A stretch of DNA of 64,000 nucleotides from a virus (taxonomy: Duplodnaviria; Caudoviricetes). Within the stretch, counting starts at the first letter, position 1; every line of letters starts with the position of its first letter. The DNA lies in IMG/VR virus record IMGVR_UViG_3300030061_004132, positions 29,724 through 93,723 of that record, one strand, 5' to 3'. Of this stretch, positions 1 through 64,000 are shown piece after piece. Both the position numbers and the translations under genes were made by a program. The notes beneath the pieces are model-generated. The model did not search any database and was not told the origin of the DNA. It was given only the letters and a program-made list of their open reading frames with translations.

Positions 1-988
1 CTTGCACCGGAGCTAGCCAAGGTGCCATTTTCTCTTGCATGGTGCCCGGCAAGAATCCTATATCCCTGCCCATTGGCATCACGGGTCTAGACACAACAAG
101 ACGTTTATAAGGGCTGCCAAACCCTTTATTGTTTTTAATTTTTTCCTTAATATTCCTGTTTAGTAACACCTGCTCCAGGCCAGCAGCTATAGCAATTAAA
201 GTTTTGCCCGAGCCTGCTTTTCCAATAAGAGACACAACCTGAACATCCGGGTCCATAAGGAGATCCAACGCAAACATCTGCTCCTTATTCCTTGCCTTAA
301 CACCCCATACACCATCTTTTTGTTCGTTTACTTTGGTTAAGCTAGAATTATAACCTTCAAATCTTGACAGTGCTGTTTTCTTATCGTTGGAACTGGACAC
401 GAGCATAACAAATTGGTTCGGGCAGAGGCCTGGGTGGTCCTCCTTATCTAGGGTGACTGGCCCGTCATTATAAAATAGGTCTATCGTCTGATCATCGACC
501 AGACAGGTAGCCAACCCAGAATATAAATCAGATTCCTTTTTAATCGCCTGGTTCTCGGTGTAGTCTTCACTTGAAACACCTATAGAATCACATATGACCC
601 TCATATTAATATCGCGGCTGACTAAGATCGTTTTCCTATTACTGGAGGCTAGCTCCTCGCTCAGGGCTGTAGATATTATCATATGATCCGCTACACTCGG
701 GTCTAGATCCCCAGGTAATTTGTTCGCAGAGTGCTTTGCTATACTTAAAACACCCTTACCTTTGGCAATACGAACACCATTTTGTAAAGCCCCTTTTGAA
801 CGAAGATCATCTAGCTCCCGAATAATTTTTCTGGCATTTGCGCCGGCGCTATCCTGTCTCTTCTTATGTTTGTCTATTTCTTCTAGAACTTTAAGTGGCA
901 ATATTATATCATTGTTGCCGTAATTAAAGATGCAATTTGCATCCGTTAAACATACGCTTGTGTCTAGAATGTAGTTTTTCTTGGCCAT
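1..988 (-). CDS. phoH: PIN-domain PhoH-family ATPase (runs off the left edge)
   Basis: Manual translation from ATG at 988: MAKKNYILDTSVCLTD... (PIN LDT motif), later GKAGSGKT Walker A and GFLPG. Not in the ORF track because it is truncated. Confidence 0.9.
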   Translation of the reverse strand, partial: MAKKNYILDTSVCLTDANCIFNYGNNDIILPLKVLEEIDKHKKRQDSAGANARKIIRELDDLRSKGALQNGVRIAKGKGVLSIAKHSANKLPGDLDPSVADHMIISTALSEELASSNRKTILVSRDINMRVICDSIGVSSEDYTENQAIKKESDLYSGLATCLVDDQTIDLFYNDGPVTLDKEDHPGLCPNQFVMLVSSSNDKKTALSRFEGYNSSLTKVNEQKDGVWGVKARNKEQMFALDLLMDPDVQVVSLIGKAGSGKTLIAIAAGLEQVLLNRNIKEKIKNNKGFGSPYKRLVVSRPVMPMGRDIGFLPGTMQEKMAPWLAPVQ

Positions 989-1095
989 TAAAACTTATTC
1001 CTTAAAAAAAGTGAGGCACCTGTGTTTAAAGACCTTGTGCCTCCCTGCGGTCGGGGGGGTTCTTTATAAAAAGTTATTTCTTTGCCAAGAGTCTT

Positions 1096-1124
1096 ATATA
1101 TACCACGCTTGTGTATATTTGTCA
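1096..1124 (-). promoter_or_regulatory. sigma70-type promoter upstream of phoH
   Basis: TTGACA-N17-TATATA on the minus strand. Confidence 0.65.
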
Positions 1125-1144
1125 AGACTCTACCGACAAAAATA

Positions 1145-1333
1145 TTATTTTTTTCCATCAATCCTCTCTTCATAGCAATCCAATAGATCAAGAACTTCGG
1201 CTACATCAAGCAACTCGGTTTCTGTGATTAATGCAAAAAGAGTTAAGACAAATGCGGATGTGGCTGCACCGAACGCCACTCCAGATAAAAATACAGATTG
1301 TTTTCTAATAAAAATGATTAATTTTTTAATCAT
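1145..1333 (-). CDS. small membrane protein
   Basis: One hydrophobic segment; ACTAATTA late motif at 1351-1358 upstream. Confidence 0.55.
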   Translation of the reverse strand: MIKKLIIFIRKQSVFLSGVAFGAATSAFVLTLFALITETELLDVAEVLDLLDCYEERIDGKK

Positions 1334-1365
1334 ATCACACTCACTAATATTAATTAGTTCTCCTA

Positions 1366-1734
1366 TTAAGAATCGTTATATTCTTTCAACAAAAGGTGTG
1401 TGTAGTGTTTTTGGTCGCGGGCAGTTTTTATTCGATGGCAGTTGGCACACCTGACCTCACATTTGGCCGCTTCTTCTAGAATACTATCCCAGCTATATTC
1501 CTTTCTGAGCAAGGAACTGACATTATATTTTTTATTATTTAAATGGTCAAAATCAAGCACTCTCGGGTCTGATTCTCCACAATCAACACACGGGTGACTT
1601 TTATAAAATTCCATCATCTTTCTTTTTATTTGTTCACGCCTAGCTTTCCTCGCTGGCTCGTTATAACTGCTGGTTGACAAAGAATCCCCCTGGTTCTGGT
1701 CACCGTAACACATTGAGCAGAAAAAAACAACCAA
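1366..1734 (-). CDS. HNH endonuclease-like protein (true start probably downstream, about 1680)
   Basis: CVDCGE...LDFDH...KCEVRCANCHRIKT pattern. Confidence 0.8.
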   Translation of the reverse strand: MVVFFCSMCYGDQNQGDSLSTSSYNEPARKARREQIKRKMMEFYKSHPCVDCGESDPRVLDFDHLNNKKYNVSSLLRKEYSWDSILEEAAKCEVRCANCHRIKTARDQKHYTHLLLKEYNDS

Positions 1735-2520
1735 CTAACCAACAAACGCTCTTTCATAAGCATATTCTTTGAGTTGTCTTCCAGAACTGTGACTCATATT
1801 GTATTCGGCTAATATATCACCAATATCCTTAACCACGGGCAATGAACCACATATCATCACCCGGTCGGAATCAGGGTTTAAGAGTGGTATGTTTAAATCA
1901 TTAAATAATTTTTTATTTTTAATCAATTCTGTTATTCGACCGTATTTTACTTTCTCGGATAAATCCTTTTCTTGTGTTGTAGTTTGATAGCACACCAGTT
2001 TAGTTAACGCATGTTCGCCACATAAAGGATCTCGATGTATTAACTTCATTAGATCTGTTCCATAGGCTAAGTCCTCCAATTGTCGACATGTGTGTGTCAA
2101 TACTATTTGGTCAAACCCTTCGTATGTGTCTGGGTCTCTCAAAATGCTAGCAAAAGGAGCTATTCCGGTGCCTGTAGAAAACAAGAACAAACGTTTTCCA
2201 GGAAGAATATCCCAAGGTGTGAGATTGCCCACTGCTTTAGCGCCCAACAATATATTATCATTTACTTTTATATGCTGTAATTTTGACGTTAGGGGGCCGT
2301 CTGGTATTTTAATGGAGTAGAACTCCAACTCTTCGTCAAAAGGGCCGCTAGCTATGGAGTAGGCCCTCATAAGAGGTTCATTATTTACCTCAAGCCCAAG
2401 CATGATAAACTGACCTGGTTTGAATCGAAGTGTCTCGGGGCGTGTGATCTTAAATGAAAAAAGACTATCTGTGTAGTGTCTCACACCAGTTACTTTTTCT
2501 ACACTCGATGGCTTTGCCAT
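1735..2520 (-). CDS. fpr: ferredoxin--NADP+ reductase
   Basis: RAYSIAS, GPLTSKL, TGTGIAPF and MICGS motifs; C-terminal ERAFVG. Confidence 0.93.
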   Translation of the reverse strand: MAKPSSVEKVTGVRHYTDSLFSFKITRPETLRFKPGQFIMLGLEVNNEPLMRAYSIASGPFDEELEFYSIKIPDGPLTSKLQHIKVNDNILLGAKAVGNLTPWDILPGKRLFLFSTGTGIAPFASILRDPDTYEGFDQIVLTHTCRQLEDLAYGTDLMKLIHRDPLCGEHALTKLVCYQTTTQEKDLSEKVKYGRITELIKNKKLFNDLNIPLLNPDSDRVMICGSLPVVKDIGDILAEYNMSHSSGRQLKEYAYERAFVG

Positions 2521-2542
2521 ATAAACTCCGTTTATTAAAAAA

Positions 2543-2893
2543 TGGAGACGGCGGGAGTTGAACCCGCGTCCGGAACAATTTTCAATTCAAGTCATTCACA
2601 GGCTTGTCTGATTAACCCAACCAGAGGGGCTGCTACAAAAAACCCGCTTCCTATGTAGCCTCAGAAGTCCACCCACTGTAAGTGGGGTAACCATTGTGAT
2701 TTTTTTATTTTCGCAGGAATCAACCTGTTATCTTAGGTTGGGTATCAAGGTCCTAAGAAACCCCGCGATTATGCCGCTAAGGCAAGTTCGAAGTGATTAT
2801 TGTTATTGGCAATTATCAAATGGTTTGATTTTAAAGTCTCACGACTGCCTGCACTATCCTCTTCTATTCCCCCGTCGAATCCTGAACGTCCCC
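2543..2893 (-). ncRNA. ssrA: tmRNA; tag peptide (A)NNNNHFELALAA at 2769-2810
   Basis: 5' GGGGACGTTCAGGATTCGAC; 3' GGACGCGGGTTCAACTCCCGCCGTCTCCA; resume codon after ATAATT and an ...ALAA* tag. Confidence 0.95.
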
Positions 2894-2897
2894 GTAA

Positions 2898-3053
2898 CTA
2901 AGCCATGCTCAATGTTGTAACAACCACACCAAAAGCATCAGCAATTTTAAAATATACACCACCCCACGCAGTCATAATAAGACCAAACATAACACTGGAA
3001 ATCATGCCGTACTCGATGGCTGTAGCACCTTCTTCATTATTGATAAAATTCAT
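2898..3053 (-). CDS. flp: Flp/Fap family type IVb pilin
   Basis: EEGATAIEYG prepilin motif followed by a hydrophobic helix; SD AGGGAGG before ATG 3053. Confidence 0.85.
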   Translation of the reverse strand: MNFINNEEGATAIEYGMISSVMFGLIMTAWGGVYFKIADAFGVVVTTLSMA

Positions 3054-3111
3054 ATCTAAACCCTCCCTTAGGTTAGTCATCTAAGTAGCCTGTGGTATAT
3101 TCAAAAGCAAT

Positions 3112-3318
3112 TTATTTATTGAAGTATTTTCTTATGTTTTTAAACCAAAATAAATCAAATATAAAATATAAAATAGTTGATATAATATTAAGAATAATAA
3201 CCAATTCTATTGATTTTAGATATTGACCAATATACCAATATGTTATAAAAAAACTAATTGGAATAGCTATAGTAAATCTCCAAATTAGTGATTTTATTAA
3301 AGCTTCTTTTCTTGTCAT
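3112..3318 (-). CDS. small two-TM membrane protein (DUF2061-like), extremely AT-rich
   Basis: TRKEALIKSLIWR N-terminus, two hydrophobic helices. Confidence 0.6.
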   Translation of the reverse strand: MTRKEALIKSLIWRFTIAIPISFFITYWYIGQYLKSIELVIILNIISTILYFIFDLFWFKNIRKYFNK

Positions 3319-3358
3319 CCTCCCCCCTTCAAGAAAATAGCTCTATATGTCAAGTCTG

Positions 3359-3709
3359 TCAAGGCTGTTTTTTTGTAAAAAATGATTCAATGTCATATTT
3401 TTTCATCAATTTTCCGAAATCAACAGGCTTAAGTCCCAAAAATCTCATAGCTTCACCCTTTGTTTTAGTGGCAGACACAGCGTATTTTAGCACTGACTCT
3501 TTTATGATATGGTTTAAGCTGTGCCAAATGGGCAAACCATACAACCTGTTACCAACAGATCGTGATGATATCTCTAATTTTAAAGCTATTATCTCTTCCA
3601 ACGATAGGTTACTCAGCATCATTTCTAATCTATCGTCAGATTTGTTCTCTTTTCTGAGGGTTTTAGAAACATTATAATGTTTGGTGGTTGACCTTCTGTT
3701 ATTATTCAC
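3359..3709 (-). CDS. putative Fis-like HTH DNA-binding protein
   Basis: C-terminal TKGEAMRFLGLKPVDFGKLMKKY resembles a Fis HTH. Confidence 0.55.
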   Translation of the reverse strand: MNNNRRSTTKHYNVSKTLRKENKSDDRLEMMLSNLSLEEIIALKLEISSRSVGNRLYGLPIWHSLNHIIKESVLKYAVSATKTKGEAMRFLGLKPVDFGKLMKKYDIESFFTKKQP

Positions 3710-5265
3710 TTCTTGCTCTTTCCTCTGTTGCTAGTATAAGGCTCGGCTAGATCTCCCCGCCTTCTTAGATTCAGAGGTCCAGGAACACCCAGAGAAAGCT
3801 GGGGGACTGCTGTGCCCAAGTGATCATGCTGCCTCCCAGTAGTTGCTGGGGAGTAGTTTTTAATCACATAATCATCTCCCACAAGGTCGTCAGACAATTT
3901 CTGTGGAAACAGATCCTTGGATCCTCCAACGTCACTAACCATAATCATACTAACAGAAGATCCATCATCCACTTTAGCACCATAATTATTAACAATAAAG
4001 TTTATAGCGTCTCCAGCTTTTAACCTTAGAATTAAACATATGCAATTTGACTGCGTATCTTGAGCGGAATCCTTCCAGTGTTGATGTGTAAAATGTGTAG
4101 AACCATTTATGGTAATTTTTAAATCACTCAATGAATTAGCAGCACCGGTCCCAGCCGCCGTACTGCCCAAAACAAGAGTCACCAGGTAATCTCCAGCGCT
4201 GTCAACCGTTAATGAACCGTCAGCAGCGGTATGGGTTACACCTGTAGCTGTGACTCGATCTGTCAAATTAAGACTGCTATAGTTATCCTCATCAAAGATA
4301 GCTTTATCCCCAGAATCTGTCGCCAATACAGTACTATCGGTCTGCACAGATCCACAGAAAAAAGCCCTTGGGTCTACACCGTTATTTGATATATCAATAA
4401 AAGAAAAAGACGTTCCTGCCTCAAGCTCAAACTCCCGAGCAGTGGAGGAGGATTGGTCGCGCTGAACAGTGGCGTACTCATCATCTTCGACTTCGGCTAT
4501 CAATGAATATGTGCTGCATACCGGAGTTCTCGCCACAGTGGAACCAGCGGTTAAGTCATCGATAGATGAGCCATCAATTGTTAATTTATGCTGGAGATCA
4601 AATATCGTGGCCTCATCTCCTTCATGAATCATTGTTGAAAAATATAAAAACTTCCTTGTAGCGGAAGGACTGAACCGCCCGTTTGTATTGTCATAAACAA
4701 CGCCATTTACTTTTGAGGCAACCACGCCACCTTCGTTGCTTCCGCCAGATGTGTGAAATAAAGCATAATTATCAAGAGTGTCTTGAACATCAGCTTTTGT
4801 AGTATAAATTGCGCTAGAATAATGGCCTTTTGTCTTTAAAGCGGTAAAATAACACCCTAACGCCGTAAAACTAGTAGCGTCGGAGCCCTCATGTGTACAT
4901 GTGATAATATCGCCAGCCTCTATTGTTGCTATGATATGTATGATACACTGCTCAGGTTCAAAGTCGTCTAGCAATAAGAGTGGCTCGTGTTCAACGATAT
5001 TTGTGCCATTTTGTTTTATACGCAATGCGGCGGTTTTATCATCAGCACCTACACCACAGTTTGCAGCAAAAACAAGAAAGTAGTCGCCCTCACCGTGGAA
5101 GGTTATTTCTCCAGTGCTACTATCATAGGATATATCAGGACTCCCAACTTGATCAAAATCATAAGAACTATGATTATCCTGATCAAAAATATTTTTTTCA
5201 CCGGTTCCAGCCGTGGAGGCCGATTTTGTGAAAACAGAAAAATATGAGTGATAGTCTAAAGCCAT
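3706..5265 (-). CDS. virion structural protein with repeated C1q/TNF-like beta-sandwich modules
   Basis: Acidic, S/T/G-rich; repeated IFD..N.S...G.(I/L)T....GDY(F/L)(L/V) units. Confidence 0.55.
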   Translation of the reverse strand: MALDYHSYFSVFTKSASTAGTGEKNIFDQDNHSSYDFDQVGSPDISYDSSTGEITFHGEGDYFLVFAANCGVGADDKTAALRIKQNGTNIVEHEPLLLLDDFEPEQCIIHIIATIEAGDIITCTHEGSDATSFTALGCYFTALKTKGHYSSAIYTTKADVQDTLDNYALFHTSGGSNEGGVVASKVNGVVYDNTNGRFSPSATRKFLYFSTMIHEGDEATIFDLQHKLTIDGSSIDDLTAGSTVARTPVCSTYSLIAEVEDDEYATVQRDQSSSTAREFELEAGTSFSFIDISNNGVDPRAFFCGSVQTDSTVLATDSGDKAIFDEDNYSSLNLTDRVTATGVTHTAADGSLTVDSAGDYLVTLVLGSTAAGTGAANSLSDLKITINGSTHFTHQHWKDSAQDTQSNCICLILRLKAGDAINFIVNNYGAKVDDGSSVSMIMVSDVGGSKDLFPQKLSDDLVGDDYVIKNYSPATTGRQHDHLGTAVPQLSLGVPGPLNLRRRGDLAEPYTSNRGKSKK

Positions 5266-5274
5266 TGCCGCCTC

Positions 5275-6078
5275 CTATATTTCTGGGAGTTCCTCGACTC
5301 CCGGCACATTGTCCAACTCCGCTTTTTCGCCAGGTGTGGAATATTCGGCAGGAGTCTCTGGTTCTTCCTCGGGGGCCGGTGATAGCTCTTCTTCAAAACG
5401 ATCAAAATATAACTTAAAGTTTAGTAAAAGAAAATCTTTAAATACTTGTCTCTCTGATTGATTATCCATGGCTGCAACTTTACTGTCTGCATCAAGTTTA
5501 GAGTATTCATTTTCAATTTGATTTTTAATTTGTTGAAAAGTTGTATAAGCAGCATTACGACCGGTTTTATCTAATTCACTATCATCCAATCCAAGAGCAA
5601 ATTCTTCCTCTGGTGGTAGCTCATCGTCTTCAGCAGGTTCGTCATCGTCGTATATATCAATAAATCCTGGGGTGTCCTCGTCCCCAATATTTAAATCGAT
5701 ATCTTCACTTAAACCTTTTTTATCCGAAAGGACAGAATCAGGATCTGCGTCGAGGGTTCTTATTAAATTTTCTATTGCATTTAATATATGCTTTCTAAAA
5801 GACACTCTTTGGTCTTGTGATGTCGTTAATTCTTTATAATCCTCTTCCACACTAGGAACAATTTTTTTTAATAGGTCTTTAAGAAAATTTACAGCCGTTA
5901 TATCATAAGGTGCGGTTGGGCTACCGCCAATCGCTATAGCTTCATTGATGCGTCCCCTGATATATCTTCGCAGGATGTTTTCGTTAATTTTTCGCTCACG
6001 AATAGATTTTAAGATGCTGTGCTGGACAGCTTTTCTAAATCTTATTTCTTCTAATAATTCAAACCTATTTATCGGCAT
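5275..6078 (-). CDS. acidic hypothetical protein (head core/scaffold-like)
   Basis: Likely start MPINRFELLEE at 6078; E/D-rich with several L/I-x-E sites. Confidence 0.6.
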   Translation of the reverse strand: MPINRFELLEEIRFRKAVQHSILKSIRERKINENILRRYIRGRINEAIAIGGSPTAPYDITAVNFLKDLLKKIVPSVEEDYKELTTSQDQRVSFRKHILNAIENLIRTLDADPDSVLSDKKGLSEDIDLNIGDEDTPGFIDIYDDDEPAEDDELPPEEEFALGLDDSELDKTGRNAAYTTFQQIKNQIENEYSKLDADSKVAAMDNQSERQVFKDFLLLNFKLYFDRFEEELSPAPEEEPETPAEYSTPGEKAELDNVPGVEELPEI

Positions 6079-6388
6079 TTTTATTTTTCCTCTTTTTAGC
6101 TGGTCGTGCCGGTGATATTGCCACGGCCCCACCTGCCATGGTGGACATCTCTTCAAGAACGTTTAGCTTTTCTTCTAAAACAGTCACTCTTTCTTGGAGC
6201 TTTCTATGTTTTTTCCTAATTTCTCTCAAGTGTGACTTAGCAACCTCGACCATGTTTTTGTCTCTCTGAGACCCAGGCCGGAGTTTACTCAGAGCCTCTC
6301 CCAAGGATTGAATATACGCCATTGTGGAGGGTGTTTTTTTCTCCTCCCCCAAAAGAAACTGCCTAGTCATTTTGTTTAAATCAATCAT
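6065..6388 (-). CDS. coiled-coil hypothetical protein
   Basis: ORF track; coupled to neighbours. Confidence 0.6.
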   Translation of the reverse strand: MIDLNKMTRQFLLGEEKKTPSTMAYIQSLGEALSKLRPGSQRDKNMVEVAKSHLREIRKKHRKLQERVTVLEEKLNVLEEMSTMAGGAVAISPARPAKKRKNKNADK

Positions 6389-6394
6389 ATTTAT

Positions 6395-7138
6395 TTACCC
6401 GTTGTTAACAATTGTTTCTATATAAGCTTTAAGTTCGGACATGGTTTTGTCTTTTTCCTCTTCGCTTCCTAAATTCACAACCGTCCCGCCATCATCAGCA
6501 GGCTGTGCTGCTTCTGGGGCGTACTCCGACGCTGCTTGTTCTAAACTCTCAACATCATCACCCTTGGTGGGCTCCTTGCCAGACGTGAACAGACCTAACG
6601 CTCCCATCATATAGGGGACTGCCTCTGTAAAACGAGAATCCTTACTAGCTAATTGTTTAACTGTGGAATCTATAAGTGGTTTTTTTGCTTGGAGAGTGGC
6701 TCTTAATTTATTAGCTTCTTTGCCACCTTTTGCTACATATCCCGTTAATCTAGCTACTTGAGCAGCATATTTACCCGCTTTTGGGATTAAATCACCAATA
6801 AATGGCGCAACGGCACCCGCCAAGGAAGCGGCACTAAGAAGCGCAAACAAATAAGCAAAAGTTGCCTCGTAGCCATCCCCCTCCGCTCTGAGCCTTTCGG
6901 CCTCTTGAACATACCAAATAGCATTGGCAATATCTGCCGCCTCCCCTAATTCAGGGACAATCCCAACCACGTCAAGAGCAATATGGCCAAGCTCTGAGCC
7001 GACACCCTCTTCAATATCCTCTTCAAAACAATGATCTTCGTCGATATCTCTGCTTGTCCCGCAATGAGCTTCAGAGAGGGCAAACTTCTCCATGAGAAGC
7101 CTATTAATTTCCTTGTTTTTCCATTCATGAATTTTCAT
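6395..7138 (-). CDS. protein with pre-toxin TG-like segment
   Basis: HIALDVVGIVPELGEAADIANAIWY resembles PT-TG. Confidence 0.55.
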   Translation of the reverse strand: MKIHEWKNKEINRLLMEKFALSEAHCGTSRDIDEDHCFEEDIEEGVGSELGHIALDVVGIVPELGEAADIANAIWYVQEAERLRAEGDGYEATFAYLFALLSAASLAGAVAPFIGDLIPKAGKYAAQVARLTGYVAKGGKEANKLRATLQAKKPLIDSTVKQLASKDSRFTEAVPYMMGALGLFTSGKEPTKGDDVESLEQAASEYAPEAAQPADDGGTVVNLGSEEEKDKTMSELKAYIETIVNNG

Positions 7139-7178
7139 TGCAATATTTCCTCGTATAGCGTGTATTATTAAATAGAAT

Positions 7179-8597
7179 TTAGTTTTCTTTATTGCCTATA
7201 TTAAATTTTTCCATCAAAAGACGTTTAACCTCTTGATTCTTCCATTCTTTTATGGAAGATGTGGTCTTTCTGATAATATATCTTATGCGATTGCCATTTA
7301 TAAGACCGGGATTATTTCTACCCTTGGCACTTATTTTATTTTTTGCAAATGTATCTGATAAATTGCCCCCACAAACTTCATTATTACCAATGTATATGTC
7401 ACAATGGTATTTTCCGTAATTAGATGGAATATAACAAACAATATCGTTTGGCTCATAACTATAATTTAGCTCTTCTGGGGTGAATAACTGGTACCCGTTG
7501 GCCCCACTTCTTCTATTTTTTCTAGCACGAATCATATAATCTGTATGACTAGCACTCCTGGGGAAATCATTGTCGGATCGGAAACACCAAGATATGGCCA
7601 CTGCGCTCCATGGTGTTCGAGAACTAAAACTATTTGCATTCTCTGGCGTTACTTGATTCCACCCACACCACCTCCACATAGCCGCTAAACGCTCAGCTAA
7701 TTCTGGGTCATCCTCCTTCCTACCTCCCCAAATGGCCAACTCCGCCACCGCGTCCCGTGAAGGATTCCCCGTACTAGTGAGTATATTAGAGTCCAAAGAC
7801 AGCTCAGAGCCTAGATCCTCGACACTTTCGGGCCCACGGAACGCCATGTCACCAGATACTGGCTGCCATGTGCCATCAAATTTCTTATAGAAACGACTTT
7901 TGGAGTATATCCTGTTTTTTTCTGACTCGGACATTTTTTCCCATTGTTCTACAGGAGGTATACTTAGATTGAGACCTACGTCGATCATATCAGGCTTATT
8001 TCCAATTTTACTTTTATTATTCTTATAGATTAGCGGCCACTTGTGGACATTTCCATAAAATTTACCGGATATACTTGATAAAGTGTCCCCAGATTCGACT
8101 TCATACTGTTGATTTTCTATTTCCTTGATAATAGACTCGGAGGTGACATACATTTGATAATTATCTTTATATCTTTTCTTATAATCATCCTCCCAATCCC
8201 GAAAACACATATTTCCTAATAAATAAGCCTCTTTCTCCATCTTTCTTAAGTGCGGATCCTTTTGAGCATACTGATCGCCGCCTAAACCACCGCTAAAATC
8301 AAATTGACCTTTGCAGTTCTGCATGTGATGTACTAATTCATGAGATAATGACCTCAAAACATCTTTAGGGTGTCGATTATCCACATAAACAACTATAATT
8401 TCTGTTTGTGGGTCGTAATGAGCCGTTTTTCCAAGTAATTTATACGCATTTTCCTTATCCGAAGAAAAATGTATGGTCGGAGGCCTATTAAAACCTATTC
8501 TTTTCTTTGCGAATGGTAAAAAATCATTAATAAGAGGCTTTAACTTAACAAAATTTTGATCCGACTTGTTGATTATATTAAATCTCACTTGTGACAC
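7179..8597 (-). CDS. zincin metallopeptidase + LysM + CHAP/DUF2272-like peptidoglycan-acting protein
   Basis: HELVH; YEVESGDTLSSIS...WPLIY..N (LysM); PWSAVAISW...HCDI. Confidence 0.75.
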   Translation of the reverse strand: MSQVRFNIINKSDQNFVKLKPLINDFLPFAKKRIGFNRPPTIHFSSDKENAYKLLGKTAHYDPQTEIIVVYVDNRHPKDVLRSLSHELVHHMQNCKGQFDFSGGLGGDQYAQKDPHLRKMEKEAYLLGNMCFRDWEDDYKKRYKDNYQMYVTSESIIKEIENQQYEVESGDTLSSISGKFYGNVHKWPLIYKNNKSKIGNKPDMIDVGLNLSIPPVEQWEKMSESEKNRIYSKSRFYKKFDGTWQPVSGDMAFRGPESVEDLGSELSLDSNILTSTGNPSRDAVAELAIWGGRKEDDPELAERLAAMWRWCGWNQVTPENANSFSSRTPWSAVAISWCFRSDNDFPRSASHTDYMIRARKNRRSGANGYQLFTPEELNYSYEPNDIVCYIPSNYGKYHCDIYIGNNEVCGGNLSDTFAKNKISAKGRNNPGLINGNRIRYIIRKTTSSIKEWKNQEVKRLLMEKFNIGNKEN

Positions 8598-8631
8598 CTA
8601 CAAAGAATACACTATAAATAGTCTGGTAATA

Positions 8632-8883
8632 TCAGAATACCTCTAGGTTTTTTACACTAGAAACAACAGAAAGTGAAGATAACAAAAATTCATAGTGCTG
8701 TTTGTCGGCCAAAGAATTGACTTTTGCCACTAAAACGTCGCGATTACCCATCTTTTTTTTAAAAATTCTCACTATTAGACCAATATTTTCACCTTTACCC
8801 AACGCGCTCCATGAAACTAAATCACCAACGCTAAACAAATGTTGATATTCGTGACCAAAAACGGTGTTATCAGTCTTCATCAT
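8632..8883 (-). CDS. small SH3-like hypothetical protein
   Basis: FSVGDLV motif. Confidence 0.55.
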   Translation of the reverse strand: MMKTDNTVFGHEYQHLFSVGDLVSWSALGKGENIGLIVRIFKKKMGNRDVLVAKVNSLADKQHYEFLLSSLSVVSSVKNLEVF

Positions 8884-9178
8884 CCCTTGCGTCTATTAGT
8901 TGTCTCTCAAGTTTAGCTTTTTCATATGAAACAGCCCTTATTAGGTCATCCATGAGATCGAATATTGTTCTCTTAAGGACAATGACATCAACAGCCCCAG
9001 AATTTAAGTCGCTTGCTATACCATCAGACAAACCCTGTACTAGATTTATAATTTTATCCATAGTATGAAGGTATGGCTGCATGGCTAACGTGTGTTTATC
9101 TCCATGGTAGGCCATTGTGTCATATATTTCTTTTATTTCTTGTTCAATAAGCTTATCAATTTTATCAATTGTCTTCAT
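8870..9178 (-). CDS. hypothetical protein
   Basis: ORF track; KLIEQEIKE N-terminal helix. Confidence 0.55.
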   Translation of the reverse strand: MKTIDKIDKLIEQEIKEIYDTMAYHGDKHTLAMQPYLHTMDKIINLVQGLSDGIASDLNSGAVDVIVLKRTIFDLMDDLIRAVSYEKAKLERQLIDARDDED

Positions 9179-9182
9179 TTTA

Positions 9183-9752
9183 TTATATCTCCACTATTTT
9201 TTCTGCGATTGTGAGAATTGTATCTTGCACATCAAATTGGTCTTTAAAATCAGGCGCTAAATTGACACCATCTAAAGAAATGTTTGCCTCTTTGGATAAA
9301 TTTTCTAATTTTTTTATGCTTCTCTTAGCGGCAACAGCCGGAGAAGCTGGATATTTACTAAAAAGTCTGGTTTCATTTAGTTCGCCCGCGCCGTAACGAA
9401 GGTCTTTAGTCAGACCGGACCCTGACTTTACAAAATTCTTCTTGAATCTTCTGACAGCTTCAGTTTCAACACCCTTTACGCTCGTCGTTTCTGGGTCTTC
9501 TATCGTGTCGAGTTCTTTTTCTATATCACCAACAGTGTCTTCGACATCTTCTATCTTCTCTTTTTCGCTTTTCGCAACCTTTTTGGGTTGTTTTTCTTGA
9601 GGATCTTTCTTTTTAACCTTGTCTTTTGTTTTTTTGACCGGAATATCCATCTCCCCAGCGATCATCTTCTCCATATTAGCACTAGTAAACTTGCTATTAC
9701 TAGAAGAGTAGACTTTATTCTTATCAATACCTTGTTCTTCAGCCTTTTCCAA
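9183..9752 (-). CDS. charged hypothetical protein
   Basis: ORF track. Confidence 0.5.
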   Translation of the reverse strand: MEKAEEQGIDKNKVYSSSNSKFTSANMEKMIAGEMDIPVKKTKDKVKKKDPQEKQPKKVAKSEKEKIEDVEDTVGDIEKELDTIEDPETTSVKGVETEAVRRFKKNFVKSGSGLTKDLRYGAGELNETRLFSKYPASPAVAAKRSIKKLENLSKEANISLDGVNLAPDFKDQFDVQDTILTIAEKIVEI

Positions 9753-9778
9753 AACTTTTTGGTAAAGCTGCTGTTTAG

Positions 9779-10552
9779 TTAGTTTTTTTTTTGGTCGTCC
9801 TCATCTTCAGGAGACTCTTCGGGCGCACTTTCAGGCTCAGGCTCAGGCTCTGGAGGGGCCTCTGGCTCATTACCCACCGCAGCCGCAGCAGTTGCCGCAG
9901 CAGCGCCGCCTACCTCGGGGCTAAAAAACCTTCTAAGTTTGCTTCCTTTCGGAAAAAGTTCTGCTACAGCATTACAAATAGTTTCTCTAAGTTCATTCGC
10001 AAGAGCCTCCACAACACGAGCACTTTTGACAGCTTCACTAAACTGGTCAATCATAATCACGCCCCATGAGGTATTTTTATCGGCCCCAAGCTGTGTAGGT
10101 AGAGTTTTTGCGGCTAAGAATACAGAGGCCTGTGCAATGGCTTCTGCAATTTCTTGACAAGCAGATTCCTCACCTCTCCAAATTTGTAAAAGTTCACGAA
10201 ATTCTATTTCTGCTACGAAAGCAGCAACAGCCGCCCTAACATCCGGATTTTTTATACCCAACATGCCGACAAGCTTACCAAAAAACCAACGTTTTAAACC
10301 ATTTAAGACACCCTCGTATGTGCGCCCTGGGCCACCTGCTGTCATACCAAGAAGGCCTGCAATGGTTGAACTAAGAGATTCATTCATAAGTGACAAACGA
10401 TCAGTAAAATCCTCTATACTACTAGATTCTGATAACAAAGAAACCAAAATCCTATCTTCTTTGGTTATATTGCTTCTCATATTTTCAATTATAATCTGAT
10501 TTCTAATTTCGCTTGATATCAAACTACGCAAATTTTCTTCGGTGAGTATCAT
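9779..10552 (-). CDS. hypothetical protein (probable virion internal protein)
   Basis: MILTEENLRSLISSEI N-terminus; late motif at 10575-10582. Confidence 0.6.
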   Translation of the reverse strand: MILTEENLRSLISSEIRNQIIIENMRSNITKEDRILVSLLSESSSIEDFTDRLSLMNESLSSTIAGLLGMTAGGPGRTYEGVLNGLKRWFFGKLVGMLGIKNPDVRAAVAAFVAEIEFRELLQIWRGEESACQEIAEAIAQASVFLAAKTLPTQLGADKNTSWGVIMIDQFSEAVKSARVVEALANELRETICNAVAELFPKGSKLRRFFSPEVGGAAAATAAAAVGNEPEAPPEPEPEPESAPEESPEDEDDQKKN

Positions 10553-10588
10553 AATATTCTTCCTTCTAATATATTAAATAGTAATTAA

Positions 10589-11311
10589 TTACTTGTATTC
10601 CATATAAAATGGAAATTTATCAAGAATGCCAAAAACAGCTATTACATGCTTACACACCTTGTTAATTCTATTGGGGTCTCTGACCACTGGGTCGGATGCT
10701 GTGCCTGCGGGGGTCTGGTACTGATAATTCCCAGCCTTTGCGTTGTATTCGGGTCCACCCCACTTAAAAAATGGACAGGTACATGAGACTTGTATGTCCG
10801 CCCTGTTAATATCTCTTAGATTGCCTCTTTTTAAGCCTTTTAAAGTTGTTATATACGAGCTTTTAGAGTTTGGTGGACATTTTTTATCGCCCTGTGCTCT
10901 ACATCCCGGCACATTAAATTTCCACAAGCCTTGATCAGGTCGAGCATACACTAGCCTTATCCTGGGGGATCTATCTGGGTTTTCTATTTCTTGATCATAT
11001 GGGTCGTTATTAGACGGCGACGGTGCTCCTCGGCCCACAATCACAGGGTTTGTAACACTACGAACGTCAGAATAGGTAGCCTCATTTAATAAAACACCCC
11101 TTCGAAGAAGTATTCTATTAGTTTGGGACTCAATATCGTAAAATTCATTTTCACATAAAGTGGTCAAAGAATTTTTTAAATTTTCAAATAAAAATCTTGG
11201 CATATCATGACCGTTACATACCCCACACGAATCAGAGTGATGTTCGTGTGGGGTATGTATAAAGTTTTTCCATGAATTTAATTCTTTGTTTTGCATTTTC
11301 TTATTATACAC
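10589..11311 (-). CDS. SWIM zinc-finger protein
   Basis: VSCTCPFF...CKHVIAV. Confidence 0.75.
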   Translation of the reverse strand: MYNKKMQNKELNSWKNFIHTPHEHHSDSCGVCNGHDMPRFLFENLKNSLTTLCENEFYDIESQTNRILLRRGVLLNEATYSDVRSVTNPVIVGRGAPSPSNNDPYDQEIENPDRSPRIRLVYARPDQGLWKFNVPGCRAQGDKKCPPNSKSSYITTLKGLKRGNLRDINRADIQVSCTCPFFKWGGPEYNAKAGNYQYQTPAGTASDPVVRDPNRINKVCKHVIAVFGILDKFPFYMEYK

Positions 11312-11708
11312 CTGTTTTAAAAATTTGAAAAGTATATTTCATAGTTTCTGAGTTTTGAAGCAATTCTTCCCTATACCGGCCAGTCTTCTGTAGATCATCT
11401 ATGTCGTGGCCCCTACTCCTTGCATTAGAAAGAGCCTTCTTCATTGCCACTGATTTATCTATGGAGGTCCCCACACCGATTAACTCACCAGGTTCTTGTT
11501 CTGGGGCTGGCTCTTCGGATGGTTTCTTTTTCTTATGAAACAACTCTTGCATATCATCACTTGATGCGAGTGCTCGCTCTAAATCTAGCTTATGCTTCTT
11601 CCCCTCCGGGGTGTCGTCCCAGGTGCTCATAACAGCCTGAACTCGCTGTTGGAAGTCGTCTATCTCCTCAGCATCTCTTACTTCTTTAATTAATTTAATT
11701 TTAATCAT
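11304..11708 (-). CDS. hypothetical protein
   Basis: ORF track; coupled to neighbours. Confidence 0.55.
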   Translation of the reverse strand: MIKIKLIKEVRDAEEIDDFQQRVQAVMSTWDDTPEGKKHKLDLERALASSDDMQELFHKKKKPSEEPAPEQEPGELIGVGTSIDKSVAMKKALSNARSRGHDIDDLQKTGRYREELLQNSETMKYTFQIFKTGV

Positions 11709-12421
11709 TATTTATCTCCCGAAAATCCTGATAACCCTGTACTATTTAGGTGGAGTTCACCAAAACCGCCCCCTCCAGCCTTTCTTTTCATTCTTTGTCC
11801 TTCCACTAAAGAATATGAAATCTTTAAAGATGGACTACCAAGAAGTGACCCTGGGGCTATAATTGCAATCTCGTTACTTCTTGATGACGGCGTTGTACCA
11901 TCAACATCTAATTTTGATAACAAAAATATATTAAAATGACCCTTTTCCCTTATTACCTCATGCAAATGCTCTCTTAACCTGCCCTGAATTTTAATTTTGT
12001 TTACTCTACTAGCCCTTAGTGCTACAGCCCCAGGATTTCCTATCTGACCCCAGTCATTGAATTCACGACGATCACCCGTGCCGGTGGTTGTAATCGCTTT
12101 TGTATCAGCAAAAAGCATAATTTCATCGCCTCCCCGATCAGCGGCTATAATCGAACTAGGAAATAGAGACAATTCTGCATCTTCTAAGCGGAACCCCTGC
12201 TGAGGAATATCAAGACTGGTAAGATCAAAATTAAGATAGGCCCTAGCGCATGAAAAAGACCCATCACGATTAACATTGGCCTTTATAATAAGCCCACTCC
12301 TTGACGAGTCGCAGGTAGTACTACTAACTACAGTTCTCCAAGCATCTCGCCGCCCCCCGTCTAAGGTGTAAGTAAAGTTGCCGGTACCACCTTCCGACCG
12401 CCCTGAATGTAATCTACCCAT
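11708..12421 (-). CDS. virion structural protein (DNRLRE-like), paralog of 12443-13219
   Basis: RAYLNFDL...AELSL; shared C-terminal KRKAGGGGFGE. Confidence 0.55.
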   Translation of the reverse strand: MGRLHSGRSEGGTGNFTYTLDGGRRDAWRTVVSSTTCDSSRSGLIIKANVNRDGSFSCARAYLNFDLTSLDIPQQGFRLEDAELSLFPSSIIAADRGGDEIMLFADTKAITTTGTGDRREFNDWGQIGNPGAVALRASRVNKIKIQGRLREHLHEVIREKGHFNIFLLSKLDVDGTTPSSRSNEIAIIAPGSLLGSPSLKISYSLVEGQRMKRKAGGGGFGELHLNSTGLSGFSGDK

Positions 12422-12442
12422 TTATTTTTTCCTTTCATAATT

Positions 12443-13219
12443 TTACCTCTCACCCGCAAATCCTGACATAGAGGTTGAAGGAACATTGGTTTCACCAAAT
12501 CCACCGCCCCCTGCTTTTCTTTTGACTCTTATACCGGGCTTTCGCTCAAACCCAATAATAAATAACTCGGGGTTTTGGGCTGAAGAATGCGCTGTTGCAG
12601 CCAGTCTTACTCGGTTAAGCCCAGTAGGGTCGTCCTGATTGGCATGATCATAATCTAATTTTGGCAATAGTGCGATACCAATGTGGCCTGTAGCCCCTGT
12701 ATCACCACCGGCTGCTCTACGTAAACGATTTTGCAGAACTGTTCTTAAATTTCCGTCTATAACAACGTCCGCGACGGAGCCATTATCACCCAATACGGTT
12801 TCGGTTACGCTGGCAATGTTAAGATTTACTGCGTCATAATCCCCGACAACAAGAGAATCATCAGCTTGGCGATCTACATTTGCTAAGAAAGGCTTTAAGG
12901 TTCTTCCTATGTCCCCGTCGTCGCCAGCGTTACTTGCTACTGTCCTTATGCGTACAAAAGCGTGTCTAACAACAAAATTAGTTGAAACTTTTGGATCCAT
13001 ATCAAGATCAAAAAATAAAAACCCTCGGCCATTAATCCACCCCGAGTGGGTTTTGCGGGTGATCAGCGATATCGTCTCGGTGTCTGGCCCGTCCGAAGTA
13101 TTGCTGCCATCAATGCTCGCATCACCAACTATATCCACCCAATCGCCCGATGTAGCAGATTTACTAATTTGGCCATCATTTTCCACATCGGCTGAACATC
13201 GTTTAAAATTTCTTGGCAT
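12443..13219 (-). CDS. virion structural protein (DNRLRE-like)
   Basis: RGFLFFDL...NPEL; shared C-terminal KRKAGGGGFGE. Confidence 0.55.
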   Translation of the reverse strand: MPRNFKRCSADVENDGQISKSATSGDWVDIVGDASIDGSNTSDGPDTETISLITRKTHSGWINGRGFLFFDLDMDPKVSTNFVVRHAFVRIRTVASNAGDDGDIGRTLKPFLANVDRQADDSLVVGDYDAVNLNIASVTETVLGDNGSVADVVIDGNLRTVLQNRLRRAAGGDTGATGHIGIALLPKLDYDHANQDDPTGLNRVRLAATAHSSAQNPELFIIGFERKPGIRVKRKAGGGGFGETNVPSTSMSGFAGER

Positions 13220-13244
13220 AGAGTAAATACCTCATAATGTATAA

Positions 13245-13279
13245 TAATTAGTTCTTTGTCTTGTAAAACAAACTAATTA
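13245..13279. promoter_or_regulatory. divergent pair of late-promoter motifs (ACTAATTA)
   Basis: ACTAATTA on minus (13245-13252) and plus (13272-13279) at the strand switch. Confidence 0.65.
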
Positions 13280-13309
13280 AATTGGATATTTGTTTGTGGA
13301 GTGTGGTAT

Positions 13310-14185
13310 ATGAGTTTGTTATTAAAAGAATGGAAGACCTTTACTGAAAATAATAAAAACGCAGACTCTACCGCGATGTGGAATGCAAAAAGAATAGAAC
13401 AGTTAGCTAAAGCTGGGAATTGGCGCGACTGGAGTGAAGTATATCTAAAATTCTCACTAGAATGGGATTACAACAATGTGGACCAGACAGAAGAGCTAGA
13501 AGAAGTAATAAGCAAGATAGAACCAATGTCCAACAACAAGGTGGTAAGACTTCTCGGCGTAGGGACACAGGGAGTGGTATTTGAACTCGATAACGGGCAT
13601 GCATTAAAACTTTTTCGTAGAGGGTACTTAAGTTATGGCAACGTAGAGGGGGAAATGAATTTTTATTCCTCATCAAAGGAAAAACTTTTCACAAAAAAAG
13701 GCAAGCTTCACACACTCCCAGTGTACGATTACGGCAAAACAGACGATGGTTTATATTGGGTTGAAATGGCCAAATTGGTTCCACTGGACCATTATGCGGA
13801 AATGACTGGTAGAGAAGATCCAACTGGGCTCATGACACTGATAGTTGAATATCTGATTGAATTTGAGGATATGGAAACTGATGGGGATGGCTACCTGCAC
13901 GACGATGAAGAAGATCGTCAGGATTATGAAAATAAACGCAAGATACACATGCAATCAATAAAAAAACAAGCCGAAAAAGCACAACTTACTTTAAGAGAAC
14001 TGGGGTCACTAATCGATACAATTAAATCAGTGTATGATGAATATGGCGAGTCATATGTGTTAGATTTACACTCAGGAAATATGGGTGTGTTAGAAACATC
14101 AACCTTTAGGCACGGTGCGGCTCACGATAAGAAAAGAATAATGGACCCAACAAGAACACCTCGTTTTGTTCTTTTTGACCCATAG
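13310..14185 (+). CDS. protein kinase-like fold protein with N-terminal tag
   Basis: LLGVGTQGVVF glycine loop, ALK, DLHSGNMG catalytic loop, FVLFDP. Confidence 0.75.
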   Translation: MSLLLKEWKTFTENNKNADSTAMWNAKRIEQLAKAGNWRDWSEVYLKFSLEWDYNNVDQTEELEEVISKIEPMSNNKVVRLLGVGTQGVVFELDNGHALKLFRRGYLSYGNVEGEMNFYSSSKEKLFTKKGKLHTLPVYDYGKTDDGLYWVEMAKLVPLDHYAEMTGREDPTGLMTLIVEYLIEFEDMETDGDGYLHDDEEDRQDYENKRKIHMQSIKKQAEKAQLTLRELGSLIDTIKSVYDEYGESYVLDLHSGNMGVLETSTFRHGAAHDKKRIMDPTRTPRFVLFDP

Positions 14186-14197
14186 GATACAACAAAA

Positions 14198-14872
14198 ATG
14201 AAATTAATAATGGAAAACTGGAGAGGATTTATAAAAGAGAAGCTCGCGCTAAAGCCAGGCCCAAGGGGCTGGGACTTGTATGCGAACCTTGTCACAGAGG
14301 CCTATATGAAAGCTCCTGTTTTTGAAGATCGCGCTGCGCCGGCGTGGGAAGCCCTAATACCTTTTATAGATAAAATGTATAAGCAGATACAAACTCGTAT
14401 CGATATTGAACCTGTAGATTATCACCCTTATGATGTGGGTTTAGATGTTGATGTCACAGGTGCTGACAGGATGAGACAGTCCGTTGAGGATACGGGCAAA
14501 CTTCTAGTGTCAAAGTCAGACGCCGAGCACCCCATATTTGATGAAGAGACTAATGTTAAATTTAGAGCCGTACACGATTATATGACTCACATACAGCCAA
14601 AAATACCGGCGGGTTTCACATCTGCCAAAAAACAAGGGTCAATTCATCAGGAACTTCGTGCTTATAATATACATGCCAAGACTGTCCCTAAAGCTGCAAT
14701 ACCTGCATTGTTTACCGAAGTGGTTGGGCAAGTATGCACTTTCTATGTAACCGGAAAATTTCAAGAGCAGAAAGTGTGCATCTTAGACGGTTTTGATTAT
14801 ATTAATGTTGGTGTTGTTGACGGATATAATATAGTTAACAAGGAGCTTATTAAAAATGAAACTCCTGCTTGA
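14198..14872 (+). CDS. tagged hypothetical protein (FRAVHD motif)
   Basis: MKLIMENWRGFIKE tag. Confidence 0.7.
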   Translation: MKLIMENWRGFIKEKLALKPGPRGWDLYANLVTEAYMKAPVFEDRAAPAWEALIPFIDKMYKQIQTRIDIEPVDYHPYDVGLDVDVTGADRMRQSVEDTGKLLVSKSDAEHPIFDEETNVKFRAVHDYMTHIQPKIPAGFTSAKKQGSIHQELRAYNIHAKTVPKAAIPALFTEVVGQVCTFYVTGKFQEQKVCILDGFDYINVGVVDGYNIVNKELIKNETPA

Positions 14873-15290
14873 AACATGGCGTAAATATTTAAATGAGGAG
14901 AAGGTTGATCCTCAAATGAAAAAATATCTTGACGATCACCCCTATATGGAACCTGACGGCCTCCAAGAAGAACCAAAAAAAGGAACAGGGAAGAAACCAA
15001 AGGGATCCGGAAGGCGTCTTTACACGGACGAAGACCCAAGTGATACGGTATCGGTTAAATTTTCTACTGTTCAGGATATTAAAGACACCCTATCTAAATC
15101 TTCATTCAAGGCAAAATCTCACAAACGCCAGTCGCAAATAATTAATCTTATCCACCAAAGAGCACGCGCAGCCTATCAGAATGCCAAAGATCCAAAAGTA
15201 AAAGCTAGGCTTAAAAAATCTTTTGAGTACGCTAAAAAAAGAAAAGAGGCCTCCAAAGCCAAAACCAAACGGATGAATAAAAACAAATGA
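14856..15290 (+). CDS. tagged basic hypothetical protein
   Basis: MKLLLETWRKYLNE tag; RRLYTDEDP. Confidence 0.7.
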   Translation: MKLLLETWRKYLNEEKVDPQMKKYLDDHPYMEPDGLQEEPKKGTGKKPKGSGRRLYTDEDPSDTVSVKFSTVQDIKDTLSKSSFKAKSHKRQSQIINLIHQRARAAYQNAKDPKVKARLKKSFEYAKKRKEASKAKTKRMNKNK

Positions 15291-15796
15291 AACTTCTACT
15301 TGAAAACTGGAAAAAGTATTTACATGAAGCTTCTGTTGGGTCTGACCTGGCAAAGTCAATCGAATACACAGCTTTTTTTCTAGATCCTCAGCACGAGGGA
15401 ACAAAAAAATTAAAAGATATGATCCCTGGGGGTTGGAAGGAATACGCTGATCACATGACAATGATACCCCCGACAGATATGAAGCAAAGGGTATCCCCTA
15501 GTCAACTTGGCAAAGGCTGCATCAAAGTGGTTGGGATTGCAAAAGATGATAGGGTTATGGCTGGTCTAATTGAATTTACGGATGAATTTATGCTTTACTC
15601 AAAAAATAAGATATCACATATTACAATTGCAACAAGCAAAAAACCATTGCTCGGAACAAAAGACATAGGTTCCTCTCACTACTCTCCGGCCCTCTCAAAT
15701 GAATTTACAATGGATGATTTTGAGGATATAGAGCCTATAGAAGTGTGCGGTGAGGTAAAAGAAAAAATGCGCCAAAGCCCAGAGGACAAAGAATAA
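15287..15796 (+). CDS. tagged 2H phosphoesterase-like protein
   Basis: Two HxT motifs: DHMTM and SHITI. Confidence 0.65.
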   Translation: MKLLLENWKKYLHEASVGSDLAKSIEYTAFFLDPQHEGTKKLKDMIPGGWKEYADHMTMIPPTDMKQRVSPSQLGKGCIKVVGIAKDDRVMAGLIEFTDEFMLYSKNKISHITIATSKKPLLGTKDIGSSHYSPALSNEFTMDDFEDIEPIEVCGEVKEKMRQSPEDKE

Positions 15797-16638
15797 TGAA
15801 CAAATTATTTAAAAACTGGCGTGGGTATATTTTTGAGCAACAAGGTTCGTGGCTTGAAGATCTTAAGAAAGACCCCGGCGCGGTCTTAGATGAGACAAAA
15901 TTTAAAGAGGTGGGTACCGGCGCATTCCGAACAGCATACAAACCAATTGGAGTCGATGGTTATATTATTAAAGTCATTCAAAACCCTAGAGATACATTTA
16001 TGAATACTAAAGATGTAGAACTATCAAAAAAGTACCCCGATATAATCCCAAAAACATACGCCCATGGTCCATGCTATGAAAAAGATGGACAACAAAAGTG
16101 TGGTTACGAATGGATTATAATGGAAGAGGTTAAACCAATTGAGCTACAAGATAAAAATCTTTTTATAGAAATGATGAAGGTCAACTTTCCCGAAATAATA
16201 AATTTTTTAGTCACAGATGAAAAAGGAAAAAAAGTTTTGGAGAGATATATGGCTACTAGGGCTTTCTATATCATGGCTATTTGGGAATTAATTGTAGAAA
16301 GTATAAATCACGGCAGCCTCAAATACGGAGAATATTCTAGTGAGCAGAGGGCTAAAATCGAAGATGAACCCGAGTCTGTGCCACCAGGAACTCTAGACAT
16401 ACCCGATATGCCTATGATGGGAGAGCCAGGGAGTGAAGATGTTTCCTTTGTAAATTGGAAAGATATTCAAGAAATATACAAGAAAATCTTTGATATTGGG
16501 ATGAACAATAACGTTTACAGGCAACTATTTAAACTAGTTACTGTAGACGAGGCCGATATGTTTGACATAGGGCCAGGAAATATTGCTATCGACGATAAAT
16601 CAAACTTTAAAGTATTAGACACATCAATATTTAATTAA
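15796..16638 (+). CDS. tagged protein kinase-like protein
   Basis: VGTGAFRTAY, IIKV, WIIMEEV, DIGPGNI, KVLD. Confidence 0.7.
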   Translation: MNKLFKNWRGYIFEQQGSWLEDLKKDPGAVLDETKFKEVGTGAFRTAYKPIGVDGYIIKVIQNPRDTFMNTKDVELSKKYPDIIPKTYAHGPCYEKDGQQKCGYEWIIMEEVKPIELQDKNLFIEMMKVNFPEIINFLVTDEKGKKVLERYMATRAFYIMAIWELIVESINHGSLKYGEYSSEQRAKIEDEPESVPPGTLDIPDMPMMGEPGSEDVSFVNWKDIQEIYKKIFDIGMNNNVYRQLFKLVTVDEADMFDIGPGNIAIDDKSNFKVLDTSIFN

Positions 16639-16648
16639 GGAAAATAAA

Positions 16649-17761
16649 ATGAGCTTAACATTTAATCTAAATTCTCTTGAAGAGAAAAAGAAAAAAAAGA
16701 AGAAAAAAAAGAAGAGTGGCGGTAAGAAAGATGCCTGCTATCACAAGGTCAAGTCACGATACAAAGTTTGGCCATCGGCATACGCGTCAGGCGCTTTAGT
16801 CAAGTGTAGAAAAGTCGGTGCAAAGAACTGGGGTAGCAAAACTACCAAGGAAGAACTGGAGCTTTATGAAGGCAAAGAGAGCCTCGAAGCAAAAATTCGT
16901 GATGTCCTTATCAAAGAGGGTGGTGCTGCTGGTATGAAAGCCCTCAAGGAACAAACCAAACACACAGAAAAAGAAATCAAAGATGCAATCGAAGGTATGA
17001 AGGATGTAGTGCAACACGAACATGGTGATTACTATTTGGTAGAAGATAAAACTATCGATGAAGAGAACTTACACAAGTGGTTTAAAGATGGCGGTTGGAA
17101 GCAAGCCGGTGGAAAACACGATGGGAAACCTTGTGCCCGGCAACCCGGCCAAAAGACAACACCGAAATGCGTTTCCAGGTCAAAGTTTAAAAGCATGTCC
17201 AAGAAGCAGCGTGACAACGCAGCACGTAGGAAAAGAAAAAAAGATCCAAACCAACCGAAGAAAACTGGCGCTGCCAAACCAACTAATGTAAAGACAGACC
17301 CACAAAAAGAAAACCTTATCAAAAGGCTGGCAGATGAATTAATCAATGAAATGATTGAACAAGAACTGTCCGAGGTCTTCTCAGAAAAAAATATGGTTGA
17401 AGAATACCAAATGACTGAAGCTACCTACGAGGACGGCAGCCCAGTGGAAGAAGACTTTGGATTTTACGAAAATTTAGAGTCTTTGGAGGAAGCGGAATAC
17501 CAAGGTCGCAAAGTAAAATTAAATAAGATAATGCGTGGTGATGTTAAAAAGTTTAAAGTTTTTGTTAAGGATCCTAAAACAAAAAATGTCAAAAAGGTTA
17601 ATTTTGGCCACGGTGGTACAAGTGCAAAGAAGAAGGGTGAAAAAACTATGAAGATTCGTAAAAGTAATCCAAAGGCTCGTAAATCTTTCCGTGCTCGCCA
17701 TAACTGCGACAACCCAGGTCCTAAGACGAAAGCTCGGTATTGGTCTTGCAGGAAATGGTAA
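16649..17761 (+). CDS. Lys-rich multidomain phage protein (probable DNA-binding core protein)
   Basis: DACYHKVKSRYKVWPSAYASGALVKCRK and ARKSFRARHNC...RYWSCRKW modules seen in T4-like phage proteins. Confidence 0.7.
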   Translation: MSLTFNLNSLEEKKKKKKKKKKSGGKKDACYHKVKSRYKVWPSAYASGALVKCRKVGAKNWGSKTTKEELELYEGKESLEAKIRDVLIKEGGAAGMKALKEQTKHTEKEIKDAIEGMKDVVQHEHGDYYLVEDKTIDEENLHKWFKDGGWKQAGGKHDGKPCARQPGQKTTPKCVSRSKFKSMSKKQRDNAARRKRKKDPNQPKKTGAAKPTNVKTDPQKENLIKRLADELINEMIEQELSEVFSEKNMVEEYQMTEATYEDGSPVEEDFGFYENLESLEEAEYQGRKVKLNKIMRGDVKKFKVFVKDPKTKNVKKVNFGHGGTSAKKKGEKTMKIRKSNPKARKSFRARHNCDNPGPKTKARYWSCRKW

Positions 17762-18400
17762 ATGAAGCTTCTACTTGAAAAATGGCGAGGATATATAAAC
17801 GAAATATCATTTGACGCTGTTAGTGCGTTTGAATTTGACGATCGCCAATGGGAACACAAAGCATACGTATATAGATTTTCTGATCATGAAGATCAAACCT
17901 ATGAAGTAAAGTTCAATCCAATGGATAGAGGTAGCATCATTAGTTGGGATATTGATTATAAGGTAGAAGGTGGCGAATACTATGAATTAACGGGCAAAAA
18001 TATAGTTGTGAAAGTAATGGCCACAGTAGCCCAGATTGTAATGGACTTTATTAAAAGACCCGATCGCCCAGTTGAACAACAAAAAAGAATTTTTTACTTT
18101 TCTGGGGCAATCGGACCTGGTGAGACCGACGCGTTCGCGGGTATATCTGCTGGGAAAAGAACTAGGCTTTACACACACATGCTTATGAAGATGCTCCCGG
18201 CAGGGTGGGATATGTCAGTAGATTCTAAAACACCAAATGCTATTTGGTTTTTTAACGAAAAAGAACTCGGCAATTTATCAGAAGATGAAGAAAGATTTAT
18301 TAGTAGTATGGGCGGGGACATAAAAGATATAAAGAACAAGATAAAAATGCCAGGTGTTCAGGGTATGCCAGGAGGTGAAGAAAATGAAGCTTCTATTTGA
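17762..18400 (+). CDS. tagged hypothetical protein
   Basis: MKLLLEKWRGYINE tag. Confidence 0.7.
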   Translation: MKLLLEKWRGYINEISFDAVSAFEFDDRQWEHKAYVYRFSDHEDQTYEVKFNPMDRGSIISWDIDYKVEGGEYYELTGKNIVVKVMATVAQIVMDFIKRPDRPVEQQKRIFYFSGAIGPGETDAFAGISAGKRTRLYTHMLMKMLPAGWDMSVDSKTPNAIWFFNEKELGNLSEDEERFISSMGGDIKDIKNKIKMPGVQGMPGGEENEASI

Positions 18401-20288
18401 AAATTGGCGTAGATATATATTAAATGAAATAACCCTAGATCAAGCTAGAGAGAGACTCGAAACCAAAGTAATTAAAAAAATAATTAAATCTTCAATATAT
18501 GACCTCAAACAAGAATACGGCGATCCCTTCAATCTCGCTGATGACGAACTTGAAGACATGGTGGTTTTTGAAAAACTCTTGGAAAGTGAAGCATATGTAA
18601 AGGTATTTGCAAAAATATACGGTTATGTTTTAGATAAAATTATAATGTCATTAGACCTAGATGATAGGGAAAAAGGAACGGCACTTAATTGGCTTATCTC
18701 TGTCAGTAGGACCGACAAAAAGATCCCGGACGCCGTCTACAGTGAAAATCCGCAAGAATTTTCGTATAATTTTGCACAAGCAATAACCTCTGAAATAATG
18801 CAATCAATTATTGATATTGCAGATTCGGCTGACGCTCGTGAAATTAAAGGACGGGCAGGACGGGCCAGCAAAATTTATGACATAAATTACTTGGCTGGTA
18901 TTGTAGATGATTCCTACGACCCCCGGTATCCCCCCTCTACAACGACACAATACTCAGTGGATTCCGAGGAATTCCAGATTAGAAATGATCTATTTAGAAA
19001 GTCAGCCCCATTCAAAGCCGTCGCCGCTGAAGTATACAGCGTCAGCCGTGATCATCTATACGAATATATTCGATATATAAAAGGCCCAATGGAAAAGTTC
19101 TTTCATTATCAACAGTTCATGCCGGAGAAAGATATAAACAAAATAAAAACATTTGAAGAGTTTGTAAAAAACACGGAAGATGCAAGTGACGCCATAGAAA
19201 GGTATCAAAATAAAAAATCTTATGAAGACGTTGACCAAGGCACTGAAATTTTTAGAGATGATGACGATTTCTTTATTGCTGCCATTCATAATAAAGGGGC
19301 TGCTTGTCATTGGGGCAAGGAAACTGACTGGTGTACAGCCGCACCGGGCTTAGATTATTTTAGGCAGTACTATAGTATAGCAAGCCCAATAATTGTTTTA
19401 ATTGATAAAAAAGCAAAGTTCATGTCTTCTGCGGGAAGGCCAGGCGGCCCGCATCGTAAATATCAATTTCATTATGCTACGGAACAATTTATGGATGCGA
19501 GAGACATGCTGGTTAAACAGCCGCAACAAAGTTATATACACCGCGAGATTATGAAAACGGACATACCACACAAGTATGCCAATATTAAAAGTGATTTCCT
19601 AGAGATGGTAAGCCAGTCCCGCGATTACTACTGGGCCTCGTATACCGATCTCGGGTGGCCAGCCCTCGATAAAGTACTTGTTGGAAAAATACCAAGTGGC
19701 CTTATGGTACTGTCGCGTCTTGAGGCAAGAGATCAGGCATATCAATACAACTATAAAGTGTACGAAAATTATATAACAAACAAGATCAAACAAAGAGACT
19801 TGGGAGCCATAACAACAATCATTATAGCTCGATATATTTTCGACGCTTTTGGCCTCTCCCTCTCCCCGGCGAGCAATAGGGGGCCTATGCTCATGGCCCA
19901 TCAATTTATATTAGACAACATAGAAGATGTGTTGGAAGCCATACCGGAAGACAAAGATTTCTTTAAAGCGTTCCCGAGGGAGGCTCAAAAGTCAGGCGTG
20001 CTCATGATGTCGTCGAAACTTTCAGCAGCGGCGGATTCTGTGGAATCGTTTCTTAGGAACAGGGAATACTATGAAAAACTACCAAATAATTTAAAGGAAA
20101 AGTATGTTAGATTAATAAATATAGCTGACGAAGCATCGCGAGAAACAACAAATGTATCCTGGGCTCGGTCAGCGCTCAGAACAATTGGCGTTCCGCAGGA
20201 TCGCCAAAATGGCGGCGAAGAAGAGAAAGAAGATAAAACAGAAATAACAGAAAGATGGAAAAAGCTTTCAGGAGTGAGGGGAAAATAA
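18384..20288 (+). CDS. large tagged hypothetical protein (ACHWG..TDWCTA motif)
   Basis: MKLLFENWRRYILNE at 18384 after GGAGG; C-terminal ERWKKLSG. Confidence 0.7.
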   Translation: MKLLFENWRRYILNEITLDQARERLETKVIKKIIKSSIYDLKQEYGDPFNLADDELEDMVVFEKLLESEAYVKVFAKIYGYVLDKIIMSLDLDDREKGTALNWLISVSRTDKKIPDAVYSENPQEFSYNFAQAITSEIMQSIIDIADSADAREIKGRAGRASKIYDINYLAGIVDDSYDPRYPPSTTTQYSVDSEEFQIRNDLFRKSAPFKAVAAEVYSVSRDHLYEYIRYIKGPMEKFFHYQQFMPEKDINKIKTFEEFVKNTEDASDAIERYQNKKSYEDVDQGTEIFRDDDDFFIAAIHNKGAACHWGKETDWCTAAPGLDYFRQYYSIASPIIVLIDKKAKFMSSAGRPGGPHRKYQFHYATEQFMDARDMLVKQPQQSYIHREIMKTDIPHKYANIKSDFLEMVSQSRDYYWASYTDLGWPALDKVLVGKIPSGLMVLSRLEARDQAYQYNYKVYENYITNKIKQRDLGAITTIIIARYIFDAFGLSLSPASNRGPMLMAHQFILDNIEDVLEAIPEDKDFFKAFPREAQKSGVLMMSSKLSAAADSVESFLRNREYYEKLPNNLKEKYVRLINIADEASRETTNVSWARSALRTIGVPQDRQNGGEEEKEDKTEITERWKKLSGVRGK

Positions 20289-20289
20289 A

Positions 20290-20607
20290 ATGAAACTATT
20301 AATTGAAAATTGGCAAAATTATCTCAATGAAGCCCACGGCTTAAACCAGAAAGATCTCGACTACGTTAAAAACTTTATTGATAAAACTGATGATAAAGAA
20401 TTAAAACGAATTTTAAATTTTATTGTTAAGTCCAATGTCCTAGTAGATAAGACCCAAGACGTAACCAAAATAAATAATAAAAAAAAAGTAGAGGATCTTG
20501 AGGAAAAGTGTCAAAAAGGATATAAAACACATGAGACTAGAAAAACAAAAAAAATGTTCGGCAAAACGTATCGCAATTGTGTTAAGGCAGAGGGTATAGA
20601 TGAATGA
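20290..20607 (+). CDS. tagged hypothetical protein
   Basis: MKLLIENWQNYLNE; CQKGYK...NCVK module. Confidence 0.7.
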   Translation: MKLLIENWQNYLNEAHGLNQKDLDYVKNFIDKTDDKELKRILNFIVKSNVLVDKTQDVTKINNKKKVEDLEEKCQKGYKTHETRKTKKMFGKTYRNCVKAEGIDE

Positions 20608-21041
20608 AACTACTATTTGAAAATTGGAAAAAATTTATAAATGAAGCAAAAGAATTGGTTTGCCCAAAAGCGACACAAGACCTTGAGCTTAATACAAAAA
20701 ATCGTAATGCTGCCATAAAGGCAGAACATATACAGTATGGCCCCTTAAACCTTTCCGATCAAGATTATTGGGTTAAAGCAGCAGAACATTGGAACACAAA
20801 ACCGGAAGTTGCAAAAAAATCTAGGTGTGGGAACTGCATTGCTTTTGATATCTCACCCAGGATGCTAGACTGCCTACCAGGGCCTGTTTCGGAGCCAATC
20901 GAAGATGCGGAGGGCAAACTTGGTTATTGTTGGATGCATCATTTTAAGTGCCATTCCGCCAGATCGTGTTATACTTGGGCTGGAGGAGGTCCCATAACAA
21001 AGGACTCAATATCAGCAGAGTGGCAAAACAAAAATCAGTAG
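20604..21041 (+). CDS. tagged Cys/His-rich metal-binding protein
   Basis: CGNC...GYCWMHHFKCHSARSC. Confidence 0.7.
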   Translation: MKLLFENWKKFINEAKELVCPKATQDLELNTKNRNAAIKAEHIQYGPLNLSDQDYWVKAAEHWNTKPEVAKKSRCGNCIAFDISPRMLDCLPGPVSEPIEDAEGKLGYCWMHHFKCHSARSCYTWAGGGPITKDSISAEWQNKNQ

Positions 21042-21050
21042 GAGGGGCAA

Positions 21051-21728
21051 ATGAAACTTTTAGTCGAAAACTGGCGTCAATATTTGAACGAAAACGAACA
21101 GCAGTTCCAGATATATTGCGATATGGACGGAGTTTTGGTAGACTTTATGAAGGCAGCCGTTGAAACAATTAACAATGATGTCGCTGACATGTCTATCCCA
21201 AGTCATAAGGAAACAGGCGGTATAACCACCCTCGGACGCGTGCGCCGAGCCCTTGAACAGGAGGGCAGAAGTTTTATTACAAGAGAGGATATTGAAACCA
21301 AAAAAAATCAGACAAAAGTGCAAAAAACGGCTAACTCGTACATGTATAGAAGGGTTGAGGACGACTTTGATTGGTGGGCTAAACTAGAATGGATGCCCGA
21401 TGGAAAAGAGTTGTGGGATCATATTAAAGTTCTTAATCCATATATTCTCACTTCTCCGATGAAACAAGAGGGCTCGCGAGAGGGCAAGAGAGCATGGGTT
21501 GCAAAAAATTTAAAATTGCCCAACGGTGGACAACCGGAGAAAGTAATTTTAAATTCAAAAAAATATTTGTACGCAAATGTTGGATCAACCAAAAACATTC
21601 TTATTGATGATATGACAAAAAATACAATTCCGTGGAATGAGGTAAGCAAGGACACAGGCAGTGTGGCGATACTTCATACCTCAACCGCAGATACAATAAG
21701 ACAGTTAGACAAGATCCTTAGAAAGTAA
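21051..21728 (+). CDS. tagged HAD 5'(3')-deoxyribonucleotidase-like protein
   Basis: YCDMDGVLVDF, ILTSP, ILIDD. Confidence 0.8.
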   Translation: MKLLVENWRQYLNENEQQFQIYCDMDGVLVDFMKAAVETINNDVADMSIPSHKETGGITTLGRVRRALEQEGRSFITREDIETKKNQTKVQKTANSYMYRRVEDDFDWWAKLEWMPDGKELWDHIKVLNPYILTSPMKQEGSREGKRAWVAKNLKLPNGGQPEKVILNSKKYLYANVGSTKNILIDDMTKNTIPWNEVSKDTGSVAILHTSTADTIRQLDKILRK

Positions 21729-21729
21729 A

Positions 21730-22212
21730 TTAAGCGTTCTTTTTCGCTTGTTTCGTCGCCGTAGCGTACATCACGCTTTCGGCGTCTTTGCCATATCTGT
21801 TCTTAAAATCTTTTTTATTTTTTTTCATGCCTTTGACGATTTTCTCTTTCTCTTTTTTCTCTGGTTTGGTCAACTCTCTTTCAGACAATTGTTGGCCTCT
21901 CATATGATTCATAACAGTCGATAAATAATCATGAGCTTTTGTAATTTTTGATTCTACCCACTCCTCTAAATCGCTTTCCTCGGCAATCATATCTTGGATC
22001 ATCAGACCAAGTTCAGAGATCCGACCCAACTGACTGCGAGCCATGGACCCCTCGCCGTGTTGTCCCTCGTCAAGAGCCTGTTCTATCTCTTCGCCAAACA
22101 TTTCACTGGCTTCTTCATTGGTTAGAACAACTTCTAAATCCTCTTTAATAAGGTAACTACGCCAACTATTAAACAGTGTTTGATTCTTTGTATACGAACT
22201 AAATTTGCTCAT
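21730..22212 (-). CDS. tagged hypothetical protein
   Basis: LFNSWRSYLIKE; EGSMARSQL...LEEWVESKITKA; VMYATATK. Confidence 0.65.
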   Translation of the reverse strand: MSKFSSYTKNQTLFNSWRSYLIKEDLEVVLTNEEASEMFGEEIEQALDEGQHGEGSMARSQLGRISELGLMIQDMIAEESDLEEWVESKITKAHDYLSTVMNHMRGQQLSERELTKPEKKEKEKIVKGMKKNKKDFKNRYGKDAESVMYATATKQAKKNA

Positions 22213-22514
22213 TAGATAATATCTCTCGGGCATTCTTTAGGCAAATAAGACTTTGGCCTTTCTTTATAAACTTCAAGGGATGGTTGTTTCCATTTTAAGT
22301 TAGGACAAACTCTCTCATGATATTTTTTATCTTTTAAATAAAACTCTAAACCCAAAACTCCATTTTTCAAACCCTTAACACCTTCTTCACATTTTTTAAC
22401 TTCCCCACCCGAGTCATTATCCGGTTCGTTAACGGTTTCTTCAGACCTGGCCTCGATAGGCTCGGGGACCTCAGGGGTGGACGATAATATCATGGAAAGA
22501 AACAAAGTATTCAT
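22212..22514 (-). CDS. hypothetical secreted protein
   Basis: ORF track; coupled to neighbours. Confidence 0.5.
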   Translation of the reverse strand: MNTLFLSMILSSTPEVPEPIEARSEETVNEPDNDSGGEVKKCEEGVKGLKNGVLGLEFYLKDKKYHERVCPNLKWKQPSLEVYKERPKSYLPKECPRDII

Positions 22515-22783
22515 TACTCGGCCACCAACTTTTCGATGCGAGTTAAAGTAGCTTTCATATATTCTATGTCTTTTTCAATAGAGATAATCGATCTAGAATT
22601 GTCCTCTGCTTCTTCAAATTTCTGCTCTAGGGTCACGATAGTATCCTCAGCATCAATAAGATCGTCACTGATCTGAGCTAGGGAAACATTTGTATTCCAG
22701 ACCCAGCCAAAAAGGGGCAATACAACTGTGCCTAAGACGACAGTGAACACTTTCCAGAGTTTGTCAATACTAGTATTAGACAT
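22514..22783 (-). CDS. membrane-anchored coiled-coil protein (holin/spanin-like)
   Basis: One TM plus coiled coil; late motif at 22792-22799 favours the start at 22783. Confidence 0.55.
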   Translation of the reverse strand: MSNTSIDKLWKVFTVVLGTVVLPLFGWVWNTNVSLAQISDDLIDAEDTIVTLEQKFEEAEDNSRSIISIEKDIEYMKATLTRIEKLVAE

Positions 22784-22880
22784 TCTGTTTATAATTAGTA
22801 CGTAAAAATTATAAGAAACTATTTTTTTCACCCCTCGAAGTTAAAGGTTGTAACTAGTTAATTATAGGGGGGGCGATGAA

Positions 22881-24173
22881 ATGATAGTATTTTTTACTTT
22901 CTTATTAAGTTGTGTGAGTGAGTATGATATAGGGAAAGAGCGAGATATACCAAGCGTTGTATTAGACAGCGTGCAACAGGACACGGGTCATCCACCCTTG
23001 GTTGTAGAGCCACCTAGCAACAACGTTGAACCGGATCCATTTGCTGAAATACATATTGAACCATACGATTATGATTTTGGTGAAGTTCATGTCAACTGCA
23101 AATATGAATATGATGTTACTGTTTCAAGTGTCGGAACTGCCCCGCTTATAATAGATAACATAACATATAACGCCACGCCAGAACTTTCACTGGTAACAGG
23201 GTATTCCTTACCTATAATAATTCCGCCCGGTGATAGCATCGTTCTGACTTTTGAGTTTAATGAGGTGGACACCATCCAAGACTCGGGGCATATGTACATT
23301 TATTCTAATGCCCTTGGTAAAACAACACAAAAAGTAACCAATAGTGGCATTGGGGCGGTTAGTGGCACATACACAGATGTGTTTAAACAGGTGGAGATAA
23401 GTAAAGCAGATATTTTATTTGTTATTGATAACTCTTGTTCGATGGGTGAAGAACAAGAAGACCTGGCTGCTGAGGCAGAGGATTTTATCAATACCCTCAT
23501 AACAAAGGGGACAGATTTTCAAATTGGGATTGTTACAACAGACAACTGGGTAGATGTTGTTGGTTTGATTACTCCGCTAAGCGCAGATCCAGTGGGCGAG
23601 TTCGCCGCAGGCGTTATGGTGGGAACAGGAGGAAACGCATTTGAGAAGGGACAAGAGTATGCTATGCAGGCATTGGATTTGGGCTCACTAAGCAGCAGTC
23701 GATACGGCCGAGAAGATGCAGCACTGTCTGTAGTTGTTGTTTCCGACGAGGACGATCAAAGTCCACTTACCGAGATCGAATATAACGATTATTTTTTCTC
23801 TATAAAAGACCCCGACTTATTTTTCTTTCACACAATTACCGGCACTGATATTTCATGTGTTTCTTCGGATGTTGGTTTAAGGTATATAACACAAAGTACC
23901 ATGACGGGCGGCAGTGTTTTAGACATCTGCGGATCATGGGGAAACAATTTAACTACAATAGCAAATTCAAATTATATTATTGAAGATATCTACCCTCTTA
24001 CAAAAACGGCTGTTAGGGGGACAGTTGAAGTTTTCCTCGATGGTACCCCCCTAAAGTCAGGATGGTATTATGACACTGGCTCTAACTCTGTTATCCTGGA
24101 AGACAAAAGTCTTGTTGTAGGAAACGAGTTATTTCAAATTATGTATGACTACTTAGACGACTGCCCCTACTGA
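22881..24173 (+). CDS. lipoprotein with Ig-like (ASH) and vWA domains
   Basis: Lipobox LLSC; DFGEV...GTAPLII; DILFVIDNSCSM MIDAS; VVSDEDD. Confidence 0.8.
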   Translation: MIVFFTFLLSCVSEYDIGKERDIPSVVLDSVQQDTGHPPLVVEPPSNNVEPDPFAEIHIEPYDYDFGEVHVNCKYEYDVTVSSVGTAPLIIDNITYNATPELSLVTGYSLPIIIPPGDSIVLTFEFNEVDTIQDSGHMYIYSNALGKTTQKVTNSGIGAVSGTYTDVFKQVEISKADILFVIDNSCSMGEEQEDLAAEAEDFINTLITKGTDFQIGIVTTDNWVDVVGLITPLSADPVGEFAAGVMVGTGGNAFEKGQEYAMQALDLGSLSSSRYGREDAALSVVVVSDEDDQSPLTEIEYNDYFFSIKDPDLFFFHTITGTDISCVSSDVGLRYITQSTMTGGSVLDICGSWGNNLTTIANSNYIIEDIYPLTKTAVRGTVEVFLDGTPLKSGWYYDTGSNSVILEDKSLVVGNELFQIMYDYLDDCPY

Positions 24174-24269
24174 TATAAAACTTCCGAATAACAGTTTTGT
24201 TACTAGTTATAGTACTTGCTTTTTAATGTAAATGTGTTATATTAAAAAGTTACCTGTGGGTATCACTAT

Positions 24270-25004
24270 ATGAAAAACATACTTGAAAATTGGGGTTCTT
24301 TCCTAACGGAGATGGCGTCGTATGCTAGAGTCAAGAAAAAAATAGACGATGAAAATATGGAGTTTGTGGCCATCTCGGCGTTCAGGGCATACCGCAGTAA
24401 TAAAGAAAATCTTAACCACGACAAACAAATGAAAATCTATTTATCAAATATGGGCTTTTCATATACAAAGACGTTAGGTGGTTACTCGGAGCCGATGGTG
24501 AACCCTGAAACCGGGGAACCCGTTGTAAGAACCGACCCGGAAACCGGAGAGGAAGAAGAATTAAAAACTGATGTGGTGGAGAAATCAATTATCATCACAA
24601 AAGAGCCAAGGCCAGATGTAGCTTCTCCCGAAGGTGCCCCTTCTCTATTTGAAGTAGGGATGATACTGAGCCAGGCTCACGATCAAGATTCTTTTATTCA
24701 TGGCGGCCCCAACACAATCACCAACCCTAAAACAGGTGAGAGTGAACAGACTATGTTTATCGCCGGCTACAGTCGTGAAGGTGATAGGATTAGGGAACCG
24801 TGGGCCGGACCCTGGTCTTCCTTTGAGGAGGCAACAAAGGACGATGTGTATTGGACAAAGGTTGCTGGTGTCAAAGGAAAGTTTGTGGAAGAGAATTATA
24901 AAGTAAAGTTAGCCGAGGCCAAGAAAATAAAAGTAGAGAGTGGATTCGATGCCCTCAAGAGAAAATATTATATCGATAGATATAAAGCAATACTAGGGAA
25001 CTAA
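24270..25004 (+). CDS. tagged hypothetical protein
   Basis: MKNILENWGSFLTE. Confidence 0.65.
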   Translation: MKNILENWGSFLTEMASYARVKKKIDDENMEFVAISAFRAYRSNKENLNHDKQMKIYLSNMGFSYTKTLGGYSEPMVNPETGEPVVRTDPETGEEEELKTDVVEKSIIITKEPRPDVASPEGAPSLFEVGMILSQAHDQDSFIHGGPNTITNPKTGESEQTMFIAGYSREGDRIREPWAGPWSSFEEATKDDVYWTKVAGVKGKFVEENYKVKLAEAKKIKVESGFDALKRKYYIDRYKAILGN

Positions 25005-25008
25005 AACA

Positions 25009-25638
25009 ATGAAGTTGATATTAGAGAATTGGAGAGAGTTTGTAAATAAGGAGCCCGAACGTTTAGACGAAGGCGTTATGGGTGGACTCGTAATACAGAA
25101 AATGATGGCCAAGGTTGATGATCTTATTCAATCTAACAACTTAAACGAAGTAGATAATATCATACCGTTACTCAAAAATCTAAGCCGTGAAACACAGCAC
25201 CAAATTATAAAAGCACTTGACGGGGTTTTGTATGGAGAGGTGCCGTCAGTCGAATTCGCCAACTGCGGTGCAGGAGAGGGAACCCCGTACTACGACCCTG
25301 CTCCAACATACGAACCACAACAGTCGCTTAGAGAGCGACCCCTGCGCTCCCCGACTCGGGTTGCCACTGATGTAACTTCAGTAAGGAATCTTGGGCGGGG
25401 TTCATCCACAGGAGCAGATACTGGGCCCACTTGGAAAGACTGCTATAACAAGGGTTTGGTTTTAAAAACCGGCCCAGACGGTAAAGGTTATTGCGGCGAA
25501 GAAGGAGAGGACCAATTGGGAGAAAACATTAGGGCAATGGTGGAAAAACTTAAGCGCTTAGGGCGCAGAGCAAAGGAAAAAATTATAAAGGGTCTCGATG
25601 GGTTTGTAGAATCAGAACTTGAGGGCTGCTCGGGCTGA
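25009..25638 (+). CDS. tagged hypothetical protein
   Basis: MKLILENWREFVNKE. Confidence 0.65.
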   Translation: MKLILENWREFVNKEPERLDEGVMGGLVIQKMMAKVDDLIQSNNLNEVDNIIPLLKNLSRETQHQIIKALDGVLYGEVPSVEFANCGAGEGTPYYDPAPTYEPQQSLRERPLRSPTRVATDVTSVRNLGRGSSTGADTGPTWKDCYNKGLVLKTGPDGKGYCGEEGEDQLGENIRAMVEKLKRLGRRAKEKIIKGLDGFVESELEGCSG

Positions 25639-25671
25639 CCCCCGTGCTCATTAAATAAAGGAATTAGAACA

Positions 25672-26271
25672 ATGAGGATACGCATCAGAGAAAGTAAGAA
25701 AATAGAAGAAGAGTTTGATTTAGGTTCTACGGCAACCTCTATCAGCAACATGTCTTCCGCCATACAGGCAATAAAAAATGGGGAATCATTCTCCTTTCCG
25801 GTTAACACCGAAACGCTCTCGAAATTTGAAGCTCTGACACCCCAGTCAGAATTTGGTGAGTCTGGCGATTTGACATCTGTGGATCCAAAATTAATTCTTG
25901 CTATCGGTGGAACGATCGCAGTCCTTATCTTGGTAGCATTCGCACTTAACTATGCTGTCAAATTAAAAGCAAAAGTCCCCGGAGGTGAGGGAGAAATTGT
26001 TTTTGAGCCGAGAAACGGCAATGAAGAGCCACTAGACGAGGGCGTGTTTGACTTTGTTTCTGATAAGGTTGACGACACCAAGGCCAAGATGAGAGCGCAG
26101 GCGAAGGCATCGCTAACGGAGTTCTTTAGAAATAGTGCGGACAGTTTGGCTGCTCAAATAATTCCTGGCGACAATATGCTAACCAGGCCGTTTGAAAGAA
26201 TGCTCGCGAACGCCATGAGAGAAAGGTCAGATGAGATGGCGGACTGTGTGCTAGACATCTCAGGCTTCTAA
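25672..26271 (+). CDS. hypothetical membrane protein
   Basis: One TM; SD AAGGA. Confidence 0.6.
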   Translation: MRIRIRESKKIEEEFDLGSTATSISNMSSAIQAIKNGESFSFPVNTETLSKFEALTPQSEFGESGDLTSVDPKLILAIGGTIAVLILVAFALNYAVKLKAKVPGGEGEIVFEPRNGNEEPLDEGVFDFVSDKVDDTKAKMRAQAKASLTEFFRNSADSLAAQIIPGDNMLTRPFERMLANAMRERSDEMADCVLDISGF

Positions 26272-26297
26272 AGCGCGAAGCGCCAAAATTTTTTTTC

Positions 26298-26603
26298 TTA
26301 CCGTTGGGCGTCGAGCTTAAGTTTGAGAACATTATTTTCTCGCTTCACATATTCAAGCTCGACCTTCATAGCGGAGATGTCTGTTTTGAGTAAGATGAGG
26401 GCAGCGGTTAAATTTTCCCTTTCCTTCTCTAGTTTATCCACACGCTTTATAAGGTCGTCCCTATAAGCAGTGCGGCTTAAGTTTTCTTCCTTACGACGTT
26501 CAGCACGTTGTTTCAGGACAGCCTCATAGAACTTCCAGCCTCCAGCAGACAGAAGCCCGCCTACGACACAAGTAACAATTGCAGTGATCGTTGCGTTATC
26601 CAT
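26298..26603 (-). CDS. TM plus coiled-coil protein (holin-like)
   Basis: N-terminal TM, GGWKFY, coiled coil. Confidence 0.55.
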   Translation of the reverse strand: MDNATITAIVTCVVGGLLSAGGWKFYEAVLKQRAERRKEENLSRTAYRDDLIKRVDKLEKERENLTAALILLKTDISAMKVELEYVKRENNVLKLKLDAQR

Positions 26604-27018
26604 TAACTTTTTTATGTACCGCCTCTTTTTTCATTTTAACATATATCCAAGACCAGAGAACAAAGTATACAAATGTGACTGTCAGGTTTTTAACGATGAC
26701 CATCTCAAAGACTAGCTCAGGGTCAGATAGGAGATCCACACAGTAGCGCATGGTAGAAAACACATGCAACATTAAGTATGTTGCAACAAAGCGAACACAC
26801 CACTCTATTTTGTTCAGTGTAAGCAGCGTCCCTAGACTAACAAATAGATATACCATATATAAATAGTAAGTCTCAGGCTGCCCTAGTTCAGTCCAGAAAG
26901 AAAGCTTGGTCCAAAGCACTTGGTTATTACAAAGATCGCTCACACTCCAAAAGAATAACAAGGGGTGGTAATCGTAATAAATGAGTATATCTTTGTACTT
27001 TGCTAATAATTTGCTCAC
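26596..27018 (-). CDS. multi-pass membrane protein
   Basis: 3-4 hydrophobic helices; late motif at 27026-27033. Confidence 0.55.
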   Translation of the reverse strand: MSKLLAKYKDILIYYDYHPLLFFWSVSDLCNNQVLWTKLSFWTELGQPETYYLYMVYLFVSLGTLLTLNKIEWCVRFVATYLMLHVFSTMRYCVDLLSDPELVFEMVIVKNLTVTFVYFVLWSWIYVKMKKEAVHKKVNG

Positions 27019-27050
27019 AGGTGGGTAAGTAGTTAGCTAAAAGCGCAGCT

Positions 27051-27383
27051 TCAAAAATATTTTTCCGCTAATCCTTCCGAAAGTAGAAGTTGGTTTATAT
27101 TTTTTTCGTCGATGTAAATCGTACCTATGCAACGACCATATTTACCCACACCATGGGATACCAACACAAATTCGCCTTCTGTTGCCCCTAGAAGGCTTTC
27201 AAGGCGTTGCTTGGTTGCAAGACCCCTAGACTTCTCTTCCAAGTCCTTGGTGCGTGTCTCAGGGGCATCTATGCCCTCCAATCGAATACGCTTCTTAACC
27301 CACACATCAAACCCCAAGTCAACCAAGGCATCAACGGTATCACCATCGACTACTCTGTCTAGCTTTGCTTTATACTCATACAT
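27051..27383 (-). CDS. thermonuclease (SNase-like) family protein
   Basis: RVVDGDT, RIRLEGIDAPE, GKYGR, INQLLLSEGLA. Confidence 0.9.
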   Translation of the reverse strand: MYEYKAKLDRVVDGDTVDALVDLGFDVWVKKRIRLEGIDAPETRTKDLEEKSRGLATKQRLESLLGATEGEFVLVSHGVGKYGRCIGTIYIDEKNINQLLLSEGLAEKYF

Positions 27384-27386
27384 ACT

Positions 27387-27665
27387 TTATTTATCACCCT
27401 TCATACGAAGCAGACGGTCCTCTGCATACTTCTCTCTAACCATGGCAAGACCGCCCTCAATCTTTTCGATTGCTTTTTGAAGCATATGCCTTTGCTCACG
27501 CATAGCTTCAACAATATTTTCCTGATGGTATTGAATACGTTCTTGAGCAATCCGCTCATCTTCCTTTTGATCTCTACGCTGCTGCCAATTCATAAAAAGA
27601 AGGGACGCAGTCCATAAACCAAGCGGCCCGTACTGCGCTAGGCCCTCTATAAGTGTCGTTTCCAT
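27387..27665 (-). CDS. holin-like small membrane protein
   Basis: LAQYGPLGLW TM plus coiled coil. Confidence 0.55.
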   Translation of the reverse strand: METTLIEGLAQYGPLGLWTASLLFMNWQQRRDQKEDERIAQERIQYHQENIVEAMREQRHMLQKAIEKIEGGLAMVREKYAEDRLLRMKGDK

Positions 27666-27696
27666 ACATAAGACCTCCTATATAACTAAATAGTTT

Positions 27697-27840
27697 TTAC
27701 CCTGCTGTATCGCCAAGAAAACCGGAGTCCGGAGATTGATCGACGGGAATCGTCGAAGCCGAATTCTCCAAGTCTACGGTTAGTGCCGGCGAATTGATAC
27801 AGGCAGATAAAACAAGTAGTAGAACTAAGGAGTATTGCAT
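27697..27840 (-). CDS. 47-aa putative lipoprotein (not in ORF track)
   Basis: MQYSLVLLLVLSAC lipobox. Confidence 0.5.
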   Translation of the reverse strand: MQYSLVLLLVLSACINSPALTVDLENSASTIPVDQSPDSGFLGDTAG

Positions 27841-27845
27841 TAAAC

Positions 27846-28343
27846 TTATTTCAAGCCCGCGCTTCTGCGATATTCGTCAGCCGTGGCATCAAGCTGTGGA
27901 TTTACTCGCACTATATACTGAACTTCCACTTTATCTTCGTCCCATACGTATCGTACTTTTCGAAGTTGGTCACTGGCTGTTCCGGTGGGCCACCCCGCGT
28001 CCATCAATTCCCTTCTTAGTTCGGTATGGATAAAGGGCATTGGTGGTGTATTGTGAGGCCAATCCTCAAGTCCAAGAACTATGGTCTTCCTGGCTTCCCC
28101 CACCTTCGTGGCAGGGTCGTAGCTAGCCCCGTCCGGGGGAAGTGGTGGGTCATTCGGTGGAACGGTCTCTGCGGGTTTTCTTTTTAGTTTACCCACAGCC
28201 TGCTTTATACCTTGCCCAACTTTCTGTGAAGTTCTTTTTATGTCTTGGCCAATCTTTTTGAATGGGCCATGCTCAGTCTCAGATAGTACAGCTTCTATCT
28301 CCTCTTTGATAATCTGCTCTAACTCAATTGATGTAAGTATCAT
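27846..28343 (-). CDS. hypothetical protein
   Basis: MILTSIELEQIIKEEIEAVLSE N-terminal helix. Confidence 0.6.
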   Translation of the reverse strand: MILTSIELEQIIKEEIEAVLSETEHGPFKKIGQDIKRTSQKVGQGIKQAVGKLKRKPAETVPPNDPPLPPDGASYDPATKVGEARKTIVLGLEDWPHNTPPMPFIHTELRRELMDAGWPTGTASDQLRKVRYVWDEDKVEVQYIVRVNPQLDATADEYRRSAGLK

Positions 28344-29554
28344 AATTTTTGTCCTTGTAAAAGTGGGTATAGATCACGTTCGATGAGTGCTATTTGTTCT
28401 CGTTCCAAAAGTCTCTTCAAGGGGAGCTTCTGAAACTGCACCAATAAGTAGTGGCCAAGTTCAGCCACGCCGTAAGTTTGGCCACTAAACCTTATGGTGG
28501 TGACACCACGCTCCAAAGCCCTCAGGAGTATAATAGCGCCTTTTGCTGGCACGTCCACACCTGGGAGTACAGACGCCGCGTTTAGAACTGCCTCCAACGG
28601 TTTACGCCGCTCTGTAGAGATGGCAGCATTGACCAGATCAAACGGCTCACCAATTCCAGGCGCAAACCCAAGCACACCAAGACTAAATTGCAGGGCATCC
28701 AAAGCACCTTCAGACCACGGGGTATGCCGTTTGGAAGAACGTTGACCCAATCTTCCCAAATCATCAACTTCATTTACGGGTGCTTTCATTGGCACATTCT
28801 TATTCAAGCCTGGATATCTCTTCCCGCTCGCGATTTTTTCTAGTTCTGGTGGAAGTCCGCCATAAGCAACACGCATCAGCGAGAAAGCAAACGAGTTGCT
28901 GTTCATGGCTGGACCATATGCTGTGGTTGGACCATACGGTACGTTGTTCTGGTAGCTACCGAACACTGCCCGCAACCTTTCATGGAATTGTTGTCCTGTC
29001 ATGCCCCCTGGTGGCTTTATTAAAACTCTTACGTCTGCGGTGCTGGGGTTATCCTTGCGCCAATTGACAATTTTCTCTAAGTTTTTCCAAGTTGTATCCT
29101 CAAGTGCTTGCTTCACTTGTGCATAAGCTTCCTTGGTGCCAATTCTTTTTGCGTTCTCTGTTGCTTTTTCCCAAACCTCGTCTGCTTCTTCATCTCTCCC
29201 AAAGTCTAATAAGCCAAAGCTCATGCCTCTGGGTGAGGCCATGCCTGCCCTAGCAAGATCTTTCCAATCTATGCGAAGTATTTTGTCTATTGCAACAGCC
29301 CCTGCTGTCTTGCCGCTGAGGTTTGTGACACCATCCGGCCCAAGAAGCATAACCCAAGCGTGATGCACTGGTGACCAATCCGGTCCCAATGCTCTAGACG
29401 CAAAGTAGACCTTGTAGTTCTCATCGTACTCTGCAAAGTCTGATCTTTGACCTCTGGTTGTGCTTTGCTCGTTTAGTATTTTTCTTTTTTCTTCAAATAC
29501 TTTGTCAAGCTCTTCACTAAGAATTTTTTCAATATCACTTTTCGTAACGATCAT
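28340..29554 (-). CDS. polymorphic-toxin-like protein (permuted papain-like H...NSN segment plus PT-TG-like segment)
   Basis: HHAWV...NSNSFA; LDALQFSLGVLGFAPGIGEPFDLVNAAI. Confidence 0.55.
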   Translation of the reverse strand: MIVTKSDIEKILSEELDKVFEEKRKILNEQSTTRGQRSDFAEYDENYKVYFASRALGPDWSPVHHAWVMLLGPDGVTNLSGKTAGAVAIDKILRIDWKDLARAGMASPRGMSFGLLDFGRDEEADEVWEKATENAKRIGTKEAYAQVKQALEDTTWKNLEKIVNWRKDNPSTADVRVLIKPPGGMTGQQFHERLRAVFGSYQNNVPYGPTTAYGPAMNSNSFAFSLMRVAYGGLPPELEKIASGKRYPGLNKNVPMKAPVNEVDDLGRLGQRSSKRHTPWSEGALDALQFSLGVLGFAPGIGEPFDLVNAAISTERRKPLEAVLNAASVLPGVDVPAKGAIILLRALERGVTTIRFSGQTYGVAELGHYLLVQFQKLPLKRLLEREQIALIERDLYPLLQGQKL

Positions 29555-29569
29555 GCTTTAATTAGTTTT

Positions 29570-30190
29570 TATATTTGCAAATCTCAAAATTTACTTTGGT
29601 GGTTTTTTGCCTTTCCATTTGTCAAGCATGTTTAATATTTTATTGCCTATCTTTTGTAACACCTTACGCATATTCTCACTCCTTTAATCTAGAAAATTTT
29701 TACCGCCGTTTTTTCTTGCCGAGACCAGTGAAACCTCCATTTTGTTTAATATCGCCCAGGGGGAGATAGAACTCACTTGGGGTAGTGGGGGGTAGTATAC
29801 TCTCGTGGGGTTAGTAAGAGCAACATACGCATTTCTAAATCTCCAAATTTTTTATGCGTACCGCTCGTGTACCAGGGGCTGGGCGCGGGTAGCGGGCTAG
29901 GGTAGCACTCACATTCCGGGGGGAGGGGGTAGTAGCTCCTCCCACTAACATTATAACACACTTGCCCTAGTAAGGCAAGCACAAACTTGTCAAGCTAAAA
30001 TAAAACGTATGTCAACTCCCCCTAGTAGCTATTGACAAAGGGGGAGTAAGGGGATAGTGAGCTGATCTGCTCCTACCCTCCTCTCGCACCCCATCTCTAC
30101 CCCATAGAAAACAATAAACTTTTTCTTGTTGCGGAGTGAAGGGGACCACTAGGGTCCACCCTCCCCCACTTCCTCCCACTTCTCCCCCTA
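29570..30190. other. non-coding boundary between late and early zones, with G-tract clusters
   Basis: No credible ORF; five G3+ runs at 29875-29902; minus-strand TTGCCT-N17-TATAAT at 29950-29978. Confidence 0.55.
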
Positions 30191-30382
30191 GAGGAAAAGA
30201 TTCTTGTTGTGGCTTACGAGCCATGTACCGTTACGCCCCTTCATGGCACGAAAGATACTCTCTCCCGTGCGTGGGATGGTGACCAGTACGGTCGTGCGCT
30301 CACGCTCTACTGGGAGTCCAGCCGAGCGAAGTGCTTTGACCATAGCGTTGAGGTTCGTGCTGTCCGCGATGAATGAAACCAT
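30188..30382 (-). CDS. early hypothetical protein
   Basis: Start MVSFIAD set by promoter and SD. Confidence 0.65.
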   Translation of the reverse strand: MVSFIADSTNLNAMVKALRSAGLPVERERTTVLVTIPRTGESIFRAMKGRNGTWLVSHNKNLFL

Positions 30383-30444
30383 GTTGTCTCTCCCTTGTTG
30401 CATATATCTATTAACCGTTTGAGTAGAAGATGCAAGTTTTATTT

Positions 30445-31281
30445 TTATGACCTCGGTTGTACTTCTACTGCATCTGCACTTAGCCACTCAACATCTTTCC
30501 AACCTCCACGAGTAGGCTCCTCCCCAAACCCGATACCGATGCGTCCTTCCTTCGCCCAGAATATTTTTCCTACCTCTCCGGTGCGCTCTCCTTCGAGGAC
30601 ACAAACAAGTTCTCCCTTCTGCGGTAGCGCCTTGGTGCGCTCGACTCGCTCGTCGCACAGGGCGTTCATGTAGTCAACCCACGTCATGCCCTCTGGCTTG
30701 TTGGCTACTGCCTCAACGTTACGCAGGTACGTCCAGTGCTTGTTGCCCTCGTCGTCACGGATGCCGATGCGGGTTCCGTACTGTCCCTCGCGCTCCCAGA
30801 AAAGAATACCTTCTGTACCCACAGCAACCTTACGTCCCCGTGCGACCACGACGCGGGAGTTCGTGTGAACCGTCTTGCACCAGCGCTCTGCGTCCTCCTC
30901 AGCGCGTTGTGCTGCCCTCTCTGCGTTCTCCTGCTCAATGACCGCAAGTTCGGCCAGAGCGCCCTCCTCGCCACCCTCACGGAAGGCAAGCACCGTGCGG
31001 CTACCACCCTTGGTGAACCACTCGACCTCAACCAGCACTTCCTCGCTGGCGTCCACGACAACCTTCTTGGAGCGGTTCGGGTCTTCGGAGTGACCTACCT
31101 CAATCTCGCAGATGGTCGCGCTCTCACGGTCCCAGACGTTGGTGTACCACTGTGTCCCCCAGACGGAGAAGAACACGCGGATGGCGCGAGAAGCCTGTGG
31201 GCGTCCGTTGCCCATGCCAAGCACCGCGTCCTGAAAGTCTGCAACCGTCTCGCCCGCTTCGTTCGTATAGATGATAGCCAT
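30445..31281 (-). CDS. early protein with KOW/SH3-like repeats
   Basis: VARGRKVAVGTEG and GERTGEVGKIFW. Confidence 0.7.
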   Translation of the reverse strand: MAIIYTNEAGETVADFQDAVLGMGNGRPQASRAIRVFFSVWGTQWYTNVWDRESATICEIEVGHSEDPNRSKKVVVDASEEVLVEVEWFTKGGSRTVLAFREGGEEGALAELAVIEQENAERAAQRAEEDAERWCKTVHTNSRVVVARGRKVAVGTEGILFWEREGQYGTRIGIRDDEGNKHWTYLRNVEAVANKPEGMTWVDYMNALCDERVERTKALPQKGELVCVLEGERTGEVGKIFWAKEGRIGIGFGEEPTRGGWKDVEWLSADAVEVQPRS

Positions 31282-31356
31282 GTTCCCTCCTGTTGTGTAC
31301 TACACTTAACCGATTGAGAAGAGGACGCAAGTTTATTTTTTGCGTCCTCGCTTTCT

Positions 31357-31599
31357 TTACGCTGTGCGCCGCCAGACACGGATGCGGGAGTCAGTGCTGC
31401 CTGTGTCCGACTCGCGGGAGAGTCGGTCCAACTCCGAGTCCAGTTCACGCATGAGCGCGGCGTGTGCCCTGCGACGGTCCTCGCGGAAGACTGCACGGAG
31501 TGCCCTGTCTTCGATGTTGGATGCGCGGGAGATGCTGCGCCCCTTCGCGTTTGCGCTGCGGTTGGTGCGGGGGTTTGCGGTGATTCGACGACGTGCCAT
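31357..31599 (-). CDS. Arg-rich early protein
   Basis: Own promoter and leader. Confidence 0.6.
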   Translation of the reverse strand: MARRRITANPRTNRSANAKGRSISRASNIEDRALRAVFREDRRRAHAALMRELDSELDRLSRESDTGSTDSRIRVWRRTA

Positions 31600-31653
31600 G
31601 TTGACCTCTGCTGTTGTTGTTGTGCTTACAATATAATCGATTGGGTTAGGCTG

Positions 31654-31818
31654 TCAAGTATTTTTTGTTTCTAGTTCTACAATCCCGTGTGTCTCACAGA
31701 TGACCTGTGCCTTGGCGTAGCCCGCCTTGGTAGCGATAGCCCATGCCAACCCGTAGGGCATACCCTCGCGAGTCGTCGGTTGTCCCTGTGGGCTATTCCA
31801 AGTCTTAATCGTGTACAT
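31654..31818 (-). CDS. 54-aa early protein (not in ORF track)
   Basis: MYTIKTWNSPQG...; own promoter and SD. Confidence 0.55.
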   Translation of the reverse strand: MYTIKTWNSPQGQPTTREGMPYGLAWAIATKAGYAKAQVICETHGIVELETKNT

Positions 31819-31856
31819 CATTCCCCCGCTGTTGTGTGATAACTAATAACAAGCCC

Positions 31857-32078
31857 TCAGTCGCCTGTCAACCCATCCTCGGTAAGAGTGATGCGACCGT
31901 GCTGGCTAACCGTGTGCCCACAGTCCTCACACTTGCTAGCTGCAACGAGCACCGCATCACCCGATGGCCCGCAGCAGTCATACTTCCGAGCAGGAGCGCC
32001 GCGTCTCCCACCGCTGGTGTTGACATTTTGAAGCGCCACGCCTTTCCCCATGTACCCACCGCACTCTCGACACTCCAT
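31857..32078 (-). CDS. zinc-ribbon early protein
   Basis: CRECGG...KCEDCGH. Confidence 0.65.
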   Translation of the reverse strand: MECRECGGYMGKGVALQNVNTSGGRRGAPARKYDCCGPSGDAVLVAASKCEDCGHTVSQHGRITLTEDGLTGD

Positions 32079-32133
32079 GTTCTTTTCTCCTTGTGTGTTC
32101 CTCTTAACTGGTCTGGGAACAGGTGCAAGTTTT

Positions 32134-32469
32134 TTATTCGTTGTTGATAAGTCTTCGTTCCAGATAACCAGTCTCGTTGGTTTCGTAATCCTCGGAGACA
32201 CGGCAGGTGATACCAACTCTCTTTTGCTCGTACTGCCCCTGAGCAGACAAAGTTTTCTGCATCTCCTCTACCACTTTCTTGGCGCTGCGTAGGCTAGGCA
32301 CCACTGGATTGCAGTTCATGTCATGCGCCAAGGGTGCCAACTTGTGCATCTCTCTCCATATCTTAATAGCGCTAATCTTGTGGCGGGTGCAGCGCCACAT
32401 GGTGTCTGTGAACGGGTAGTAAGTAAGGTCTTCTGGGCGGGGTTTAATATCGATGACTGTGATGTCCAT
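32134..32469 (-). CDS. early protein with ribosomal L7/L12 C-terminal-like motif
   Basis: KISAIKIWRE...SLRSAKKVVE. Confidence 0.5.
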   Translation of the reverse strand: MDITVIDIKPRPEDLTYYPFTDTMWRCTRHKISAIKIWREMHKLAPLAHDMNCNPVVPSLRSAKKVVEEMQKTLSAQGQYEQKRVGITCRVSEDYETNETGYLERRLINNE

Positions 32470-32524
32470 GCTACCTCCTACAAACATCTATTAACCGTTC
32501 CACGTCAGTGTGCAAGTTTTTTAT

Positions 32525-33031
32525 TTACTCCCTCCGCAAAGTAATCTTACCACCACAGCCCTTATGAGTAAAGGTAACTCCTCGCTGCTTATAGCCTCGC
32601 GGCATGCGTGCGCGATGCCCAAGGTTCCCGCAGACCTGACAATGCACCGCGATGGTCCTTTTCTGGCGGACTGCCGACACATCATAGCTGTGGCACCGAT
32701 GGTTTTTCTTCACGCCTGTGATGCGCGTCATTATTTCTTGAAACCTTCGCGTGTGTCCACGCTCATTGTACTTATGCACAAGATACGCATGAGTCATCTC
32801 ATGAACCAAAGTGTTCTCAATCTTGTCGATTGGGTAGCCCAAGCTACTGAACAACTTATCAGAGAGGGAGATTTCCGTAGGCTCAAGCTCTTCACCGTTC
32901 CGAGAATATCTGCAATACCCAGAAGTTGTGGTGAGCCTGCGGTTCCACCTTAGCTTAATCGCTGGGACTTCGCAGTTGAAGTGTTCGATGTTGAGTTTCA
33001 CAAACATGCGGTGTAGGTTTGGTTGTTCCAT
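32525..33031 (-). CDS. SprT-like zinc metalloprotease
   Basis: WNRRLTTTSG, LVHEMTH, HTRRF, CQVC. Confidence 0.85.
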   Translation of the reverse strand: MEQPNLHRMFVKLNIEHFNCEVPAIKLRWNRRLTTTSGYCRYSRNGEELEPTEISLSDKLFSSLGYPIDKIENTLVHEMTHAYLVHKYNERGHTRRFQEIMTRITGVKKNHRCHSYDVSAVRQKRTIAVHCQVCGNLGHRARMPRGYKQRGVTFTHKGCGGKITLRRE

Positions 33032-33090
33032 GCTGCTCTCCTGTGTTGTGAATACCACTTAACTGATTGGGTCGAAGGAGCAAGTTTTTT

Positions 33091-33522
33091 TTAGGTGAAA
33101 GCGTGAGCGGGGATAACTACCTCCTCCCCAGAACCAGTATCGGCAGTATCCAGTTCATACCCCGCTGCCATCAACTCTGCGGTGTGCATTTCGTTGGTAG
33201 GGGCGTCGTCAATCGATTCGACCCCATTACACTCACCAGAGATTCGGGGGGTGCCATTAATCGGTGGGTAAACGATGCGATTGGTGTCATGAACCTCGAC
33301 CTCGCTCCCCCTCACCACTCGCTTGTGTACTGCGATGATGTATCTGGTGCAGTCATTAAAGATGTGGTGTTCGTCTGGGTTGGTGACCCCAATGACCTCT
33401 CCCTCGACGTAGTACCACCTATCGCGCTTTCCATCGGGAAAGTCATGCGAGCGCACCACCGTCCCAATAAGTGCCTTCGCGTTTTTAAGATTGACATAGT
33501 GTCGTTCGCCTGCTGTTGCCAT
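33091..33522 (-). CDS. early hypothetical protein
   Basis: Own promoter and leader. Confidence 0.65.
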   Translation of the reverse strand: MATAGERHYVNLKNAKALIGTVVRSHDFPDGKRDRWYYVEGEVIGVTNPDEHHIFNDCTRYIIAVHKRVVRGSEVEVHDTNRIVYPPINGTPRISGECNGVESIDDAPTNEMHTAELMAAGYELDTADTGSGEEVVIPAHAFT

Positions 33523-33675
33523 GTTATCCCCCTGTTGTCTGCTTATCTTTTATCAAAGAATCTTGTAACTGTCAAGAACAAATATTTAAAACCTTCTGTA
33601 GTCTCTCGCAACGCTTGTTCGCTCCAAGGTAGCACAGCGATAGCAAGTAGCGAAAGAGCGGAAACGGCAACCAAC

Positions 33676-33816
33676 TCAAACACGGACCCTTCCTCGGCAT
33701 GCTTTCTTGCTCGCCTGCTTCCTGCGGTCAGGATGACGACCCGCCTTTGCAGACCGTGCCATCATAGCCAACACCAGTGGGTTTCGGCGCTTGGGTGCTT
33801 TGTTTTTCTTTGCCAT
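33676..33816 (-). CDS. small basic early protein
   Basis: MAKKNKAPKRRNP...AGRH; own promoter. Confidence 0.6.
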   Translation of the reverse strand: MAKKNKAPKRRNPLVLAMMARSAKAGRHPDRRKQASKKACRGRVRV

Positions 33817-33842
33817 GTTCTCTCCCTCGTTGTATTTACAAT

Positions 33843-34151
33843 CTAACAAGCAATCGGACTCTTGGCAAGTTTTTCTTCCCACTCCTCAAGTCGAGCCATA
33901 GCCGTAGGCGATTCATACTCAACAGCCATCTCCATCCTAAGCTGCTCCCAACGCCGTGCCCACTGAACCGCGTCTTGAGGAGTGGCGTCCTTTGCGAAGG
34001 CGGTCTGGAACGTCTCAATGAGTTCTTGCTCGCCCCACGCCTCGTCAATCGAGGTGCAGCTTCCACGACCCACCATCGCATCGCTACGAATGGCGTCAAT
34101 CATGCTTTGCTCTTTTGCCGTGGGAATCATCTTCCAGTGTTCTACTGCCAT
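33843..34151 (-). CDS. early hypothetical protein
   Basis: VGRGSCTSIDE; own promoter. Confidence 0.65.
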   Translation of the reverse strand: MAVEHWKMIPTAKEQSMIDAIRSDAMVGRGSCTSIDEAWGEQELIETFQTAFAKDATPQDAVQWARRWEQLRMEMAVEYESPTAMARLEEWEEKLAKSPIAC

Positions 34152-34213
34152 GCTGTTCTCCTGTGTTGTGTAAACATCTTAATGGGTTCTGGTTTAAGAG
34201 TCAAGGATTTTTT

Positions 34214-34651
34214 TTAGTAACGCCCTCGCATATTATTATGGTAGATTGTTTGGTAGCACTCATGCTCAGTGACCTCGCGGCCCAACTCCCTAAAGAGGGT
34301 CTTCAGTTTTGTGTTCAGTCCACGCGCCTTCATCATGGCGGCGGTGCGACTAATCTCCCCGTCACAGTGGAGGTTCTCTGGCGAGAGTGCGGCATAAATG
34401 CTATCAATCTCTTTAATAATCTCCAGTTCTGTGCGATATGGTCGCTCATATGTATTCGACAGCGAAGGGCTGTCGTGCCACACAAGACTCTTTGGCACTC
34501 GCCATGACCCACCGCTGTCGTACTGACCACGGGTGCCGCGAGTTTCCATCGCGGTAATCTTGTAGCTCTTCTGGTTCACCTTGGTGATGCGACCACGGGT
34601 CTTCTCACCATTGGGGCGACCAAACAATACTGTGTCTCCAACTCTAAACAT
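34214..34651 (-). CDS. early hypothetical protein (LSPENLHCDGE family)
   Basis: SH3-like N-terminus plus LSPENLHCDGEI. Confidence 0.7.
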   Translation of the reverse strand: MFRVGDTVLFGRPNGEKTRGRITKVNQKSYKITAMETRGTRGQYDSGGSWRVPKSLVWHDSPSLSNTYERPYRTELEIIKEIDSIYAALSPENLHCDGEISRTAAMMKARGLNTKLKTLFRELGREVTEHECYQTIYHNNMRGRY

Positions 34652-34680
34652 GTTCTCTCCTCTGTTGTTGTGTATACTAC

Positions 34681-34947
34681 TTAACTGGTTGTTGATTGGT
34701 TGTCAAGGGCTGGAGAGAGCACGTCGCCGATGCGCCGGTCGAAGGTGCGGCTGGGGTCGTCAATGTTTTCTACAACCCTCAACTCCCACTCCCAAGCCTC
34801 ACTAATGAGGTTGGCCCACCTAACAGTGCATAGAATATCTTCTGTGTCCGTGGGGTTCACCATCCGCACACCAATAATCACGCCAAAGTCTTCCTCTAGT
34901 TCTTGTGTAGTTTCGTTAAAGTATCTTACTGTGTTGCCTACTTGCAT
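34681..34947 (-). CDS. early SH3-like protein
   Basis: MQVGNTVRY; own promoter. Confidence 0.6.
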   Translation of the reverse strand: MQVGNTVRYFNETTQELEEDFGVIIGVRMVNPTDTEDILCTVRWANLISEAWEWELRVVENIDDPSRTFDRRIGDVLSPALDNQSTTS

Positions 34948-34972
34948 GTCGTCCCCCGTTGTTCCGTACTGT

Positions 34973-35128
34973 CTACTTAACCGACTGTAGCTTCTTGTCA
35001 ATGTTTGATGCGAGAAAACGTGCGGTGGCACGGTTGTGGCACTTCACCTTATCTCCATTGGGGCTAACTACCCAGAAGGAGTTACCCGAAAGAAAAATCT
35101 TTGCTCCACTCTTAACCTTGCTGCTCAT
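34973..35128 (-). CDS. small early protein
   Basis: SD GGGAGGGAG before MSSKVK. Confidence 0.5.
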   Translation of the reverse strand: MSSKVKSGAKIFLSGNSFWVVSPNGDKVKCHNRATARFLASNIDKKLQSVK

Positions 35129-35138
35129 GCTCCCTCCC

Positions 35139-35255
35139 TTAACTAACATCATAGACAACATATTTACCCCACTCAAGAAGGACGATTAGGTCGTCGTTAC
35201 CAGAGACGAAGGTCATCGCTTCTGCTTCCCATAAAAAACTCTTTACTTCTTTCAT
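35139..35255 (-). CDS. 38-aa early protein (not in ORF track)
   Basis: MKEVKSFLWE...; own promoter and leader. Confidence 0.5.
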   Translation of the reverse strand: MKEVKSFLWEAEAMTFVSGNDDLIVLLEWGKYVVYDVS

Positions 35256-35282
35256 GTTCTCTCCTGTTGTTGTACTAGTAGT

Positions 35283-35522
35283 TTAATGGGTCGGCTGGGA
35301 TGCGTCAAGCATTTTCGCATTTTCATATACTCGGATGTACTCCCAACAGGAGCCTACCTGCCTACTGCCTTCGCCGCCCACACAGTGCCTCCATGCTGAC
35401 TTGGCTCCCTTTTGTTTGCTGTACCTGCGAGCCGAGATGTCGCTGTGAAGGAATACGTCCTGCACGCCATGTTCAAAACAGATTTTGTAGGTACGCCCAA
35501 CGCTTGTGTAGTTAAGTGGCAT
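35283..35522 (-). CDS. early hypothetical protein
   Basis: Coupled (TGATG) to the upstream ORF. Confidence 0.55.
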   Translation of the reverse strand: MPLNYTSVGRTYKICFEHGVQDVFLHSDISARRYSKQKGAKSAWRHCVGGEGSRQVGSCWEYIRVYENAKMLDASQPTH

Positions 35523-35623
35523 CAGATAACTCCGTGGACTGTGAGGTTAGCCCAGACGAGCACGGTGCCGTAGACCCAGAGCAGCATCATAGCTGGGTGG
35601 GTGATAAAGTCTGCTAAGTCCAT
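35522..35623 (-). CDS. 33-aa membrane peptide (not in ORF track)
   Basis: MDLADFITHPAMMLLWVYG...; own promoter. Confidence 0.5.
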   Translation of the reverse strand: MDLADFITHPAMMLLWVYGTVLVWANLTVHGVI

Positions 35624-35654
35624 TTTGTTTCTCTCTCTGCTTGGGTTGTGAAGT

Positions 35655-36062
35655 CTATTTAACCGATTTCAGAACCTTGTCAACCTCTTTCCAGTTAACA
35701 AGTCCAGATACATCTCGGTCATAAGCGTCCATAGTGCCGGGATCAGCAACCATATCCTTGGCCTGCTCGTCACTAATACTATCGATACCGTGACTCCAAA
35801 GGTACGCACCAGCCCAGCGCCAACCGTCCTCATAGGTCCAGCCACCAGTAAACTTTCCATGATAGCTTCGGGCAAGTTCCCAGATTCTTTTGTGGTTTTG
35901 GGAGGTGTCCGCAACGCTAGCGAGCAACTTCCGATTACTTTCTCCACGCCGGTAGACAGCAAAACTGTCGCTCATGCAAGCGGACCAATCATGATAGCGA
36001 CACAGCCGCGCATACTCAGACAGGTTACACTTCGCTTTTGTTACATCAACCAAACCAATCAT
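35655..36062 (-). CDS. early hypothetical protein
   Basis: HDWSACMSD...YRRG. Confidence 0.65.
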   Translation of the reverse strand: MIGLVDVTKAKCNLSEYARLCRYHDWSACMSDSFAVYRRGESNRKLLASVADTSQNHKRIWELARSYHGKFTGGWTYEDGWRWAGAYLWSHGIDSISDEQAKDMVADPGTMDAYDRDVSGLVNWKEVDKVLKSVK

Positions 36063-36112
36063 TGTTCTCTCCCGTTGTTGTGTATATATCTTAATGTATT
36101 GAGCGACCCCTG

Positions 36113-36406
36113 TCAAGCATTAATGATTGTTTGAATCACATCCTGCCCCAAAGTATTTGTGCCACCGTGAGCATCGATAACCTTTTGCACCACTTCGATG
36201 GGCACCCAACCATAAACGGTGTCGGTTGGTTTATCTGGCTCCTCAGCGTATTCCATAAGCAGTTCTTCTCTCTGGGAAGGGAACCCCACCTCCACAGCGG
36301 TCCACGGTCCCACGTCGCTGCGAGGCGAACAGTAGCAAAACCCATTTGCTTGCACGCTCATAGTAAAACCATCATTACATCGAATCTGTGGGAAGTTCAT
36401 GTCCAC
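36113..36406 (-). CDS. conserved phage hypothetical protein
   Basis: CNDGFTMSVQA...SPR...VEVGFPS...TVYGWVP. Confidence 0.75.
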   Translation of the reverse strand: MDMNFPQIRCNDGFTMSVQANGFCYCSPRSDVGPWTAVEVGFPSQREELLMEYAEEPDKPTDTVYGWVPIEVVQKVIDAHGGTNTLGQDVIQTIINA

Positions 36407-36630
36407 CCTCCCGCGATGGCAACGGACGCTACCTCTTCATAGGAAGGAACACCGTCACCGTCATCATGCCACGGGCTACCTTCATTAAGGCACACACCAT
36501 GCTCGTCATAAAAGTCATAAAACCTATCGTCGTCGTTCTCTGGCTCCTTGCCTTGCCAGCATAGCTCTACGTCGATAGTGCGGCCACCCATCTTATATTG
36601 TGCGACCACTTCGGTGTGTAGTTTTGACAT
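36397..36630 (-). CDS. early hypothetical protein
   Basis: GVCLNEG motif; own promoter. Confidence 0.6.
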   Translation of the reverse strand: MSKLHTEVVAQYKMGGRTIDVELCWQGKEPENDDDRFYDFYDEHGVCLNEGSPWHDDGDGVPSYEEVASVAIAGGWT

Positions 36631-36652
36631 TGTGTTCTCTCCTGTCTTGTGT

Positions 36653-36868
36653 TTATATCTTAACGGGTTGTGTCTTGGTTGTCAAGGCATAAAAGTCTTG
36701 CCACGTCATGAAGCCTACACCATCTACCGCCATCCCACGAGGGCTGATAAATATATTCTCTTTCCTTTCGTCGTCTCTGCCTGAAACATTAAACCTCACA
36801 GACGACCACTTCTCCGTGCCCTGATCCGTCTCTTCATCAGTACCATCGGTCATAAAAATACGAAGCAT
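36653..36868 (-). CDS. early hypothetical protein
   Basis: Own promoter and leader. Confidence 0.6.
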   Translation of the reverse strand: MLRIFMTDGTDEETDQGTEKWSSVRFNVSGRDDERKENIFISPRGMAVDGVGFMTWQDFYALTTKTQPVKI

Positions 36869-36929
36869 TGTTCTCTTCTCCTGTTGTGTTTACTACTTAA
36901 CAAGTTGTTGTTTGGTTGTCAACCAGAAT

Positions 36930-37060
36930 GTGGGGGGTTCCCAACTTCCCCCCACCGAGCACAGCCTGACCTGAGAATCACTCTCACGCTTACGCAACCA
37001 CGAGATAGCTTACTGCTCGTAAGACTTACCCACTATCTCTCTGGCCTGTGCCCCCCACGG
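36930..37060 (-). ncRNA. candidate structured RNA element
   Basis: Nested stems, GNRA loops on the minus strand, G6/C6 hairpin; no ORF. Confidence 0.5.
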
Positions 37061-37069
37061 CCCTCCTTC

Positions 37070-37399
37070 TTATCCCTCAAGAGCGGAGTTTAAGGATGCT
37101 AGCATCTTTTCAACATTACGAAGTGCCCGCCCGTCCCGACCACCAACATTCCAAGTTTTAATCTGGCCTGGGCCTACGTCGTAGTAACCATAGTTCGGTC
37201 CAGACTTCCAGTTGTAGATGGTAGCGACCGAGCCATCATCAAACTTAATATCCCATTCCCAGTCTACTTTGTAGCCATCACTCTCATGAGGTTTGCCAAG
37301 CAGTTTAAGCAAATCCTGATAGTCCGCTTGGACATATCCCCGACGTGAAGTCATATTAACATTAACTTCTTCTTCATTGTGTGTGACGAAACCAATCAT
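37070..37399 (-). CDS. conserved phage hypothetical protein
   Basis: DGYKVDWEW...ATIYNWK...WNVGG. Confidence 0.75.
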   Translation of the reverse strand: MIGFVTHNEEEVNVNMTSRRGYVQADYQDLLKLLGKPHESDGYKVDWEWDIKFDDGSVATIYNWKSGPNYGYYDVGPGQIKTWNVGGRDGRALRNVEKMLASLNSALEG

Positions 37400-37454
37400 T
37401 GTTCTCTCCTGTTGTTGTGTATACATCTTAATGTGTTTTGTTCCGGTTGTCAAG

Positions 37455-37558
37455 TGTTGCGGTTTCGGGATTTGAACCCTCTCCTGATAGTGCTAGGGCA
37501 CACACCCTTTTCCTATCGGTTCCCTACCAGACTGCTGTGTGGCAGCGGGAAACCCGCA
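37455..37558 (-). ncRNA. tRNA-like RNA with no canonical anticodon arm
   Basis: Acceptor-like stem, D-loop TGGTA, GGGTTCAAATCCC T-arm; own promoter, no SD. Confidence 0.6.
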
Positions 37559-37579
37559 TAAAGTTGTTATATTCGTATC

Positions 37580-37756
37580 TTAACTGGTAACCTTTCTATT
37601 GTCAAGGCTGCCTGTTGAATCCACGGCACCGTAGAACGTAAAGACCGCTGTCTCGCAGTCCTCACAGTGGTTAGGCCACTGTGCCCTGTTCTCTTCGTTC
37701 AGCTTGCAGCCACAGACCACACACTTGAACGGGTTTGACACTGGGCGGTGGGACAT
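37580..37756 (-). CDS. 58-aa zinc-ribbon protein (not in ORF track)
   Basis: CVVCG...HCEDC. Confidence 0.55.
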   Translation of the reverse strand: MSHRPVSNPFKCVVCGCKLNEENRAQWPNHCEDCETAVFTFYGAVDSTGSLDNRKVTS

Positions 37757-37759
37757 GCG

Positions 37760-38032
37760 TCACCGCTTTTTAGGCTTAGTGACGAGTCCGTTAACCATCT
37801 TGTAGGCTTGCACGCGGCGAGAAAACTCCTCTCCGTTGCCAGCTTCGTCGTGATAGGCATGAATAATGCCACCGGACGACACGCCAATCCATCGGCTACG
37901 ACGGTTAGTCCATGCAAACTTAACCCACTGCCCGACCCTAAGTCTGGTCCGACCAGACGTAAACCTGTCAATGTTGTTATCATCAATATAGATGGTGGAA
38001 GTGAAACTCCCCAAGTTCTTACTCGCTTTCAT
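37760..38032 (-). CDS. early hypothetical protein
   Basis: LRVGQWV; own promoter. Confidence 0.65.
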   Translation of the reverse strand: MKASKNLGSFTSTIYIDDNNIDRFTSGRTRLRVGQWVKFAWTNRRSRWIGVSSGGIIHAYHDEAGNGEEFSRRVQAYKMVNGLVTKPKKR

Positions 38033-38055
38033 ATTTCCTCCTTGTGTGAAACTAT

Positions 38056-38295
38056 TTATCCTGTTGGCTGTTGACTGTCAACACTTTCTTCAAATAAATC
38101 CTTTAGCTGGTCCTTGTACATCTCTACATCATAAGACCAGCCCTCGTCTGCTGCGAGTTTGCCAACAACGTCTGCATCCCATGCGTCCCTTAGCTTGGCC
38201 TCCGCAAACAGAACCAAGTCTTTCATGTCCCAATACGAAACAATAAGTTCCGCCAAAGTCTCTCGGTTCTCAATGTTGTTCTCAAGGTCAATCAT
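38056..38295 (-). CDS. early hypothetical protein
   Basis: ORF track. Confidence 0.6.
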   Translation of the reverse strand: MIDLENNIENRETLAELIVSYWDMKDLVLFAEAKLRDAWDADVVGKLAADEGWSYDVEMYKDQLKDLFEESVDSQQPTG

Positions 38296-38708
38296 TATGC
38301 CCCCTTTTCATTCGGAGTAGGAAGGACTGGGGTTGCGGGAGGGACATGCAGGAACGCCTGCTCCTCGTCCCACTCAAGCGACACGGTATAGTTCTTGATG
38401 ATGTCCCAAGGGTTCTCGTACCAACCCCCCACGTTACCCTCTGTGGACTCTGGGTAGTCGTGACAAGCCTCCACAATAAGATAATCCTCATCGTCGAAGA
38501 CACTGACTAGTTCGCTATAGAGATTTATCAAACCGTTGTCGCTGGTGTTATACCATTTAATATGCTCTTCATAGAAAAGAACATGGCCATCCTGTGACAC
38601 GCTTGCTGGCTGTACGAACCACTCATCAAGAGTCTTCCTAGACTTTGCGCTAAGATTATCAAACACTTCTTTTTTTAATGCTACTGCGACATCACTACGG
38701 ATACCCAT
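38295..38708 (-). CDS. conserved phage hypothetical protein
   Basis: MGIRSDV...IKWY. Confidence 0.7.
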   Translation of the reverse strand: MGIRSDVAVALKKEVFDNLSAKSRKTLDEWFVQPASVSQDGHVLFYEEHIKWYNTSDNGLINLYSELVSVFDDEDYLIVEACHDYPESTEGNVGGWYENPWDIIKNYTVSLEWDEEQAFLHVPPATPVLPTPNEKGA

Positions 38709-38766
38709 TGTTAGCTCCCTGTTGTTGTATTTACAGTTTAATGAATAAAGTTTGCGCCGTCAAGTA

Positions 38767-38973
38767 TTAATCGTCATAGACTACTGCGTAGCCGTTTGAC
38801 TCGATATAGTCAATAGCGTCTGCTTCCAAAGCATCGATGGTGTCAGGATTTGTGTCATCATCTACATCTTCTAGCCAGTCCACCCAGCCAAGGCTCTCGG
38901 CGAAGCTAAGTGTCTCACCGAAGCACTCGTAAGTGTAGATTGTTTTTAACTGCCCTTGTATGATCTCTGTCAT
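38767..38973 (-). CDS. acidic early protein
   Basis: Own promoter and leader. Confidence 0.6.
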   Translation of the reverse strand: MTEIIQGQLKTIYTYECFGETLSFAESLGWVDWLEDVDDDTNPDTIDALEADAIDYIESNGYAVVYDD

Positions 38974-39030
38974 GTTTTCCCCCTGTTGTGTTTATATCTT
39001 AATCTGTCGTTTCAGTTAAGTCAAGAAGTT

Positions 39031-39396
39031 TTATGCTTCGATGGGTTCTGGGGGGATGATGACAATCGTGTTTTTGGGATCCTTCATGACCTCAGAAAAC
39101 TTCTGGGGGTTGAGGACTCTCATGTCTTCGTCAACTACGACTTGAAGAGCCGCAGCGGGTCCATAGTTTTGGCGGCGCTCTTCTGCGGCTGCGTCCACAA
39201 TAAGACCAGTAAGTTGCTTTGCTAAGTCACCAATCGCGTCAGTCAACTCTGCGGTAGCCTCTTTGCTAGAGTCTTTGTCTACTCCGCTCAAGACAAGGTG
39301 ACCCGTCTCCAAACCAGACTTAACATAAACTAAAGCGTCGGCCAAGTCCAAAACAGTCTCGACGTCCATGCTCACTTTTGCTTCACTATCTTTCAT
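39031..39396 (-). CDS. early hypothetical protein
   Basis: Own promoter. Confidence 0.6.
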   Translation of the reverse strand: MKDSEAKVSMDVETVLDLADALVYVKSGLETGHLVLSGVDKDSSKEATAELTDAIGDLAKQLTGLIVDAAAEERRQNYGPAAALQVVVDEDMRVLNPQKFSEVMKDPKNTIVIIPPEPIEA

Positions 39397-39454
39397 TGTG
39401 TGCTCCCCTTTGGAAACTACTTATTGTTTAATACTGAACCTGTCAAGAAAAAAT

Positions 39455-40095
39455 ATAAAGGGTAGGAGCTTTAGCATATGTAGTCTCCATACTTGTGACC
39501 ATCTGCGGTAGATGTATACACACCGGGGTTTAAGTCCGTTCACAAGTTTCCTCCCTGTTCTTACTATCTCTAGCACGGAACAGCACGCTGTACTATCGGC
39601 AAATGTTCTGCGTTTAATCAGAGAGCTAGCTACTCTCTCATCAAGTGCGCCTTACACTTCAACAGCTTGGTACTGCATCCATGCAAGCCCTTTCGGGACG
39701 ATTGTCAAGTTGCCCCAACAACCAGAGAGGCTTCCACCCCCGATAGTTTGACTCTGCGGAACGACCCGCTTACCAAGAAACCGTTCTTAGTAGTTTGGTG
39801 TTTACCGTTGCCGCGATGAATCAACAAGTCCGCGACTTTCATTGGCAGCACTCCAGCGGTGGTACGCTGACTCTTGCCTTCAAGCACTGAGCAATGTTCG
39901 GGACTACCACGTCCTTTAACCTGCTCCCCTTCAAGTGTAGGCCCCAGCACTTGCTTGAACAAGCTACTATCCTACAAGGGTTTTCTCTATTGTCCGATAT
40001 GGACACCCAAAGAGCGGTAAACAACTCACGGGGGTTTATCGACCGGAGAACTCGGTCACGTTAGTAATGTTAAAGATCAATAAAACTTTCTGTTT
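39455..40095 (-). ncRNA. candidate large (~630 nt) highly structured ncRNA
   Basis: Promoter TTGACA-N17-TACATT (40101-40129), no SD or credible ORF, many local and long-range helices, T-rich 3' end. Confidence 0.75.
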
Positions 40096-40140
40096 CCATC
40101 AATGTAATGTGTTGTGTATTAACTGTCAATAATATTTTTT

Positions 40141-40335
40141 AAAAAAGATGAGGGGTGTCAAGACCACCATAGCAACCTGCTTGACTTCAGGCCACAACAC
40201 AACAGAGAACAACTGCTATGGTGGAGGATACCTTTCGTAGTACCCTTAGAAAATGTAGTAGCCTACTTGACGATTATTGTTTGAATCCCAACATCGGTAC
40301 GCGGTCTACGTTACACTCCCTAATCCCTCACTTGT
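40141..40335 (-). ncRNA. candidate ~190 nt regulatory sRNA with GU-rich seed
   Basis: Promoter TTGACA-N16-TATATT (40342-40369), 5'/3' closing stem plus U6 tail, 11-bp hairpin displaying UGUUGUGUUGUG. Confidence 0.7.
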
Positions 40336-40365
40336 ATTTACAATATAACCTGTCTATAAACCCTG

Positions 40366-40593
40366 TCAAGTAGAATCTGGAAAAGAAAGAACATTATCTT
40401 TGTCGTCCATCTCGGACCCATCTTCCTCTTCGACTTCTTCGACTTCTTGTGCGTGAGCGTCTAGTTCTTTATACCTCTCCAGAATGGAGCGCACGCCCCG
40501 CGCTGCCAGAACAGACTCTTTGGCACAAGACTCTAGGTACTCTGCCATACTCTCGAAAAACTCTAAGGGCAACTCAATCGTTTCTTGATTCAT
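40366..40593 (-). CDS. acidic hypothetical protein
   Basis: Coupled (ATGA) to the ardC-like gene. Confidence 0.6.
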   Translation of the reverse strand: MNQETIELPLEFFESMAEYLESCAKESVLAARGVRSILERYKELDAHAQEVEEVEEEDGSEMDDKDNVLSFPDST

Positions 40594-41459
40594 GCGGCCT
40601 TCTCCTTTTTAATATCGTGCTCCATAATAAGATTTGAAGCCAACTGTGCAGCCTTAGCCGCACGGTACACAGCCCTCTTATCATTACGAAGCAAATCTAG
40701 CCATGAAGAAATGTAACTTTCTTGGTTTTGCATCACCTCTGGGCGTTCGATGCCCAGTTTGGCGCACAAGAACGCCGAACCCATAGAGGCAATCATCTCC
40801 TCAAGAGCGAAGGCCTCTTCGTCTTTGCCAAAGTTATCGCGGTTGAGCCTGCTTTTGTGGCCGGTACTGTGAACCATCTCTTGCAGAAGAGTAGCCCAGT
40901 AGTGGTCCGCTGTGTGAAACTGCTCTGGGTCCGGTAACCCAATGAGATCAGTGTGAGCTTTGTACCACGCGCTGTCCTGTCCGTGCAGAACTTTAGCACC
41001 ATAGCCGCCCAAAATAGCCGAGCATCGTTCATAACCGACACTTGGGTCTTGAGGACAAGACTCAACCACTGGGGGGTTCTCGCACTGCTCCGCATTGTAG
41101 ACACGGTAGTACCGCAAGAAAGGAATCTTCTGGACGGTGCCATCCCCGTTATCCTTGTCAAACATATTCCAGAATACGATTGGGGTCCAGTTCTTGGCCT
41201 CATCGGACTTAATAGTGATTTTAGCCTTCTTAGCTTGATTCCAAGTGATCCAACGAGAGTCGTCGTAACCAGACGCCCAGAGAAGCGGAACATTAATACC
41301 TGTGTAGGTCTGCCCCTCCTCCGGGTCCATCGAGGTCATGTTAAAAGGAAGTCCTGCCATCGCACCATTCTTCCAAGGCTTACTCCACGGGGGAGTGCCA
41401 GCCTCAAGAGCAGTAATGATGCGGTCAGTAACCATTTGATATACATCGACTTTAGCCAT
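40590..41459 (-). CDS. ardC: ArdC-like antirestriction/ssDNA-binding protein
   Basis: YQMVTDRII..LE.G.PPW.KPW; Y.GIN..LL; W.T.NQ; ..HSTGHKSRLNR; EE.IA..GSAFLC. Confidence 0.88.
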   Translation of the reverse strand: MAKVDVYQMVTDRIITALEAGTPPWSKPWKNGAMAGLPFNMTSMDPEEGQTYTGINVPLLWASGYDDSRWITWNQAKKAKITIKSDEAKNWTPIVFWNMFDKDNGDGTVQKIPFLRYYRVYNAEQCENPPVVESCPQDPSVGYERCSAILGGYGAKVLHGQDSAWYKAHTDLIGLPDPEQFHTADHYWATLLQEMVHSTGHKSRLNRDNFGKDEEAFALEEMIASMGSAFLCAKLGIERPEVMQNQESYISSWLDLLRNDKRAVYRAAKAAQLASNLIMEHDIKKEKAA

Positions 41460-41692
41460 TTGCCTCTCCTTACTTACAATAACATATTAACAAAGTGTCG
41501 CTTAGCTGTCAAGCGACTCTGTGGGTTCCCAATACCAGTGGTCTTTATGTTCAGAGTAGCTATCGGACTCGATATACTCTAACCACTGTTCTTCTAGTTC
41601 AAGTTCTTCGTTGTCTTCCGGGTCGTTGTTCATGACCAATCTCCTCTTGCTTTCAAAATAAACTTAACCGACACACTTTGGTGCGTCAAGGA

Positions 41693-42868
41693 TTAATCTT
41701 TACCAATCGCTAGAATCTTCTCATTCGTCTGGAAGTACGGGTTCTTTGCGTAGTAGGGTGTAGTGATCCAGAGTCGCTGGCACTTAGAGGCGACCGGCTT
41801 TGCTGCACACATGTCCGTAAGAACAATATGCCCATCGAAGTTACGCTGGTTGACCCACTTGGTAGGGGGGTTGAAGTCGGTCCCGCCGTACCTGACGCGA
41901 GTCCAGTCTTTAGTCTCTCCCTTACGCCAGACATATACAGAGTCCTCACATACCTCGCTGTCGAAAGGAACGACTGTGAAGGTCGCTAGCTTCGCAAACT
42001 TGTTCAGCAGGGAAAAGAATGTTTTAAGCATCTCGTCATTCACGGAACCAGACTGGTCGATGGAGATGGCGATGTTTGCCACCCTCTTCACCCTCTTTGC
42101 GGGCCACTGATAGGGTGCTCGCTTGTTTACTCTACGAACCGTGCTCTGCTTGTTGCTAGCCTGCGATGTCTTGATGAAGTAACGCAGAACCTTCGCAGGG
42201 TCAATCGTTTTGCTGATAGACTTCCTGAGTTTATTCCTGACTTCGCTTGGCACGGAGCCATAAGATTTATTCTCTTTCTCACACTCTTGGACTGCTTCGG
42301 CGATTACCTCTCGCAATCGTTCCTCGACCACATCCTTCATTCCTTCGGGCACCTCGCCCCACCCGTCATGGCTGTCGAGAGTGTCAGGGAGACTGTTGCC
42401 TCCCTCGCCTTCGCCGTCGTCAGACTCCTCTTGCTCCTGCTGCTCCTGCTTCAGCTTTTCGAAATACCACTCGGCAGCCATGCCAGAGGGCCAACCTTCA
42501 AAGTGGCCCACGCCTGGAATACAGCCCTCTTGCGGTAGCTTATCTGCGATGTGACCATTGATGGCTAAGTCCGCAGCTACGTTCCACAGCTTTGTCATAC
42601 CCTCTTCGGGGAGTCGCGTAGTGACGTGCTTAAAGAGGAGGTGGTAAAACTCGTGCATGAGCACACCAGTGCGCTCAACATCTGTTAGTCCTTCCATCCA
42701 AGTCGGGTTGTAAAGCATCTGTAGCTTACCCGTCTCTTTGTCGGCCCAGACCCCAGCAGTGGGGACCGCCGTGCTTGGCTTCTTGCTGACCCTGCGGGAT
42801 ATTGCCGCGAAGAACGGCTCGTCCAGCAGAAGTCTATGTGTGTGCCTGTTAAGATCAAACTTGGACAT
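41693..42868 (-). CDS. DUF2201-type metallopeptidase + vWA protein
   Basis: VLMHEFYH, WNVAADLAIN, SIDQSGSV, GGTDF, LTDM. Confidence 0.88.
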   Translation of the reverse strand: MSKFDLNRHTHRLLLDEPFFAAISRRVSKKPSTAVPTAGVWADKETGKLQMLYNPTWMEGLTDVERTGVLMHEFYHLLFKHVTTRLPEEGMTKLWNVAADLAINGHIADKLPQEGCIPGVGHFEGWPSGMAAEWYFEKLKQEQQEQEESDDGEGEGGNSLPDTLDSHDGWGEVPEGMKDVVEERLREVIAEAVQECEKENKSYGSVPSEVRNKLRKSISKTIDPAKVLRYFIKTSQASNKQSTVRRVNKRAPYQWPAKRVKRVANIAISIDQSGSVNDEMLKTFFSLLNKFAKLATFTVVPFDSEVCEDSVYVWRKGETKDWTRVRYGGTDFNPPTKWVNQRNFDGHIVLTDMCAAKPVASKCQRLWITTPYYAKNPYFQTNEKILAIGKD

Positions 42869-42926
42869 GCTTGCCTCCTGTTGTGTTTATACTATAGCTC
42901 ATGCGGTTGAAGGTGTCAACCAACTA

Positions 42927-44027
42927 TTAGTTAATCGACACGCCGCTGAGTAGCTCGACCATAACGTTCTTAACACTAGACCCACTAGAGGTCGTAGCGT
43001 TGTGGAAGTTATGACTATTCTGCTTGGCAACAGAACCATCACCCTCCGTTGTCTTTCCAAGGGTGTACCACAAGCGCATTGCGACCTCAGAAGGCAACTT
43101 GGCGAAGTAGTTGGCGAGATTTCCAACTTGCTCGTCGGTGAGAACTGACTTCACATAAGAACTGTTTTCGATACCGTCAACCATAGCGGTGTGCTGATTA
43201 ATGTCCCAGTCATCGGTCAGGTGGTACATACCCCCATCCACAATATCCTCGACCGTTACAATCTTTTCGTAGGTTGAGACAAAATCAGTGAACGCCAAGG
43301 CACCCTCAAGGCCAACAAAGCCACATGCAAGGTCACGAATCACGTTCAAGTTTGACTTCGGAGAGTTCATAAGTCCACTCCGTGTGATTACTTGGTTGAG
43401 ACGGTCCCAAGAACGACGACTTGGGTAGACCTTATTGGGTTCAAAGTCATCCGTATGCTCAAGGTGGCCACGGTTGTTGTTAATAAAGTCCCAGATAATC
43501 GGTGCCACCTCAGCCTTTGCCCACAACAGCCAGTCCTCAATCGAAGGCTCAAGGTCGTAAACAATCCAACGATCAAGAGCCGCTGGGTCCATCTCGCCAA
43601 CCTGATAGTGTGCGGCGTGCTCACCACCATTCACGGCAGAAAAGATGATGGTGCCGGGATGAAGATGCCACCCGTTCAACTTGCGGGAGTCCCCAAGTTC
43701 AAAGATAGACTGGCGGACTTCGTGGGTGCCACGGTCCACCTCATCAAGAAACAAGAGACGAGGGTTGTCGCAGCAGTCCTTGAACCAGTCGGGTGGGTTC
43801 CAAGTAGTAGTTTCCTCCTCCATCTTTGGTAGGCCGAGAATATCACCCTCGGTCATCTGGCTAATGCGCCGCTCAACTACCTGCAAGCCGAACTTCTCGG
43901 CGTACTGGTAGACGACTTGGCTTTTGCCAACACCGTGGCGTCCCCGAATCATCACGGAATAGTTTTCCGCGTCAGTGTTGATGACGCTGTTGATGACAGT
44001 ATCAAAGGTTTGAAAATCAATAGACAT
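42927..44027 (-). CDS. MoxR-like AAA+ ATPase
   Basis: GRHGVGKS Walker A, LFLDEVDRG Walker B, MDPAALDR, PSRRSW. Confidence 0.88.
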   Translation of the reverse strand: MSIDFQTFDTVINSVINTDAENYSVMIRGRHGVGKSQVVYQYAEKFGLQVVERRISQMTEGDILGLPKMEEETTTWNPPDWFKDCCDNPRLLFLDEVDRGTHEVRQSIFELGDSRKLNGWHLHPGTIIFSAVNGGEHAAHYQVGEMDPAALDRWIVYDLEPSIEDWLLWAKAEVAPIIWDFINNNRGHLEHTDDFEPNKVYPSRRSWDRLNQVITRSGLMNSPKSNLNVIRDLACGFVGLEGALAFTDFVSTYEKIVTVEDIVDGGMYHLTDDWDINQHTAMVDGIENSSYVKSVLTDEQVGNLANYFAKLPSEVAMRLWYTLGKTTEGDGSVAKQNSHNFHNATTSSGSSVKNVMVELLSGVSIN

Positions 44028-44096
44028 ATTTACCTCTCAAGTGATTGTGGTTTTGGTTTGTGCTCTAAGTTTATCTTAGGGCAACGTCGTTGTCAA

Positions 44097-44909
44097 CTAA
44101 TATTTTTTATTAAGTGTTATGAGGTGATGTCCGGATCGGGCCACACCTGCGAAGAGTATGGTTTCATGGTCATCCACAAAGCCTGTACCATCGCGCCTGA
44201 TCTCACGAATCCACTCCTGTAGGTCATAAGAATCATCGTCGGAGTTAGCCTTGAGGAAGTCTTTCACCAACTGGGTCGAGCCACTCAGCCACTTTTTTGG
44301 CATAAGCTGGGCGATTGCAGCTTCGGGTGCCGTGCTAAAGACTTTGATTGTCGGTCGCCACCTACTGTCATTAACAAAAAGTTCCTCTGCAATAAACTCT
44401 GGCATGGCAATATCATACTTCTTACCTCTGGCGTCTGTGCAGGTAAACCAAGGTACGTTCCTGTGCAGCCGAAAGCGGTTCAGCAAGCTGATGTTTTCCC
44501 AATGCACAGCCGTGACAACGCCATGCATAAGCGCAGAGTATTTGTTCCACTCCAGCACAGCACCAACACCAAGACCGTGCTTCTTCAGCACCTCTAACAT
44601 GCGTGGCCTGTACTGCGTATCCATATCGAGCAGTAATTCCTTATCACTCACCGCGTGAGGACAGTTACGCCGATTATGTCCTGTCTCAAGAGAGTTGCGC
44701 CGAATGCGACAATAGGAGCAGTGTCGGGGACCACTGCTTTTCCTCTTAAACTTAGCGTCCTCTTCCAGCAGATCTCGACACCGCCATGAACGCTCCTCGT
44801 GTGGTATTTCCATAGCCTTAGCTACATGTTCTTTCCGCTCTGGGCAGGTAACTCGGTTGTGACCTCGCGCACCGCAGTAACTACAAGTAACAGTTCCGTT
44901 CCAAGACAT
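44097..44909 (-). CDS. zinc-knuckle protein
   Basis: CSYCGARGHNRVTC and CSYC...GHNRRNC. Confidence 0.75.
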   Translation of the reverse strand: MSWNGTVTCSYCGARGHNRVTCPERKEHVAKAMEIPHEERSWRCRDLLEEDAKFKRKSSGPRHCSYCRIRRNSLETGHNRRNCPHAVSDKELLLDMDTQYRPRMLEVLKKHGLGVGAVLEWNKYSALMHGVVTAVHWENISLLNRFRLHRNVPWFTCTDARGKKYDIAMPEFIAEELFVNDSRWRPTIKVFSTAPEAAIAQLMPKKWLSGSTQLVKDFLKANSDDDSYDLQEWIREIRRDGTGFVDDHETILFAGVARSGHHLITLNKKY

Positions 44910-44957
44910 TTTTACCTCATGTTGTGTTTGGGTTTTCTTGTCGCTTACATTTTATTC

Positions 44958-45401
44958 TTAACCGGGTGCATCTAAATCGTCAAGTGCTGGAAGCTCAATT
45001 GGCCAAGAAACACTGTAGGTCAGCGTTTCTGGCAGCATAGGGACGATGCCGGTTATTATATTAGATGATGTTGTCACCGTGCAGTCCATCCAAGGGACTG
45101 TCTCGGTTGTTAGTGAAGAAGCGTATGCAGCTACGGTACAGGAGGAAGTTGAGCAGTCAAGCATCCCATTCAACCCCATAGCATCTTTAATCTTTTGCTC
45201 TGCTATCTCGTAAGGGTTTGTATAGATGTCAACCATACTCATCGAACCCGCCTTACATCCAGCGGATACTGCATCTTGGAGACTATGTTTCTGAAGTAAC
45301 AGCCACATAAAGTCGATTCCACCAAATATTAGTGCTACGAAGACGGGTAGTATTAAAGCAAATTCTACAGCAACACCACCTCTTCTATTATTCATACTCA
45401 T
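44958..45401 (-). CDS. tadE: TadE/TadG-family pseudopilin
   Basis: RRGGVAVEFALILPVFVALIFGGIDF. Confidence 0.85.
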   Translation of the reverse strand: MSMNNRRGGVAVEFALILPVFVALIFGGIDFMWLLLQKHSLQDAVSAGCKAGSMSMVDIYTNPYEIAEQKIKDAMGLNGMLDCSTSSCTVAAYASSLTTETVPWMDCTVTTSSNIITGIVPMLPETLTYSVSWPIELPALDDLDAPG

Positions 45402-45457
45402 ACTATAACTACTCTGCTAACTTGCGTCAACAACCTTTTGTCATATAAATATAAGAG

Positions 45458-45541
45458 TGCCCAAGGCGGGACTCGAACCCGCAAGCCCAATGGGGCGACA
45501 GATTTTAAGTCTGTTGTGTATACCTATTCCACCACTTGGGC
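45458..45541 (-). tRNA. tRNA-Leu(TAA)
   Basis: Cloverleaf with long variable arm; anticodon loop CTTAAAA. Confidence 0.93.
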
Positions 45542-45545
45542 AAAG

Positions 45546-45622
45546 TGGTACGCCCTAGAGGATTCGAACCTCTGACCCTCGGCTTAGAAGGCCGATGCTC
45601 TATCCAACTGAGCTAAGGGCGC
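45546..45622 (-). tRNA. tRNA-Arg(TCT)
   Basis: Cloverleaf; loop CTTCTAA; encoded CCA. Confidence 0.95.
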
Positions 45623-45629
45623 AAAATCC

Positions 45630-45821
45630 CTAAGCTCTTAACTTGTCGAGGTGTTGCCTCTGTTCCTCGTACTTTCCAAGATTAGCCTCGACGTAATCTT
45701 TTACCTTCAATAGTTTATCAAGATAATGATATTTTGTCCAGCCATCATTTCGTGGACTTTCAACTTCTATAATCCATCGCTGTAGCTGTCCGATAACTTC
45801 CGTCTCAGAAAATCTGTTCAT
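45630..45821 (-). CDS. hypothetical protein
   Basis: SPRNDGWT motif; SD GGGAG. Confidence 0.6.
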   Translation of the reverse strand: MNRFSETEVIGQLQRWIIEVESPRNDGWTKYHYLDKLLKVKDYVEANLGKYEEQRQHLDKLRA

Positions 45822-46098
45822 CCTACTACTCCCGTAAAAAGAATAACGTAGAAGCCCAAAAGAGCCATCATAGAATATTCAGCGTAATCCATACTCCCTC
45901 CATACATAAAATATTAACGTCTTGGTTACAGGCTGTCAAATCTTATTTGCCCTGACCCCGATACTTTTTTCGGTAACCCTTCGGAACAGTGCCGTTTGAG
46001 TTGAGGGCTTTAAATTTTGTCCTCTTCCCATTTCCAATGCTTGTTTTCTTACCAAGACCGTGTTTAGTGGCCCTCTTATTATTGCCTTTAGCCATTTT

Positions 46099-46290
46099 TT
46101 ACTCCTTATAATAGTTAGAAAATCCCATAAAGGTTGGTGCCCAAAGCCCAACAAAAAGTGCTAACCGCTCAATATGAGCCGCGTCTACACCACCTGTGTT
46201 CCAGATAACAACTGAGCCTGCAATCGACACAATTGTTGCCACTAGAAACCCATTCGAGATTTTATTATTCTTTTCTAAATACTTCATCAT
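46099..46290 (-). CDS. small membrane protein
   Basis: ERLALFVGLWAPTF. Confidence 0.6.
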   Translation of the reverse strand: MMKYLEKNNKISNGFLVATIVSIAGSVVIWNTGGVDAAHIERLALFVGLWAPTFMGFSNYYKE

Positions 46291-46338
46291 TCCTCCTGTT
46301 ATTGTAATAACCTATTTACATTTCTTGTCAACTAAAAA

Positions 46339-46411
46339 TGAGTCTTCAGGGACTCGAACCCTGAACCTACGGATTAAAAGTCCGGTGCTCTACCAATTGA
46401 GCTAAAGACTC
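46339..46411 (-). tRNA. tRNA-Lys(TTT)
   Basis: Cloverleaf; loop CTTTTAA. Confidence 0.95.
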
Positions 46412-46417
46412 GTAAAG

Positions 46418-46494
46418 TGGTGGGCCTACTGGGACTTGAACCCAGGACCGCAGCTTTATAAGAACTGTGCTCTAACCACCTGAGCTATAGGCCC
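46418..46494 (-). tRNA. tRNA-Ile(TAT)
   Basis: Cloverleaf; stem CAGTT/AGCTG, loop CTTATAA; encoded CCA. Confidence 0.9.
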
Positions 46495-46706
46495 ATAAGG
46501 GTGCCGGTGGTTATCTCTGAACACATGAGACAGTGACCGGAGTATGTCTCGCTTAGGTTCTATGTGCGGTCGTTCAATAACATAATAGTTAAAATTTATT
46601 TGTCAATCAGAATAGTTACATTCGTATTTTCCGTAAACGTAACCTACCCAGAACGCTATAAAGTGCGTTCCCAACATAAGACATAAACTCAAATGACACC
46701 TCCTAT

Positions 46707-46928
46707 TTACATAATATAATTACCATAACCGTTTTCACTAGCACACTCTCGCGAACAATATCCGTGATACAAAATGTGCTCAGGATCTTTTTTGGCTCCA
46801 GACCATTTGGGTAACGACTTACCGCAAGTCGTACAAATCGTAAACTTCCCATACAGAAGACGATTGTCTTCGTCCATCTGTCCGTGCCAAGGCTTCCAAG
46901 CGCCATCGCTCATTATCTCCCCCACCAA
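46707..46928 (-). CDS. small zinc-finger protein
   Basis: CTTCG...YCSREC. Confidence 0.55.
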   Translation of the reverse strand: MVGEIMSDGAWKPWHGQMDEDNRLLYGKFTICTTCGKSLPKWSGAKKDPEHILYHGYCSRECASENGYGNYIM

Positions 46929-46937
46929 TATAAATTG

Positions 46938-47011
46938 CGCCCCTTACTGGATTTGAACCAATGACACGCGGATTAACAGTCCGCTGCTCTAACCAACTGA
47001 GCTAAAGGGGC
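46938..47011 (-). tRNA. tRNA-Asn(GTT)
   Basis: Cloverleaf; loop CTGTTAA. Confidence 0.93.
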
Positions 47012-47470
47012 TAAACCTTGTAGTCCACTTCGGTGGACCCTCTCTTCTCTATTGGTTTATCCGACTGCGAGGAGCCTGTCAAATAATTTTTATGAAGCGG
47101 AGCATAAAGCGGAATACGTTTGTCTTCGCTCCTCTTCTCTCGGGATGGACGGTAATAAACGCTCATACTATTAGTAATTAGAGTATAATTGCCTTTATCC
47201 CTTAAATACCGCATGGATCAACCAATGCGACTAGTTTAATGTGTCTCAAAGAATCAATAATTTCCGCTTGGGTCGGATGTGCATGTCTCCAAGTTGCCAC
47301 CGCATCATGCGCGTCGTATGCAACACAGTGAGCTAAAAACTCATACTCGCGTTCTCCGTCTGCCTCTTTAAAAGCATAAACCGCATATTCGGTCATCGCT
47401 AGTCCTCCCGATACAGAGCGTACAAAAGAATGATAGTTCCGATTAACAAAATAAAAGTCATCTCTCTCTC

Positions 47471-48121
47471 CTAATAAGGTTTACCTTTCTTTAACCACTT
47501 CTCTTGCACAAGGCAAGGCTTTGTTCTTCCCACTGGTAATACAAGATACCATTTTGAACCCTTATTGGGCGAAGAAATTGGTTTTGCGTTTACTCCTATG
47601 ACGTAGCCGCCACTAACCAGCGCGTTTCTGGTTCCCGGCATAAACTCTTTGCCCCGTTGCGTCATGGCGATGAGATCACCAACAGAAAACTTTGGTTCCG
47701 CGTGATGTTCATGCAGAACTTTCTTGGCAATCGCTGACTCACAAAGCCTGTCGTACAGTTCTTTACTGGGCACCCAATCCTCTTCTCTCAGTGCTACTTC
47801 CGCAATCGGCACCATATTTTGTCGCTCATATGGTGAGAGACTGCTCTCATGAAGCGCCTCAATGTAGTAGCCAGACATGATGCGAACTTTCTCTTTCATC
47901 TCCGGAGTGTAAGACTCCTTCCATTTATTGTACCGTTCCTCTACGCTCAGTTTCTCTGTTTTTATCGCACGAAAGGCCTTCTTTTGGCCAGGACTTAGCT
48001 GTCCGCCTTCCTCAAGAACTTTCTTTAAGGCGGCGACATATTGCATGGCAGCAGAGGTAGCTGTTTTATTAGGGTTCTGGAGGTAGTCTTCCAGTTCTTC
48101 TAGGTCGTAGGCACCACTCAT
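47471..48121 (-). CDS. hypothetical protein with C-terminal SH3-like domain
   Basis: PKFSVGDLI...KWLKK. Confidence 0.65.
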   Translation of the reverse strand: MSGAYDLEELEDYLQNPNKTATSAAMQYVAALKKVLEEGGQLSPGQKKAFRAIKTEKLSVEERYNKWKESYTPEMKEKVRIMSGYYIEALHESSLSPYERQNMVPIAEVALREEDWVPSKELYDRLCESAIAKKVLHEHHAEPKFSVGDLIAMTQRGKEFMPGTRNALVSGGYVIGVNAKPISSPNKGSKWYLVLPVGRTKPCLVQEKWLKKGKPY

Positions 48122-48328
48122 TTAATAACCCTCCCACAGTAATAGATCCTTTTCGTTGAATGTAACCTCATAGGGGGAAGCTCGCCACGATTCAGTAAAA
48201 GAATCTAAGCGCATGACCCATTTAAGAGTGCAAAATTCTGCTCCTCCCACCCGCTTCTTAGCAAGAATGAGGCCAACATTATTATCATTCCCGAACTTAG
48301 ACGTTACTAAATCGCCTACTTCAAGCAT
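48122..48328 (-). CDS. small SH3-like protein
   Basis: LEVGDLV. Confidence 0.55.
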   Translation of the reverse strand: MLEVGDLVTSKFGNDNNVGLILAKKRVGGAEFCTLKWVMRLDSFTESWRASPYEVTFNEKDLLLWEGY

Positions 48329-48332
48329 TGTT

Positions 48333-48650
48333 TTACCCCATAACAGAAAAGATTTCTACATTATTTAATTCTTTAACCATAATGGGCACCTTCTTTCCTG
48401 CCTTTTGAAAGAAAATCTCAGCGGTTTCAGCCCACCGACCCGGCTGCATATCTCTAACAATATCAACCACTAGGCCGATGTCGCCTTTTTTTATTTGTGC
48501 ATGCACGCTCCAACGCCGGTCAGGACGCACAGTGGCCACCTGTCCACTGGAGTGATGAAATACATCCACGTTAACGAAAATAGCTGTGCCAACTTCAATA
48601 GCCATCAGTGCCTCCACTGACATATTAACAAAACGATCAGCGTGCGTCAA
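48333..48650 (-). CDS. hypothetical protein
   Basis: ORF track. Confidence 0.55.
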   Translation of the reverse strand: MTHADRFVNMSVEALMAIEVGTAIFVNVDVFHHSSGQVATVRPDRRWSVHAQIKKGDIGLVVDIVRDMQPGRWAETAEIFFQKAGKKVPIMVKELNNVEIFSVMG

Positions 48651-49551
48651 ACAAGTTTTCGTCTAAGGACATAATTTTATCCCTGGACTGGTTCATTAAA
48701 CTAAACAATCTTTCGAGTTCTCCGTTTCTCCTGAGAACTTTAAAAGTAAGGTTCTCGTTGGAGAACACCCCAGATCTATCCAAACCAGATTTTCTCATCT
48801 TTTTAATTTTATTCTTTAATCTCTTGGCTGACTCAAGGGCATCCTCATAATCGCCGTCATCATATTTGGTTTGAATATTATCTATCTCTTGCATTTTGTC
48901 AAGAGACTTTTTGGTGACACCCTCATAATCTATCTCCCCCTCCTCTCTCACAGGTTCGATGATCCATTTTTCGTTATGCAGGGAGTAAACGCCAGTGGAT
49001 ACATGCGGTTCACCCACGTCCTCCAAGTATATTTCAACCTCATAGCCTTTTATAAGTATTTGTCGCTTGTTATTCCACGCGGAGCGGAGAGAGTTTAAAA
49101 ACTTTCTGCCCATCTCCTCGCCCACTAACAAGTCTTTGTATTCTATGACTATGTGAAGATCAAAATCAGAATAAGAGGACCAGTTGTAGTTAGCTAAAGA
49201 GCCAGTTAAAACAACATCTTTTGCCTCAATGTCAATATCCGTTTCTTTTAAAAAGTCATTCGCTATTTGCAATAAACGTTTTCGAATTTTGTCACTCATT
49301 TGAGAGCTATTAACCCATATATCTGGATTAAGTGTGTCTTGTAGTTCTAGGCTAGAGATGTTTAAATTGTCGATCTCCTCCCTAATGCCCTCAAAGCGTA
49401 GTCTGTCTCTGCCAGCACCTTTGGGTTTAACCGTATAAGGGGAGCCAATCTTGGGATTTTTATGGCCCCCCCTACCGGAAAGATCGTTTTTTCTACGCAG
49501 TTTTTTGTACCTTTTTTGAGCAGCACTCTTAAAGGGAGTCGGTTCTCTCAT
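48637..49551 (-). CDS. nucleotidyltransferase-fold protein
   Basis: LTGSLANYNWSSYSDFDLH (GS...DxD), EVEIY. Confidence 0.8.
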   Translation of the reverse strand: MREPTPFKSAAQKRYKKLRRKNDLSGRGGHKNPKIGSPYTVKPKGAGRDRLRFEGIREEIDNLNISSLELQDTLNPDIWVNSSQMSDKIRKRLLQIANDFLKETDIDIEAKDVVLTGSLANYNWSSYSDFDLHIVIEYKDLLVGEEMGRKFLNSLRSAWNNKRQILIKGYEVEIYLEDVGEPHVSTGVYSLHNEKWIIEPVREEGEIDYEGVTKKSLDKMQEIDNIQTKYDDGDYEDALESAKRLKNKIKKMRKSGLDRSGVFSNENLTFKVLRRNGELERLFSLMNQSRDKIMSLDENLFDAR

Positions 49552-50651
49552 TCGCTGTCCTCAATAATAATTTCATAAGTGTATATGGCACCGCCCGTCG
49601 CCGTGATCATTTTAGTGGCATCACGAGAAATGGAGAAATCAAACATCCCATCCCAAGCGATTCCATCGCCCCAAACTGTCCCCTGTGCGCCGTCAAAAGC
49701 TACAAAAGAGCCGGGCATACTTAAATCTTCGTACACTAAAGCGAACACTGCGCCAGTGTCACCAACGGATGCTAAGTCATAAATGGCACCGTCTGCCATC
49801 GTGCTCCACAAAAGTTGACCCGCATTATTGACCGCGCCAATAGCGGTGTCGCCCTCCCATGCGATCACGGCAACGTTGCGTTTGGCATCGTGCGCGACCA
49901 TATCACCTGCACCAAGCGCGACACGGCGATAACCATCGATGGCCACAGCATAAACGTCACCGTTTGCAAGATAGATAACGTCGCTGACTTCATTCACAGA
50001 AATCATAGGCTCATTAGTACACAAATCGCTGGGTACTTCCACGGAGACCACACCACCTGTATGGTCACGACGGGAAACCTGACAAACCTCGGCAGCCTCA
50101 ACAGTCACAAAACCATCGGCTGTGACCTTAGCTGCAACCAGACCGGGCACGATATAATGCTGGTCGCCGTATGTTGGGGACCAAAAGCCAATATCATCGT
50201 CGCAAAGGAACATAACGCGGCCTTGCTCGTCATAGTCCACGGGAACATCTGGGCACGACTGGTTTGAAAAGTCTGCGCCTGCCAAGTAGCCGCCGGGGTT
50301 ATACTCACAAGAGTTTCCGCCAGACATGCCTAACATGCCCGTGCTTCCATCATGCGAAAGGGCGAGTCCGTTAATACTGTACCAGCCTAAAGCTGTTTGA
50401 ACCGTTGATAAAGTAGGGACCGGGTCGGGTTCCTCAATTTCCACTTCGGGTCGTTCGGGTCTTTCAAAATTAACATCACCGGGTAAAAATACATTTGGCT
50501 CCTCAGCCTCTGCAAGTTCCGGTTCATTCTCTAAAATTACCGTCTCTTGGTACACCTCTGTTGAATCACCCAAGAAAGTGAGTTCATTAAACTGTTGAGT
50601 TTCTGGTGTTGTCGCACATCCAGCAAGCAATAAAGATAAAAATAACCGCAT
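49548..50651 (-). CDS. beta-propeller lipoprotein
   Basis: Lipobox LAGC; beta-rich repeats. Confidence 0.65.
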   Translation of the reverse strand: MRLFLSLLLAGCATTPETQQFNELTFLGDSTEVYQETVILENEPELAEAEEPNVFLPGDVNFERPERPEVEIEEPDPVPTLSTVQTALGWYSINGLALSHDGSTGMLGMSGGNSCEYNPGGYLAGADFSNQSCPDVPVDYDEQGRVMFLCDDDIGFWSPTYGDQHYIVPGLVAAKVTADGFVTVEAAEVCQVSRRDHTGGVVSVEVPSDLCTNEPMISVNEVSDVIYLANGDVYAVAIDGYRRVALGAGDMVAHDAKRNVAVIAWEGDTAIGAVNNAGQLLWSTMADGAIYDLASVGDTGAVFALVYEDLSMPGSFVAFDGAQGTVWGDGIAWDGMFDFSISRDATKMITATGGAIYTYEIIIEDSE

Positions 50652-50679
50652 TTATCTGTCCTCCATGTTATTAAATAGT

Positions 50680-51021
50680 CTAAAATTCTTCTTGTCGTCC
50701 ATCAGACCAAGTAATAATTGTTTTGTTATCTGGATGAGGGTTTATATGCACCTTTTTAAAATCAGTAAGACTTTCAAAAATTGAAATCGAACCTCTTGGG
50801 ACAGGCGTCAACCAGTGTAGTACAACCTGGCCTGTCGCATACTGGACCCCTTCGATCACCACACCTGTGCCAGAAACTCCGCTTTCGTCTGCTTGTCGGC
50901 AAATAGTGAAAGTTTCAATCCCTCGCGGTGCGAATTTTGTTGGTGGCTTTGGTTTTAATACCTCAGCATTTGTGGGAATTTTTTCAGGTAAATCATCACC
51001 AATTTCAATTTCGTCTTCCAT
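50680..51021 (-). CDS. conserved phage hypothetical protein
   Basis: RQADESGVSGTGVVIEGV. Confidence 0.7.
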   Translation of the reverse strand: MEDEIEIGDDLPEKIPTNAEVLKPKPPTKFAPRGIETFTICRQADESGVSGTGVVIEGVQYATGQVVLHWLTPVPRGSISIFESLTDFKKVHINPHPDNKTIITWSDGRQEEF

Positions 51022-51038
51022 TTGTAACTCCTAGTGGC

Positions 51039-51257
51039 CTATGCCTCGCCCACGGGCTTTATGTTTTTCAACCAATCATCTTGAAATTCCGACTCCATGA
51101 GTTCCACAAGAATATCACCTACAGAAACCTTGGACGCCTTCCCGTCTTCCAAGTAACACCAGAGTGTTTCATTTTCTTCTTTTAGCGCTAACACTTCTTC
51201 TGTTAACACTCTAATGGTTTTTTTTAGATCATCAATTTTTTGTTTGCTATCGTCCAT
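51039..51257 (-). CDS. coiled-coil hypothetical protein
   Basis: ORF track. Confidence 0.55.
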   Translation of the reverse strand: MDDSKQKIDDLKKTIRVLTEEVLALKEENETLWCYLEDGKASKVSVGDILVELMESEFQDDWLKNIKPVGEA

Positions 51258-51297
51258 TCCATCGCCTCCAACAGTATAACACTATAACTAATTAGCG

Positions 51298-51972
51298 TCA
51301 ACTACCCAATAAAGCATTATCTAAAACATTATAATCTAGCTTGGCTACCGGTACGACCATGACAACGTCTTCTATGATTGTTGGGTTGCCCATATAGTCA
51401 GCGCCGACATCTATCGCAGAAACGACACCAATTATTTTGCCTCTCTTATTAAAAACAGCAGACCCCGACGCGCCGCTCCAAGCGTATGAATTTATTATTA
51501 AATCACCACCTCTTGTATAGCCAGCAACTTTCCCAGTAAGAGTCATCATTGTTTTATCGTTGGGAAAACCTGAATAATAACATTCCTCTCCCACGACAAC
51601 TTTTTTATTGGATAAAGAATATTTTGTCGGCTTCCAATCAGTCAGAGTTGGTACAGACAAAACTGCCAAATCGGAATTAGTATCCAGATAAACAATATCT
51701 GCCATCAAAAGAACCTTGTCTTTGGACACAAATACACTGTCGGCACCCTCCACCACATGCGCGGCTGTAAGGATAACCGGCTTTCCTTTGTAAATAAAAT
51801 AGAACCCACTACCCTTATATCTTTGATCACCCACATAAGCTGATATTCTTATGGTTGAATCGCGGCTACCCTGTTCGCTGCCTCGAACATAAAATGGAGC
51901 CTCTATCTCACCCAAATTATTATAATTTATACACCCAGAACACACTGCCAAAAGCATCATTAACGCTATCAT
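51298..51972 (-). CDS. trypsin-like serine protease (lipoprotein)
   Basis: GSGF, LTAAHV, DLAVL, GASGS triad motifs. Confidence 0.88.
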   Translation of the reverse strand: MIALMMLLAVCSGCINYNNLGEIEAPFYVRGSEQGSRDSTIRISAYVGDQRYKGSGFYFIYKGKPVILTAAHVVEGADSVFVSKDKVLLMADIVYLDTNSDLAVLSVPTLTDWKPTKYSLSNKKVVVGEECYYSGFPNDKTMMTLTGKVAGYTRGGDLIINSYAWSGASGSAVFNKRGKIIGVVSAIDVGADYMGNPTIIEDVVMVVPVAKLDYNVLDNALLGS

Positions 51973-52017
51973 AAAAGAACCCCCCCTTAATAAATAGGGG
52001 TTCTAAGTCTTTTATCG

Positions 52018-53271
52018 TCAATACCAAATAATTTTATCAAATTGTTTAATGGCTGAGAAGAATTCATCTAACATGTTTTTAGCTTCCTCGTCGTAGTCAC
52101 CATTTCTTGATAGAATCATTTTATCGTTTCCAAACTTGCTCACACCCTTCAAATCTAAAAACTTTTTATTATAAGGGACATGCCCAACTGGAAAGAGACT
52201 GGTGTCCTTGCTACTGGCTCCGGGCATGAGGATAACATCCCAACCCATGCCATCCGCTGGGTTGACTAGCATGGGATATTCGCCGTAATCAAAGGGTAAA
52301 ATGTACGGAGTATCTCCGCCAAACATTTTTGTAGAACCTTTGGGACCATCTATAGATATTGTTTGTTTTGGATCCATTAAAACCATATCAACCAAATCTT
52401 TTTTTGTCGGAACAATAATCTTTTTATTAACTGCCTCGTCAATCTTAGACAGTATATAGGGGGCTGGCGGCGTTCTTGGTTTTTCCCGCTTGAAGTGCCT
52501 CTCTATATCTACCCCAGTTTTTTCCTGTGCTTTGTTCAGCATGTGTGTGTGGGTGCTTAGCCCTTGGAAATCTTTAACAAAAGCTAGAAACCTTTTATCT
52601 TTATTTGTTTCCAAAAACTTTGATATTACCTCTGATAACCTTGCAATCGCCTGTTCATATGCCTGGCCATCAAACGGCACTATTAATTTAGTGTCAAAAC
52701 CATACTTCGCCCAATCCCTCGTAAACAAGCCAGACCTCTGCGCGTCATCCCTAAACAAACCTGGGTTGTCGTACTGTGGGAAATCGCCCCACTTGTCCTG
52801 TGGAACTATGCCTAACGGCTCACTTATTGTAACAAAATACACAGGGTCTATTTCCCCGGCCTTTACCATATTTATAATTTGGTTGTATGACTTGTATATA
52901 CCTCTTGTTGCACAAGCCCAAGGTTTTGTTTTAGCACATGGCACAAAAATAACTGTGCCATACTCCTCAGGCACTTGGAACGATGCAATGGAGTCGTGCC
53001 ATTTTTTAATCTTAGGGTGACTAAATAACTTTAGTGTTTCTCCCGGCGTATACGCTGTTAGTTCCGGTTCGAGTTGCGGGTTACTGTCTTGACTCCTCTG
53101 CACTAGGATGTCCCTAAGTTGTCCCCACTCCTGTTCGGTGGCGTAGCTGTACCTTGATTGCTTTCCTGTCCGCAAAACCTTGGGTGTGCCGAGCTGATTT
53201 TTCTCCGCGTCGGACAACTTACTTATATCTTCATTTATAAAACTGCGCCAGTTTTCAAACAAAAGTTTCAT
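52018..53271 (-). CDS. tagged DUF5591/ArcS-like domain + inorganic pyrophosphatase-like domain fusion
   Basis: MKLLFENWRSFINE; FVPCAKTKPW...SEPLGIVP; PFDYGEYP..NPADGMGWDVI. Confidence 0.65.
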   Translation of the reverse strand: MKLLFENWRSFINEDISKLSDAEKNQLGTPKVLRTGKQSRYSYATEQEWGQLRDILVQRSQDSNPQLEPELTAYTPGETLKLFSHPKIKKWHDSIASFQVPEEYGTVIFVPCAKTKPWACATRGIYKSYNQIINMVKAGEIDPVYFVTISEPLGIVPQDKWGDFPQYDNPGLFRDDAQRSGLFTRDWAKYGFDTKLIVPFDGQAYEQAIARLSEVISKFLETNKDKRFLAFVKDFQGLSTHTHMLNKAQEKTGVDIERHFKREKPRTPPAPYILSKIDEAVNKKIIVPTKKDLVDMVLMDPKQTISIDGPKGSTKMFGGDTPYILPFDYGEYPMLVNPADGMGWDVILMPGASSKDTSLFPVGHVPYNKKFLDLKGVSKFGNDKMILSRNGDYDEEAKNMLDEFFSAIKQFDKIIWY

Positions 53272-53462
53272 TACAACTCTTCCCAAACTTCCATTATTGC
53301 TCGCTTCTTAGAATAACCTTTTTTAACAAGCTCGACAACCTGCCGAGCAGCGTTGTTACCTCAAGTGGGGCGTAGACCCTCTTTATAAAAAATATCATAG
53401 ACCTCTTCATAAAGATCACTCTCGTTTAAAAAAGTCTGCCAGCTTTGCATTAAGTCTTTCAT
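53271..53462 (-). CDS. 63-aa tagged protein with in-frame UGA (candidate selenoprotein)
   Basis: MKDLMQSWQTFLNE...LRPT(UGA)GNNAARQ...EEL; TAA overlaps the next ATG; SECIS-like hairpin follows the UGA. Confidence 0.6.
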
Positions 53463-53470
53463 ATTAATAA

Positions 53471-54307
53471 TTAGGCTTGGTTTCGTAAAGCGGCCATTCT
53501 TTTATGTCTCCGAACGCCCTTTTCTTTTCTTGACTTACGCCTTCGTCGTCTGTGTTTCTTTATCGCTTCTCCCGAAAAAAACTTGGTAATATCCCTCTCC
53601 TTATCTTTTTCGAATAGACCTAACATTCCAATAAGAACCCCCATTAGCATATATACATCAGCGATAGCAGAGTGCCACTGGTCGTTCTTAACGCCGAATG
53701 CTAGGGCTAGGTGGCCCAGTCTTATTGATAAGTCCCTCTTGCCCGCTAAAACATCAGCCAAATTTATATAGTATTCTTCACCAGACTCTGCGCCTGCTTT
53801 AATGAGAGGCTTTAAGAACAATTTGGCTACAGTATATGTATCTAAAACATCGCGTTTGCTCATTTTCATGCCGTACTTTGCCGCTCTAACAGAGACATAT
53901 TTCATATCAAAAGAAGCGTTGTGCGCGATAAGTAAAGAGTTTTCATATTTGCCTATAAAGTCAAGAAAACCTTTTATAAGTTCATCCTCATTTATGTACT
54001 GGAATGATCCGGGGGACTCGCCATAGCGGGTCATGCTCATAATATCCGAATATGACATGCCTCTCCCTTGAAACGGGTAGCACATTCTAAGTCTGGTCAT
54101 TGACAGCAGTCTTGACTTTTCTCTGTATGAGTCAACTACTATCGGGTGCTTCGGGTTACTCATGTCAACAACTATCGCACCGATCTCTGTTAGCTGATGT
54201 TTATGGGAATTGAACCCTAGAGTTTCCGTATCAAAAAAGATCCAAAACTTTTGTTTTTTTTCTTCGATACTCCGTAAAAATAGTTCTGTTGTAGCTTTAA
54301 AAAGCAA
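53471..54307 (-). CDS. DEDDh 3'-5' exonuclease (DnaQ-like)
   Basis: FDTETLG, AHNASFD, LDT, HSAIADV. Confidence 0.88.
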   Translation of the reverse strand: MLFKATTELFLRSIEEKKQKFWIFFDTETLGFNSHKHQLTEIGAIVVDMSNPKHPIVVDSYREKSRLLSMTRLRMCYPFQGRGMSYSDIMSMTRYGESPGSFQYINEDELIKGFLDFIGKYENSLLIAHNASFDMKYVSVRAAKYGMKMSKRDVLDTYTVAKLFLKPLIKAGAESGEEYYINLADVLAGKRDLSIRLGHLALAFGVKNDQWHSAIADVYMLMGVLIGMLGLFEKDKERDITKFFSGEAIKKHRRRRRKSRKEKGVRRHKRMAALRNQA

Positions 54308-54316
54308 ATTTCCCCC

Positions 54317-54685
54317 TTAAATCTCTTTTAACGATCTCCACCTTACATATCTCACGGACGCGTTGGGCACGCCGACAGCCCTCAAATTACTATTTATATG
54401 CGGTACAAGAACTGTCTTAATATATTGTATCGCGGCCTTGCCAAGAGACATAAATTTGACTGATGTGTCAATGACATAATATTGTTCATAATTAACAGCG
54501 TTCTCGTTTTGAGATATAACAGTAACCCCTGGGATCGTCCTGATCTTATTTAACACGTCGTTAATGTCCACGCCACCCATTTTATTTAGTCGCAGTACCA
54601 TGTCAACTTTAAACACCCTGTTCTCAGGTGATTTCCTGTCTTGCTCGTTTATATATGTTTTAAAGCCCTCTAACAAATTTTTCAT
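54317..54685 (-). CDS. tagged ferredoxin-like-fold hypothetical protein
   Basis: MKNLLEGFKTYINE; IRTIPGVTVI. Confidence 0.6.
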   Translation of the reverse strand: MKNLLEGFKTYINEQDRKSPENRVFKVDMVLRLNKMGGVDINDVLNKIRTIPGVTVISQNENAVNYEQYYVIDTSVKFMSLGKAAIQYIKTVLVPHINSNLRAVGVPNASVRYVRWRSLKEI

Positions 54686-54716
54686 GGCACTTCCCTCTTA
54701 AGTAATTAGAAGCAGT

Positions 54717-55154
54717 TTACTCTAGTTCCCGAATATATTTATCCCAATCGTGTGTTCTATCTTGGGCATCCCTTCCATATTCGTCAAGCATACGCACTAC
54801 TCGATCAGATCCCCTGTTGCCAATCTCAATCATTTGAGACTCCTCTAGTGCCGTTATTCTATAAGGAGAGCCACCTTGTATAATCATACAGTCACCAGGC
54901 ATCAATATCCGTCTCTCAAAGGGATACTTTTCCGGATTGGTTAGTGTCTTGGACCTGCCGTGAATTACCTCTATCTTACCTTCCAATAGAAAAAACACCT
55001 CATCTTTAATCTGGTGGTATTTTAGGCTGGTGCTGTGGCCCTTCCTGACATTTAACAGCTTCCCGTGCAGAGTATTTAGCGCGGACCAAACCACCTCGGA
55101 TCCCCAGGGTTGTGGCACACCCTTACTGTTTGTGGGCCAAGACATTTTATTCAT
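54717..55154 (-). CDS. cupin (mannose-6-phosphate isomerase-like)
   Basis: PWGSE, SLKYHQIKDE, D.VR..DEYGR. Confidence 0.75.
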   Translation of the reverse strand: MNKMSWPTNSKGVPQPWGSEVVWSALNTLHGKLLNVRKGHSTSLKYHQIKDEVFFLLEGKIEVIHGRSKTLTNPEKYPFERRILMPGDCMIIQGGSPYRITALEESQMIEIGNRGSDRVVRMLDEYGRDAQDRTHDWDKYIRELE

Positions 55155-55155
55155 G

Positions 55156-55506
55156 TTATCTCCAAAAAATCTGTATACATATTATCATGAATGATAATAT
55201 TATGCAAGCAATAGTTTTATAAGTAAGTATCGTCTCGCCCAGCAAGAGCCAGGTTATGATCGGAAAAACAAGGTACGAAGTGCCAAACCCTAGAAATCTG
55301 ACGGCCCAGAGTTCGCCATTAAAAAACTTTAGGCCATGAATTGTGGCATACCAAAAAGATAAAGTTGTTGGTATACCGAACACCAAGGAAGCCAGAACGG
55401 GCTTATTAGCCCACCAGGACCACACGGCATGAGAGTTGGTGGCAAACCATGCGCTAATGTGCCCAAGGATCATTAGCGCACTTGCAATCACAAAATTTCT
55501 ATCCAC
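55156..55506 (-). CDS. small four-TM membrane protein (SMR/EamA-like)
   Basis: Four hydrophobic helices; LLGE. Confidence 0.6.
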   Translation of the reverse strand: MDRNFVIASALMILGHISAWFATNSHAVWSWWANKPVLASLVFGIPTTLSFWYATIHGLKFFNGELWAVRFLGFGTSYLVFPIITWLLLGETILTYKTIACIILSFMIICIQIFWR

Positions 55507-55906
55507 CGTTGACCCCCCACTTTATATAATCATATATTTGTTTTTTTGAATACCTGTCCCATTTCTTTATGTTTATTTCAATACCAATTTGCCTTGCTAG
55601 CCTAAGGCCGTATTCCCAAGCATGTATCTCTTCAGATATTACATTTACCCTTTTGGATATGGTCTTAAAAGATCCTTTGGGGTCGAACGCTTGACCAGTG
55701 ATCCCCCTCTCAGTTCTGTATATATGGTGTCCAGCTTCATGAAGTAAGCAAAAAATCTGTATTTCCTTCGAATGTTTAGTGCTTATCCCTATGCATTGGG
55801 CATCACAATAATAGGCATCGAACTCGTCTCTGCCAAAAACAACATTTACGCTATACCTTTCTAACAAGTGTGCTTCAAGGTGTGTTAAATCTTCTGAAAA
55901 ACTCAT
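55499..55906 (-). CDS. zincin (ImmA/IrrE-like) metallopeptidase
   Basis: LLHEAGH...EEIHAW. Confidence 0.7.
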   Translation of the reverse strand: MSFSEDLTHLEAHLLERYSVNVVFGRDEFDAYYCDAQCIGISTKHSKEIQIFCLLHEAGHHIYRTERGITGQAFDPKGSFKTISKRVNVISEEIHAWEYGLRLARQIGIEINIKKWDRYSKKQIYDYIKWGVNGG

Positions 55907-56316
55907 ACATTAGTATATAGTTTTTGCCCCTTCCCCCAGAAACTTTTGTTTCTCTTTTTATTTGTTATTAGTGCAACACTTATGTATGTAACACCCATTT
56001 CATCCTTCAGAAACTTGTATGTATGAACGACTAGTTTATCTCCGTATCGAGGCTTCCTCGCCCTTTTTCTTGGGGGCCTATTTAAGTCTTGTAAGCAGCC
56101 CTTGACAATATCTTCCTCACTGTGGCCCATAGATAAATATTTGTCTATGTCACCAATAATATGTGCGGCGACGATCCATGATGTTTTGCCGAACCCCGGC
56201 ACGCCGAAATTAGAACTGTGGTATCTGCCCCACCTCTCTTCTATCTCCTCACCTTCATATATACTACCCCATTCTCGCACGGGTCTAAAATCACAAGTAA
56301 GATTCATTTGTTCCAC
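55903..56316 (-). CDS. hypothetical protein
   Basis: ORF track. Confidence 0.6.
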   Translation of the reverse strand: MEQMNLTCDFRPVREWGSIYEGEEIEERWGRYHSSNFGVPGFGKTSWIVAAHIIGDIDKYLSMGHSEEDIVKGCLQDLNRPPRKRARKPRYGDKLVVHTYKFLKDEMGVTYISVALITNKKRNKSFWGKGQKLYTNV

Positions 56317-56318
56317 AA

Positions 56319-56666
56319 CTACCCCCTGAGTAATTTTTTCTGGGATTCGAACAGCTTGGACTCGACCGTTTCAGCGGAGCCAACAACAACCATGTCCAAG
56401 CCAACTTGTCCCTTGTTTAAATACAGTCTAGTAAATCCTTGCTCTTCATGTAGCCCATCGGGGTAAGCACCCTCGGTAAGCATTTTATTCTTTAACGTGT
56501 CTTCCGGACGAATGCAAACAACATGAGTAGGATTTATAAAAACCTCCCTCAGGCCATACTTGGTTGGTATGGTGGTGCCCTTGCAACTTGTGCAACCTTT
56601 CTTCTTCCCTCTTGATTGAACATACAACTCAGCAAATTTAATAACCATTTGGATCCTCCATTTCAT
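56319..56666 (-). CDS. hypothetical protein (FlbD-like fold possible)
   Basis: EVFINPTHVVCI. Confidence 0.55.
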   Translation of the reverse strand: MKWRIQMVIKFAELYVQSRGKKKGCTSCKGTTIPTKYGLREVFINPTHVVCIRPEDTLKNKMLTEGAYPDGLHEEQGFTRLYLNKGQVGLDMVVVGSAETVESKLFESQKKLLRG

Positions 56667-56871
56667 AAATATTTCTAGATGTTAAATAATACTTTTTGCC
56701 ATCGATAAGAACTGCCGAGTCCCATAAAATAGGGTCTTCTCTAAAACAGTCAACAAATAATCCCACTCTTGGAATCTTAGGTTTCCACACTCCCAGACCA
56801 GTCTCATTAACTTCGCCTAAACGATACAGAATCGTGTCGGCGGGAATGTGAACCAAGTCACCCCTCTTCAT
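56638..56871 (-). CDS. hypothetical protein
   Basis: MKRGDLVHIP. Confidence 0.55.
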   Translation of the reverse strand: MKRGDLVHIPADTILYRLGEVNETGLGVWKPKIPRVGLFVDCFREDPILWDSAVLIDGKKYYLTSRNIYEMEDPNGY

Positions 56872-57199
56872 CTATGGTTTCCTCGGGCATGTCGTATGGG
56901 TCTACTGCTCCAAATTCTTGAGCAGTTTCGTTAGACTTAGTGCTTACATAGCCTAAAAGTATACCCATGCCATCCTCTAATAGGTAATCCACACCAGCCA
57001 GAATATCTCTAGCCTCCCTCATATACTCTATGCTAGACAGGGCCGCTCCCTTGGTCAATGAACTCGCTGCTTGGTTCAAAAGCTCGTTTGCTTGAGATAA
57101 GTCTGGCCTGCTTTTAGCCCCGATGAGACGGGCAACTTCCTCCAGAACTTCATTGAAATCCACAGAGTATGTAATCTTAACTCGTTTTGGTGTCGTCAT
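56858..57199 (-). CDS. hypothetical protein
   Basis: ORF track. Confidence 0.6.
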   Translation of the reverse strand: MTTPKRVKITYSVDFNEVLEEVARLIGAKSRPDLSQANELLNQAASSLTKGAALSSIEYMREARDILAGVDYLLEDGMGILLGYVSTKSNETAQEFGAVDPYDMPEETIDEEG

Positions 57200-57203
57200 A
57201 TTT

Positions 57204-58769
57204 TCACTCAGTTTCCACTATGGCGAAATTAGTCGTTAATAGGGTTGATGCAGCGGACGCTGCGTTTTGTAAGGCACACCTTGTGACCTTAACAGGGTCT
57301 ATTACACCAGCTTCAAACATATTAACAACTTCATCTTGCACAAAATCATAACCCGTCTCGGGACCTTCGTCAACAATCCTCGACGTAATTATGTCTGGTG
57401 ACAGCCCGGCGTTTTGGCACATCTTCCTAAGGGGCTCGTACACTGATGACATAATAACATCAACACCGACCTGTTGTTCAGGGTTATCTACAGTAATTTC
57501 CAAGTCTTTAGATGCCCTTATGAGCGCTATTCCACCGCCGGGAACCATTCCCTCCATCCTGGCCGACTTAACCGCCTCTAGTGCATCTTCTACTCGGTGT
57601 TTCTTCTCAATCATTTCAACCTCAGTTGCAGCACCGACTTTAATGATTGCTACCCCGCTGGCCAGTCGCGTCACCCTTTCCTGGACCAACTCCGCCTCGC
57701 GGATAGAATCTGTTTGGCCCAATACAGCTTTAAGGGTCTCGATTCTATTATCGATCTCCTCCAGATCGCCCTTGCCTCCAACAATAATTGTTTCATTCTT
57801 TTTGATGAAAATTCTTTGAGCAAGCCCCAGGTGTTCGAGTTTGGCATTCTTTAATTTGATAGAACTGTCAATATACTTTGCGTTTGTGGCAACACAAAGA
57901 TCCATCAAAATGTTTTTCCTCTCCTCACCATACTTGGGTGCTTTAACAGCAACGACCTTCATGGAGCCGCGCATTGAATTCATAATCAGTGCCGCTAGTG
58001 CCTGCCCCTCGATCTCAGGCGAGATAATAACGAGGGCCCTGGCTTCTCTGGCTACCACCTCTAGGATTGGCAGCAAGTCCTGTAGGTTGTCAACCTTCTC
58101 CTCAGTGACCAAAATTAAAGGATCGTCATATTTAACTGATGCCGATCTCTCGTCAGTTATGAATGCTGTCGCCGCGTAACCAGAATCAAACCTAAAACCC
58201 TCAACCAAATCAAGGGTAGTATCAATAGACTTGGCCTCTTCCACCGTTACTGAGCCATCTTTCCCGGCACAGCTAATTGCCTTAGCAACTAAAGCGCCTA
58301 TGTGTACGTCGTTGTTAGAAGAGATGGTGGCAATGTGACGTATGTCGTCCTCAGTTCTGATTGGAGTAGACATCTCGGCCAAACGATCAACCAACCCTGC
58401 CACAGCCTTATCTATCCCCCTCTTTAGCTCTATGGGGGATACTCCCGATAGAACATACTTTTGTGATTGTTCTAAAATAGCCCTTGCAAGCACAGTTGCG
58501 GTAGTAGTTCCGTCACCCGCCAAAGAGTTGGTTTCTTCGGATGCCTGTTTGAGAATTTGTACCGCTGCGTTTTCGAAAGGATCTTCCAATTCAATAAATT
58601 TTGCAACCGTAACTCCATCTTTAGTTATGATCGGATTTTTATTTTTTGCAGCCAAGATAACATTTCTGCCCCTCGGACCTAGTGTAGATGCGACATTGTC
58701 AGTCAGCTTTTTGACACCACTTAAAATTTTGCTTGTTAAAATATTACCGTCACTGTAAATCTTGCTCAT
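57204..58769 (-). CDS. groEL: chaperonin GroEL
   Basis: TLGPRGRNV, ITKDGVTVA, AGDGTTTATVLA, GVIDPVKV; start MSKIY at 58769; no GGM tail. Confidence 0.95.
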   Translation of the reverse strand: MSKIYSDGNILTSKILSGVKKLTDNVASTLGPRGRNVILAAKNKNPIITKDGVTVAKFIELEDPFENAAVQILKQASEETNSLAGDGTTTATVLARAILEQSQKYVLSGVSPIELKRGIDKAVAGLVDRLAEMSTPIRTEDDIRHIATISSNNDVHIGALVAKAISCAGKDGSVTVEEAKSIDTTLDLVEGFRFDSGYAATAFITDERSASVKYDDPLILVTEEKVDNLQDLLPILEVVAREARALVIISPEIEGQALAALIMNSMRGSMKVVAVKAPKYGEERKNILMDLCVATNAKYIDSSIKLKNAKLEHLGLAQRIFIKKNETIIVGGKGDLEEIDNRIETLKAVLGQTDSIREAELVQERVTRLASGVAIIKVGAATEVEMIEKKHRVEDALEAVKSARMEGMVPGGGIALIRASKDLEITVDNPEQQVGVDVIMSSVYEPLRKMCQNAGLSPDIITSRIVDEGPETGYDFVQDEVVNMFEAGVIDPVKVTRCALQNAASAASTLLTTNFAIVETE

Positions 58770-59344
58770 GATACCTCCATATTTTCTGTATGATTTGGCA
58801 AGGTCAAAACACCCACAGAGAACCCGCGCAAGCCAGCATCTCCTTCCCACGCGCCTTCGTTCATTCTGTAACCCTTCTTTATGCTGCTTTGTATAATTTT
58901 AACTCCCAAGTCGGGGGAGTTCTCCGTAGGACAATACGCTAAATAAGTGTGCCCATACGAGCCATTCACCACCTCATCGTCCTCCATCGTTTCCTTGTCA
59001 TTCAACTCAAGTTTGCGCCATCGCTGTATGACATGCCATCTACCAGGAGTTAGCGGTGGGGCCTCGTCCTCAACAATGGCACAATAAGATATGTCTCCAC
59101 CCAATTTTTCTCGGATTGCTTCCAAGGCACTCCAGGGTTTATCGCGATCATAAACATTTGCTCGCTTCCACCAATCAAGGTCTTGACCAGCGTAGCGTGA
59201 CACTGAGCTTTCGCGAACGTCATCCGCTATACTAAGACACCACATTGCACAAAGCGTGCAACATGGCAAGTTTTCTTTAGTGGCGATATGGTTTAATGCG
59301 CCACCTTTGTTCAGGGCAGTCCAACCCTTTATATCTATGTTCAT
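58766..59344 (-). CDS. putative Cys/His peptidase (NlpC/CHAP-like)
   Basis: PCCT...IQRW...GHTYL. Confidence 0.5.
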   Translation of the reverse strand: MNIDIKGWTALNKGGALNHIATKENLPCCTLCAMWCLSIADDVRESSVSRYAGQDLDWWKRANVYDRDKPWSALEAIREKLGGDISYCAIVEDEAPPLTPGRWHVIQRWRKLELNDKETMEDDEVVNGSYGHTYLAYCPTENSPDLGVKIIQSSIKKGYRMNEGAWEGDAGLRGFSVGVLTLPNHTENMEVS

Positions 59345-59355
59345 CTTATAAACTC

Positions 59356-59967
59356 CTAAAAAACTTCATCTGCTATACCTAGCTCAACCGCTTCTTCAGC
59401 AGTTAAATACACGTTAACCTTCTTCTTTAAAAGCCTGTTTAAATATGTCTTAGACATATTGGTTTCTTGAACCAAGGCATTTAAGTATTGGTCCTGTATC
59501 TTTTTAAATTCGGTCACTTCGTTCAGCATCTGGTGCATCGGCCCGACATGGCCGCCAATGACTGAGTGTATCATAACTCTACAGTTTTTACCAATCCGGC
59601 GTTTGCCTTTAGTACCGGCGGCCAGCAGCAAAACTCCAGCGGACATAACCTTTCCAACGCCTGTGACCTTAATATCACACTCGTCTTTTACTAATCTCAT
59701 TACATCATATATAGCAAACATGTCATCTGCGTTACCGCCCGGTGTCGATATGAACATTTCTATTTCACACTCTTGTTCTTTATCGGCCTCATCATCGGCA
59801 ATGTCTCCGACCACGGTCTTGATTGTTTCCTTTAGGGTGGTCATTGCAAAAATTACTTCATTGCTCGTCTCTTCGGTTATCTCGCCAACTAGACCTATTG
59901 TGTTGAACGCGCTCAGCACAACTGGCTTTGACCCTTTCTCTGAGTCACTTTCTTCTGGGATTGTCAC
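59356..59967 (-). CDS. clpP: ClpP-like protease
   Basis: ISTPGG, AIYD, GKVMSAG, MIHS, YLTAEEAVELGIAD. Confidence 0.9.
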   Translation of the reverse strand: MTIPEESDSEKGSKPVVLSAFNTIGLVGEITEETSNEVIFAMTTLKETIKTVVGDIADDEADKEQECEIEMFISTPGGNADDMFAIYDVMRLVKDECDIKVTGVGKVMSAGVLLLAAGTKGKRRIGKNCRVMIHSVIGGHVGPMHQMLNEVTEFKKIQDQYLNALVQETNMSKTYLNRLLKKKVNVYLTAEEAVELGIADEVF

Positions 59968-60253
59968 GCTTTCTCCTTTTGTTTATCACTTTCTCTTTGC
60001 CATTATTAACACCAATTTCTGTTATTTGATATGGAAAAGTCTGTGCCCACGTGAGCCAATCACCGGGACTTTCAAACTTTTTATCAAAAATTAAGACGTA
60101 TTGGTTGTTCTTAGAATCGAACCCCTCTCCAGAATTGTTCCATCCATTTATCTGGTTGAAGATTTTGTTTCTCATCCGCTTACCAGAAATATTAGATATT
60201 TGCAATCTGTAACAAGGATTATTTTTACTTACTTTCCAAGCATATGCTATCAC
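59945..60253 (-). CDS. hypothetical protein
   Basis: GTG start after TTGACA-N17-TATACT and SD. Confidence 0.55.
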   Translation of the reverse strand: MIAYAWKVSKNNPCYRLQISNISGKRMRNKIFNQINGWNNSGEGFDSKNNQYVLIFDKKFESPGDWLTWAQTFPYQITEIGVNNGKEKVINKRRKRDNPRRK

Positions 60254-60312
60254 TTCTTCCCCCTCTGCCAAAGTATAACCCCCCTCAATAATTTTGTCAA
60301 GCCACAAATAAT

Positions 60313-60354
60313 AAAAGCCGTGGATCCAATTTAAATAGGCAAATCCACGGCTTT
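60313..60354. terminator. intrinsic terminator-like hairpin
   Basis: AAAGCCGTGGAT...ATCCACGGCTTT inverted repeat after gene 60377-61060. Confidence 0.7.
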
Positions 60355-60376
60355 AGTTACAAAAATGTATAAATTT

Positions 60377-61060
60377 TTATTTGTCAGACAGCAATTTTTT
60401 CTTAAGACGATTCTTGACTCTCTTGTAAACTTCGTTCATAACTTCTTCTTCATCAATGAAGTCAATCTCGTCAAGCGGCTCTTCTTCGCCCATGTCGCCC
60501 ATGTCGCCCAAGTCAGCCAAATCAGCAGCCATGTCCTCATCTCCAGCAGTGTCAGCCATCATGTCTGCGTCCATGCCACCCATATCGCCAAAGTCAACTT
60601 CAACGCCAGCTAAATCAGCCAAAGTGGCTATCGCGCTAGCAAATTTAGTCTCTTTCTCGGAGGTTCCACCTTCAGGGGCGGGCTCTTCGAGGTCCAAAGC
60701 GGCATCTTCGGGGCCTTCGTCCTCGGGTGCTTCCTCGTGCTCACCCTCAAGAACTTCTTTGTCAGCATCATCTTCGTACATGCCGTGGCCCTCTTCCATA
60801 TCATCTTCATGCATTCCACCATGAGCCTCTCCCATTTCATGCCCCATTTCGGCCATGCCAGGTTTCATCATGCCATGACCCTCTTCCATGTCATCTTCGT
60901 CTTCCTGCATGCCATAGCCTTCTTCCACGCTATGTTCGTCCTCATCCATGTAGGTGCCATATTTTTCAGTCAAAAAATTGCTGGTGAGGGGGCCGCCAAG
61001 AGATGCTAACTTCATCATCTGACGGACTTGTGTTTCATTTAAGAGTGCCTTCTTGCTCAT
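60377..61060 (-). CDS. very acidic protein (prohead scaffold/core-like)
   Basis: LLNETQVRQMMKLA; repeated EEGHGM; late motif at 61104-61111. Confidence 0.65.
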   Translation of the reverse strand: MSKKALLNETQVRQMMKLASLGGPLTSNFLTEKYGTYMDEDEHSVEEGYGMQEDEDDMEEGHGMMKPGMAEMGHEMGEAHGGMHEDDMEEGHGMYEDDADKEVLEGEHEEAPEDEGPEDAALDLEEPAPEGGTSEKETKFASAIATLADLAGVEVDFGDMGGMDADMMADTAGDEDMAADLADLGDMGDMGEEEPLDEIDFIDEEEVMNEVYKRVKNRLKKKLLSDK

Positions 61061-61138
61061 ATCTATATATCTCCTAACAGTGTTAAAGCTGTTTTAACAA
61101 TAATAAATAGTAACTTAACCATCTAAAGGTATTTTTAT

Positions 61139-61465
61139 TTATAAATCTGGCCTGTGTTTCTCTAGTATATCAAAGATATTTTCAATCGTATCCTCGTCTA
61201 GTGCAAACTTCTTTTGAGTTTCTCTGCCTTCGTCCATAGTTTTCTTGGAAATTTCTACTTTTGATTTGCTTTGTTTACCGTTTTCCAGCCTCCACTCATT
61301 TAAGTAATCCATAACACGGGTGTCGCCGTTTATATAAGCCGTCACCAAGGCACGGAAAAAGTCGTTTTGGGACATGTCATCGTTTTGCAGTCTTATTTTT
61401 AAATCTGCATGTCTTTTATCGGTATCATAAAAGACAACTTTTTTTGTGTTGTTCCCGTAACCCAT
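61139..61465 (-). CDS. ribbon-helix-helix-like protein
   Basis: KVVFY...HADLKIRL...SQNDFFR. Confidence 0.55.
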   Translation of the reverse strand: MGYGNNTKKVVFYDTDKRHADLKIRLQNDDMSQNDFFRALVTAYINGDTRVMDYLNEWRLENGKQSKSKVEISKKTMDEGRETQKKFALDEDTIENIFDILEKHRPDL

Positions 61466-61467
61466 AC

Positions 61468-62487
61468 TTATCTTCCCATTATGTGTGTCGAACTTTCCGC
61501 CTGTCCGCTAGTAGTTTGTCGCAGAAATACCGCCCTATTTTGTAACTCTTGTATACATCGGGAGCCAGAATAAGACAGGCCACTCCTGATGCCAACATGT
61601 AACTCTCTGATAACATCTTTTACATCTCCTTTAAAGGGAACGGTTGTTGTGACACCTTCGATTGAAGAAACTTTACCTCGCCAATCTCTCTGTGCCCCTT
61701 TGCTCGCCATCCCTCTATACATCTTCCTTTTCCTACCTTGACTATCAGTTATCACATCTCCTGGGGTCTGTTCGGTGCCAGATATAAGGCTGCCAACCAT
61801 AACCATATCGGCCCCTGCCGCCAGGGCCTTAACTATATCCCCGCTGTTCTTCATCCCGCCATCGGCAATGATTAAAGATTTCCTATCAGTGCGCGACACA
61901 TCCATAATAGTTTGTATCGTGGGAACCCCGTGACCCGTTTGAATACGTGTCGAACATATCGAGCCACCCCCGATTCCGCATCGGATAGAGTCAGCTCCCC
62001 AGTCTGATAGATCGTTAAAGGCCTCAAGCGTGGCAATGTTGCCAGCCATGATGTGTACTTTGTCTACTCTGTCCTTTATAGTTTTTATAGCTCTTTCCAC
62101 CATAATGTGGTGTCCGTGAGCAACGTCGATGCATATAACTTCTACTCCATACGAAGCAAGTTTCACCGCTCTGTCTAAGTAGTCCCCAGTGGCCCCAACG
62201 GCAGCGGCAATCGGAGAATTATTCATGTTTGCTGCCAAGGCTACGCGAGCTATTTCACACTGTTCATTAATTGTATTGTATCTATGAATAATTGGCAACA
62301 AACCCATGTTTGCAAACGTGGATGTCATATCCTCGCCGCAAATCGTATCCATAGGCGCGGACACAATAGGAGAAGACAAGCGGCCCGCGAACCCTAAGTC
62401 AACAGATATGTCCACCTCTTTCCTGCTTTCGATATCACTATACTGTGGTTCTAGTAGTAAATCATCACTGCTTAGAGTTTTTCTCAT
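61468..62487 (-). CDS. guaB: IMP dehydrogenase/GMP reductase family (no CBS domain)
   Basis: SAPMDT, IDVAHGH, GIGGGSICSTR, IADGG, YRGMAS. Confidence 0.88.
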   Translation of the reverse strand: MRKTLSSDDLLLEPQYSDIESRKEVDISVDLGFAGRLSSPIVSAPMDTICGEDMTSTFANMGLLPIIHRYNTINEQCEIARVALAANMNNSPIAAAVGATGDYLDRAVKLASYGVEVICIDVAHGHHIMVERAIKTIKDRVDKVHIMAGNIATLEAFNDLSDWGADSIRCGIGGGSICSTRIQTGHGVPTIQTIMDVSRTDRKSLIIADGGMKNSGDIVKALAAGADMVMVGSLISGTEQTPGDVITDSQGRKRKMYRGMASKGAQRDWRGKVSSIEGVTTTVPFKGDVKDVIRELHVGIRSGLSYSGSRCIQELQNRAVFLRQTTSGQAESSTHIMGR

Positions 62488-62746
62488 TTAGGGCCTCCTG
62501 TACTTCCTCTATGAACTTCAAACTTTTTTCCCAACATTGCGGGCAATATAAGTTAACACGGTTTTCCTTTTCGCGCACCACAACATTCCATGACATGACT
62601 TGTTCCCTATCCCTTTTATCAAAGTCTTTTTCGCATACCAGACAATGGTCTGGCATCTTACCAAACAAACCAATCTTCTCCTCCAACTCCTGATTCCCCT
62701 GGCTCTTGGCCTGTTTGGCGGCCTCTCGCCTTTGTTTCCTGTTCAT
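62465..62746 (-). CDS. zinc-ribbon protein
   Basis: CLVC...LYCPQC. Confidence 0.65.
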   Translation of the reverse strand: MNRKQRREAAKQAKSQGNQELEEKIGLFGKMPDHCLVCEKDFDKRDREQVMSWNVVVREKENRVNLYCPQCWEKSLKFIEEVQEALNEKNSKQ

Positions 62747-63009
62747 TGTTCCCTCCAGGGGATCACTTTAATAAAAATAGGCGTGCCTTCGCCCATATAA
62801 GCACTTACAACATTAAACTCCATCCATTCAATGGCCTCCTCATGAGACATTCCTTGGCTCATGAATATTTCCACACATTTATCATAGTCATATACAAGCA
62901 AGGGTTCTCTTGGGAACTGTTGCCCGTATCCTATAATAGCGTCGTCTAAACCATCTGCCGCAAGAGCACCGGGGTTTAACAAGCTCACTTCTTCTCTAGC
63001 TGGGTTCAT
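62743..63009 (-). CDS. conserved phage hypothetical protein
   Basis: ADGLDDAIIG...EEAIEWMEFNV..AYMGEGTP. Confidence 0.75.
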   Translation of the reverse strand: MNPAREEVSLLNPGALAADGLDDAIIGYGQQFPREPLLVYDYDKCVEIFMSQGMSHEEAIEWMEFNVVSAYMGEGTPIFIKVIPWREQ

Positions 63010-63595
63010 TACTGCTCCTAGTTATTTCTTTCAAGACCATCTCTTTAAAAGCACTTAAACCGTCTGTCAAGTTTTCTGTCCAATCTTTATCCGCAGTGCT
63101 GTCTGCATTATCACTTATATATTTATAAGATATGAATGGCACACTTTGTAAATAGCAAACCTTTGCCAAGGCGTATGCCTCCATATCAAAAACATCTATA
63201 TTGCATATTTCTTGGTTAACGTCTTGAACAAAGTTGTCGCCGGTCCCGCAGACATAGTTTTTGCCTATTAAATTATTCTTTACATGAGAAAAATCTAACA
63301 TGGTTGGTATATGGTTTTCGAAGGCAGTTTGGCCTCTCTCGAAACCCAAAGGAGTTGCATCCATGTCCCTTTGTAAGAACTTTGTGCAGTCAACCAACTC
63401 ACCAATTTTTAAGTCTCTACTTCCAGCAGTGCCGTAATTTATTACATACCTTGGTGTATGAGAAAACAGATATTTGACCAAAGCAAGGGTCGCGTTTACT
63501 TTGCCCACACCCGTATAAAGAGTATTCCAGTCCTTCAACTTGCCCTGGGTTTCCGCCTCAAGGGCACAGACTATTAATGTATTTTCTTTATTCAT
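62996..63595 (-). CDS. mtnN: 5'-methylthioadenosine/SAH nucleosidase
   Basis: TGVGKVNA, NYGTAG, DMEAYA, ISDNAD. Confidence 0.88.
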   Translation of the reverse strand: MNKENTLIVCALEAETQGKLKDWNTLYTGVGKVNATLALVKYLFSHTPRYVINYGTAGSRDLKIGELVDCTKFLQRDMDATPLGFERGQTAFENHIPTMLDFSHVKNNLIGKNYVCGTGDNFVQDVNQEICNIDVFDMEAYALAKVCYLQSVPFISYKYISDNADSTADKDWTENLTDGLSAFKEMVLKEITRSSNEPS

Positions 63596-63717
63596 GCTAT
63601 ACCCCAACCAGGCCAATAAAAAGTAAGACCAAAAAGAATAGAACTAGCGCAATCGCTATGGCTATATTTGTTATGGCTTTCGCTACATAAAGAGCAAGAA
63701 TTTTTTGTTTAATTTTT

Positions 63718-64000
63718 TTATTCATACTTTACTAAACTCTTTGCTTCGACGTCAAAACTTCTTGGCACATAAAGGAGGTCTATCAGGACCAAATTATCAA
63801 CTACGTCGTACCCTGCGAGCCCGCAGAGACGATTCACGGCCCCCAAAGTCCCACCAGTTGCCAACACATCGTCAACTATTATTACCTTGCCCTCGCCGGG
63901 GTGGATGCTCAACTCGTCCTCGCTGTACTCAGTTTTATACGAGTAAGTTATGGTGGGCGGTGGCAGTTTGCCCGATTTCCTGCATAACACAACCCCTCCC
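63718..64000 (-). CDS. apt: adenine phosphoribosyltransferase (5' part off the right edge)
   Basis: RKSGKLP, EY, IVDDVLATGGT PRPP motif. Confidence 0.88.
   Translation of the reverse strand, partial: GGVVLCRKSGKLPPPTITYSYKTEYSEDELSIHPGEGKVIIVDDVLATGGTLGAVNRLCGLAGYDVVDNLVLIDLLYVPRSFDVEAKSLVKYE

What the first reader, a model, noticed from the sequence alone, without database searches (positions are those of the whole stretch)
39455..40129. ~630 nt promoter-driven, pseudoknotted non-coding RNA with complementary kissing loops
Seen: promoter TTGACA-N17-TACATT, no SD, no credible ORF. Long-range helices (plus-strand coordinates): 39642-39648/39947-39953 stacked on 39650-39659/39933-39941; 39462-39467/39970-39975; a perfect 9 bp at 39799-39807/40015-40023; a perfect 8 bp at 39592-39599/39740-39747. 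The last two cross the first, so they are pseudoknots or alternative folds. Two adjacent hairpins have exactly complementary 6-nt loops (GTGGTA 39859-39864 and TACCAC 39905-39910). There are many local hairpins, including a GAAA-capped one. Established: GOLLD and ROOL are large phage-associated structured RNAs often found near tRNAs. Inference: this is a divergent member of such a class or a new giant RNA. I did not recognise RNase P or group I/II intron signatures.
Basis: partly seen in the sequence, partly recalled or inferred. Interest (0 to 1): 0.88.

Follow-up and report, generated by a model that had tools for sequence, protein, structure and literature searches.

The report
New giant knotted marine-phage RNA
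The gene-free stretch is a real gene for a folded, multiply knotted non-coding RNA of about 650 bases that large uncultured marine phages carry, that no RNA catalogue lists, and whose job is still unknown.

Summary
Confirmed: window 40094..39446 (minus strand) is a stand-alone RNA gene. It has a sigma-70-type promoter (TTGACA-N17-TACATT), an rrn-like boxA leader, and a hairpin plus U-run at its end.

I found 12 places holding it, 11 of which I aligned, in two clades about 60% alike. Flanking genes differ between them.

A 111-pair model forms standard pairs in 98.2% of cells, against 39-46% when slid. Fifty-five pairs change on both sides, against 5-14 slid. Another 24 pairs in the 3' part pair in 100% of cells.

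His 7+9-bp and 6-bp long-range helices are not conserved. At least six pseudoknot-type contacts exist.

There is no coding signal and no Rfam match. I found no paper describing it. Contigs from four marine metatranscriptome libraries contain it.

Function is unknown. My best guess is a trans-acting structural RNA, possibly self-associating through a self-complementary loop.

This scan found the same family before on other DNA.

The parts
40101..40129 (-). Sigma-70-type promoter: -35 TTGACA (40129..40124), 17-nt spacer, -10 TACATT (40106..40101). The start of the RNA is inferred at about 40094.
   Evidence: 10 of 12 consensus letters. A -35/17-nt/-10 arrangement sits at the same relative place in 10 of 11 homologs by regex. 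The eleventh, L067, reads TTAAAC-N17-TATAAC by eye.
39446..40094 (-). The RNA itself, about 650 nt (start and end inferred from promoter and U-run, not mapped).
   Evidence: Minus-strand fold z -4.49. Homologs are 82-99.8% identical within clade 1. nhmmer E 1e-49 to 1e-249. 111+24 pairs tested.
40068..40078 (-). boxA-like leader element GAUCUUUAACA. With the U before it, UGAUCUUUAACA matches 11 of 12 letters of E. coli rrn boxA plus the start of its spacer.
   Evidence: 11 of 11 homologs keep G-N-UCUUU-D-A-M-A, 18-42 nt behind the -10 in the 10 homologs with a regex promoter. [quoted passage not shown] A small hairpin ends 2-4 nt before it in 8 of 11. Binding of NusB/NusE was not tested.
40041..40057 (-). 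First hairpin GACCG-AGUUCUC-CGGUC. Its loop UUCUC (40050..40046) can pair with GAGAA (39987..39983) in the invariant UAGAGAAAACC (pseudoknot A).
   Evidence: helices 1 and 2: pseudoknot A is 100% paired, with 3 invariant pairs and 2 pairs that vary on one side to a wobble. There is no change on both sides, so it is compatible but not proven.
39799..40023 (-). Long-range 9-bp helix UGUUUACCG (40023..40015) / CGGUAAACA (39807..39799), in clade 1 only.
   Evidence: helix 1: standard pairs in 6 of 6 clade-1 sequences, with 2 compensatory changes in L041. Not formed in the 5 clade-2 sequences, which instead have a local covarying hairpin with an invariant 14-nt loop (alignment).
39931..39963 (-). 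Hairpin CUUGU-UCAA-GCAAG (39963..39950). Its loop UCAA (39958..39955) pairs with UUGA (39934..39931) (pseudoknot B).
   Evidence: helices 5 and 6: 100% paired. 3 of 5 and 2 of 4 pairs change on both sides (UCAA/UUGA becomes UCUU/AAGA in clade 2).
39844..39926 (-). Two neighbouring arms (stems 39926..39921/39894..39889 with 39914..39911/39904..39901, and 39878..39875/39847..39844 with 39870..39865/39858..39853). Their apical loops GUGGUA (39910..39905) and UACCAC (39864..39859) are complementary: the kissing loops.
   Evidence: helices 7-11: stems 95.5-100% paired, with 5 of 6, 3 of 4, 2 of 4 and 6 of 6 pairs changed on both sides. Loop-loop helix 9: 98.5% paired, 2 of 6 pairs changed on both sides and 2 changed to a wobble.
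39748..39836 (-). Hairpin GUCGCGG...UCGCGGC (39836..39830/39816..39810). Its loop UUGAUUC (39824..39818) pairs with GAGUCAA (39754..39748) (pseudoknot C).
   Evidence: helices 12 and 13: both 100% paired, 3 of 7 pairs changed on both sides in each.
39666..39777 (-). Pseudoknot D: CUUGGUA (39777..39771) pairs with the loop UACCAAG (39672..39666) of a hairpin inside helix 39687..39681/39657..39651.
   Evidence: helix 14: 98.7% paired, 3 of 7 pairs changed on both sides (UCUGGCA/UGCCAGA in L041, CUUGGGA/UCCCAAG in clade 2). Helix 19: 100% paired, 5 of 7 changed on both sides.
39592..39747 (-). Long-range 8-bp helix ACUAUCGG (39747..39740) / CCGAUAGU (39599..39592), which closes the central domain.
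   Evidence: helix 5: 98.9% paired, 3 of 8 pairs changed on both sides.
39688..39724 (-). Two hairpins capped by GNRA tetraloops: an 11-bp stem with loop GCAA (39724..39699) and CCC-GAAA-GGG (39697..39688).
   Evidence: helix 17 (94.2% paired, 7 of 11 pairs changed on both sides, loop invariant) and helix 18 (invariant, so untestable).
39627..39632 (-). Self-complementary apical loop UAGCUA, a candidate RNA-RNA self-contact.
   Evidence: the only alignment position where a perfect self-complementary hexamer recurs. UAGCUA in 4 clade-1 sequences and UGUACA in 5 of 5 clade-2 sequences, so 9 of 11. L010 and L041 have UUGCUA, which is not perfect.
39550..39730 (-). Pseudoknot F: CCUCUCU (39730..39724) with AGGGAGG (39556..39550), next to the invariant helix CUGUUC/GAACAG (39583..39578/39560..39555).
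   Evidence: all 7 pairs are standard in 10 of 10 sequences. The first pair runs C-G, U-G, U-A. helix 21, is invariant.
39474..39546 (-). 3' domain: helix CUUGUG/CACAAG (39546..39541/39497..39492), CGG/CCG (39538..39536/39526..39524), CAUC/GAUG (39514..39511/39503..39500), and pseudoknot E, GUGUAU (39521..39516) with AUAUGC (39479..39474) in the loop of the last hairpin.
   Evidence: (my own L-INS-i alignment, 10 sequences): 100% paired. 4 of 6, 1 of 3, 1 of 4 and 3 of 6 pairs changed on both sides. Slid controls 40-57% paired.
39446..39489 (-). Last hairpin (GGAG...CUCC) followed by UACCCUUUAUAUUUUUU. It is a weak terminator in the window. The next gene's promoter TTGACA follows at 39447..39442.
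   Evidence: hairpin -6.2 kcal/mol. Clade 2 has strong stem-plus-U-run terminators at this place, and L041 and L079 have an extra canonical terminator behind it (sequences, folds).

Best explanation
Window 40094..39446 (minus strand) is a stand-alone gene for a non-coding RNA of about 650 nt. It belongs to an uncatalogued family carried by large uncultured marine phages.

Shown:
- It has its own sigma-70-type promoter and ends at a hairpin plus U-run.
- It recurs in unrelated gene neighbourhoods.
- It is more conserved than the gene beside it.
- It keeps about 135 base pairs through many compensatory changes. These include a loop-loop kiss and at least five other crossing (pseudoknot) contacts, plus two invariant GNRA-capped hairpins.

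Inferred:
- Host RNA polymerase makes it early in infection.
- The conserved boxA-like word in its leader recruits host NusB/NusE, as in ribosomal RNA operons. That would shield this long untranslated transcript from Rho and help it fold while being made.
- The finished RNA acts in trans as a compact structural particle, not as an mRNA leader.

My most likely mechanism, at about 0.3-0.35, is a self-associating RNA scaffold of the GOLLD/ROOL kind. A self-complementary apical loop, and possibly the complementary loop pair, would join copies. The next most likely, at about 0.25, is a decoy or scaffold for a host or phage protein. The confidence given is for 'real, new, trans-acting structured RNA gene'. 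The mechanism is far less certain.
For: Gene anatomy:
- Promoter in the window.
- A promoter, 17-nt spacer and boxA-like word in the same order in 10 of 11 homologs by regex, and the boxA-like word in 11 of 11.
- Terminator hairpins that differ in sequence between clades.

Conservation:
- The RNA is 93.4% (L009) and 81.9% (L010) identical to the window. The adjoining 121-aa protein is only 58% and 56% identical.
- L041 and clade 2 have unrelated neighbours, including PhoH/PIN, a cytidylyltransferase, a DNA ligase and an RNase H-like protein.

Structure:
- RNAalifold on 8 sequences gives 132 pairs, 59 with both sides changed.
- My 111-pair model has 98.2% standard pairs, against 84.6% shuffled (0 of 500 shuffles reach it) and 39-46% slid. 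Fifty-five pairs change on both sides against 5-14 slid. Covariation score is 0.527 against 0.07-0.12.
- The 3' domain plus pseudoknot F: 24 pairs, 100% paired, 10 changed on both sides, slid 40-57%.

Strand:
- 149 of 1217 cells are G-U or U-G. They would be mismatches on the other strand.
- Fold z is -4.49 for the minus strand and -1.32 for the plus strand.

Not coding:
- Substitutions show no 3-base period (p 0.15-0.94 in 9 pairs).
- 50 of 63 indel runs are not multiples of 3, and no ORF is shared.

RNA libraries: contigs of 4 metatranscriptome runs from 4 studies lie on 39511-40049. One is a 516-nt contig at depth 188.

Self-contact lead: a self-complementary apical hexamer at one place in 9 of 11 sequences, with a different sequence in each clade. 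In ROOL and GOLLD, loop-loop pairs first seen by covariation turned out to be contacts between copies (PMC12286853, passages).
Against: - Function is not shown by anything here.
- I chose the helices using the same 11 sequences that I then counted. They fall into only two deep clades plus sub-branches, so the counts overstate independent events. The slid control answers this only in part.
- The 5' domain differs between clades: the 9-bp helix is absent from clade 2.
- Pseudoknot A, the GAAA hairpin and the CUGUUC/GAACAG helix never vary, so they are untested.
- The boxA-like word alone is not rarer than chance in the window (2 matches, 1.7 expected). Its meaning rests on position and conservation only.
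- The self-complementary loop is imperfect in L010 and L041.
- The RNA-library evidence comes from assembled contigs. These cannot show strand, ends or level, and DNA may be present in such libraries.
- The window's own terminator is weak (-6.2 kcal/mol), so read-through into the next gene is possible.
- I found only 12 places.
Confidence: 0.85

Rival explanations
1. A protein-binding RNA: a decoy, sponge or scaffold that ties up a host or phage protein (for example a ribosome part, a nuclease or a defence sensor). It would work as a ribonucleoprotein, not as an RNA-only assembly.
For: Several long stretches are invariant yet unpaired in the model, for example UAGAGAAAACC, AAGGCAAGAG/GAGUGCUGCC and ACGUGCUGUUCCGUG (invariant columns). 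Protein or tertiary contact sites look like this. Early-type promoter. OLE RNA works with protein partners, and GOLLD was reported to bind ribosomes in pull-downs (PMC12286853, passages).
Against: No protein gene travels with the RNA across the clades, so a dedicated phage partner is not indicated. A host partner cannot be seen with these tools. Invariant unpaired stretches fit RNA-RNA tertiary contacts equally well.
Confidence: 0.25
2. A ribozyme or self-processing or mobile RNA, such as an unrecognised intron-like or self-cleaving element.
For: Its size, many pseudoknots and GNRA tetraloops are typical of large ribozymes (established knowledge). It sits in different places in different phages.
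Against: No match to group I or II introns, RNase P or any ribozyme family in Rfam 15. It is not inserted in a gene: its limits coincide with a promoter and a terminator in every homolog. There is no reverse transcriptase or homing nuclease beside it in the loci examined.
Confidence: 0.07
3. A cis-acting leader (riboswitch-like or attenuator) of the downstream 121-aa gene.
For: In the window, G001, L009 and L010 the same small gene follows it. The window's terminator is weak.
Against: The downstream gene has its own TTGACA promoter between the RNA's U-run and its start codon. L041 and clade 2 carry the RNA with unrelated downstream genes, some on the other strand, behind strong terminators. 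At 650 nt it is far beyond known leaders.
Confidence: 0.03
4. A protein-coding or decayed coding region, on either strand.
For: L068 has a 210-codon open frame on the opposite strand, and blastp links antisense ORFs of 9 loci.
Against: That frame is 87-108 codons in the other four clade-2 sequences (88 in L079) and 79-164 in clade 1. Fifty of 63 indel runs break the frame. Substitutions show no codon period. The window ORFs tested have no Pfam match. The blastp links follow from DNA conservation alone.
Confidence: 0.01
5. A very divergent member of GOLLD or ROOL that the Rfam models miss.
For: Same setting: phage-borne, 600-800 nt, pseudoknotted, with tRNA genes within about 1-5.5 kb in 6 of the 11 places examined (window, G001, L066, L067, L076, L079).
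Against: No hit even at E up to 10 in the window and up to 1 in 8 homolog loci. I did not compare the helix order with the published GOLLD and ROOL maps.
Confidence: 0.04

Closest known systems
ROOL RNA (Rumen-Originating, Ornate, Large)
   Same: Phage- and prophage-borne, often near tRNA genes, several hundred nt, multiple pseudoknots, no known protein partner, conserved loop-loop pairs, function unknown (PMC12286853, passages). Here: a phage contig, tRNA array 5.4 kb away, at least 6 crossing contacts.
   Different: No match to the Rfam model. Different sequence motifs. Carries a boxA-like leader. Found so far only in marine phage-like contigs. Oligomeric state unknown.
[quoted passage not shown]
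   Same: [quoted passage not shown] It forms cages held by kissing loops, some of them self-interacting (PMC12286853, passages). Here too the 5' domain differs between clades while the centre and 3' part are kept, and one apical loop is self-complementary in 9 of 11 sequences.
   Different: No Rfam match. Shorter (about 650 nt against often more than 800). No tRNA embedded in it. No evidence yet of assembly.
rrn leader antitermination signal (boxB hairpin, boxA) of E. coli ribosomal RNA operons, and lambda nut boxA
   Same: UGAUCUUUAACA at 40079..40068 matches 11 of 12 letters of rrn boxA UGCUCUUUA plus the start of its spacer (PMC2724277, passages). It lies early in a long untranslated structured transcript, mostly behind a small hairpin (8 of 11).
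   Different: This is a phage RNA gene, not an rRNA operon or a lambda nut site. The third boxA letter varies (A, U or C). No boxC was looked for. Nus factor binding is untested and the host is unknown.
Loop-loop tied neighbouring hairpins, as in the purine riboswitch (recalled), and self-complementary dimerisation loops such as HIV-1 DIS (recalled)
   Same: Two neighbouring arms whose 6-nt loops pair by Watson-Crick and covary. A separate palindromic hexamer loop.
   Different: These are motifs, not families. They say how parts may work, not what the RNA is. Whether each contact is within or between molecules cannot be told from sequence.

Membership tests
GOLLD (Rfam; accession not checked here) | Scores against the family's covariance model | tested here: not met
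   cmscan of Rfam 15: no match in the window RNA at gathering score or at E up to 10. None in 8 homolog loci at E up to 1.
GOLLD | Encoded in phages or prophages, often beside tRNA islands | tested here: met
   The virus contig has five tRNA genes at 45458-47011, 5.4 kb from the RNA. tRNAs lie within about 1-5 kb in G001, L066, L067, L076 and L079. None were found in L041, L068, L078, L009 or L010, which are short loci.
GOLLD / ROOL | RNA-only homo-oligomeric cage (14-mer for GOLLD; multimeric nanocage for ROOL) by cryo-EM | not testable with these tools
   The only lead is a self-complementary apical loop in 9 of 11 sequences. Family feature taken from PMC12286853 (passages).
ROOL (Rfam; accession not checked here) | Scores against the family's covariance model | tested here: not met
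   no match.
OLE, HEARO, RNase P, group I and II introns, tmRNA, 6S and all other Rfam 15 families | Scores against the family's covariance model | tested here: not met
   the only hit in 39300-40450 at E up to 10 is snoR124 at 40241-40299 (19.7 bits against a cut-off of 70), outside the RNA; only tRNAs and two sub-threshold chance hits elsewhere.
Structured non-coding RNA gene (general) | Base pairs kept by compensatory changes beyond controls | tested here: met
   55 of 111 pairs changed on both sides against 5-14 slid, and 0 of 500 shuffles reach any of the five measures; 10 of 24 against 0-2 slid.
Structured non-coding RNA gene (general) | No conserved reading frame | tested here: met
   no codon period in 9 sequence pairs, 50 of 63 indel runs not multiples of 3, no shared ORF.
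Structured non-coding RNA gene (general) | A discrete transcript with mapped ends | tested here: inconclusive
   contigs of 4 RNA libraries contain 39511-40049. Contigs cannot show strand, ends or level, and DNA may be present in the libraries.
rrn-type boxA antitermination leader | boxA word UGCUCUUUA near the 5' end of the transcript | tested here: met
   UGAUCUUUA at 40079..40071 matches 8 of 9 letters. UCUUU is invariant in 11 of 11 homologs, 18-42 nt behind the -10 in the 10 with a regex promoter. Reference word from PMC2724277.
rrn-type boxA antitermination leader | Binds NusB/NusE and makes transcription resistant to Rho | not testable with these tools
   Needs binding and termination assays, and the host is unknown.

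The most novel reading that the evidence does not exclude
The RNA is a third kind of phage 'ornate' RNA that builds an RNA-only multimer (a dimer or a closed cage). Copies would be joined by its self-complementary apical loop (39632..39627), and perhaps by the GUGGUA/UACCAC loop pair acting between molecules. It would be made early in infection under a ribosomal-RNA-style Nus antitermination complex that also chaperones its folding.
Probability: 0.3. Interest if true: 0.9.

Novelty: new variant of a known kind. Interest (0 to 1): 0.8.

Why it matters
Very large, intricately folded non-coding RNAs with no known function are rare. GOLLD, ROOL, OLE and a few others are the known ones, and three of them were recently shown to form RNA-only assemblies (PMC12286853). 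A further, unrelated family would widen that class. This one has about 135 supported pairs and at least six knots, is carried by large marine phages, and is present in ocean RNA libraries.

It gives structural biologists a well-defined new target. It also raises a testable idea: that phages borrow the host's ribosomal-RNA antitermination signal to make such RNAs. If the RNA self-assembles or sequesters a host factor, it would be a new type of phage tool acting at the RNA level.

Tried and rejected
Searches that gave nothing new
- blastn of the region against 50,697 phage records: no match.
- Exact words GATTAAACGCAGAACATTTGCC and GGCAACTTGACAATCGTCCCGAAAGGG in viral contigs: only G001.
- CAACGGTAAACACCAA: 30 stretches, only G001 real. 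L024 and L026 (E 0.008) lie inside a 482-aa ORF and are chance.
- CGTCCCGAAAGGGCTT: 12 stretches, nothing beyond L041 and G001.
- L080, from the genome scan, is not a homolog.
- The neighbouring ArdC-like protein and the 121-aa protein found only G001 in viral contigs.

Structure work set aside
- RNAalifold on clade 1 alone proposed a long helix joining GCAUGGAUGCAGUACC to the CGUGCUGUUCCGUG region, and ACCCCCG/CGGGGGU. Clade 2 did not keep the first, so I replaced it with helix 19 and pseudoknot D.
- A local helix ACCAA/UUGGU competes with pseudoknot D. It weakens to 3 bp in L041, read by eye from the alignment. The counted test used mis-set coordinates and was not repeated. I left it out; it may be an alternative state.
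- The 4-bp CCCC/GGGG helix (40033..40030/39740..39737) clashes with a covarying local hairpin in clade 2, so I left it out.
- Short 3-4 bp 'covarying' helices are expected by chance with two deep clades and were ignored.
- The tool's MAFFT misaligned the 3' end between clades. I therefore counted that part on my own L-INS-i alignment. mafft-qinsi was not installed.
- First coordinates for some helices were off by one or two and were corrected (then 59 and 83).

Sequencing runs
- No contig of the four RNA runs lay on the flanking genes (38500-39507 and 40096-41000), except one low-depth contig at 40344-40568 in X18.
- One X18 contig ends at 39534 and another at 40049, in letters that I recall as Illumina adapter sequence. 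That is only a weak hint of fragment ends.
- Run shares under 0.2 that I did not lay (X19, X20) are not used.

Not done or not verified
- No structure or complex prediction was run, since those tools take proteins.
- Supplementary files of papers were not opened. The supplementary tables of PMC12286853 (motif lists) might refine the comparison with GOLLD and ROOL.
- Earlier notes of this scan claim more than 100-120 contigs. I did not verify that.
Full report
**Where it lies.** The window is part of a 93,723-base virus contig with an estimated completeness of 26%, so the phage is probably large. The finding sits in a gap between minus-strand genes. Upstream are an ArdC-like gene (40590-41459; Pfam ArdcN and MPTase-PolyVal) and a 75-aa ORF. 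Downstream is a 121-aa ORF (39031-39396) with no Pfam match. The strand that matters is the minus strand. The minus strand folds to -225.5 kcal/mol (z -4.49; 0 of 20 shuffles as good). The plus strand gives z -1.32 (3 of 20).

**Not a catalogued RNA.** Rfam 15 at gathering scores finds a tmRNA (2540-2893) and five tRNAs (45458-47011) in the window, and nothing at the finding. At E up to 10 the only hit in 39300-40450 is snoR124 at 40241-40299 (19.7 bits against a cut-off of 70), outside the RNA. Eight homolog loci (52,725 bases) searched at E up to 1 gave six tRNAs and two sub-threshold hits elsewhere. Four literature searches found no description of such an RNA. Most subscription journals are not in that library.

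**Relatives.**
- The phage collection has no match.
- The ArdC-like neighbour led to one related IMG/VR contig, G001. Its RNA part is 92% identical, while the 230 bases upstream of the window's promoter are missing from it.
- The 121-aa protein has 10 relatives among 5.8 billion proteins.
I therefore aligned those proteins and scanned with the alignment. That gave L008 (99.8% in the RNA), L009 (93.4%) and L010 (81.9%). In L009 and L010 the protein is only 58% and 56% identical, so the RNA is held more tightly than the gene beside it.
- Exact-word scans with invariant 16-mers then gave L041 and a second clade: L066, L067, L068 and L076.
- A gapped pattern in species genomes gave L078 and L079, on contigs of metagenome bins titled Halobacteriovorax sp. 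and Flavobacteriales bacterium. These are probably phage contigs in bins.
- nhmmer confirmed each one (E 1e-49 to 1e-249) and rejected the other 60-odd word matches.
- In all there are 12 places. I aligned 11 of them; L076 looks the same as L067 in the RNA and was left out.

**It is a gene of its own.**
- By regex, 10 of 11 homologs have a -35, a 17-nt spacer and a -10 at the same relative place. They read TTGACA/TACATT-like in clade 1 and TTATAC/TATACT-like in clade 2, and L079 has TTGAAC/TATAAT. L067 reads TTAAAC-N17-TATAAC by eye.
- All end in a hairpin and a U-run. Clade 2 has strong terminators with different stem sequences. L041 and L079 add a second canonical terminator. The window's own is weak.
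- Neighbours are unrelated across clades: PhoH/PIN and a cytidylyltransferase in L041, a DNA ligase in L066, an RNase H-like protein in L079, and a collagen-repeat protein in L068.
- In the window the downstream gene has its own TTGACA promoter right after the RNA's U-run.

**Not coding.** In nine sequence pairs the substitutions show no 3-base period (chi-square p 0.15-0.94). Fifty of 63 indel runs are not multiples of three. The longest ATG-started sense ORFs are 18-71 codons. L068 has a 210-codon antisense frame, but it shrinks to 87-108 codons in its closest relatives. The blastp cluster of antisense ORFs follows from DNA conservation.

**Structure.**
- With G001 alone, a fold computed from the window sequence only kept 15 of 20 affected pairs (2 by double change); 5 broke and 14 substitutions were unpaired.
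- With four sequences RNAalifold found 15 pairs with double changes. With eight sequences it found 59 of 132.
- I then searched all column pairs for stacked, covarying helices and assembled a model of 21 helices and 111 pairs on the tool's alignment A8.
- The count: 98.2% of 1217 cells are standard pairs. The shuffled mean is 84.6% (0 of 500 shuffles reach the observed value) and slid partners give 39-46%. Fifty-five pairs change on both sides, against 5-14 slid. The covariation score is 0.527 against 0.07-0.12.
- The 3' end was misaligned by the tool, so I counted it on my own L-INS-i alignment. There, 24 pairs are 100% paired and 10 change on both sides; slid partners give 40-57% and 0-2.
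- G-U pairs make up 149 of the 1217 cells. They would be mismatches on the other strand.
- Caveat: I picked the helices on the same sequences, which form two deep clades, so the number of independent events is smaller than the cell counts suggest.

**The knots.** Six contacts cross other helices.
1. The kissing loops GUGGUA/UACCAC (39910..39905/39864..39859). They become GUGACA/UGUCAC in L068 and GUGGAA/UUCCGC in L067 and L078. L066 has one U-U mismatch.
2. Pseudoknot B: the UCAA loop with UUGA, which becomes UCUU/AAGA in clade 2.
3. Pseudoknot C: UUGAUUC in a hairpin loop with GAGUCAA, 64 nt downstream.
4. Pseudoknot D: CUUGGUA with the loop UACCAAG, about 100 nt downstream (UCUGGCA/UGCCAGA in L041).
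5. Pseudoknot E: GUGUAU with AUAUGC in the loop of the last hairpin (GUGUUC/GAAUGC in clade 2).
6. Pseudoknot F: CCUCUCU with AGGGAGG (first pair C-G, U-G, U-A).

A seventh, the first hairpin's loop UUCUC with GAGAA of the invariant UAGAGAAAACC, is compatible everywhere but shows only wobble changes. Two hairpins carry invariant GNRA loops (GCAA, GAAA).

- The 8-bp helix is kept in both clades (98.9% paired, 3 double changes).
- The 9-bp helix is kept in 6 of 6 clade-1 sequences only.
- The 7+9-bp helix is paired in 76% and 66% of cells and breaks in L010, L041 and clade 2.
- The 6-bp helix to the 3' end is not kept.

**Leader.** Earlier notes of this scan on related stretches mention a boxA-like start, so I checked it. 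UGAUCUUUAACA at 40079..40068 matches 11 of 12 letters of the E. coli rrn boxA UGCUCUUUA plus the first spacer letters, as printed in PMC2724277 (passages). UCUUU is invariant, and the word G-N-UCUUU-D-A-M-A is present in 11 of 11 homologs, 18-42 nt behind the -10 in the 10 with a regex promoter. The leader around it varies. A small hairpin ends 2-4 nt before it in 8 of 11, the order seen in rrn leaders (boxB, then boxA). The word alone is not rare (2 in the window, 1.7 expected by chance). I infer recruitment of NusB/NusE, which in rRNA operons counters Rho on long untranslated RNA (PMC4807359, passages). This is untested.

**Self-contact lead.** I scanned all perfect self-complementary hexamers (3-8 per sequence). 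Exactly one alignment position holds one in at least six sequences: the apical loop at 39632..39627. It reads UAGCUA in four clade-1 sequences and UGUACA in all five clade-2 sequences. L010 and L041 have UUGCUA. In ROOL and GOLLD, loop-loop pairs first seen by covariation proved to be contacts between copies, and GOLLD has self-interacting kissing loops (PMC12286853, passages). The lead is worth testing but is no proof.

**Occurrence and RNA libraries.** Twenty runs of 16 studies hold part of a 1.6-kb stretch around the RNA. All are labelled marine or seawater, and six are RNA libraries. I laid four RNA runs from four studies. Their contigs lie on 39511-40049. They include a 516-nt contig at depth 188 and 96% identity, and many more diverged pieces. 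This shows that the sequence and its relatives are in ocean RNA libraries. It does not show strand, ends or level.

tRNA genes lie within about 1-5.5 kb of the RNA in the window, G001, L066, L067, L076 and L079. None were seen in the shorter loci L041, L068, L078, L009 and L010.

**What it is and how it may work.** Shown: a conserved, independently transcribed, non-coding, heavily knotted RNA of about 650 nt in a new family. Inferred: early transcription by the host polymerase, Nus-assisted synthesis, and action in trans. My odds for the mechanism:
- self-associating RNA scaffold or particle like GOLLD or ROOL: about 0.3-0.35;
- protein decoy or scaffold: about 0.25;
- ribozyme or mobile RNA: about 0.07;
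- cis leader: about 0.03;
- the rest unknown.

It is not a member of GOLLD, ROOL or OLE by the only membership test available here (Rfam models). It resembles them in setting and style.

**Earlier findings.** This scan met the same family before on other DNA. L068's own stretch is noted as e1-6130788. e1-5958560, e1-5958575 and e1-5918848 share 16-24 of 157 words with it. e1-6033947 shares 8 of 175 words with the window RNA. Their claims of more than 100 contigs were not checked here.

Noticed in passing
window 40132-40369 (minus strand): A second, separate small structured unit lies directly upstream. It has its own promoter TTGACA-N16-TATATT (40369..40342, 11 of 12 consensus letters). The following roughly 200 nt fold into a closed three-arm shape (-65.9 kcal/mol, z -3.61, 0 of 200 shuffles as good) and end in a U-run at about 40140. 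It is absent from G001 and L009, about 70 nt shorter in L008, and its 3' end is present in L010. One arm shows a compensatory change between the window and L008 (CCUG...CAGG to CCCG...CGGG). No Rfam match.
   Followed up: partly
window 2540-2893 (minus strand): A full-length tmRNA gene (Rfam 104.1 bits, model positions 1-374 of 374) on a phage contig.
   Followed up: no
window 45458-47011 (minus strand); L006 5476-7553: An array of five tRNA genes 5.4 kb from the RNA. G001 carries Leu-UAA, Arg-UCU, Lys-UUU, Ile-UAU and Asn-GUU at the same distance. Anticodons in the window itself were not determined here.
   Followed up: partly
window 39442-39447, 40124-40129, 40364-40369 (minus strand): The same promoter word (C)TTGACAG(G) precedes the small upstream unit, the large RNA and the 121-aa gene. 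It is conserved in G001, L009, L010 and L041.
   Followed up: partly
window 57204-58850, 42927-44027, 41693-42868, 40590-41459: The phage encodes a GroEL-like chaperonin (Cpn60_TCP1, E 3e-64), a MoxR-like AAA_5 ATPase next to a DUF2201 metallopeptidase/VWA protein, and an ArdC-like anti-restriction protein.
   Followed up: no
L078 (contig of a bin titled Halobacteriovorax sp.) and L079 (bin titled Flavobacteriales bacterium): Two contigs of metagenome-assembled 'bacterial' genomes carry the phage RNA. L079 also carries four tRNA genes and an RNase H-like gene around it. They are probably phage contigs binned with cells, so the labels are weak host hints at best.
   Followed up: no
A8 columns 95-125 (clade 2: L066, L067, L068, L078, L079): Clade 2 replaces the clade-1 long-range 9-bp helix by a local covarying hairpin (for example CUCAGG/CCUGAG, and UCUGGA/UCCAGA in L079). 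Its 14-nt loop UGGAAUUACUGGCY is invariant, and I did not find a partner for it.
   Followed up: partly

What the first reader, a model, noticed from the sequence alone, without database searches (positions are those of the whole stretch)
40141..40369. Candidate phage sRNA antisense to the shared leader of the early-gene module (GcvB-like master switch)
Seen: a sigma70 promoter (TTGACA-N16-TATATT) drives ~190 nt with no credible ORF. The RNA closes with GUGAGGG/CCCUCAU plus U6. A perfect 11-bp stem (40164-40174 with 40214-40224) encloses 5'-UUGUUCUCUGUUGUGUUGUG-3' (40193-40212). This is the reverse complement of the CA-rich leader/SD in front of most early genes. Examples: AACACAACAG-GAG before ATG 36868 and 42868 (10 perfect bp); AACACAACAG-GGGG before 38973 (14 bp with GU pairs); ACACAACAG before 31281; CACAACACA-GGAGAACA before 34151. 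Established: enterobacterial GcvB (~200 nt) uses a GU-rich seed to repress many mRNAs through CA-rich translational enhancers next to the SD. Inference: the phage has built one common target site into about 20 early mRNAs and encodes one RNA that can silence them together, an RNA-based early shut-off circuit.
Basis: partly seen in the sequence, partly recalled or inferred. Interest (0 to 1): 0.92.

Follow-up and report, generated by a model that had tools for sequence, protein, structure and literature searches.

The report
Conserved anti-leader RNA of marine phages
A small structured RNA gene in a fragment of an uncultivated marine giant phage recurs in dozens of ocean phage fragments, and it carries an unchanging stretch that mirrors the start signal shared by most of the phage's early genes, so it may silence them together, though this is untested.

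Summary
On the minus strand, a near-consensus sigma70 promoter (40369-40342) precedes a ~190-nt stretch with no conserved ORF. It folds better than all 200 shuffles (z -3.5).

One metagenome scan found the same element in 34 marine contigs. It is one copy per contig, promoter-driven, and matches no Rfam 15 family. Three helices show compensatory changes with many G-U pairs, so the RNA is read from this strand. The 5' domain varies from 40 to 184 nt. The 22-nt GU-rich loop (40213-40192) is invariant except at one position.

This loop complements the CA-rich leader plus Shine-Dalgarno region. It pairs at -18 kcal/mol or better with 18 of 41 candidate start sites in the window's early zone, against 2 of 86 elsewhere. 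In the relatives the figures are 192 of 239 same-strand sites against 1 of 23 opposite-strand.

The seed is accessible (opening cost 4.7 kcal/mol). It shares 11 nt with E. coli GcvB's seed, but the RNA is not a GcvB homologue.

Unproven: a discrete 3' end (only 7 of 30 members have a U-run), expression, and repression. One close relative lacks the module at the same locus. This scan had not noted the RNA on other DNA.

The parts
40342..40369 (-). Promoter of the small RNA: -35 TTGACA (40369-40364), 16-nt spacer, -10 TATATT (40347-40342)
   Evidence: scores it 11 of 12 consensus matches. A TTGACA/-10 pair was found upstream of the element in 34 of 35 family sequences by my regex. L031 is cut by its contig end. 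The matches in L015 and L026 are unconvincing or distant.
40141..40338 (-). Small RNA body (~190-195 nt). The 5' end is inferred at about 40338-40334 and the 3' end at the U6
   Evidence: Fold -65.9 kcal/mol, z -3.52. CM R1 matches 40133-40339 at 153.8 bits. It is the only copy in the 93.7-kb record. Both ends are inferred, not observed.
40325..40331 (-). Closing stem P1, 5' strand (GUGAGGG)
   Evidence: In the family, 4 of 8 P1 pairs change on both sides.
40247..40322 (-). Long hairpin P2, an optional variable domain
   Evidence: It is present in 9 of the 30 distinct members (5' domain 115-120 nt) and absent or replaced in the others, where the 5' domain runs from 40 to 184 nt. L043 has the same flanks as this window but lacks P2.
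40225..40246 (-). Hairpin P3 (AGGGUACU/GGUAUCCU)
   Evidence: 4 of 7 pairs change on both sides in the family.
40164..40224 (-). Stem P4 (11 bp, 40224-40214 with 40174-40164) enclosing the seed loop and hairpin P5
   Evidence: P4 is invariant in the family only because the search pattern fixed both arms.
40192..40213 (-). Anti-leader seed GUUGUUCUCUGUUGUGUUGUGG
   Evidence: Invariant in 32 of 34 contigs. L015 and L029 differ at the same single position. Opening cost 4.7 kcal/mol. It pairs with early start sites.
40176..40191 (-). Hairpin P5 (CCUG 40191-40188 / CAGG 40179-40176) with loop AAGUCAAG
   Evidence: The third pair is C-G in 15, U-A in 15 and U-G in 1 of 31 distinct rows.
40156..40162 (-). 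CUUGACA tail. It is complementary to loop GUCAAG (40185-40180), a possible pseudoknot, and it also reads as a -35 hexamer
   Evidence: GGUCUUGAC and the P5 loop are invariant in all 30 aligned members. TTGACA is followed by a -10-like hexamer in 23 of 30, including the weak AAAAAT in this window. The pseudoknot is my inference. No covariation is available to test it.
40141..40154 (-). Closing stem P1, 3' strand (CCCUCAU 40154-40148) and U6 (40146-40141)
   Evidence: A T-run of 5 or more follows the stem in 7 of 30 members. The terminator scan does not flag it.
40101..40129 (-). Next promoter (TTGACA, 17-nt spacer, TACATT), which drives the downstream ~640-nt non-coding region. It is the boundary of the module that G001 lacks
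   Evidence: The alignment with G001 places the indel between the two promoters.

Best explanation
The element is a real small-RNA gene transcribed by host RNA polymerase. It is one member of a previously uncatalogued family of structured RNAs in uncultivated marine phages.

The RNA is a scaffold of four parts: closing stem P1, an optional hairpin P2, hairpin P3, and stem P4 with inner hairpin P5. A P5-loop/3'-tail pseudoknot is possible. The scaffold displays an invariant 22-nt GU-rich strand.

That strand is the antisense of the standard translation start region carried by most early one-promoter-one-gene cassettes of these phages. GUUGUGUUGUGG pairs with the CA-rich enhancer. GUUGUUCUCU pairs with the Shine-Dalgarno/spacer sequence (G)GAGAGAACAA(C).

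The most likely mechanism is pairing in trans with many early mRNAs. This would block 30S binding and make ~20-bp duplexes that RNase III or RNase E could cut, lowering early protein synthesis as the stable RNA accumulates. That would be an RNA counterpart of T4 RegA/RegB.

Shown here: the family, its structure, the strand, seed conservation and accessibility, and complementarity to early leaders. Inferred: transcript ends, action in trans, and repression.
For: (1) Fold: z -3.52, 0 of 200 shuffles as good.

(2) Family: 34 of 35 metagenome hits to a pattern that fixed only the two P4 arms share the loop almost letter for letter. Core identity between contigs has median 0.97 and minimum 0.92. 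Flanks sit at the ~0.75 baseline of my aligner, and only 10% of 231 pairs reach 0.9.

(3) Covariation on the CM alignment of 31 distinct rows:
- 95.2% of cells are paired, against 89.0 +/- 0.5 in shuffles and 36-55% when partners are slid.
- 65 cells change on both sides, against 24.3 +/- 5.4 (0 of 500 shuffles).
- Both-side changes occur in 4 of 8 P1 pairs, 4 of 7 P3 pairs and 1 of 4 P5 pairs.
- G-U pairs are frequent and would be A-C mismatches on the other strand.

(4) A promoter precedes the element in nearly all members.

(5) Targets in this window: 18 of 41 start sites in the 29.5-46 kb minus-strand zone reach -18 kcal/mol or better, against 2 of 86 elsewhere. After subtracting opening energies, 15 of 41 against 0 of 86 reach -12 or better.

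(6) Targets in relatives: 192 of 239 distinct same-strand start sites reach -18 or better (median -21.6), against 1 of 23 on the opposite strand. Shuffled seeds give -12.7 +/- 0.35 against -20.8 observed (0 of 100). Seed nucleotides 1-21 are each used in 58-97% of duplexes. Position 14 is the only one that varies, and it is among the least used (66%).

(7) The gene next to the RNA has the best-matching start site in only 3 of 9 long contigs that have one, which argues against a purely local target.

(8) Co-occurrence: a 163-kb, 90%-complete phage with a 66%-identical GP88 homologue has no CM match in its whole record, and the 7.7-kb stretch I read shows no CA leaders.

(9) Contigs in 4 RNA libraries from 4 studies contain the core at 95-100% identity. 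This is weak evidence.

(10) Precedent: GcvB silences translation-enhancing ACA/CA-rich sites beside the Shine-Dalgarno sequence (PMC3879156, search listing and start of abstract only). The seed shares UGUUGUGUUGU with E. coli GcvB.
Against: - No transcript ends, strand-specific reads or repression data exist. The RNA-library contigs could be DNA carry-over or read-through, and one 381-nt contig extends past the promoter.
- Only 7 of 30 members have a U-run after the closing stem. In 21 of 30 the 3' strand lies in the spacer of a canonical promoter for the next gene. Many members may therefore read through and be 5' leaders rather than free small RNAs.
- The terminator scan finds nothing here.
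- The closest relative, G001, lacks the module at the same locus, so it is dispensable or mobile.
- The seed is low-complexity. The reversed seed scores nearly as well (-15.4 against -15.9), and 1 of 200 whole-seed shuffles does as well on this genome's crude gene set.
- In 12 of 30 members the minimum-energy fold is an alternative in which seed nucleotides pair with the 5' arm of P4.
- The RNA has an early-type promoter, so it would be made at the same time as its targets.
- One RNA gene would face dozens of promoters, which raises a stoichiometry problem.
- All family members were found with one strict pattern, so seed/leader co-variation could not be tested.
Confidence: 0.5

Rival explanations
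1. It acts in cis or locally. The RNA would be the 5' part of a longer transcript, or a partner of the next gene, and its anti-leader loop would mask that gene's start site. In most relatives the next gene encodes a 46-52-aa membrane peptide. This could be a leader switch, or a pairing like a type I toxin-antitoxin system.
For: - 24 of 35 sequences have a gene starting 52-62 nt after P4, and 20 of those encode a conserved hydrophobic 46-52-aa peptide. A PF17338 GP88 protein often follows.
- 23 of 30 members lack a U-run.
- The adjacent start sites pair well, at -20 to -31 kcal/mol.
- An alternative fold that hides part of the seed appears in 12 of 30 members.
Against: - In this window and 10 other sequences no gene follows within 130 nt. 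Here a U6 and another promoter follow instead.
- The next gene normally has its own promoter embedded in the RNA's 3' end.
- The adjacent start site is the best match in only 3 of 9 long contigs, while about 80% of all same-strand start sites match.
- L035 and L013/L023 share the downstream gene but carry different 5' domains.
Confidence: 0.15
2. It is a structured RNA with some other job, such as binding a protein, modifying RNA polymerase as HK022 put RNA does, or acting as a decoy. The GU-rich strand would then be conserved for that partner. Its complementarity to the leaders would reflect origin from an inverted leader, or shared low complexity.
For: - The scaffold is elaborate and conserved.
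- The seed is a GUUGU repeat that also scores well when reversed.
- It sits directly after an early promoter in every member.
- The invariant loop/tail complementarity suggests a tertiary fold.
Against: - The complementarity spans 21 nt in the correct antiparallel register. It covers both the CA run and the phage-specific Shine-Dalgarno/spacer segment.
- It holds for 192 of 239 start sites in relatives.
- A decoy for a leader-binding factor should resemble the leader, not its complement.
Confidence: 0.17
3. It is a host-directed mimic of GcvB. The phage RNA would use its GcvB-like seed to repress host mRNAs that have CA-rich start regions, such as amino-acid transporters, during takeover.
For: - It shares an 11-nt identity with the E. 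coli GcvB R1 region.
- GcvB is described as conserved across Gram-negative bacteria, including marine Vibrio (PMC9409037, search listing and start of abstract only).
- Phage small RNAs that interfere with the GcvB circuit exist, for example AgvB (PMC12197685, passages read).
Against: - The 5' half of the seed (GUUGUUCUCU) matches the phage-specific GAGAGAACAA(C) spacer. The full 21-nt match is to phage leaders.
- The host is unknown. No genome in the GTDB species set holds the element.
Confidence: 0.08
4. It works only at the DNA level, as a composite promoter/terminator cassette of the PeSL type that serves as a recombination joint or promoter element. The RNA would have no function of its own.
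For: - Three states occur at one locus. This window and L019 carry the long form, L043 the short form with the same flanks, and G001 carries none.
- The indel boundaries lie in promoter sequences.
- The 5' domains and the downstream genes reassort around the conserved core.
- PeSLs are described as composite terminator/promoter motifs that mediate indels in T4-like phages (PMC4122927, abstract read).
Against: - Compensatory changes and many G-U pairs fit only an RNA from this strand.
- Recombination homology does not explain an invariant 22-nt single strand inside a loop.
- Mobility and RNA function are compatible with each other.
Confidence: 0.05
5. It is a protein gene on the plus strand: the 51-aa ORF at 40218-40373, preceded by a leader-like CACAACACAACAGAGAACAAC. 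Alternatively it is a decayed inverted cassette.
For: The plus strand reads like a leader followed by ATG and an open frame.
Against: - The region that would encode the protein is the RNA's variable 5' domain. It ranges from 40 to 184 nt with unrelated sequence across members, so no protein is conserved.
- No promoter is found on the plus strand.
- A canonical GGAG Shine-Dalgarno sequence is missing.
- The conservation pattern and the G-U pairs point to the minus strand.
Confidence: 0.02

Closest known systems
GcvB (Rfam RF00022), the Hfq-dependent multi-target small RNA of Gram-negative bacteria
   Same: About 200 nt. A single-stranded G/U-rich seed pairs with CA-rich, translation-enhancing sequences beside the Shine-Dalgarno sequence of many mRNAs (PMC3879156, listing and start of abstract only). 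The phage seed contains the same 11-nt word, UGUUGUGUUGU, as the E. coli K-12 GcvB R1 region.
   Different: There is no match to the GcvB covariance model, even at E up to 10. The architecture differs: the seed sits in an internal loop of a closed multi-helix scaffold. It is phage-encoded, with no gcvA neighbour. The predicted targets are the phage's own early genes. The seed extends over the Shine-Dalgarno/spacer segment.
T4 RegA translational repressor and RegB endoribonuclease
   Same: Same logic: one early-expressed phage factor acts on a short signal in the start regions of many early mRNAs. RegB cuts GGAG in Shine-Dalgarno sequences, and RegA competes with the 30S subunit, ending early protein synthesis (PMC3014915, passages read).
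   Different: Those are proteins that recognise loosely defined sites. Here the factor would be an RNA that pairs with a standardised ~20-nt leader. There is no sequence relation. I did not search this record for RegA or RegB homologues.
PeSL cassettes (promoter-early stem-loop) of T4-like phages
   Same: Composite promoter/terminator motifs between small early genes that mark the boundaries of indels and gene swaps (PMC4122927, abstract; PMC2839356, listing only). Here the module is present, replaced or absent at one locus, and its boundaries lie in promoters.
   Different: PeSLs are described as short motifs that flank genes. This is a 125-250-nt covarying RNA with an invariant antisense loop. 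I did not test sequence similarity to PeSLs.
Phage-encoded trans-acting small RNAs (AgvB, DicF and others) and the c4 antisense RNA of P1/P7
   Same: They are small RNAs encoded by phages or prophages that act by base pairing (PMC12197685, passages). The details for c4 and DicF are recalled, not read.
   Different: The known examples target host genes, a host small RNA, or a single phage operon. In the 2025 review the word 'leader' does not occur, and 'early' occurs once, in a reference title. That is a term search of one review, not a reading of it.
Type I toxin-antitoxin pairs with trans-encoded antitoxin RNAs (tisB/istR-1, shoB/ohsC; recalled)
   Same: A small RNA lies next to a gene for a ~50-aa hydrophobic peptide whose start region it can pair with. 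This holds for 20 of 35 family sequences.
   Different: It does not hold in this window. The complementarity is to a generic leader shared by most genes. The arrangement is co-directional. Toxicity is unknown.

Membership tests
GcvB (RF00022) | Match to the family covariance model (sequence plus structure) | tested here: not met
   cmscan found nothing at gathering score over the whole window. With E up to 10 on 39300-40500, the only match was snoR124 at E 5.3.
GcvB (RF00022) | Accessible G/U-rich seed that pairs with CA-rich sites next to the Shine-Dalgarno sequence of many mRNAs | tested here: met
   Seed opening cost is 4.7 kcal/mol. It shares an 11-nt word with E. coli GcvB. Targets are enriched. 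All of this is in silico.
GcvB (RF00022) | Chromosomal locus divergent from gcvA | tested here: not met
   The neighbours are an ArdC-like protein, a 75-aa ORF and a further non-coding region in a virus record.
GcvB (RF00022) | Hfq dependence and a Rho-independent terminator | not testable with these tools
   The host is unknown. A U6 follows a long-range stem here, but only 7 of 30 members have a U-run.
Trans-acting base-pairing small RNA (general class) | Own promoter and a discrete transcript | tested here: inconclusive
   The promoter is present. The 3' end is not defined. The RNA-library contigs give no ends.
Trans-acting base-pairing small RNA (general class) | Conserved single-stranded seed with complementary sites in several mRNAs | tested here: met
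Trans-acting base-pairing small RNA (general class) | Demonstrated regulation of targets | not testable with these tools
   This needs reporters, toeprinting or infection transcriptomics.
PeSL composite promoter/terminator cassette | Early promoter joined to a stem-loop, sitting at indel or replacement boundaries between related phages | tested here: inconclusive
   There is a presence/absence/replacement polymorphism with boundaries in promoters. However, the element is a long covarying RNA. Similarity to published PeSLs was not tested.
Type I toxin-antitoxin (RNA antitoxin) | An adjacent small hydrophobic toxin gene whose mRNA the RNA pairs with | tested here: not met
   No ORF lies within 130 nt downstream in this window. 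Such an ORF is present in 20 of 35 family sequences. Toxicity cannot be tested here.
Any Rfam 15 family | A covariance-model match in this window or in relatives | tested here: not met
   Searches cover the window. One search found no family at gathering score in 11 relatives' loci (70,114 bases).

The most novel reading that the evidence does not exclude
A lineage of widespread marine phages has standardised the translation start region of its early genes. It also carries one conserved 'universal anti-leader' RNA that pairs with that region. Any gene that recombines into a cassette would then automatically join a genome-wide, RNA-controlled early regulon. This would be an RNA equivalent of T4 RegA/RegB. 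The regulator is itself a mobile cassette, gained, swapped or lost between close relatives.
Probability: 0.45. Interest if true: 0.9.

Novelty: new variant of a known kind. Interest (0 to 1): 0.8.

Why it matters
Global shut-off of early phage gene expression is known through proteins: T4 RegA and RegB, and changes to the transcription machinery. Phage small RNAs described so far act on host genes or on single phage operons.

If confirmed, this would be a single RNA that targets a built-in common leader on dozens of the phage's own mRNAs. That would be a new regulatory design. It would also explain why these phages keep near-identical CA-rich leaders on unrelated genes.

Practically, it would add a well-supported RNA family with covariation, found in many ocean samples, to the catalogues. 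The proposal is directly testable in E. coli-type reporter systems, because the promoters and start signals look sigma70- and Shine-Dalgarno-like. The pair would also offer a compact leader-plus-RNA switch for synthetic biology.

Tried and rejected
- Known RNA families. Rfam was searched at gathering score on the whole window, at E up to 10 on 39300-40500, and on 11 relatives' loci. Nothing relevant was found.
- tRNA-like elements near the RNA in 13 relatives' loci: none.
- GenBank phage collection, blastn of 39380-40420: no match.
- IMG/VR. A 19-nt seed word gave 0 hits. A degenerate P5 word gave 2 hits, both in GC-rich coding sequence and with no CM match. A word from the downstream RNA found only G001. 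The 121-aa neighbour protein had no relatives.
- GTDB species genomes, seed/P5 word: 0 hits.
- Plus-strand 51-aa ORF and 'decayed inverted cassette': rejected.
- Looking for diverged members with different seeds. The CM found nothing in 80 loci (510 kb, best E 1.6), nor in the whole 163-kb record G002. Seed/leader co-variation therefore remains untested.
- The genome search on the 57.8-kb metagenome record behind L028: the record is not held.
- RNAcofold of the full RNA with 75-nt targets gave only modest gains: 8 of 41 early-zone sites at -8 kcal/mol or better, against 0 of 86 elsewhere. I set this aside because cofold cannot pair a loop enclosed by P4 and P1 with a second molecule unless it opens those stems. 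The duplex-plus-opening-energy estimate is the fairer one.
- The first whole-genome duplex scans, one with the 39-nt loop and one G-U-tolerant run-length scan, were too noisy to use.
- RNA libraries. Four runs hold short contigs with the conserved core. These are contigs only, with no strand, ends or silent-stretch control. They show presence in an RNA library, not transcription. Parts of the stretch without cover say nothing.
- RNAalifold on the MAFFT alignment recovered only P4 and P5. P1 and P3 needed the CM alignment, which leans towards the structure I gave it.
- Literature. The seed strings were searched anywhere in full text: 30 papers hold one of them, and none of the 10 listed concerns phages. 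Four topic searches and a term look-up in one review found no description of this RNA or of such a circuit. Supplementary files were not consulted. Motif lists in the supplements of marine RNA-motif or virome papers could hold it.
Full report
**Setting**

The window is bases 29724-93723 of a 93.7-kb IMG/VR virus record. CheckV estimates the record as 26% complete, which suggests a very large phage. The genes around the finding lie on the minus strand. Upstream are a MoxR-like AAA protein, a DUF2201 metallopeptidase/VWA protein, an ArdC-like protein and a 75-aa ORF. Downstream is a ~640-nt stretch without credible ORFs, followed by an array of small genes. The window also holds a tmRNA, five tRNAs and a GroEL homologue.

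**Checking the observation**

- The promoter TTGACA-N16-TATATT (40369-40342) scores 11 of 12.
- The ~195 nt from 40335 to 40141 fold to -65.9 kcal/mol, against -51.1 +/- 4.2 for 200 shuffles (z -3.52, none as good).
- The fold has the closing stem GUGAGGG/CCCUCAU, a long hairpin, a short hairpin, and the 11-12-bp stem that encloses the GU-rich strand.
- The leader word ACACAACAG occurs 7 times, against 0.66 expected.
- The simple terminator scan does not flag the U6, because it follows a long-range stem. The 3' end is therefore inferred.
- No Rfam family matches, even at E up to 10.

**A close relative lacks the module**

The only IMG/VR relative of the ArdC neighbour is G001 (89% amino-acid identity, 35% complete).
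- G001 has a single promoter after the 75-aa gene, followed directly by the downstream non-coding region. About 240 nt are missing: the small RNA plus the second promoter. The CM finds no copy in its 62.9 kb.
- The indel boundaries lie inside the two promoters.
- The downstream non-coding region is 92% identical over 538 nt, while the flanking genes are visibly more diverged. That region is the subject of another note (e1-6218062), and I did not pursue it.

**A family in the oceans**

One metagenome scan fixed only the two 11-nt arms of the stem, with 30-45 free letters between them. It returned 35 contigs.
- 34 of them carry the same loop, GUUGUUCUCUGUUGUGUUGUGGCC[Y]GAAGUCAAGC[R]GGU. Some have small GU insertions at the 5' side. 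Two have single changes, both at the same seed position.
- Core identity between contigs has median 0.97 and minimum 0.92. The flanks are at the aligner's ~0.75 baseline, and only 10% of 231 pairs reach 0.9. The conservation is therefore not just recent common descent.
- There is one copy per contig, and one in this record.
- 20 sequencing runs from 15 studies hold at least part of the stretch. Nearly all are labelled marine, seawater or aquatic.
- No member was found in the GTDB species genomes. None was found in IMG/VR beyond this record.

**Anatomy and covariation**

All but one of the 35 sequences have a TTGACA/-10 pair upstream by my regex. L031 is truncated, and the matches in L015 and L026 are doubtful.
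- The RNA starts a few nucleotides before a purine-rich strand (GUGAGGG, AAGAGGG, GAAAGAGGUU or GAGAGAGAG). That strand pairs with a pyrimidine-rich strand just after an invariant UCUUGACA.
- Between them lies a 5' domain of 40-184 nt that differs wholesale among members.
- A hairpin (AGGG.../...CCCU) follows, and then the invariant stem-loop.
- RNAfold of each of the 30 distinct members gives the closing stem in 29. The invariant stem P4 appears in 18. In the other 12, seed nucleotides pair with the 5' arm of P4 instead.
- I gave the structure to a covariance model, R1. On the CM alignment of 31 distinct rows, 95.2% of cells pair, against 89.0 +/- 0.5 in shuffles and 36-55% when partners are slid. 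Sixty-five cells change on both sides, against 24.3 +/- 5.4 (0 of 500). Both-side changes occur in 4 of 8 closing-stem pairs, 4 of 7 hairpin pairs and 1 of 4 inner-hairpin pairs (C-G 15, U-A 15, U-G 1).
- The CM alignment leans towards the structure I supplied, and P4 is invariant by the design of the search.
- Frequent G-U pairs fit only the minus-strand RNA. This, together with the length-variable 5' domain, rules out the plus-strand 51-aa ORF and a decayed inverted cassette.
- The inner loop's GUCAAG is complementary to the CUUGAC that follows P4. Both are invariant. I read this as a possible pseudoknot, but no covariation is available to test it.

**The seed and its targets**

The 22-nt strand is the antisense of the standard start region of the early cassettes. 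GUUGUGUUGUGG pairs with the CA run. GUUGUUCUCU pairs with (G)GAGAGAACAA(C), the sequence between the Shine-Dalgarno core and the AUG.

In this window I took candidate start sites as ATG with a Shine-Dalgarno-like word and an ORF of at least 30 aa.
- 18 of 41 in the minus-strand zone 29.5-46 kb reach -18 kcal/mol or better. Elsewhere the count is 2 of 86.
- With opening energies of both partners added, 15 of 41 against 0 of 86 reach -12 or better.
- Opening the whole seed costs 4.7 kcal/mol. Across members its mean unpaired probability is 0.62, against 0.40 for the whole RNA.
- On a cruder gene set, 10 of 25 early-zone sites against 1 of 140 others reach -20 (Mann-Whitney p 5e-4).

In the 34 relatives:
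- 192 of 239 distinct same-strand start sites reach -18 or better, against 1 of 23 on the opposite strand.
- Shuffled seeds give -12.7 +/- 0.35, against -20.8 observed, on 80 sampled sites (0 of 100). A fresh shuffle was drawn for each site.
- Almost the whole seed is used. The one variable position is among the least used.

Caveats: the seed is low-complexity. The reversed seed scores -15.4 against -15.9, and 1 of 200 whole-seed shuffles matches it. My gene calls are crude.

**What speaks against a free trans-acting RNA**

- Only 7 of 30 members (this window, L043, and the L022 group) have a T-run of 5 or more after the closing stem.
- In 23 of 30, or 21 without the weak AAAAAT of this window and L043, the invariant TTGACA is followed at 16-17 nt by a -10-like hexamer and a normal leader. 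The RNA's 3' end there overlaps the next gene's promoter.
- In 24 of 35 sequences a gene starts 52-62 nt after P4. In 20 it encodes a conserved 46-52-aa hydrophobic peptide, often followed by a PF17338 GP88 protein.
- A cis or local role is therefore a serious rival. Against it: no gene follows here or in 10 other sequences; the adjacent start site is the best match in only 3 of 9 long contigs; and L035 shares its downstream gene with L013/L023 but has a different 5' domain.

**Expression**

Contigs from four RNA libraries of four studies contain the core (40153-40227/31) with 0-1 differences, flanked by other family variants. The contigs are 151-381 nt long. One runs past the promoter. None gives strand or ends, and no silent stretch was laid as a control. 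This is compatible with expression but does not show it.

**Co-occurrence and the search for diverged members**

GP88-like neighbours have 140 homologues.
- I scanned IMG/VR with a protein alignment instead. Among 80 loci (identity 66% or lower), the CM finds nothing (best E 1.6).
- The closest of them lies in a 163-kb, 90%-complete record. That record has no CM match anywhere, and the 7.7-kb stretch I read shows no CA-rich leaders.
- So within the limits of these few cases, the RNA appears together with the leader system. I could not find members with different seeds, so the co-variation test is still open.

**Comparison with known systems**

- GcvB. The E. coli K-12 R1 region shares UGUUGUGUUGU with the seed. 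GcvB silences CA/ACA enhancer sites beside the Shine-Dalgarno sequence (PMC3879156, listing and start of abstract only). The element works like GcvB on paper, but it fails the membership tests for covariance model and locus.
- T4 RegB and RegA. RegB cuts GGAG in early start regions, and RegA competes with the 30S subunit on many early mRNAs (PMC3014915, passages read). This is the same logic carried out by proteins.
- PeSL cassettes (PMC4122927, abstract read) resemble the mobile, promoter-bounded behaviour of the module.
- A 2025 review of phage small RNAs does not contain the word 'leader', and contains 'early' once, in a reference title (PMC12197685, term search).
- Full-text searches for the seed strings and for the topic found no description. 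Supplements were not consulted.

**Verdict**

The sequence observation is confirmed. The element is a member of a new, covariation-supported RNA family of marine phages, and I put that at about 0.9. Its invariant loop is an accessible antisense of the shared early leader, which is shown in silico. That it acts in trans as a global repressor of early translation is the best-supported mechanism, at about 0.5, but it remains an inference. I rate the novelty as a new variant of a known kind, and the interest at 0.8.

Noticed in passing
window 39450-40095 (-): A ~640-nt promoter-driven stretch without credible ORFs is 92% identical over 538 nt to G001, while the flanking protein genes are clearly more diverged. 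No Rfam match was found at E up to 10. It is probably a large structured RNA, and it is the subject of note e1-6218062.
   Followed up: partly
window 40096-40345 compared with G001 (L003) and L043: Three states occur at one locus. This window and L019 have the long-form RNA. L043 has a short-form RNA (47-nt 5' domain) with the same flanks. G001 has no RNA. The boundaries lie in the promoters, as expected for cassette recombination.
   Followed up: partly
L022, L028, L030, L032, L037, L039, L045 and L038: about 190 nt after the RNA: In these contigs the RNA is followed by a U-run and then a conserved non-coding stretch before the next gene. L038 shares that stretch in diverged form. It may be a second small RNA.
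   Followed up: no
L011 about 150-250 and L026 about 3300-3400 (upstream of the RNA): A conserved ~100-nt non-coding element lies upstream of the RNA's promoter in L011. In L026 it is joined directly to the RNA, without the promoter and without the closing stem's 5' strand. ARAGORN finds no tRNA there.
   Followed up: partly
20 of 35 family sequences, 52-62 nt after stem P4 (e.g. L044 3609-3764): A conserved family of 46-52-aa hydrophobic peptides is present, with a recurring LLWGAWGL-KF-FSN-like core and no Pfam match. A 240-241-aa PF17338 (GP88) protein often follows. Neither is present next to the RNA in this window.
   Followed up: partly
family members L011, L012, L014, L017, L021, L025, L027, L031, L034, L036, L041, L044: In 12 of 30 members the minimum-energy fold replaces stem P4. 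CAUAGCAG pairs with seed nucleotides CUGUUGUG, and a longer hairpin forms around P5. This could be a conformational switch that hides half of the seed.
   Followed up: no
window 2540-2893 (-) and 45457-47011 (-): The virus record carries a one-piece tmRNA (tag ANNNNHFELALAA) and five tRNAs (Leu-TAA, Arg-TCT, Lys-TTT, Ile-TAT, Asn-GTT). A GroEL homologue lies at 57204-58850.
   Followed up: no
window 28000-46000: GC content rises from about 0.39-0.43 in 1-26 kb to 0.46-0.56 in 28-44 kb. That is the zone that carries the CA-leader cassettes.
   Followed up: no
G001 (L003), aligned to window about 39487-39557: A run of N interrupts G001 inside the conserved downstream non-coding region. That part could not be compared.
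   Followed up: no

What the first reader, a model, noticed from the sequence alone, without database searches (positions are those of the whole stretch)
53271..53475. Candidate phage-encoded selenoprotein with a textbook bacterial SECIS and a virion-targeting tag
Seen: the ORF from ATG 53462 starts with the family tag MKDLMQSWQTFLNE and reaches UGA at codon 34 (53361-53363). The frame stays open for 29 more codons to a TAA that overlaps the next ATG (TAATG coupling at 53271), as other genes here do. Two nt after the UGA is a hairpin: UAACAA/UUGUUA lower stem, CGCU bulge, GCUCGGCA/UGUCGAGC upper stem, GGU apical loop about 20 nt from the UGA. Established: the E. coli fdhF SECIS has an upper stem about 11 nt from the UGA with a GGU-containing loop bound by SelB. 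UGA is an ordinary stop elsewhere in this window, so this is not a genome-wide code change. Inference: a 63-aa ...RPT-U-G... selenoprotein that relies on host SelABC and may be packaged in the head.
Basis: partly seen in the sequence, partly recalled or inferred. Interest (0 to 1): 0.85.

Follow-up and report, generated by a model that had tools for sequence, protein, structure and literature searches.

The report
Candidate selenocysteine gene in marine phage
A tiny gene of an uncultured marine T4-like phage reads through an internal UGA "stop" that all its relatives keep and that is followed by a co-varying RNA hairpin of the bacterial selenocysteine-insertion type, so it most likely encodes a selenium-containing protein, which is not yet proven.

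Summary
A 63-codon ORF (53462 to 53271, minus strand) has UGA at codon 34 and a hairpin with a GGU loop 20 nt downstream. TGA is otherwise an ordinary stop here (48 of 131 crude ORFs; GroEL and the next gene end in TGA).

Five distinct DNA relatives, down to about 35% identity, all keep the TGA. The same frame stays coding after it: 46 synonymous to 28 non-synonymous codon differences, against 5/65 and 5/67 in the other frames. In the most distant relative the same gene ends at a second TGA. Its upper stem keeps all 8 pairs through two compensatory changes, with the same loop and spacing.

Of 40 database proteins, 16 stop exactly at the site. The other 24 show W, which is at least partly a code-4 gene-calling artefact. 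None has Cys. All four published bSECIS criteria are met.

Weak points: no Cys homologue, no Sec machinery in the three phage fragments, unknown host, no experiment.

Best reading: SelB/SECIS-type selenocysteine insertion (about 0.62). Main rival: programmed UGA readthrough by an ordinary tRNA.

The virion-targeting role of the tag is plausible but untested. This scan has noted similar phage candidates in other gene families, but not this family.

The parts
53271..53462 (-). Recoded ORF: 63 sense codons with UGA at codon 34, plus the TAA stop. The predicted product is a three-helix mini-protein.
   Evidence: sequence and translation. (frame-0 synonymous excess on both sides of the UGA). (AlphaFold2 pLDDT 93.0; helices 2-27, 32-47, 52-62).
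53421..53462 (-). Codons 1-14, MKDLMQSWQTFLNE: the N-terminal tag shared with other ORFs of this phage.
   Evidence: 8 ORFs in the record match the tag pattern; third codon positions are the least conserved (0.71 against 0.82 and 0.85), so the constraint is mainly on the peptide.
53361..53363 (-). In-frame UGA, codon 34, the proposed Sec codon (context RPT-U-GNNAAR, in the first turn of helix 2).
   Evidence: TGA at the homologous codon in all 5 distinct DNA sequences; unchanged in contigs of 3 other studies; 13 further truncated database forms end exactly here.
53324..53358 (-). SECIS-like hairpin: 6-bp lower stem, 4-nt 5' bulge, 8-bp upper stem, GGU apical loop (53338-53340) 20 nt after the UGA.
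   Evidence: fold; upper helix 40 of 40 cells paired, 2 pairs changed on both sides, 1 G.U to A-U.: -10.5 kcal/mol for the upper stem-loop, so all four bSECIS constraints quoted are met; the 18 nt at 53325-53342 are invariant among 4 close relatives, including 6 third codon positions.
53271..53273 (-). TAA stop of the recoded ORF, sharing its last A with the ATG of the next gene (TAATG).
   Evidence: In L007 the equivalent junction is ATGA, where the family's stop is itself a TGA.
52018..53271 (-). Downstream tag-bearing gene (417 aa from ATG 53271; weak DUF5591 match; ends in TGA). The last codons of the recoded ORF (GGGAAGAG) lie where its Shine-Dalgarno sequence would be.
   Evidence: (PF17884, E 3.7e-06).
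53471..54307 (-). Upstream gene, a DEDDh-type 3'-5' exonuclease. Its TAA lies 8 nt before the ATG of the recoded ORF, which has no Shine-Dalgarno-like sequence of its own.
   Evidence: RNase_T, E 6e-13; phrog_192.

Best explanation
The gene encodes a 63-residue protein whose codon 34, UGA, is decoded as selenocysteine by the host's SelB/tRNA-Sec system. The recoding signal is a bacterial-type SECIS hairpin inside the coding sequence, just downstream of the UGA.

Shown here:
- The UGA is conserved across the family.
- The same frame is translated on both sides of it.
- The hairpin, its GGU loop and its 20-nt spacing are conserved, with compensatory changes.
- TGA otherwise terminates genes, including this same gene in a distant relative.

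Inferred:
- SelB binds the loop and Sec is the residue inserted.
- The phage relies on host selA/B/C/D.
- The Sec, at the N-terminus of helix 2 in a protein with no cysteine, is a reactive (redox or thiol/metal-binding) centre.
- The N-terminal MK...W..FLNE tag is a T4-style capsid-targeting and protease-cleavage signal.
For: (1) Conserved UGA. TGA sits at the homologous codon in the window, L002 (identical to L004 over the gene), L003, L005 and L007. That is 5 distinct DNA sequences, from about 90% down to about 35% protein identity. Sixteen database proteins called with the standard code end exactly at the residue before the site: P0017, P0018, P0026 and P0033-P0045.

(2) Translation continues in the same frame. 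Downstream of the UGA there are 46 synonymous and 28 non-synonymous codon differences in frame 0, against 5/65 and 5/67 in the other two frames. Sixteen of the 26 variable columns are third codon positions. There is no start codon between the UGA and the conserved part.

(3) The recoding is context-specific. In L007 the gene has the internal TGA and then ends at a second TGA that overlaps the next ATG. In this record TGA ends 48 of 131 crude ORFs, including GroEL and the next gene.

(4) The hairpin meets all four bSECIS constraints quoted from the legend of Fig. 2 of PMC13188914: loop of 3-9 nt, upper stem of 4-16 bp, G in the first two loop positions, spacing of 16-37 nt, and MFE of -7.5 kcal/mol or lower. 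Here the values are a 3-nt GGU loop, 8 bp, 20 nt and -10.5 kcal/mol. A-GGU-U also fits the N1-G-[G|U]-N-N2 loop pattern.

(5) Covariation. In L007 the upper stem is GUUCAACA/UGUUGAAC. C-G becomes U-A and G-C becomes A-U. In both pairs the 3' change is a synonymous third-position change that matches a non-synonymous 5' change. One G.U becomes A-U in L003 and L007. All 40 of 40 upper-helix cells pair, while slid controls pair 25.7-48.6%.

(6) Synonymous-site constraint. Eighteen consecutive nt (loop, 3' arm and most of the lower 3' arm) never vary among 4 close relatives, while flanking third positions do vary. CAG GUU (Gln-Val, carrying the loop) is invariant in all 5 sequences.

(7) The most conserved peptide of the family, (R/Q)QVVEL, is the part that encodes the loop and 3' arm.

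(8) In the confident model, Sec34 lies in the first turn of helix 2. From my own recall, that is a usual position for reactive Cys or Sec.
Against: - No homologue has Cys at the site. None was found among the 40 database proteins from one exhaustive phmmer search of 1.84 billion representatives and three word-seeded searches. The passages I read say that almost all selenoproteins have Cys homologues (PMC12013277; PMC13188914).
- No tRNA-Sec reaches the Rfam cut-off in any of the 3 records. The best matches are tRNA-Leu(UAA). No selD or selB was found in any of the 3 records. The records are fragments (CheckV 26, 78 and 35% complete). I did not search for selA.
- The host is unknown, so the Sec trait of the host is untested.
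- No Rfam family matched the region. A preprint I read in passages says bacterial SECIS elements are poorly represented in Rfam.
- Twenty-four database proteins show W at the site.
- Covariation rests on 5 sequences and on one divergent lineage. Fifteen of 500 shuffles reach the observed number of doubly changed pairs.
- The stem overlaps a strongly conserved peptide, so part of the nucleotide conservation could be due to protein constraint.
Confidence: 0.62

Rival explanations
1. Programmed UGA readthrough without selenium. The UGA is a deliberately leaky stop read at some frequency by an ordinary tRNA (for example tRNA-Trp). This gives a 33-residue peptide and a 63-residue extended product in a set ratio. 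The hairpin either stimulates readthrough or has another role.
For: - The UGA is conserved with no Cys form in the 40 database proteins.
- No Sec machinery lies in the 3 phage fragments.
- A fixed two-product ratio would also keep TGA rather than TGG.
- Phage Qbeta uses a leaky UGA to make its A1 protein (my own recall; not checked here).
Against: - The hairpin meets every constraint of the bacterial SECIS model, including a conserved G-G-U loop at constant spacing and compensatory stem changes.
- I know of no hairpin-stimulated UGA readthrough in bacteria (recall, not searched).
- The downstream half holds the family's most conserved residues, so it looks like the main product and not a minor extension.
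Confidence: 0.25
2. Genome-wide or host-wide reassignment of TGA (code 4 or 25: TGA read as Trp or Gly), as the W in the database proteins would suggest.
For: Twenty-four predicted proteins in public collections carry W at the site.
Against: - TGA ends 48 of 131 crude ORFs, including full-length GroEL and the adjacent gene.
- Standard-code ORFs cover 87.6% of the record.
- In L007 the same gene terminates at TGA.
- Twelve of the 24 W-forms run past the family's C-terminal Leu as L-W-..., into the next gene read in the wrong frame. That marks a code-4 gene call on short contigs.
- P0007 and P0008 equal the L002 and L003 translations, whose DNA has TGA.
Confidence: 0.02
3. The UGA simply terminates. 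The real product is the 33-residue tagged peptide, and what follows is untranslated (a decayed gene end or a structured spacer before the next gene). Alternatively the TGA is an assembly error.
For: Standard gene calling gives a 33-aa ORF. Sixteen database entries are such truncated calls.
Against: - The synonymous excess and third-position variation continue in the same frame straight after the UGA.
- The downstream peptide is conserved down to about 35% identity.
- The full-length sequence folds with pLDDT 93 as one three-helix unit.
- The TGA is present in 5 distinct DNA sequences and in contigs of 3 other studies.
Confidence: 0.03

Closest known systems
Bacterial selenoprotein genes with an in-ORF SECIS read by SelB (prototype E. 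coli fdhF; consensus bSECIS model as quoted in PMC13188914, Fig. 2 legend, read in passages)
   Same: In-frame UGA conserved among homologues; coding sequence continues in the same frame; a stem-loop follows the UGA directly. It has an 8-bp upper stem, a small apical loop starting G-G-U, 20-nt spacing and an energy below -7.5 kcal/mol. TGA is a normal stop in the rest of the genome.
   Different: The gene lies in a virus of bacteria, not a cell. The protein family is new: no Pfam match and no fold match at E <= 0.001. No Cys homologue and no second Cys, Ser or Thr redox partner motif was seen. No sel genes lie on the fragments held. As I recall it, the fdhF element has a bulged U in the upper stem, which this hairpin lacks; here a 4-nt bulge lies between the two stems.
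Selenoproteins of eukaryotic viruses: glutathione peroxidases of molluscum contagiosum virus and fowlpox virus (PMC8310308, read in passages)
   Same: A virus carrying a UGA-Sec gene decoded by the host's machinery. In fowlpox the SECIS also lies inside the coding region.
   Different: Those are captured cellular GPx genes with eukaryotic SECIS elements in animal viruses. This one is a phage gene with a bacterial-type element and no cellular homologue: the genome contigs pattern scan gave only chance matches.
Leaky UGA readthrough in RNA phage Qbeta (A1 protein), cited from my own recall
   Same: A phage gene extended past a UGA, giving a longer product.
   Different: As I recall, no SelB-type hairpin is involved there and Trp is inserted. 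Here a SECIS-type hairpin co-varies and the extension holds the family's most conserved residues.
Genome-wide stop-codon recoding in phages (bioRxiv 10.1101/2021.08.26.457843; seen only as a search listing and abstract)
   Same: A phage gene that does not stop at a standard stop codon.
   Different: That phenomenon reassigns a stop codon across many, mostly late, genes and often comes with a suppressor tRNA. Here one codon in one gene is recoded, TGA is otherwise a stop, and no suppressor tRNA is present.
T4 capsid-targeting sequence of the internal proteins, cleaved by the gp21 prohead protease after (L/I)-x-E (my own recall)
   Same: A short N-terminal MK... tag shared by unrelated proteins and ending in (L/I)-N-E. 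Related phages carry T4-type Gp23 and, in G001, a Peptidase_S77 protease.
   Different: The tag sequence differs from the T4 one as I recall it. Distant family members have tags without a clear (L/I)-x-E, for example MNEIFDAWRE. Packaging, cleavage and the protease in this record were not shown.

Membership tests
Bacterial-type selenoprotein gene (UGA-Sec with SelB-dependent SECIS) | In-frame UGA conserved at the same codon among homologues | tested here: met
   All 5 distinct DNA sequences have TGA. Sixteen truncated database forms end at the site.
Bacterial-type selenoprotein gene (UGA-Sec with SelB-dependent SECIS) | Protein-coding conservation on both sides of the UGA in one frame | tested here: met
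   upstream 61 synonymous to 26 non-synonymous, downstream 46 to 28 in frame 0. The other frames give 5-8 synonymous against 65-79 non-synonymous.
Bacterial-type selenoprotein gene (UGA-Sec with SelB-dependent SECIS) | Stem-loop that fits the bSECIS model: loop 3-9 nt, upper stem 4-16 bp, G in the first two loop positions, 16-37 nt from the UGA, MFE <= -7.5 kcal/mol | tested here: met
   Model quoted. Values: 3-nt GGU loop, 8 bp, 20 nt, -10.5 kcal/mol. In my simplified, bulge-free version 52 of 3091 TGA triplets pass. bSECISearch itself was not run.
Bacterial-type selenoprotein gene (UGA-Sec with SelB-dependent SECIS) | Structure kept by compensatory changes among homologues | tested here: met
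   the upper helix pairs in 40 of 40 cells, with 2 pairs changed on both sides and 1 on one side. This rests on only 5 sequences, and 15 of 500 shuffles reach the count of doubly changed pairs.
Bacterial-type selenoprotein gene (UGA-Sec with SelB-dependent SECIS) | Homologues with Cys in place of Sec | tested here: not met
   None of the 40 database proteins or 5 DNA sequences has Cys. No match among 50,697 GenBank phage records.
Bacterial-type selenoprotein gene (UGA-Sec with SelB-dependent SECIS) | selA, selB, selC (tRNA-Sec) and selD available in the phage or its host | tested here: inconclusive
   tRNA-Sec, selD and selB were not found in the three phage fragments. selA was not searched. 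The fragments are 26-78% complete and the host is unknown.
Bacterial-type selenoprotein gene (UGA-Sec with SelB-dependent SECIS) | Selenium in the product (75Se labelling or mass spectrometry) and dependence on SelB | not testable with these tools
   This needs an experiment.
T4-type capsid-targeting tag | The same short N-terminal peptide on several unrelated proteins of one phage | tested here: met
   8 ORFs match the pattern; the tagged proteins include a DUF5591-like protein and a nucleotidase-like protein. An earlier first-reader note lists about 17.
T4-type capsid-targeting tag | The tag ends in an (L/I)-x-E prohead-protease site, and a gp21-type protease is encoded | tested here: inconclusive
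   All 8 tags end in (L/I)NE. Peptidase_S77 was found in G001 only, not in G000 or G002, and all three are fragments. The cleavage rule is from recall.
T4-type capsid-targeting tag | The protein is present in virions and is processed | not testable with these tools
   This needs virion proteomics.

The most novel reading that the evidence does not exclude
A family of phage-encoded mini-selenoproteins with obligate selenocysteine. In this reading there are no Cys forms anywhere in the family and no other cysteine in the protein. The proteins carry a T4-style capsid-targeting tag, so a reactive selenol would be pre-packed in the head of marine T4-like phages and delivered with the DNA into Sec-using hosts. 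This would be a viral use of the 21st amino acid, and the gene would work only in hosts with SelABCD.
Probability: 0.2. Interest if true: 0.88.

Novelty: new variant of a known kind. Interest (0 to 1): 0.72.

Why it matters
Selenocysteine insertion is known in cells and in two captured GPx genes of poxviruses. I read passages of several papers for this question: a 2021 review of viral recoding, a 2026 review of prokaryotic selenoproteomes, the BSepDB paper and the deep-Sep paper. None of those passages names a selenoprotein of a bacterial virus. The last three texts contain no occurrence of 'phage', 'virus' or 'viral'.

If this reading is confirmed, several things follow:
- Phages exploit the host's SelB system.
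- Such a gene becomes a marker of hosts with the Sec trait.
- There is a new Cys-free three-helix selenoprotein family to study.
- It exposes an annotation trap. Standard gene callers either truncate the gene to 33-43 residues or rescue it with code 4 and print W.

It is also directly testable with a reporter fusion in E. coli.

Tried and rejected
Code change. ORF lists under code 4, TAG=Q and TAA=Q for 29-42 kb did not tidy the fragmented ORFs there. TGA is an ordinary stop. Rejected.

Rfam. No SECIS family or any credible family was found at 53200-53520 up to E = 10. I give this little weight.

More DNA relatives:
- Viral-contig scans with the protein, with two alignments, with P0015 and with three degenerate patterns gave only L002 and L007 as real family members.
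- The relaxed pattern gave 51 stretches. Forty-nine of them are chance matches by translation.
- The genome contigs pattern scan gave 4 chance matches in high-GC genomes.
- GenBank phages: no DNA match with 3.2 kb and no tblastn match with P0005 or P0022.

Other copies of the element. Covariance model R1 found only the three training sites in G000, G001 and G002.

Function:
- Pfam gave 0 families.
- Foldseek against PDB: best E 0.37.
- BFVD: best E 0.01, an unnamed 50-aa protein, A0A516M6C0, whose sequence I could not fetch.
- ESM Atlas with P0005: no usable hit.

Expression. No RNA holder was listed. All four runs laid were contigs, so raw-read support and transcript ends could not be assessed. 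X4 had no cover over the UGA.

Host. The closest GroEL matches in phage records (Flavobacterium and Vibrio phages, 42-45% identity) do not point to a host.

Frameshifting. Rejected, because the synonymous pattern stays in frame 0 directly after the UGA and I saw no slippery motif before it.

Paper supplements are closed. They might list candidate families, for example from the GOS selenoproteome study, that I could not see.
Full report
WHAT IS THERE

The window is part of a 93.7-kb IMG/VR virus record, classed as linear, with a CheckV completeness estimate of 26%. On the minus strand an ORF starts at ATG 53462 with MKDLMQSWQTFLNE. It meets TGA at codon 34 (53363-53361). Read through, it continues for 29 codons (GNNAARQVVELVKKGYSKKRAIMEVWEEL) to a TAA at 53273-53271, which shares its last A with the ATG of the next gene.

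Two nucleotides after the UGA a hairpin begins:
- a 6-bp lower stem
- a 4-nt bulge on the 5' side
- an 8-bp upper stem, GCUCGGCA with UGUCGAGC
- a GGU loop whose first G lies 20 nt after the UGA

The MFE is -16.4 kcal/mol over 57 nt, with z = -2.05, and 6 of 200 shuffles fold as well.

IS IT MORE THAN CHANCE?

The hairpin alone is only moderately unusual. I wrote a bulge-free version of the published bSECIS constraints. With it, 52 of 3091 TGA triplets of the record pass (1.7%), and 9 of those have an equal or lower energy. Only 3 sites also have an ATG-started ORF of at least 25 codons before the TGA and at least 20 open codons after it. The case therefore rests on comparison with relatives.

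TGA IS OTHERWISE A STOP

- TGA ends 48 of 131 crudely called ORFs. Those ORFs cover 87.6% of the record under the standard code.
- TGA ends GroEL, which matches its PHROG profile over positions 7-533 of 540. It also ends the trypsin-like gene and the gene directly downstream of the candidate.
- No suppressor tRNA is present. The record has a tmRNA and five tRNAs: Leu-UAA, Arg-UCU, Lys-UUU, Ile-UAU and Asn-GUU.

RELATIVES WITH DNA

Scans of viral and metagenome contigs gave these relatives:
- L002, on a 62.9-kb viral contig
- L003
- L004, whose gene DNA is identical to L002
- L005
- L007, a distant homologue (about 35% identity) on a 141-kb viral contig estimated 78% complete

. All five distinct DNA sequences have TGA at the homologous codon.

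Among the four close sequences, codon differences downstream of the UGA are 46 synonymous to 28 non-synonymous in the frame of the upstream ORF. The other two frames give 5 to 65 and 5 to 67. Sixteen of the 26 variable columns are third codon positions. The first four codons after the UGA differ only at their third base. No start codon lies between the UGA and the conserved part. So ribosomes pass the UGA without changing frame.

In L007 the gene has the internal TGA and then ends at a second TGA, which overlaps the ATG of the next gene (ATGA). One mRNA therefore holds one decoded UGA and one terminating UGA. That is the mark of context-specific recoding.

Contigs assembled from runs of three other studies (X3, X5, X6) cover the codon without change. 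The differences they show inside the gene include a synonymous change in the hairpin's bulge (53352) and a synonymous Leu change (53375). These runs are held as contigs, not raw reads, and the fourth run did not cover the site.

RELATIVES KNOWN ONLY AS PROTEINS

I ran one exhaustive phmmer search of 1.84 billion representatives, three word-seeded searches and one cluster look-up. Together they returned 40 family members (sequences).

Sixteen of them, on contigs up to 141 kb, end exactly at the residue before the site. That is what a standard-code gene call gives at an in-frame stop.

Twenty-four, all on contigs of 0.5-1.6 kb, are full length with W at the site. The evidence points instead to code-4 gene calls:
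- Twelve of the 24 also carry W straight after the family's C-terminal Leu (for example ...EGLWNH, ...EELWW...). They then continue into the next gene read in the wrong frame. That is what translating a terminal TGA as W produces.
- L007 shows this DNA directly.
- P0007 and P0008 are identical to the L002 and L003 translations apart from the site, where the DNA is TGA.
- Truncated and W-forms pair up within subfamilies, for example P0033 with P0022, P0034 with P0020 and P0042 with P0025.

A real TGG in some of them is not excluded. No member has Cys or any other residue at the site.

THE HAIRPIN ACROSS RELATIVES

The upper helix pairs in 40 of 40 cells. In L007 it reads GUUCAACA-GGU-UGUUGAAC. 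C-G has become U-A and G-C has become A-U. In both pairs a non-synonymous change in the 5' arm (Ala to Val, Arg to Gln) is matched by a synonymous third-position change in the 3' arm (GAG to GAA, GUC to GUU). One G.U is A-U in L003 and L007. The GGU loop, its closing A-U and C-G pairs and the 20-nt spacing do not change.

Controls:
- With the 3' partners slid by 1-3 columns, only 25.7-48.6% of cells pair.
- Fifteen of 500 shuffles reach the observed 3 doubly changed pairs.

With five sequences and one divergent lineage this is supportive rather than conclusive.

Among the four close relatives, 18 consecutive nucleotides never vary, although they include six third codon positions. These cover the last two pairs of the 5' arm, the loop, the 3' arm and five of the six bases of the lower 3' arm. 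Five of the six third positions just before this stretch do vary, and variation at third positions resumes further downstream. The variable sites inside the hairpin are in the bulge, or keep pairing (C-G to U-G), or affect only the outermost lower pair.

The family's most conserved peptide, (R/Q)QVVEL, is the part that encodes the loop and the 3' arm. This fits a double constraint, but it also means that protein selection could explain part of the nucleotide conservation.

COMPARISON WITH THE KNOWN SIGNAL

The 2026 review PMC13188914 (passages read) gives the bacterial SECIS model as:
- an apical loop of 3-9 nt and an upper stem of 4-16 bp
- at least one G in the first two loop positions, mostly in the pattern N1-G-[G|U]-N-N2 with N1 and N2 paired
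- 16-37 nt between the UGA and the loop
- MFE of -7.5 kcal/mol or lower

The phage element has a GGU loop closed by A-U (so A-GGU-U fits the pattern), 8 bp, 20 nt and -10.5 kcal/mol for the upper stem-loop alone. All four constraints are met.

Rfam gave no match. A 2026 preprint that I read in passages says bacterial SECIS elements are poorly represented in Rfam.

WHAT SPEAKS AGAINST SELENOCYSTEINE

- No Cys homologue was found, although passages in two papers say nearly all selenoproteins have them.
- No tRNA-Sec reached the Rfam cut-off in the three phage records. The two best matches, at 43 and 42 bits against a cut-off of 47, are tRNA-Leu(UAA) by ARAGORN. No selD or selB was found. I did not search for selA, and all three records are fragments.
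- The host is unknown. GroEL similarity (42-45% to Flavobacterium and Vibrio phage copies) does not settle it.
- The family has no match in 50,697 GenBank phage records and no real match in one genome per prokaryote species by the pattern scan.

THE PROTEIN

An AlphaFold2 model built on 18 family sequences is confident: mean pLDDT 93.0 and pTM 0.75. It has three helices, at residues 2-27, 32-47 and 52-62, and residue 34 lies in the first turn of helix 2. There is no Pfam family. There is no fold match at E <= 0.001 in the PDB (best 0.37) or in BFVD (best 0.01, an unnamed 50-residue viral protein I could not retrieve).

None of the sequences I read contains a cysteine, and no CxxU-type partner is conserved. 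The residue before the site varies (T, A, V, G, S, D), and so does the one after it (G, A, R, Q, L). If Sec is inserted, it is a lone reactive selenol. What it acts on is unknown. My guess is a thiol, redox or metal target, with no evidence for it.

THE TAG AND THE PHAGE

At least 8 ORFs of the record start with MK.L..(W/F)..(Y/F)(L/I)NE. An earlier first-reader note lists about 17. Third codon positions are the least conserved in the tag (0.71 against 0.82 and 0.85), so the constraint is mainly on the peptide.

The close relative G002 and the distant G001 both encode a T4-type Gp23 capsid protein (E about 1e-62). G001 also encodes a gp21-type prohead protease (Peptidase_S77, E 1.5e-35). Neither was found in the fragment of the window's own record.

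From recall, T4 loads its internal proteins through an N-terminal MK... targeting sequence that gp21 removes after (L/I)-x-E. A tag ending in (L/I)NE fits that. Distant family members have less canonical tags (MNEIFDAWRE...), and nothing here shows packaging. The 'virion-targeting' part of the finding is therefore a reasonable but untested idea.

The candidate gene has no Shine-Dalgarno-like sequence and starts 8 nt after the stop of the exonuclease gene. Its own last codons (GGGAAGAG) lie where the Shine-Dalgarno sequence of the next gene would be.

LITERATURE

Six full-text searches listed no paper on a selenoprotein encoded by a bacterial virus. What I read, in passages only:
- The 2021 viral recoding review PMC8310308 names only the poxvirus GPx genes.
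- The 2026 prokaryotic selenoproteome review, the BSepDB paper and the deep-Sep paper contain no occurrence of 'phage', 'virus' or 'viral'.

Supplements were closed, so lists of candidate families there could not be checked.

EARLIER NOTES OF THIS SCAN

Earlier notes of this scan describe similar UGA-plus-hairpin candidates in other gene families of uncultured marine T4-like phages, several of them with Cys homologues. I did not test those notes, and they are not independent evidence.

VERDICT

The UGA is decoded on purpose, in frame and in a context-specific way, next to a hairpin that meets the bacterial SECIS definition and co-varies.

- Selenocysteine insertion by the host's SelB system is the best explanation (about 0.62).
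- Programmed readthrough by an ordinary tRNA is the serious rival (about 0.25).
- A changed genetic code, plain termination and sequencing error are each unlikely.

As for kind, this is the known bacterial Sec-recoding mechanism in a new setting: a virus of bacteria and a new, Cys-free mini-protein family.

Noticed in passing
window 53227-53272 (tag codons of the gene starting at 53271): In four marine runs, dozens of otherwise unrelated contigs match only these ~45 nt at 80% or more and diverge on both sides. Summed word depth is up to about 550, against 2-14 on the flanks. So many different genes in ocean metagenomes seem to start with this tag.
   Followed up: partly
database proteins P0005-P0016, P0019-P0025, P0028-P0032 (relatives; no window coordinates): Public gene calls on short contigs translate this family with code 4. 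They print W for the internal TGA and, in 12 of 24 cases, also for the terminal TGA, then run on into the next gene out of frame. Standard-code calls truncate the gene to 33-47 residues. One truncated form, P0043, is 90 residues because its call starts further upstream. This is an annotation trap.
   Followed up: yes
window 2540-2893 and 45457-47011: The phage encodes a tmRNA (tag peptide ANNNNHFELALAA) and a cluster of five tRNAs (Leu-UAA, Arg-UCU, Lys-UUU, Ile-UAU, Asn-GUU). The same tRNA order occurs in the related record G002.
   Followed up: partly
window about 29600-41500: A stretch of higher G+C (0.47-0.56) has only short, fragmented ORFs under the standard code. Reading TGA, TAG or TAA as sense does not produce long ORFs. 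Earlier notes of the scan describe it as an array of small early genes and RNAs.
   Followed up: partly
window 57204-58850 (-): A full-length phage GroEL (phrog_5725, E 1.8e-139). It is 42-45% identical to GroEL copies in Flavobacterium, Vibrio and Acinetobacter phage records.
   Followed up: partly
window 34505 (+) and 37701 (-): Two other TGA sites pass my crude test (ORF before, open frame after, bSECIS-like hairpin). Both lie in the early-gene array. They were not compared with relatives and are probably chance.
   Followed up: no
L016 1496-1592 (G001:C1:111696-111786 region): ARAGORN calls a 97-nt tRNA-Asn(GUU), unusually long for a tRNA. The Rfam tRNA-Sec model scores it only 20 bits. 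It may hold an insertion or an intron.
   Followed up: no
P0018 (33-aa truncated relative, JGI source): A source names this 33-residue fragment 'predicted phosphoadenosine phosphosulfate sulfurtransferase'. Nothing in the sequence explains that name. It may be carried over from a neighbouring gene.
   Followed up: no
BFVD entry A0A516M6C0 (fold search): An unnamed 50-residue viral protein aligns to the model over 46 columns (rmsd 0.8, TM 0.87 on the target, 24% identity, E 0.01). It may be a tagless distant relative. The residue opposite position 34 could not be seen.
   Followed up: no
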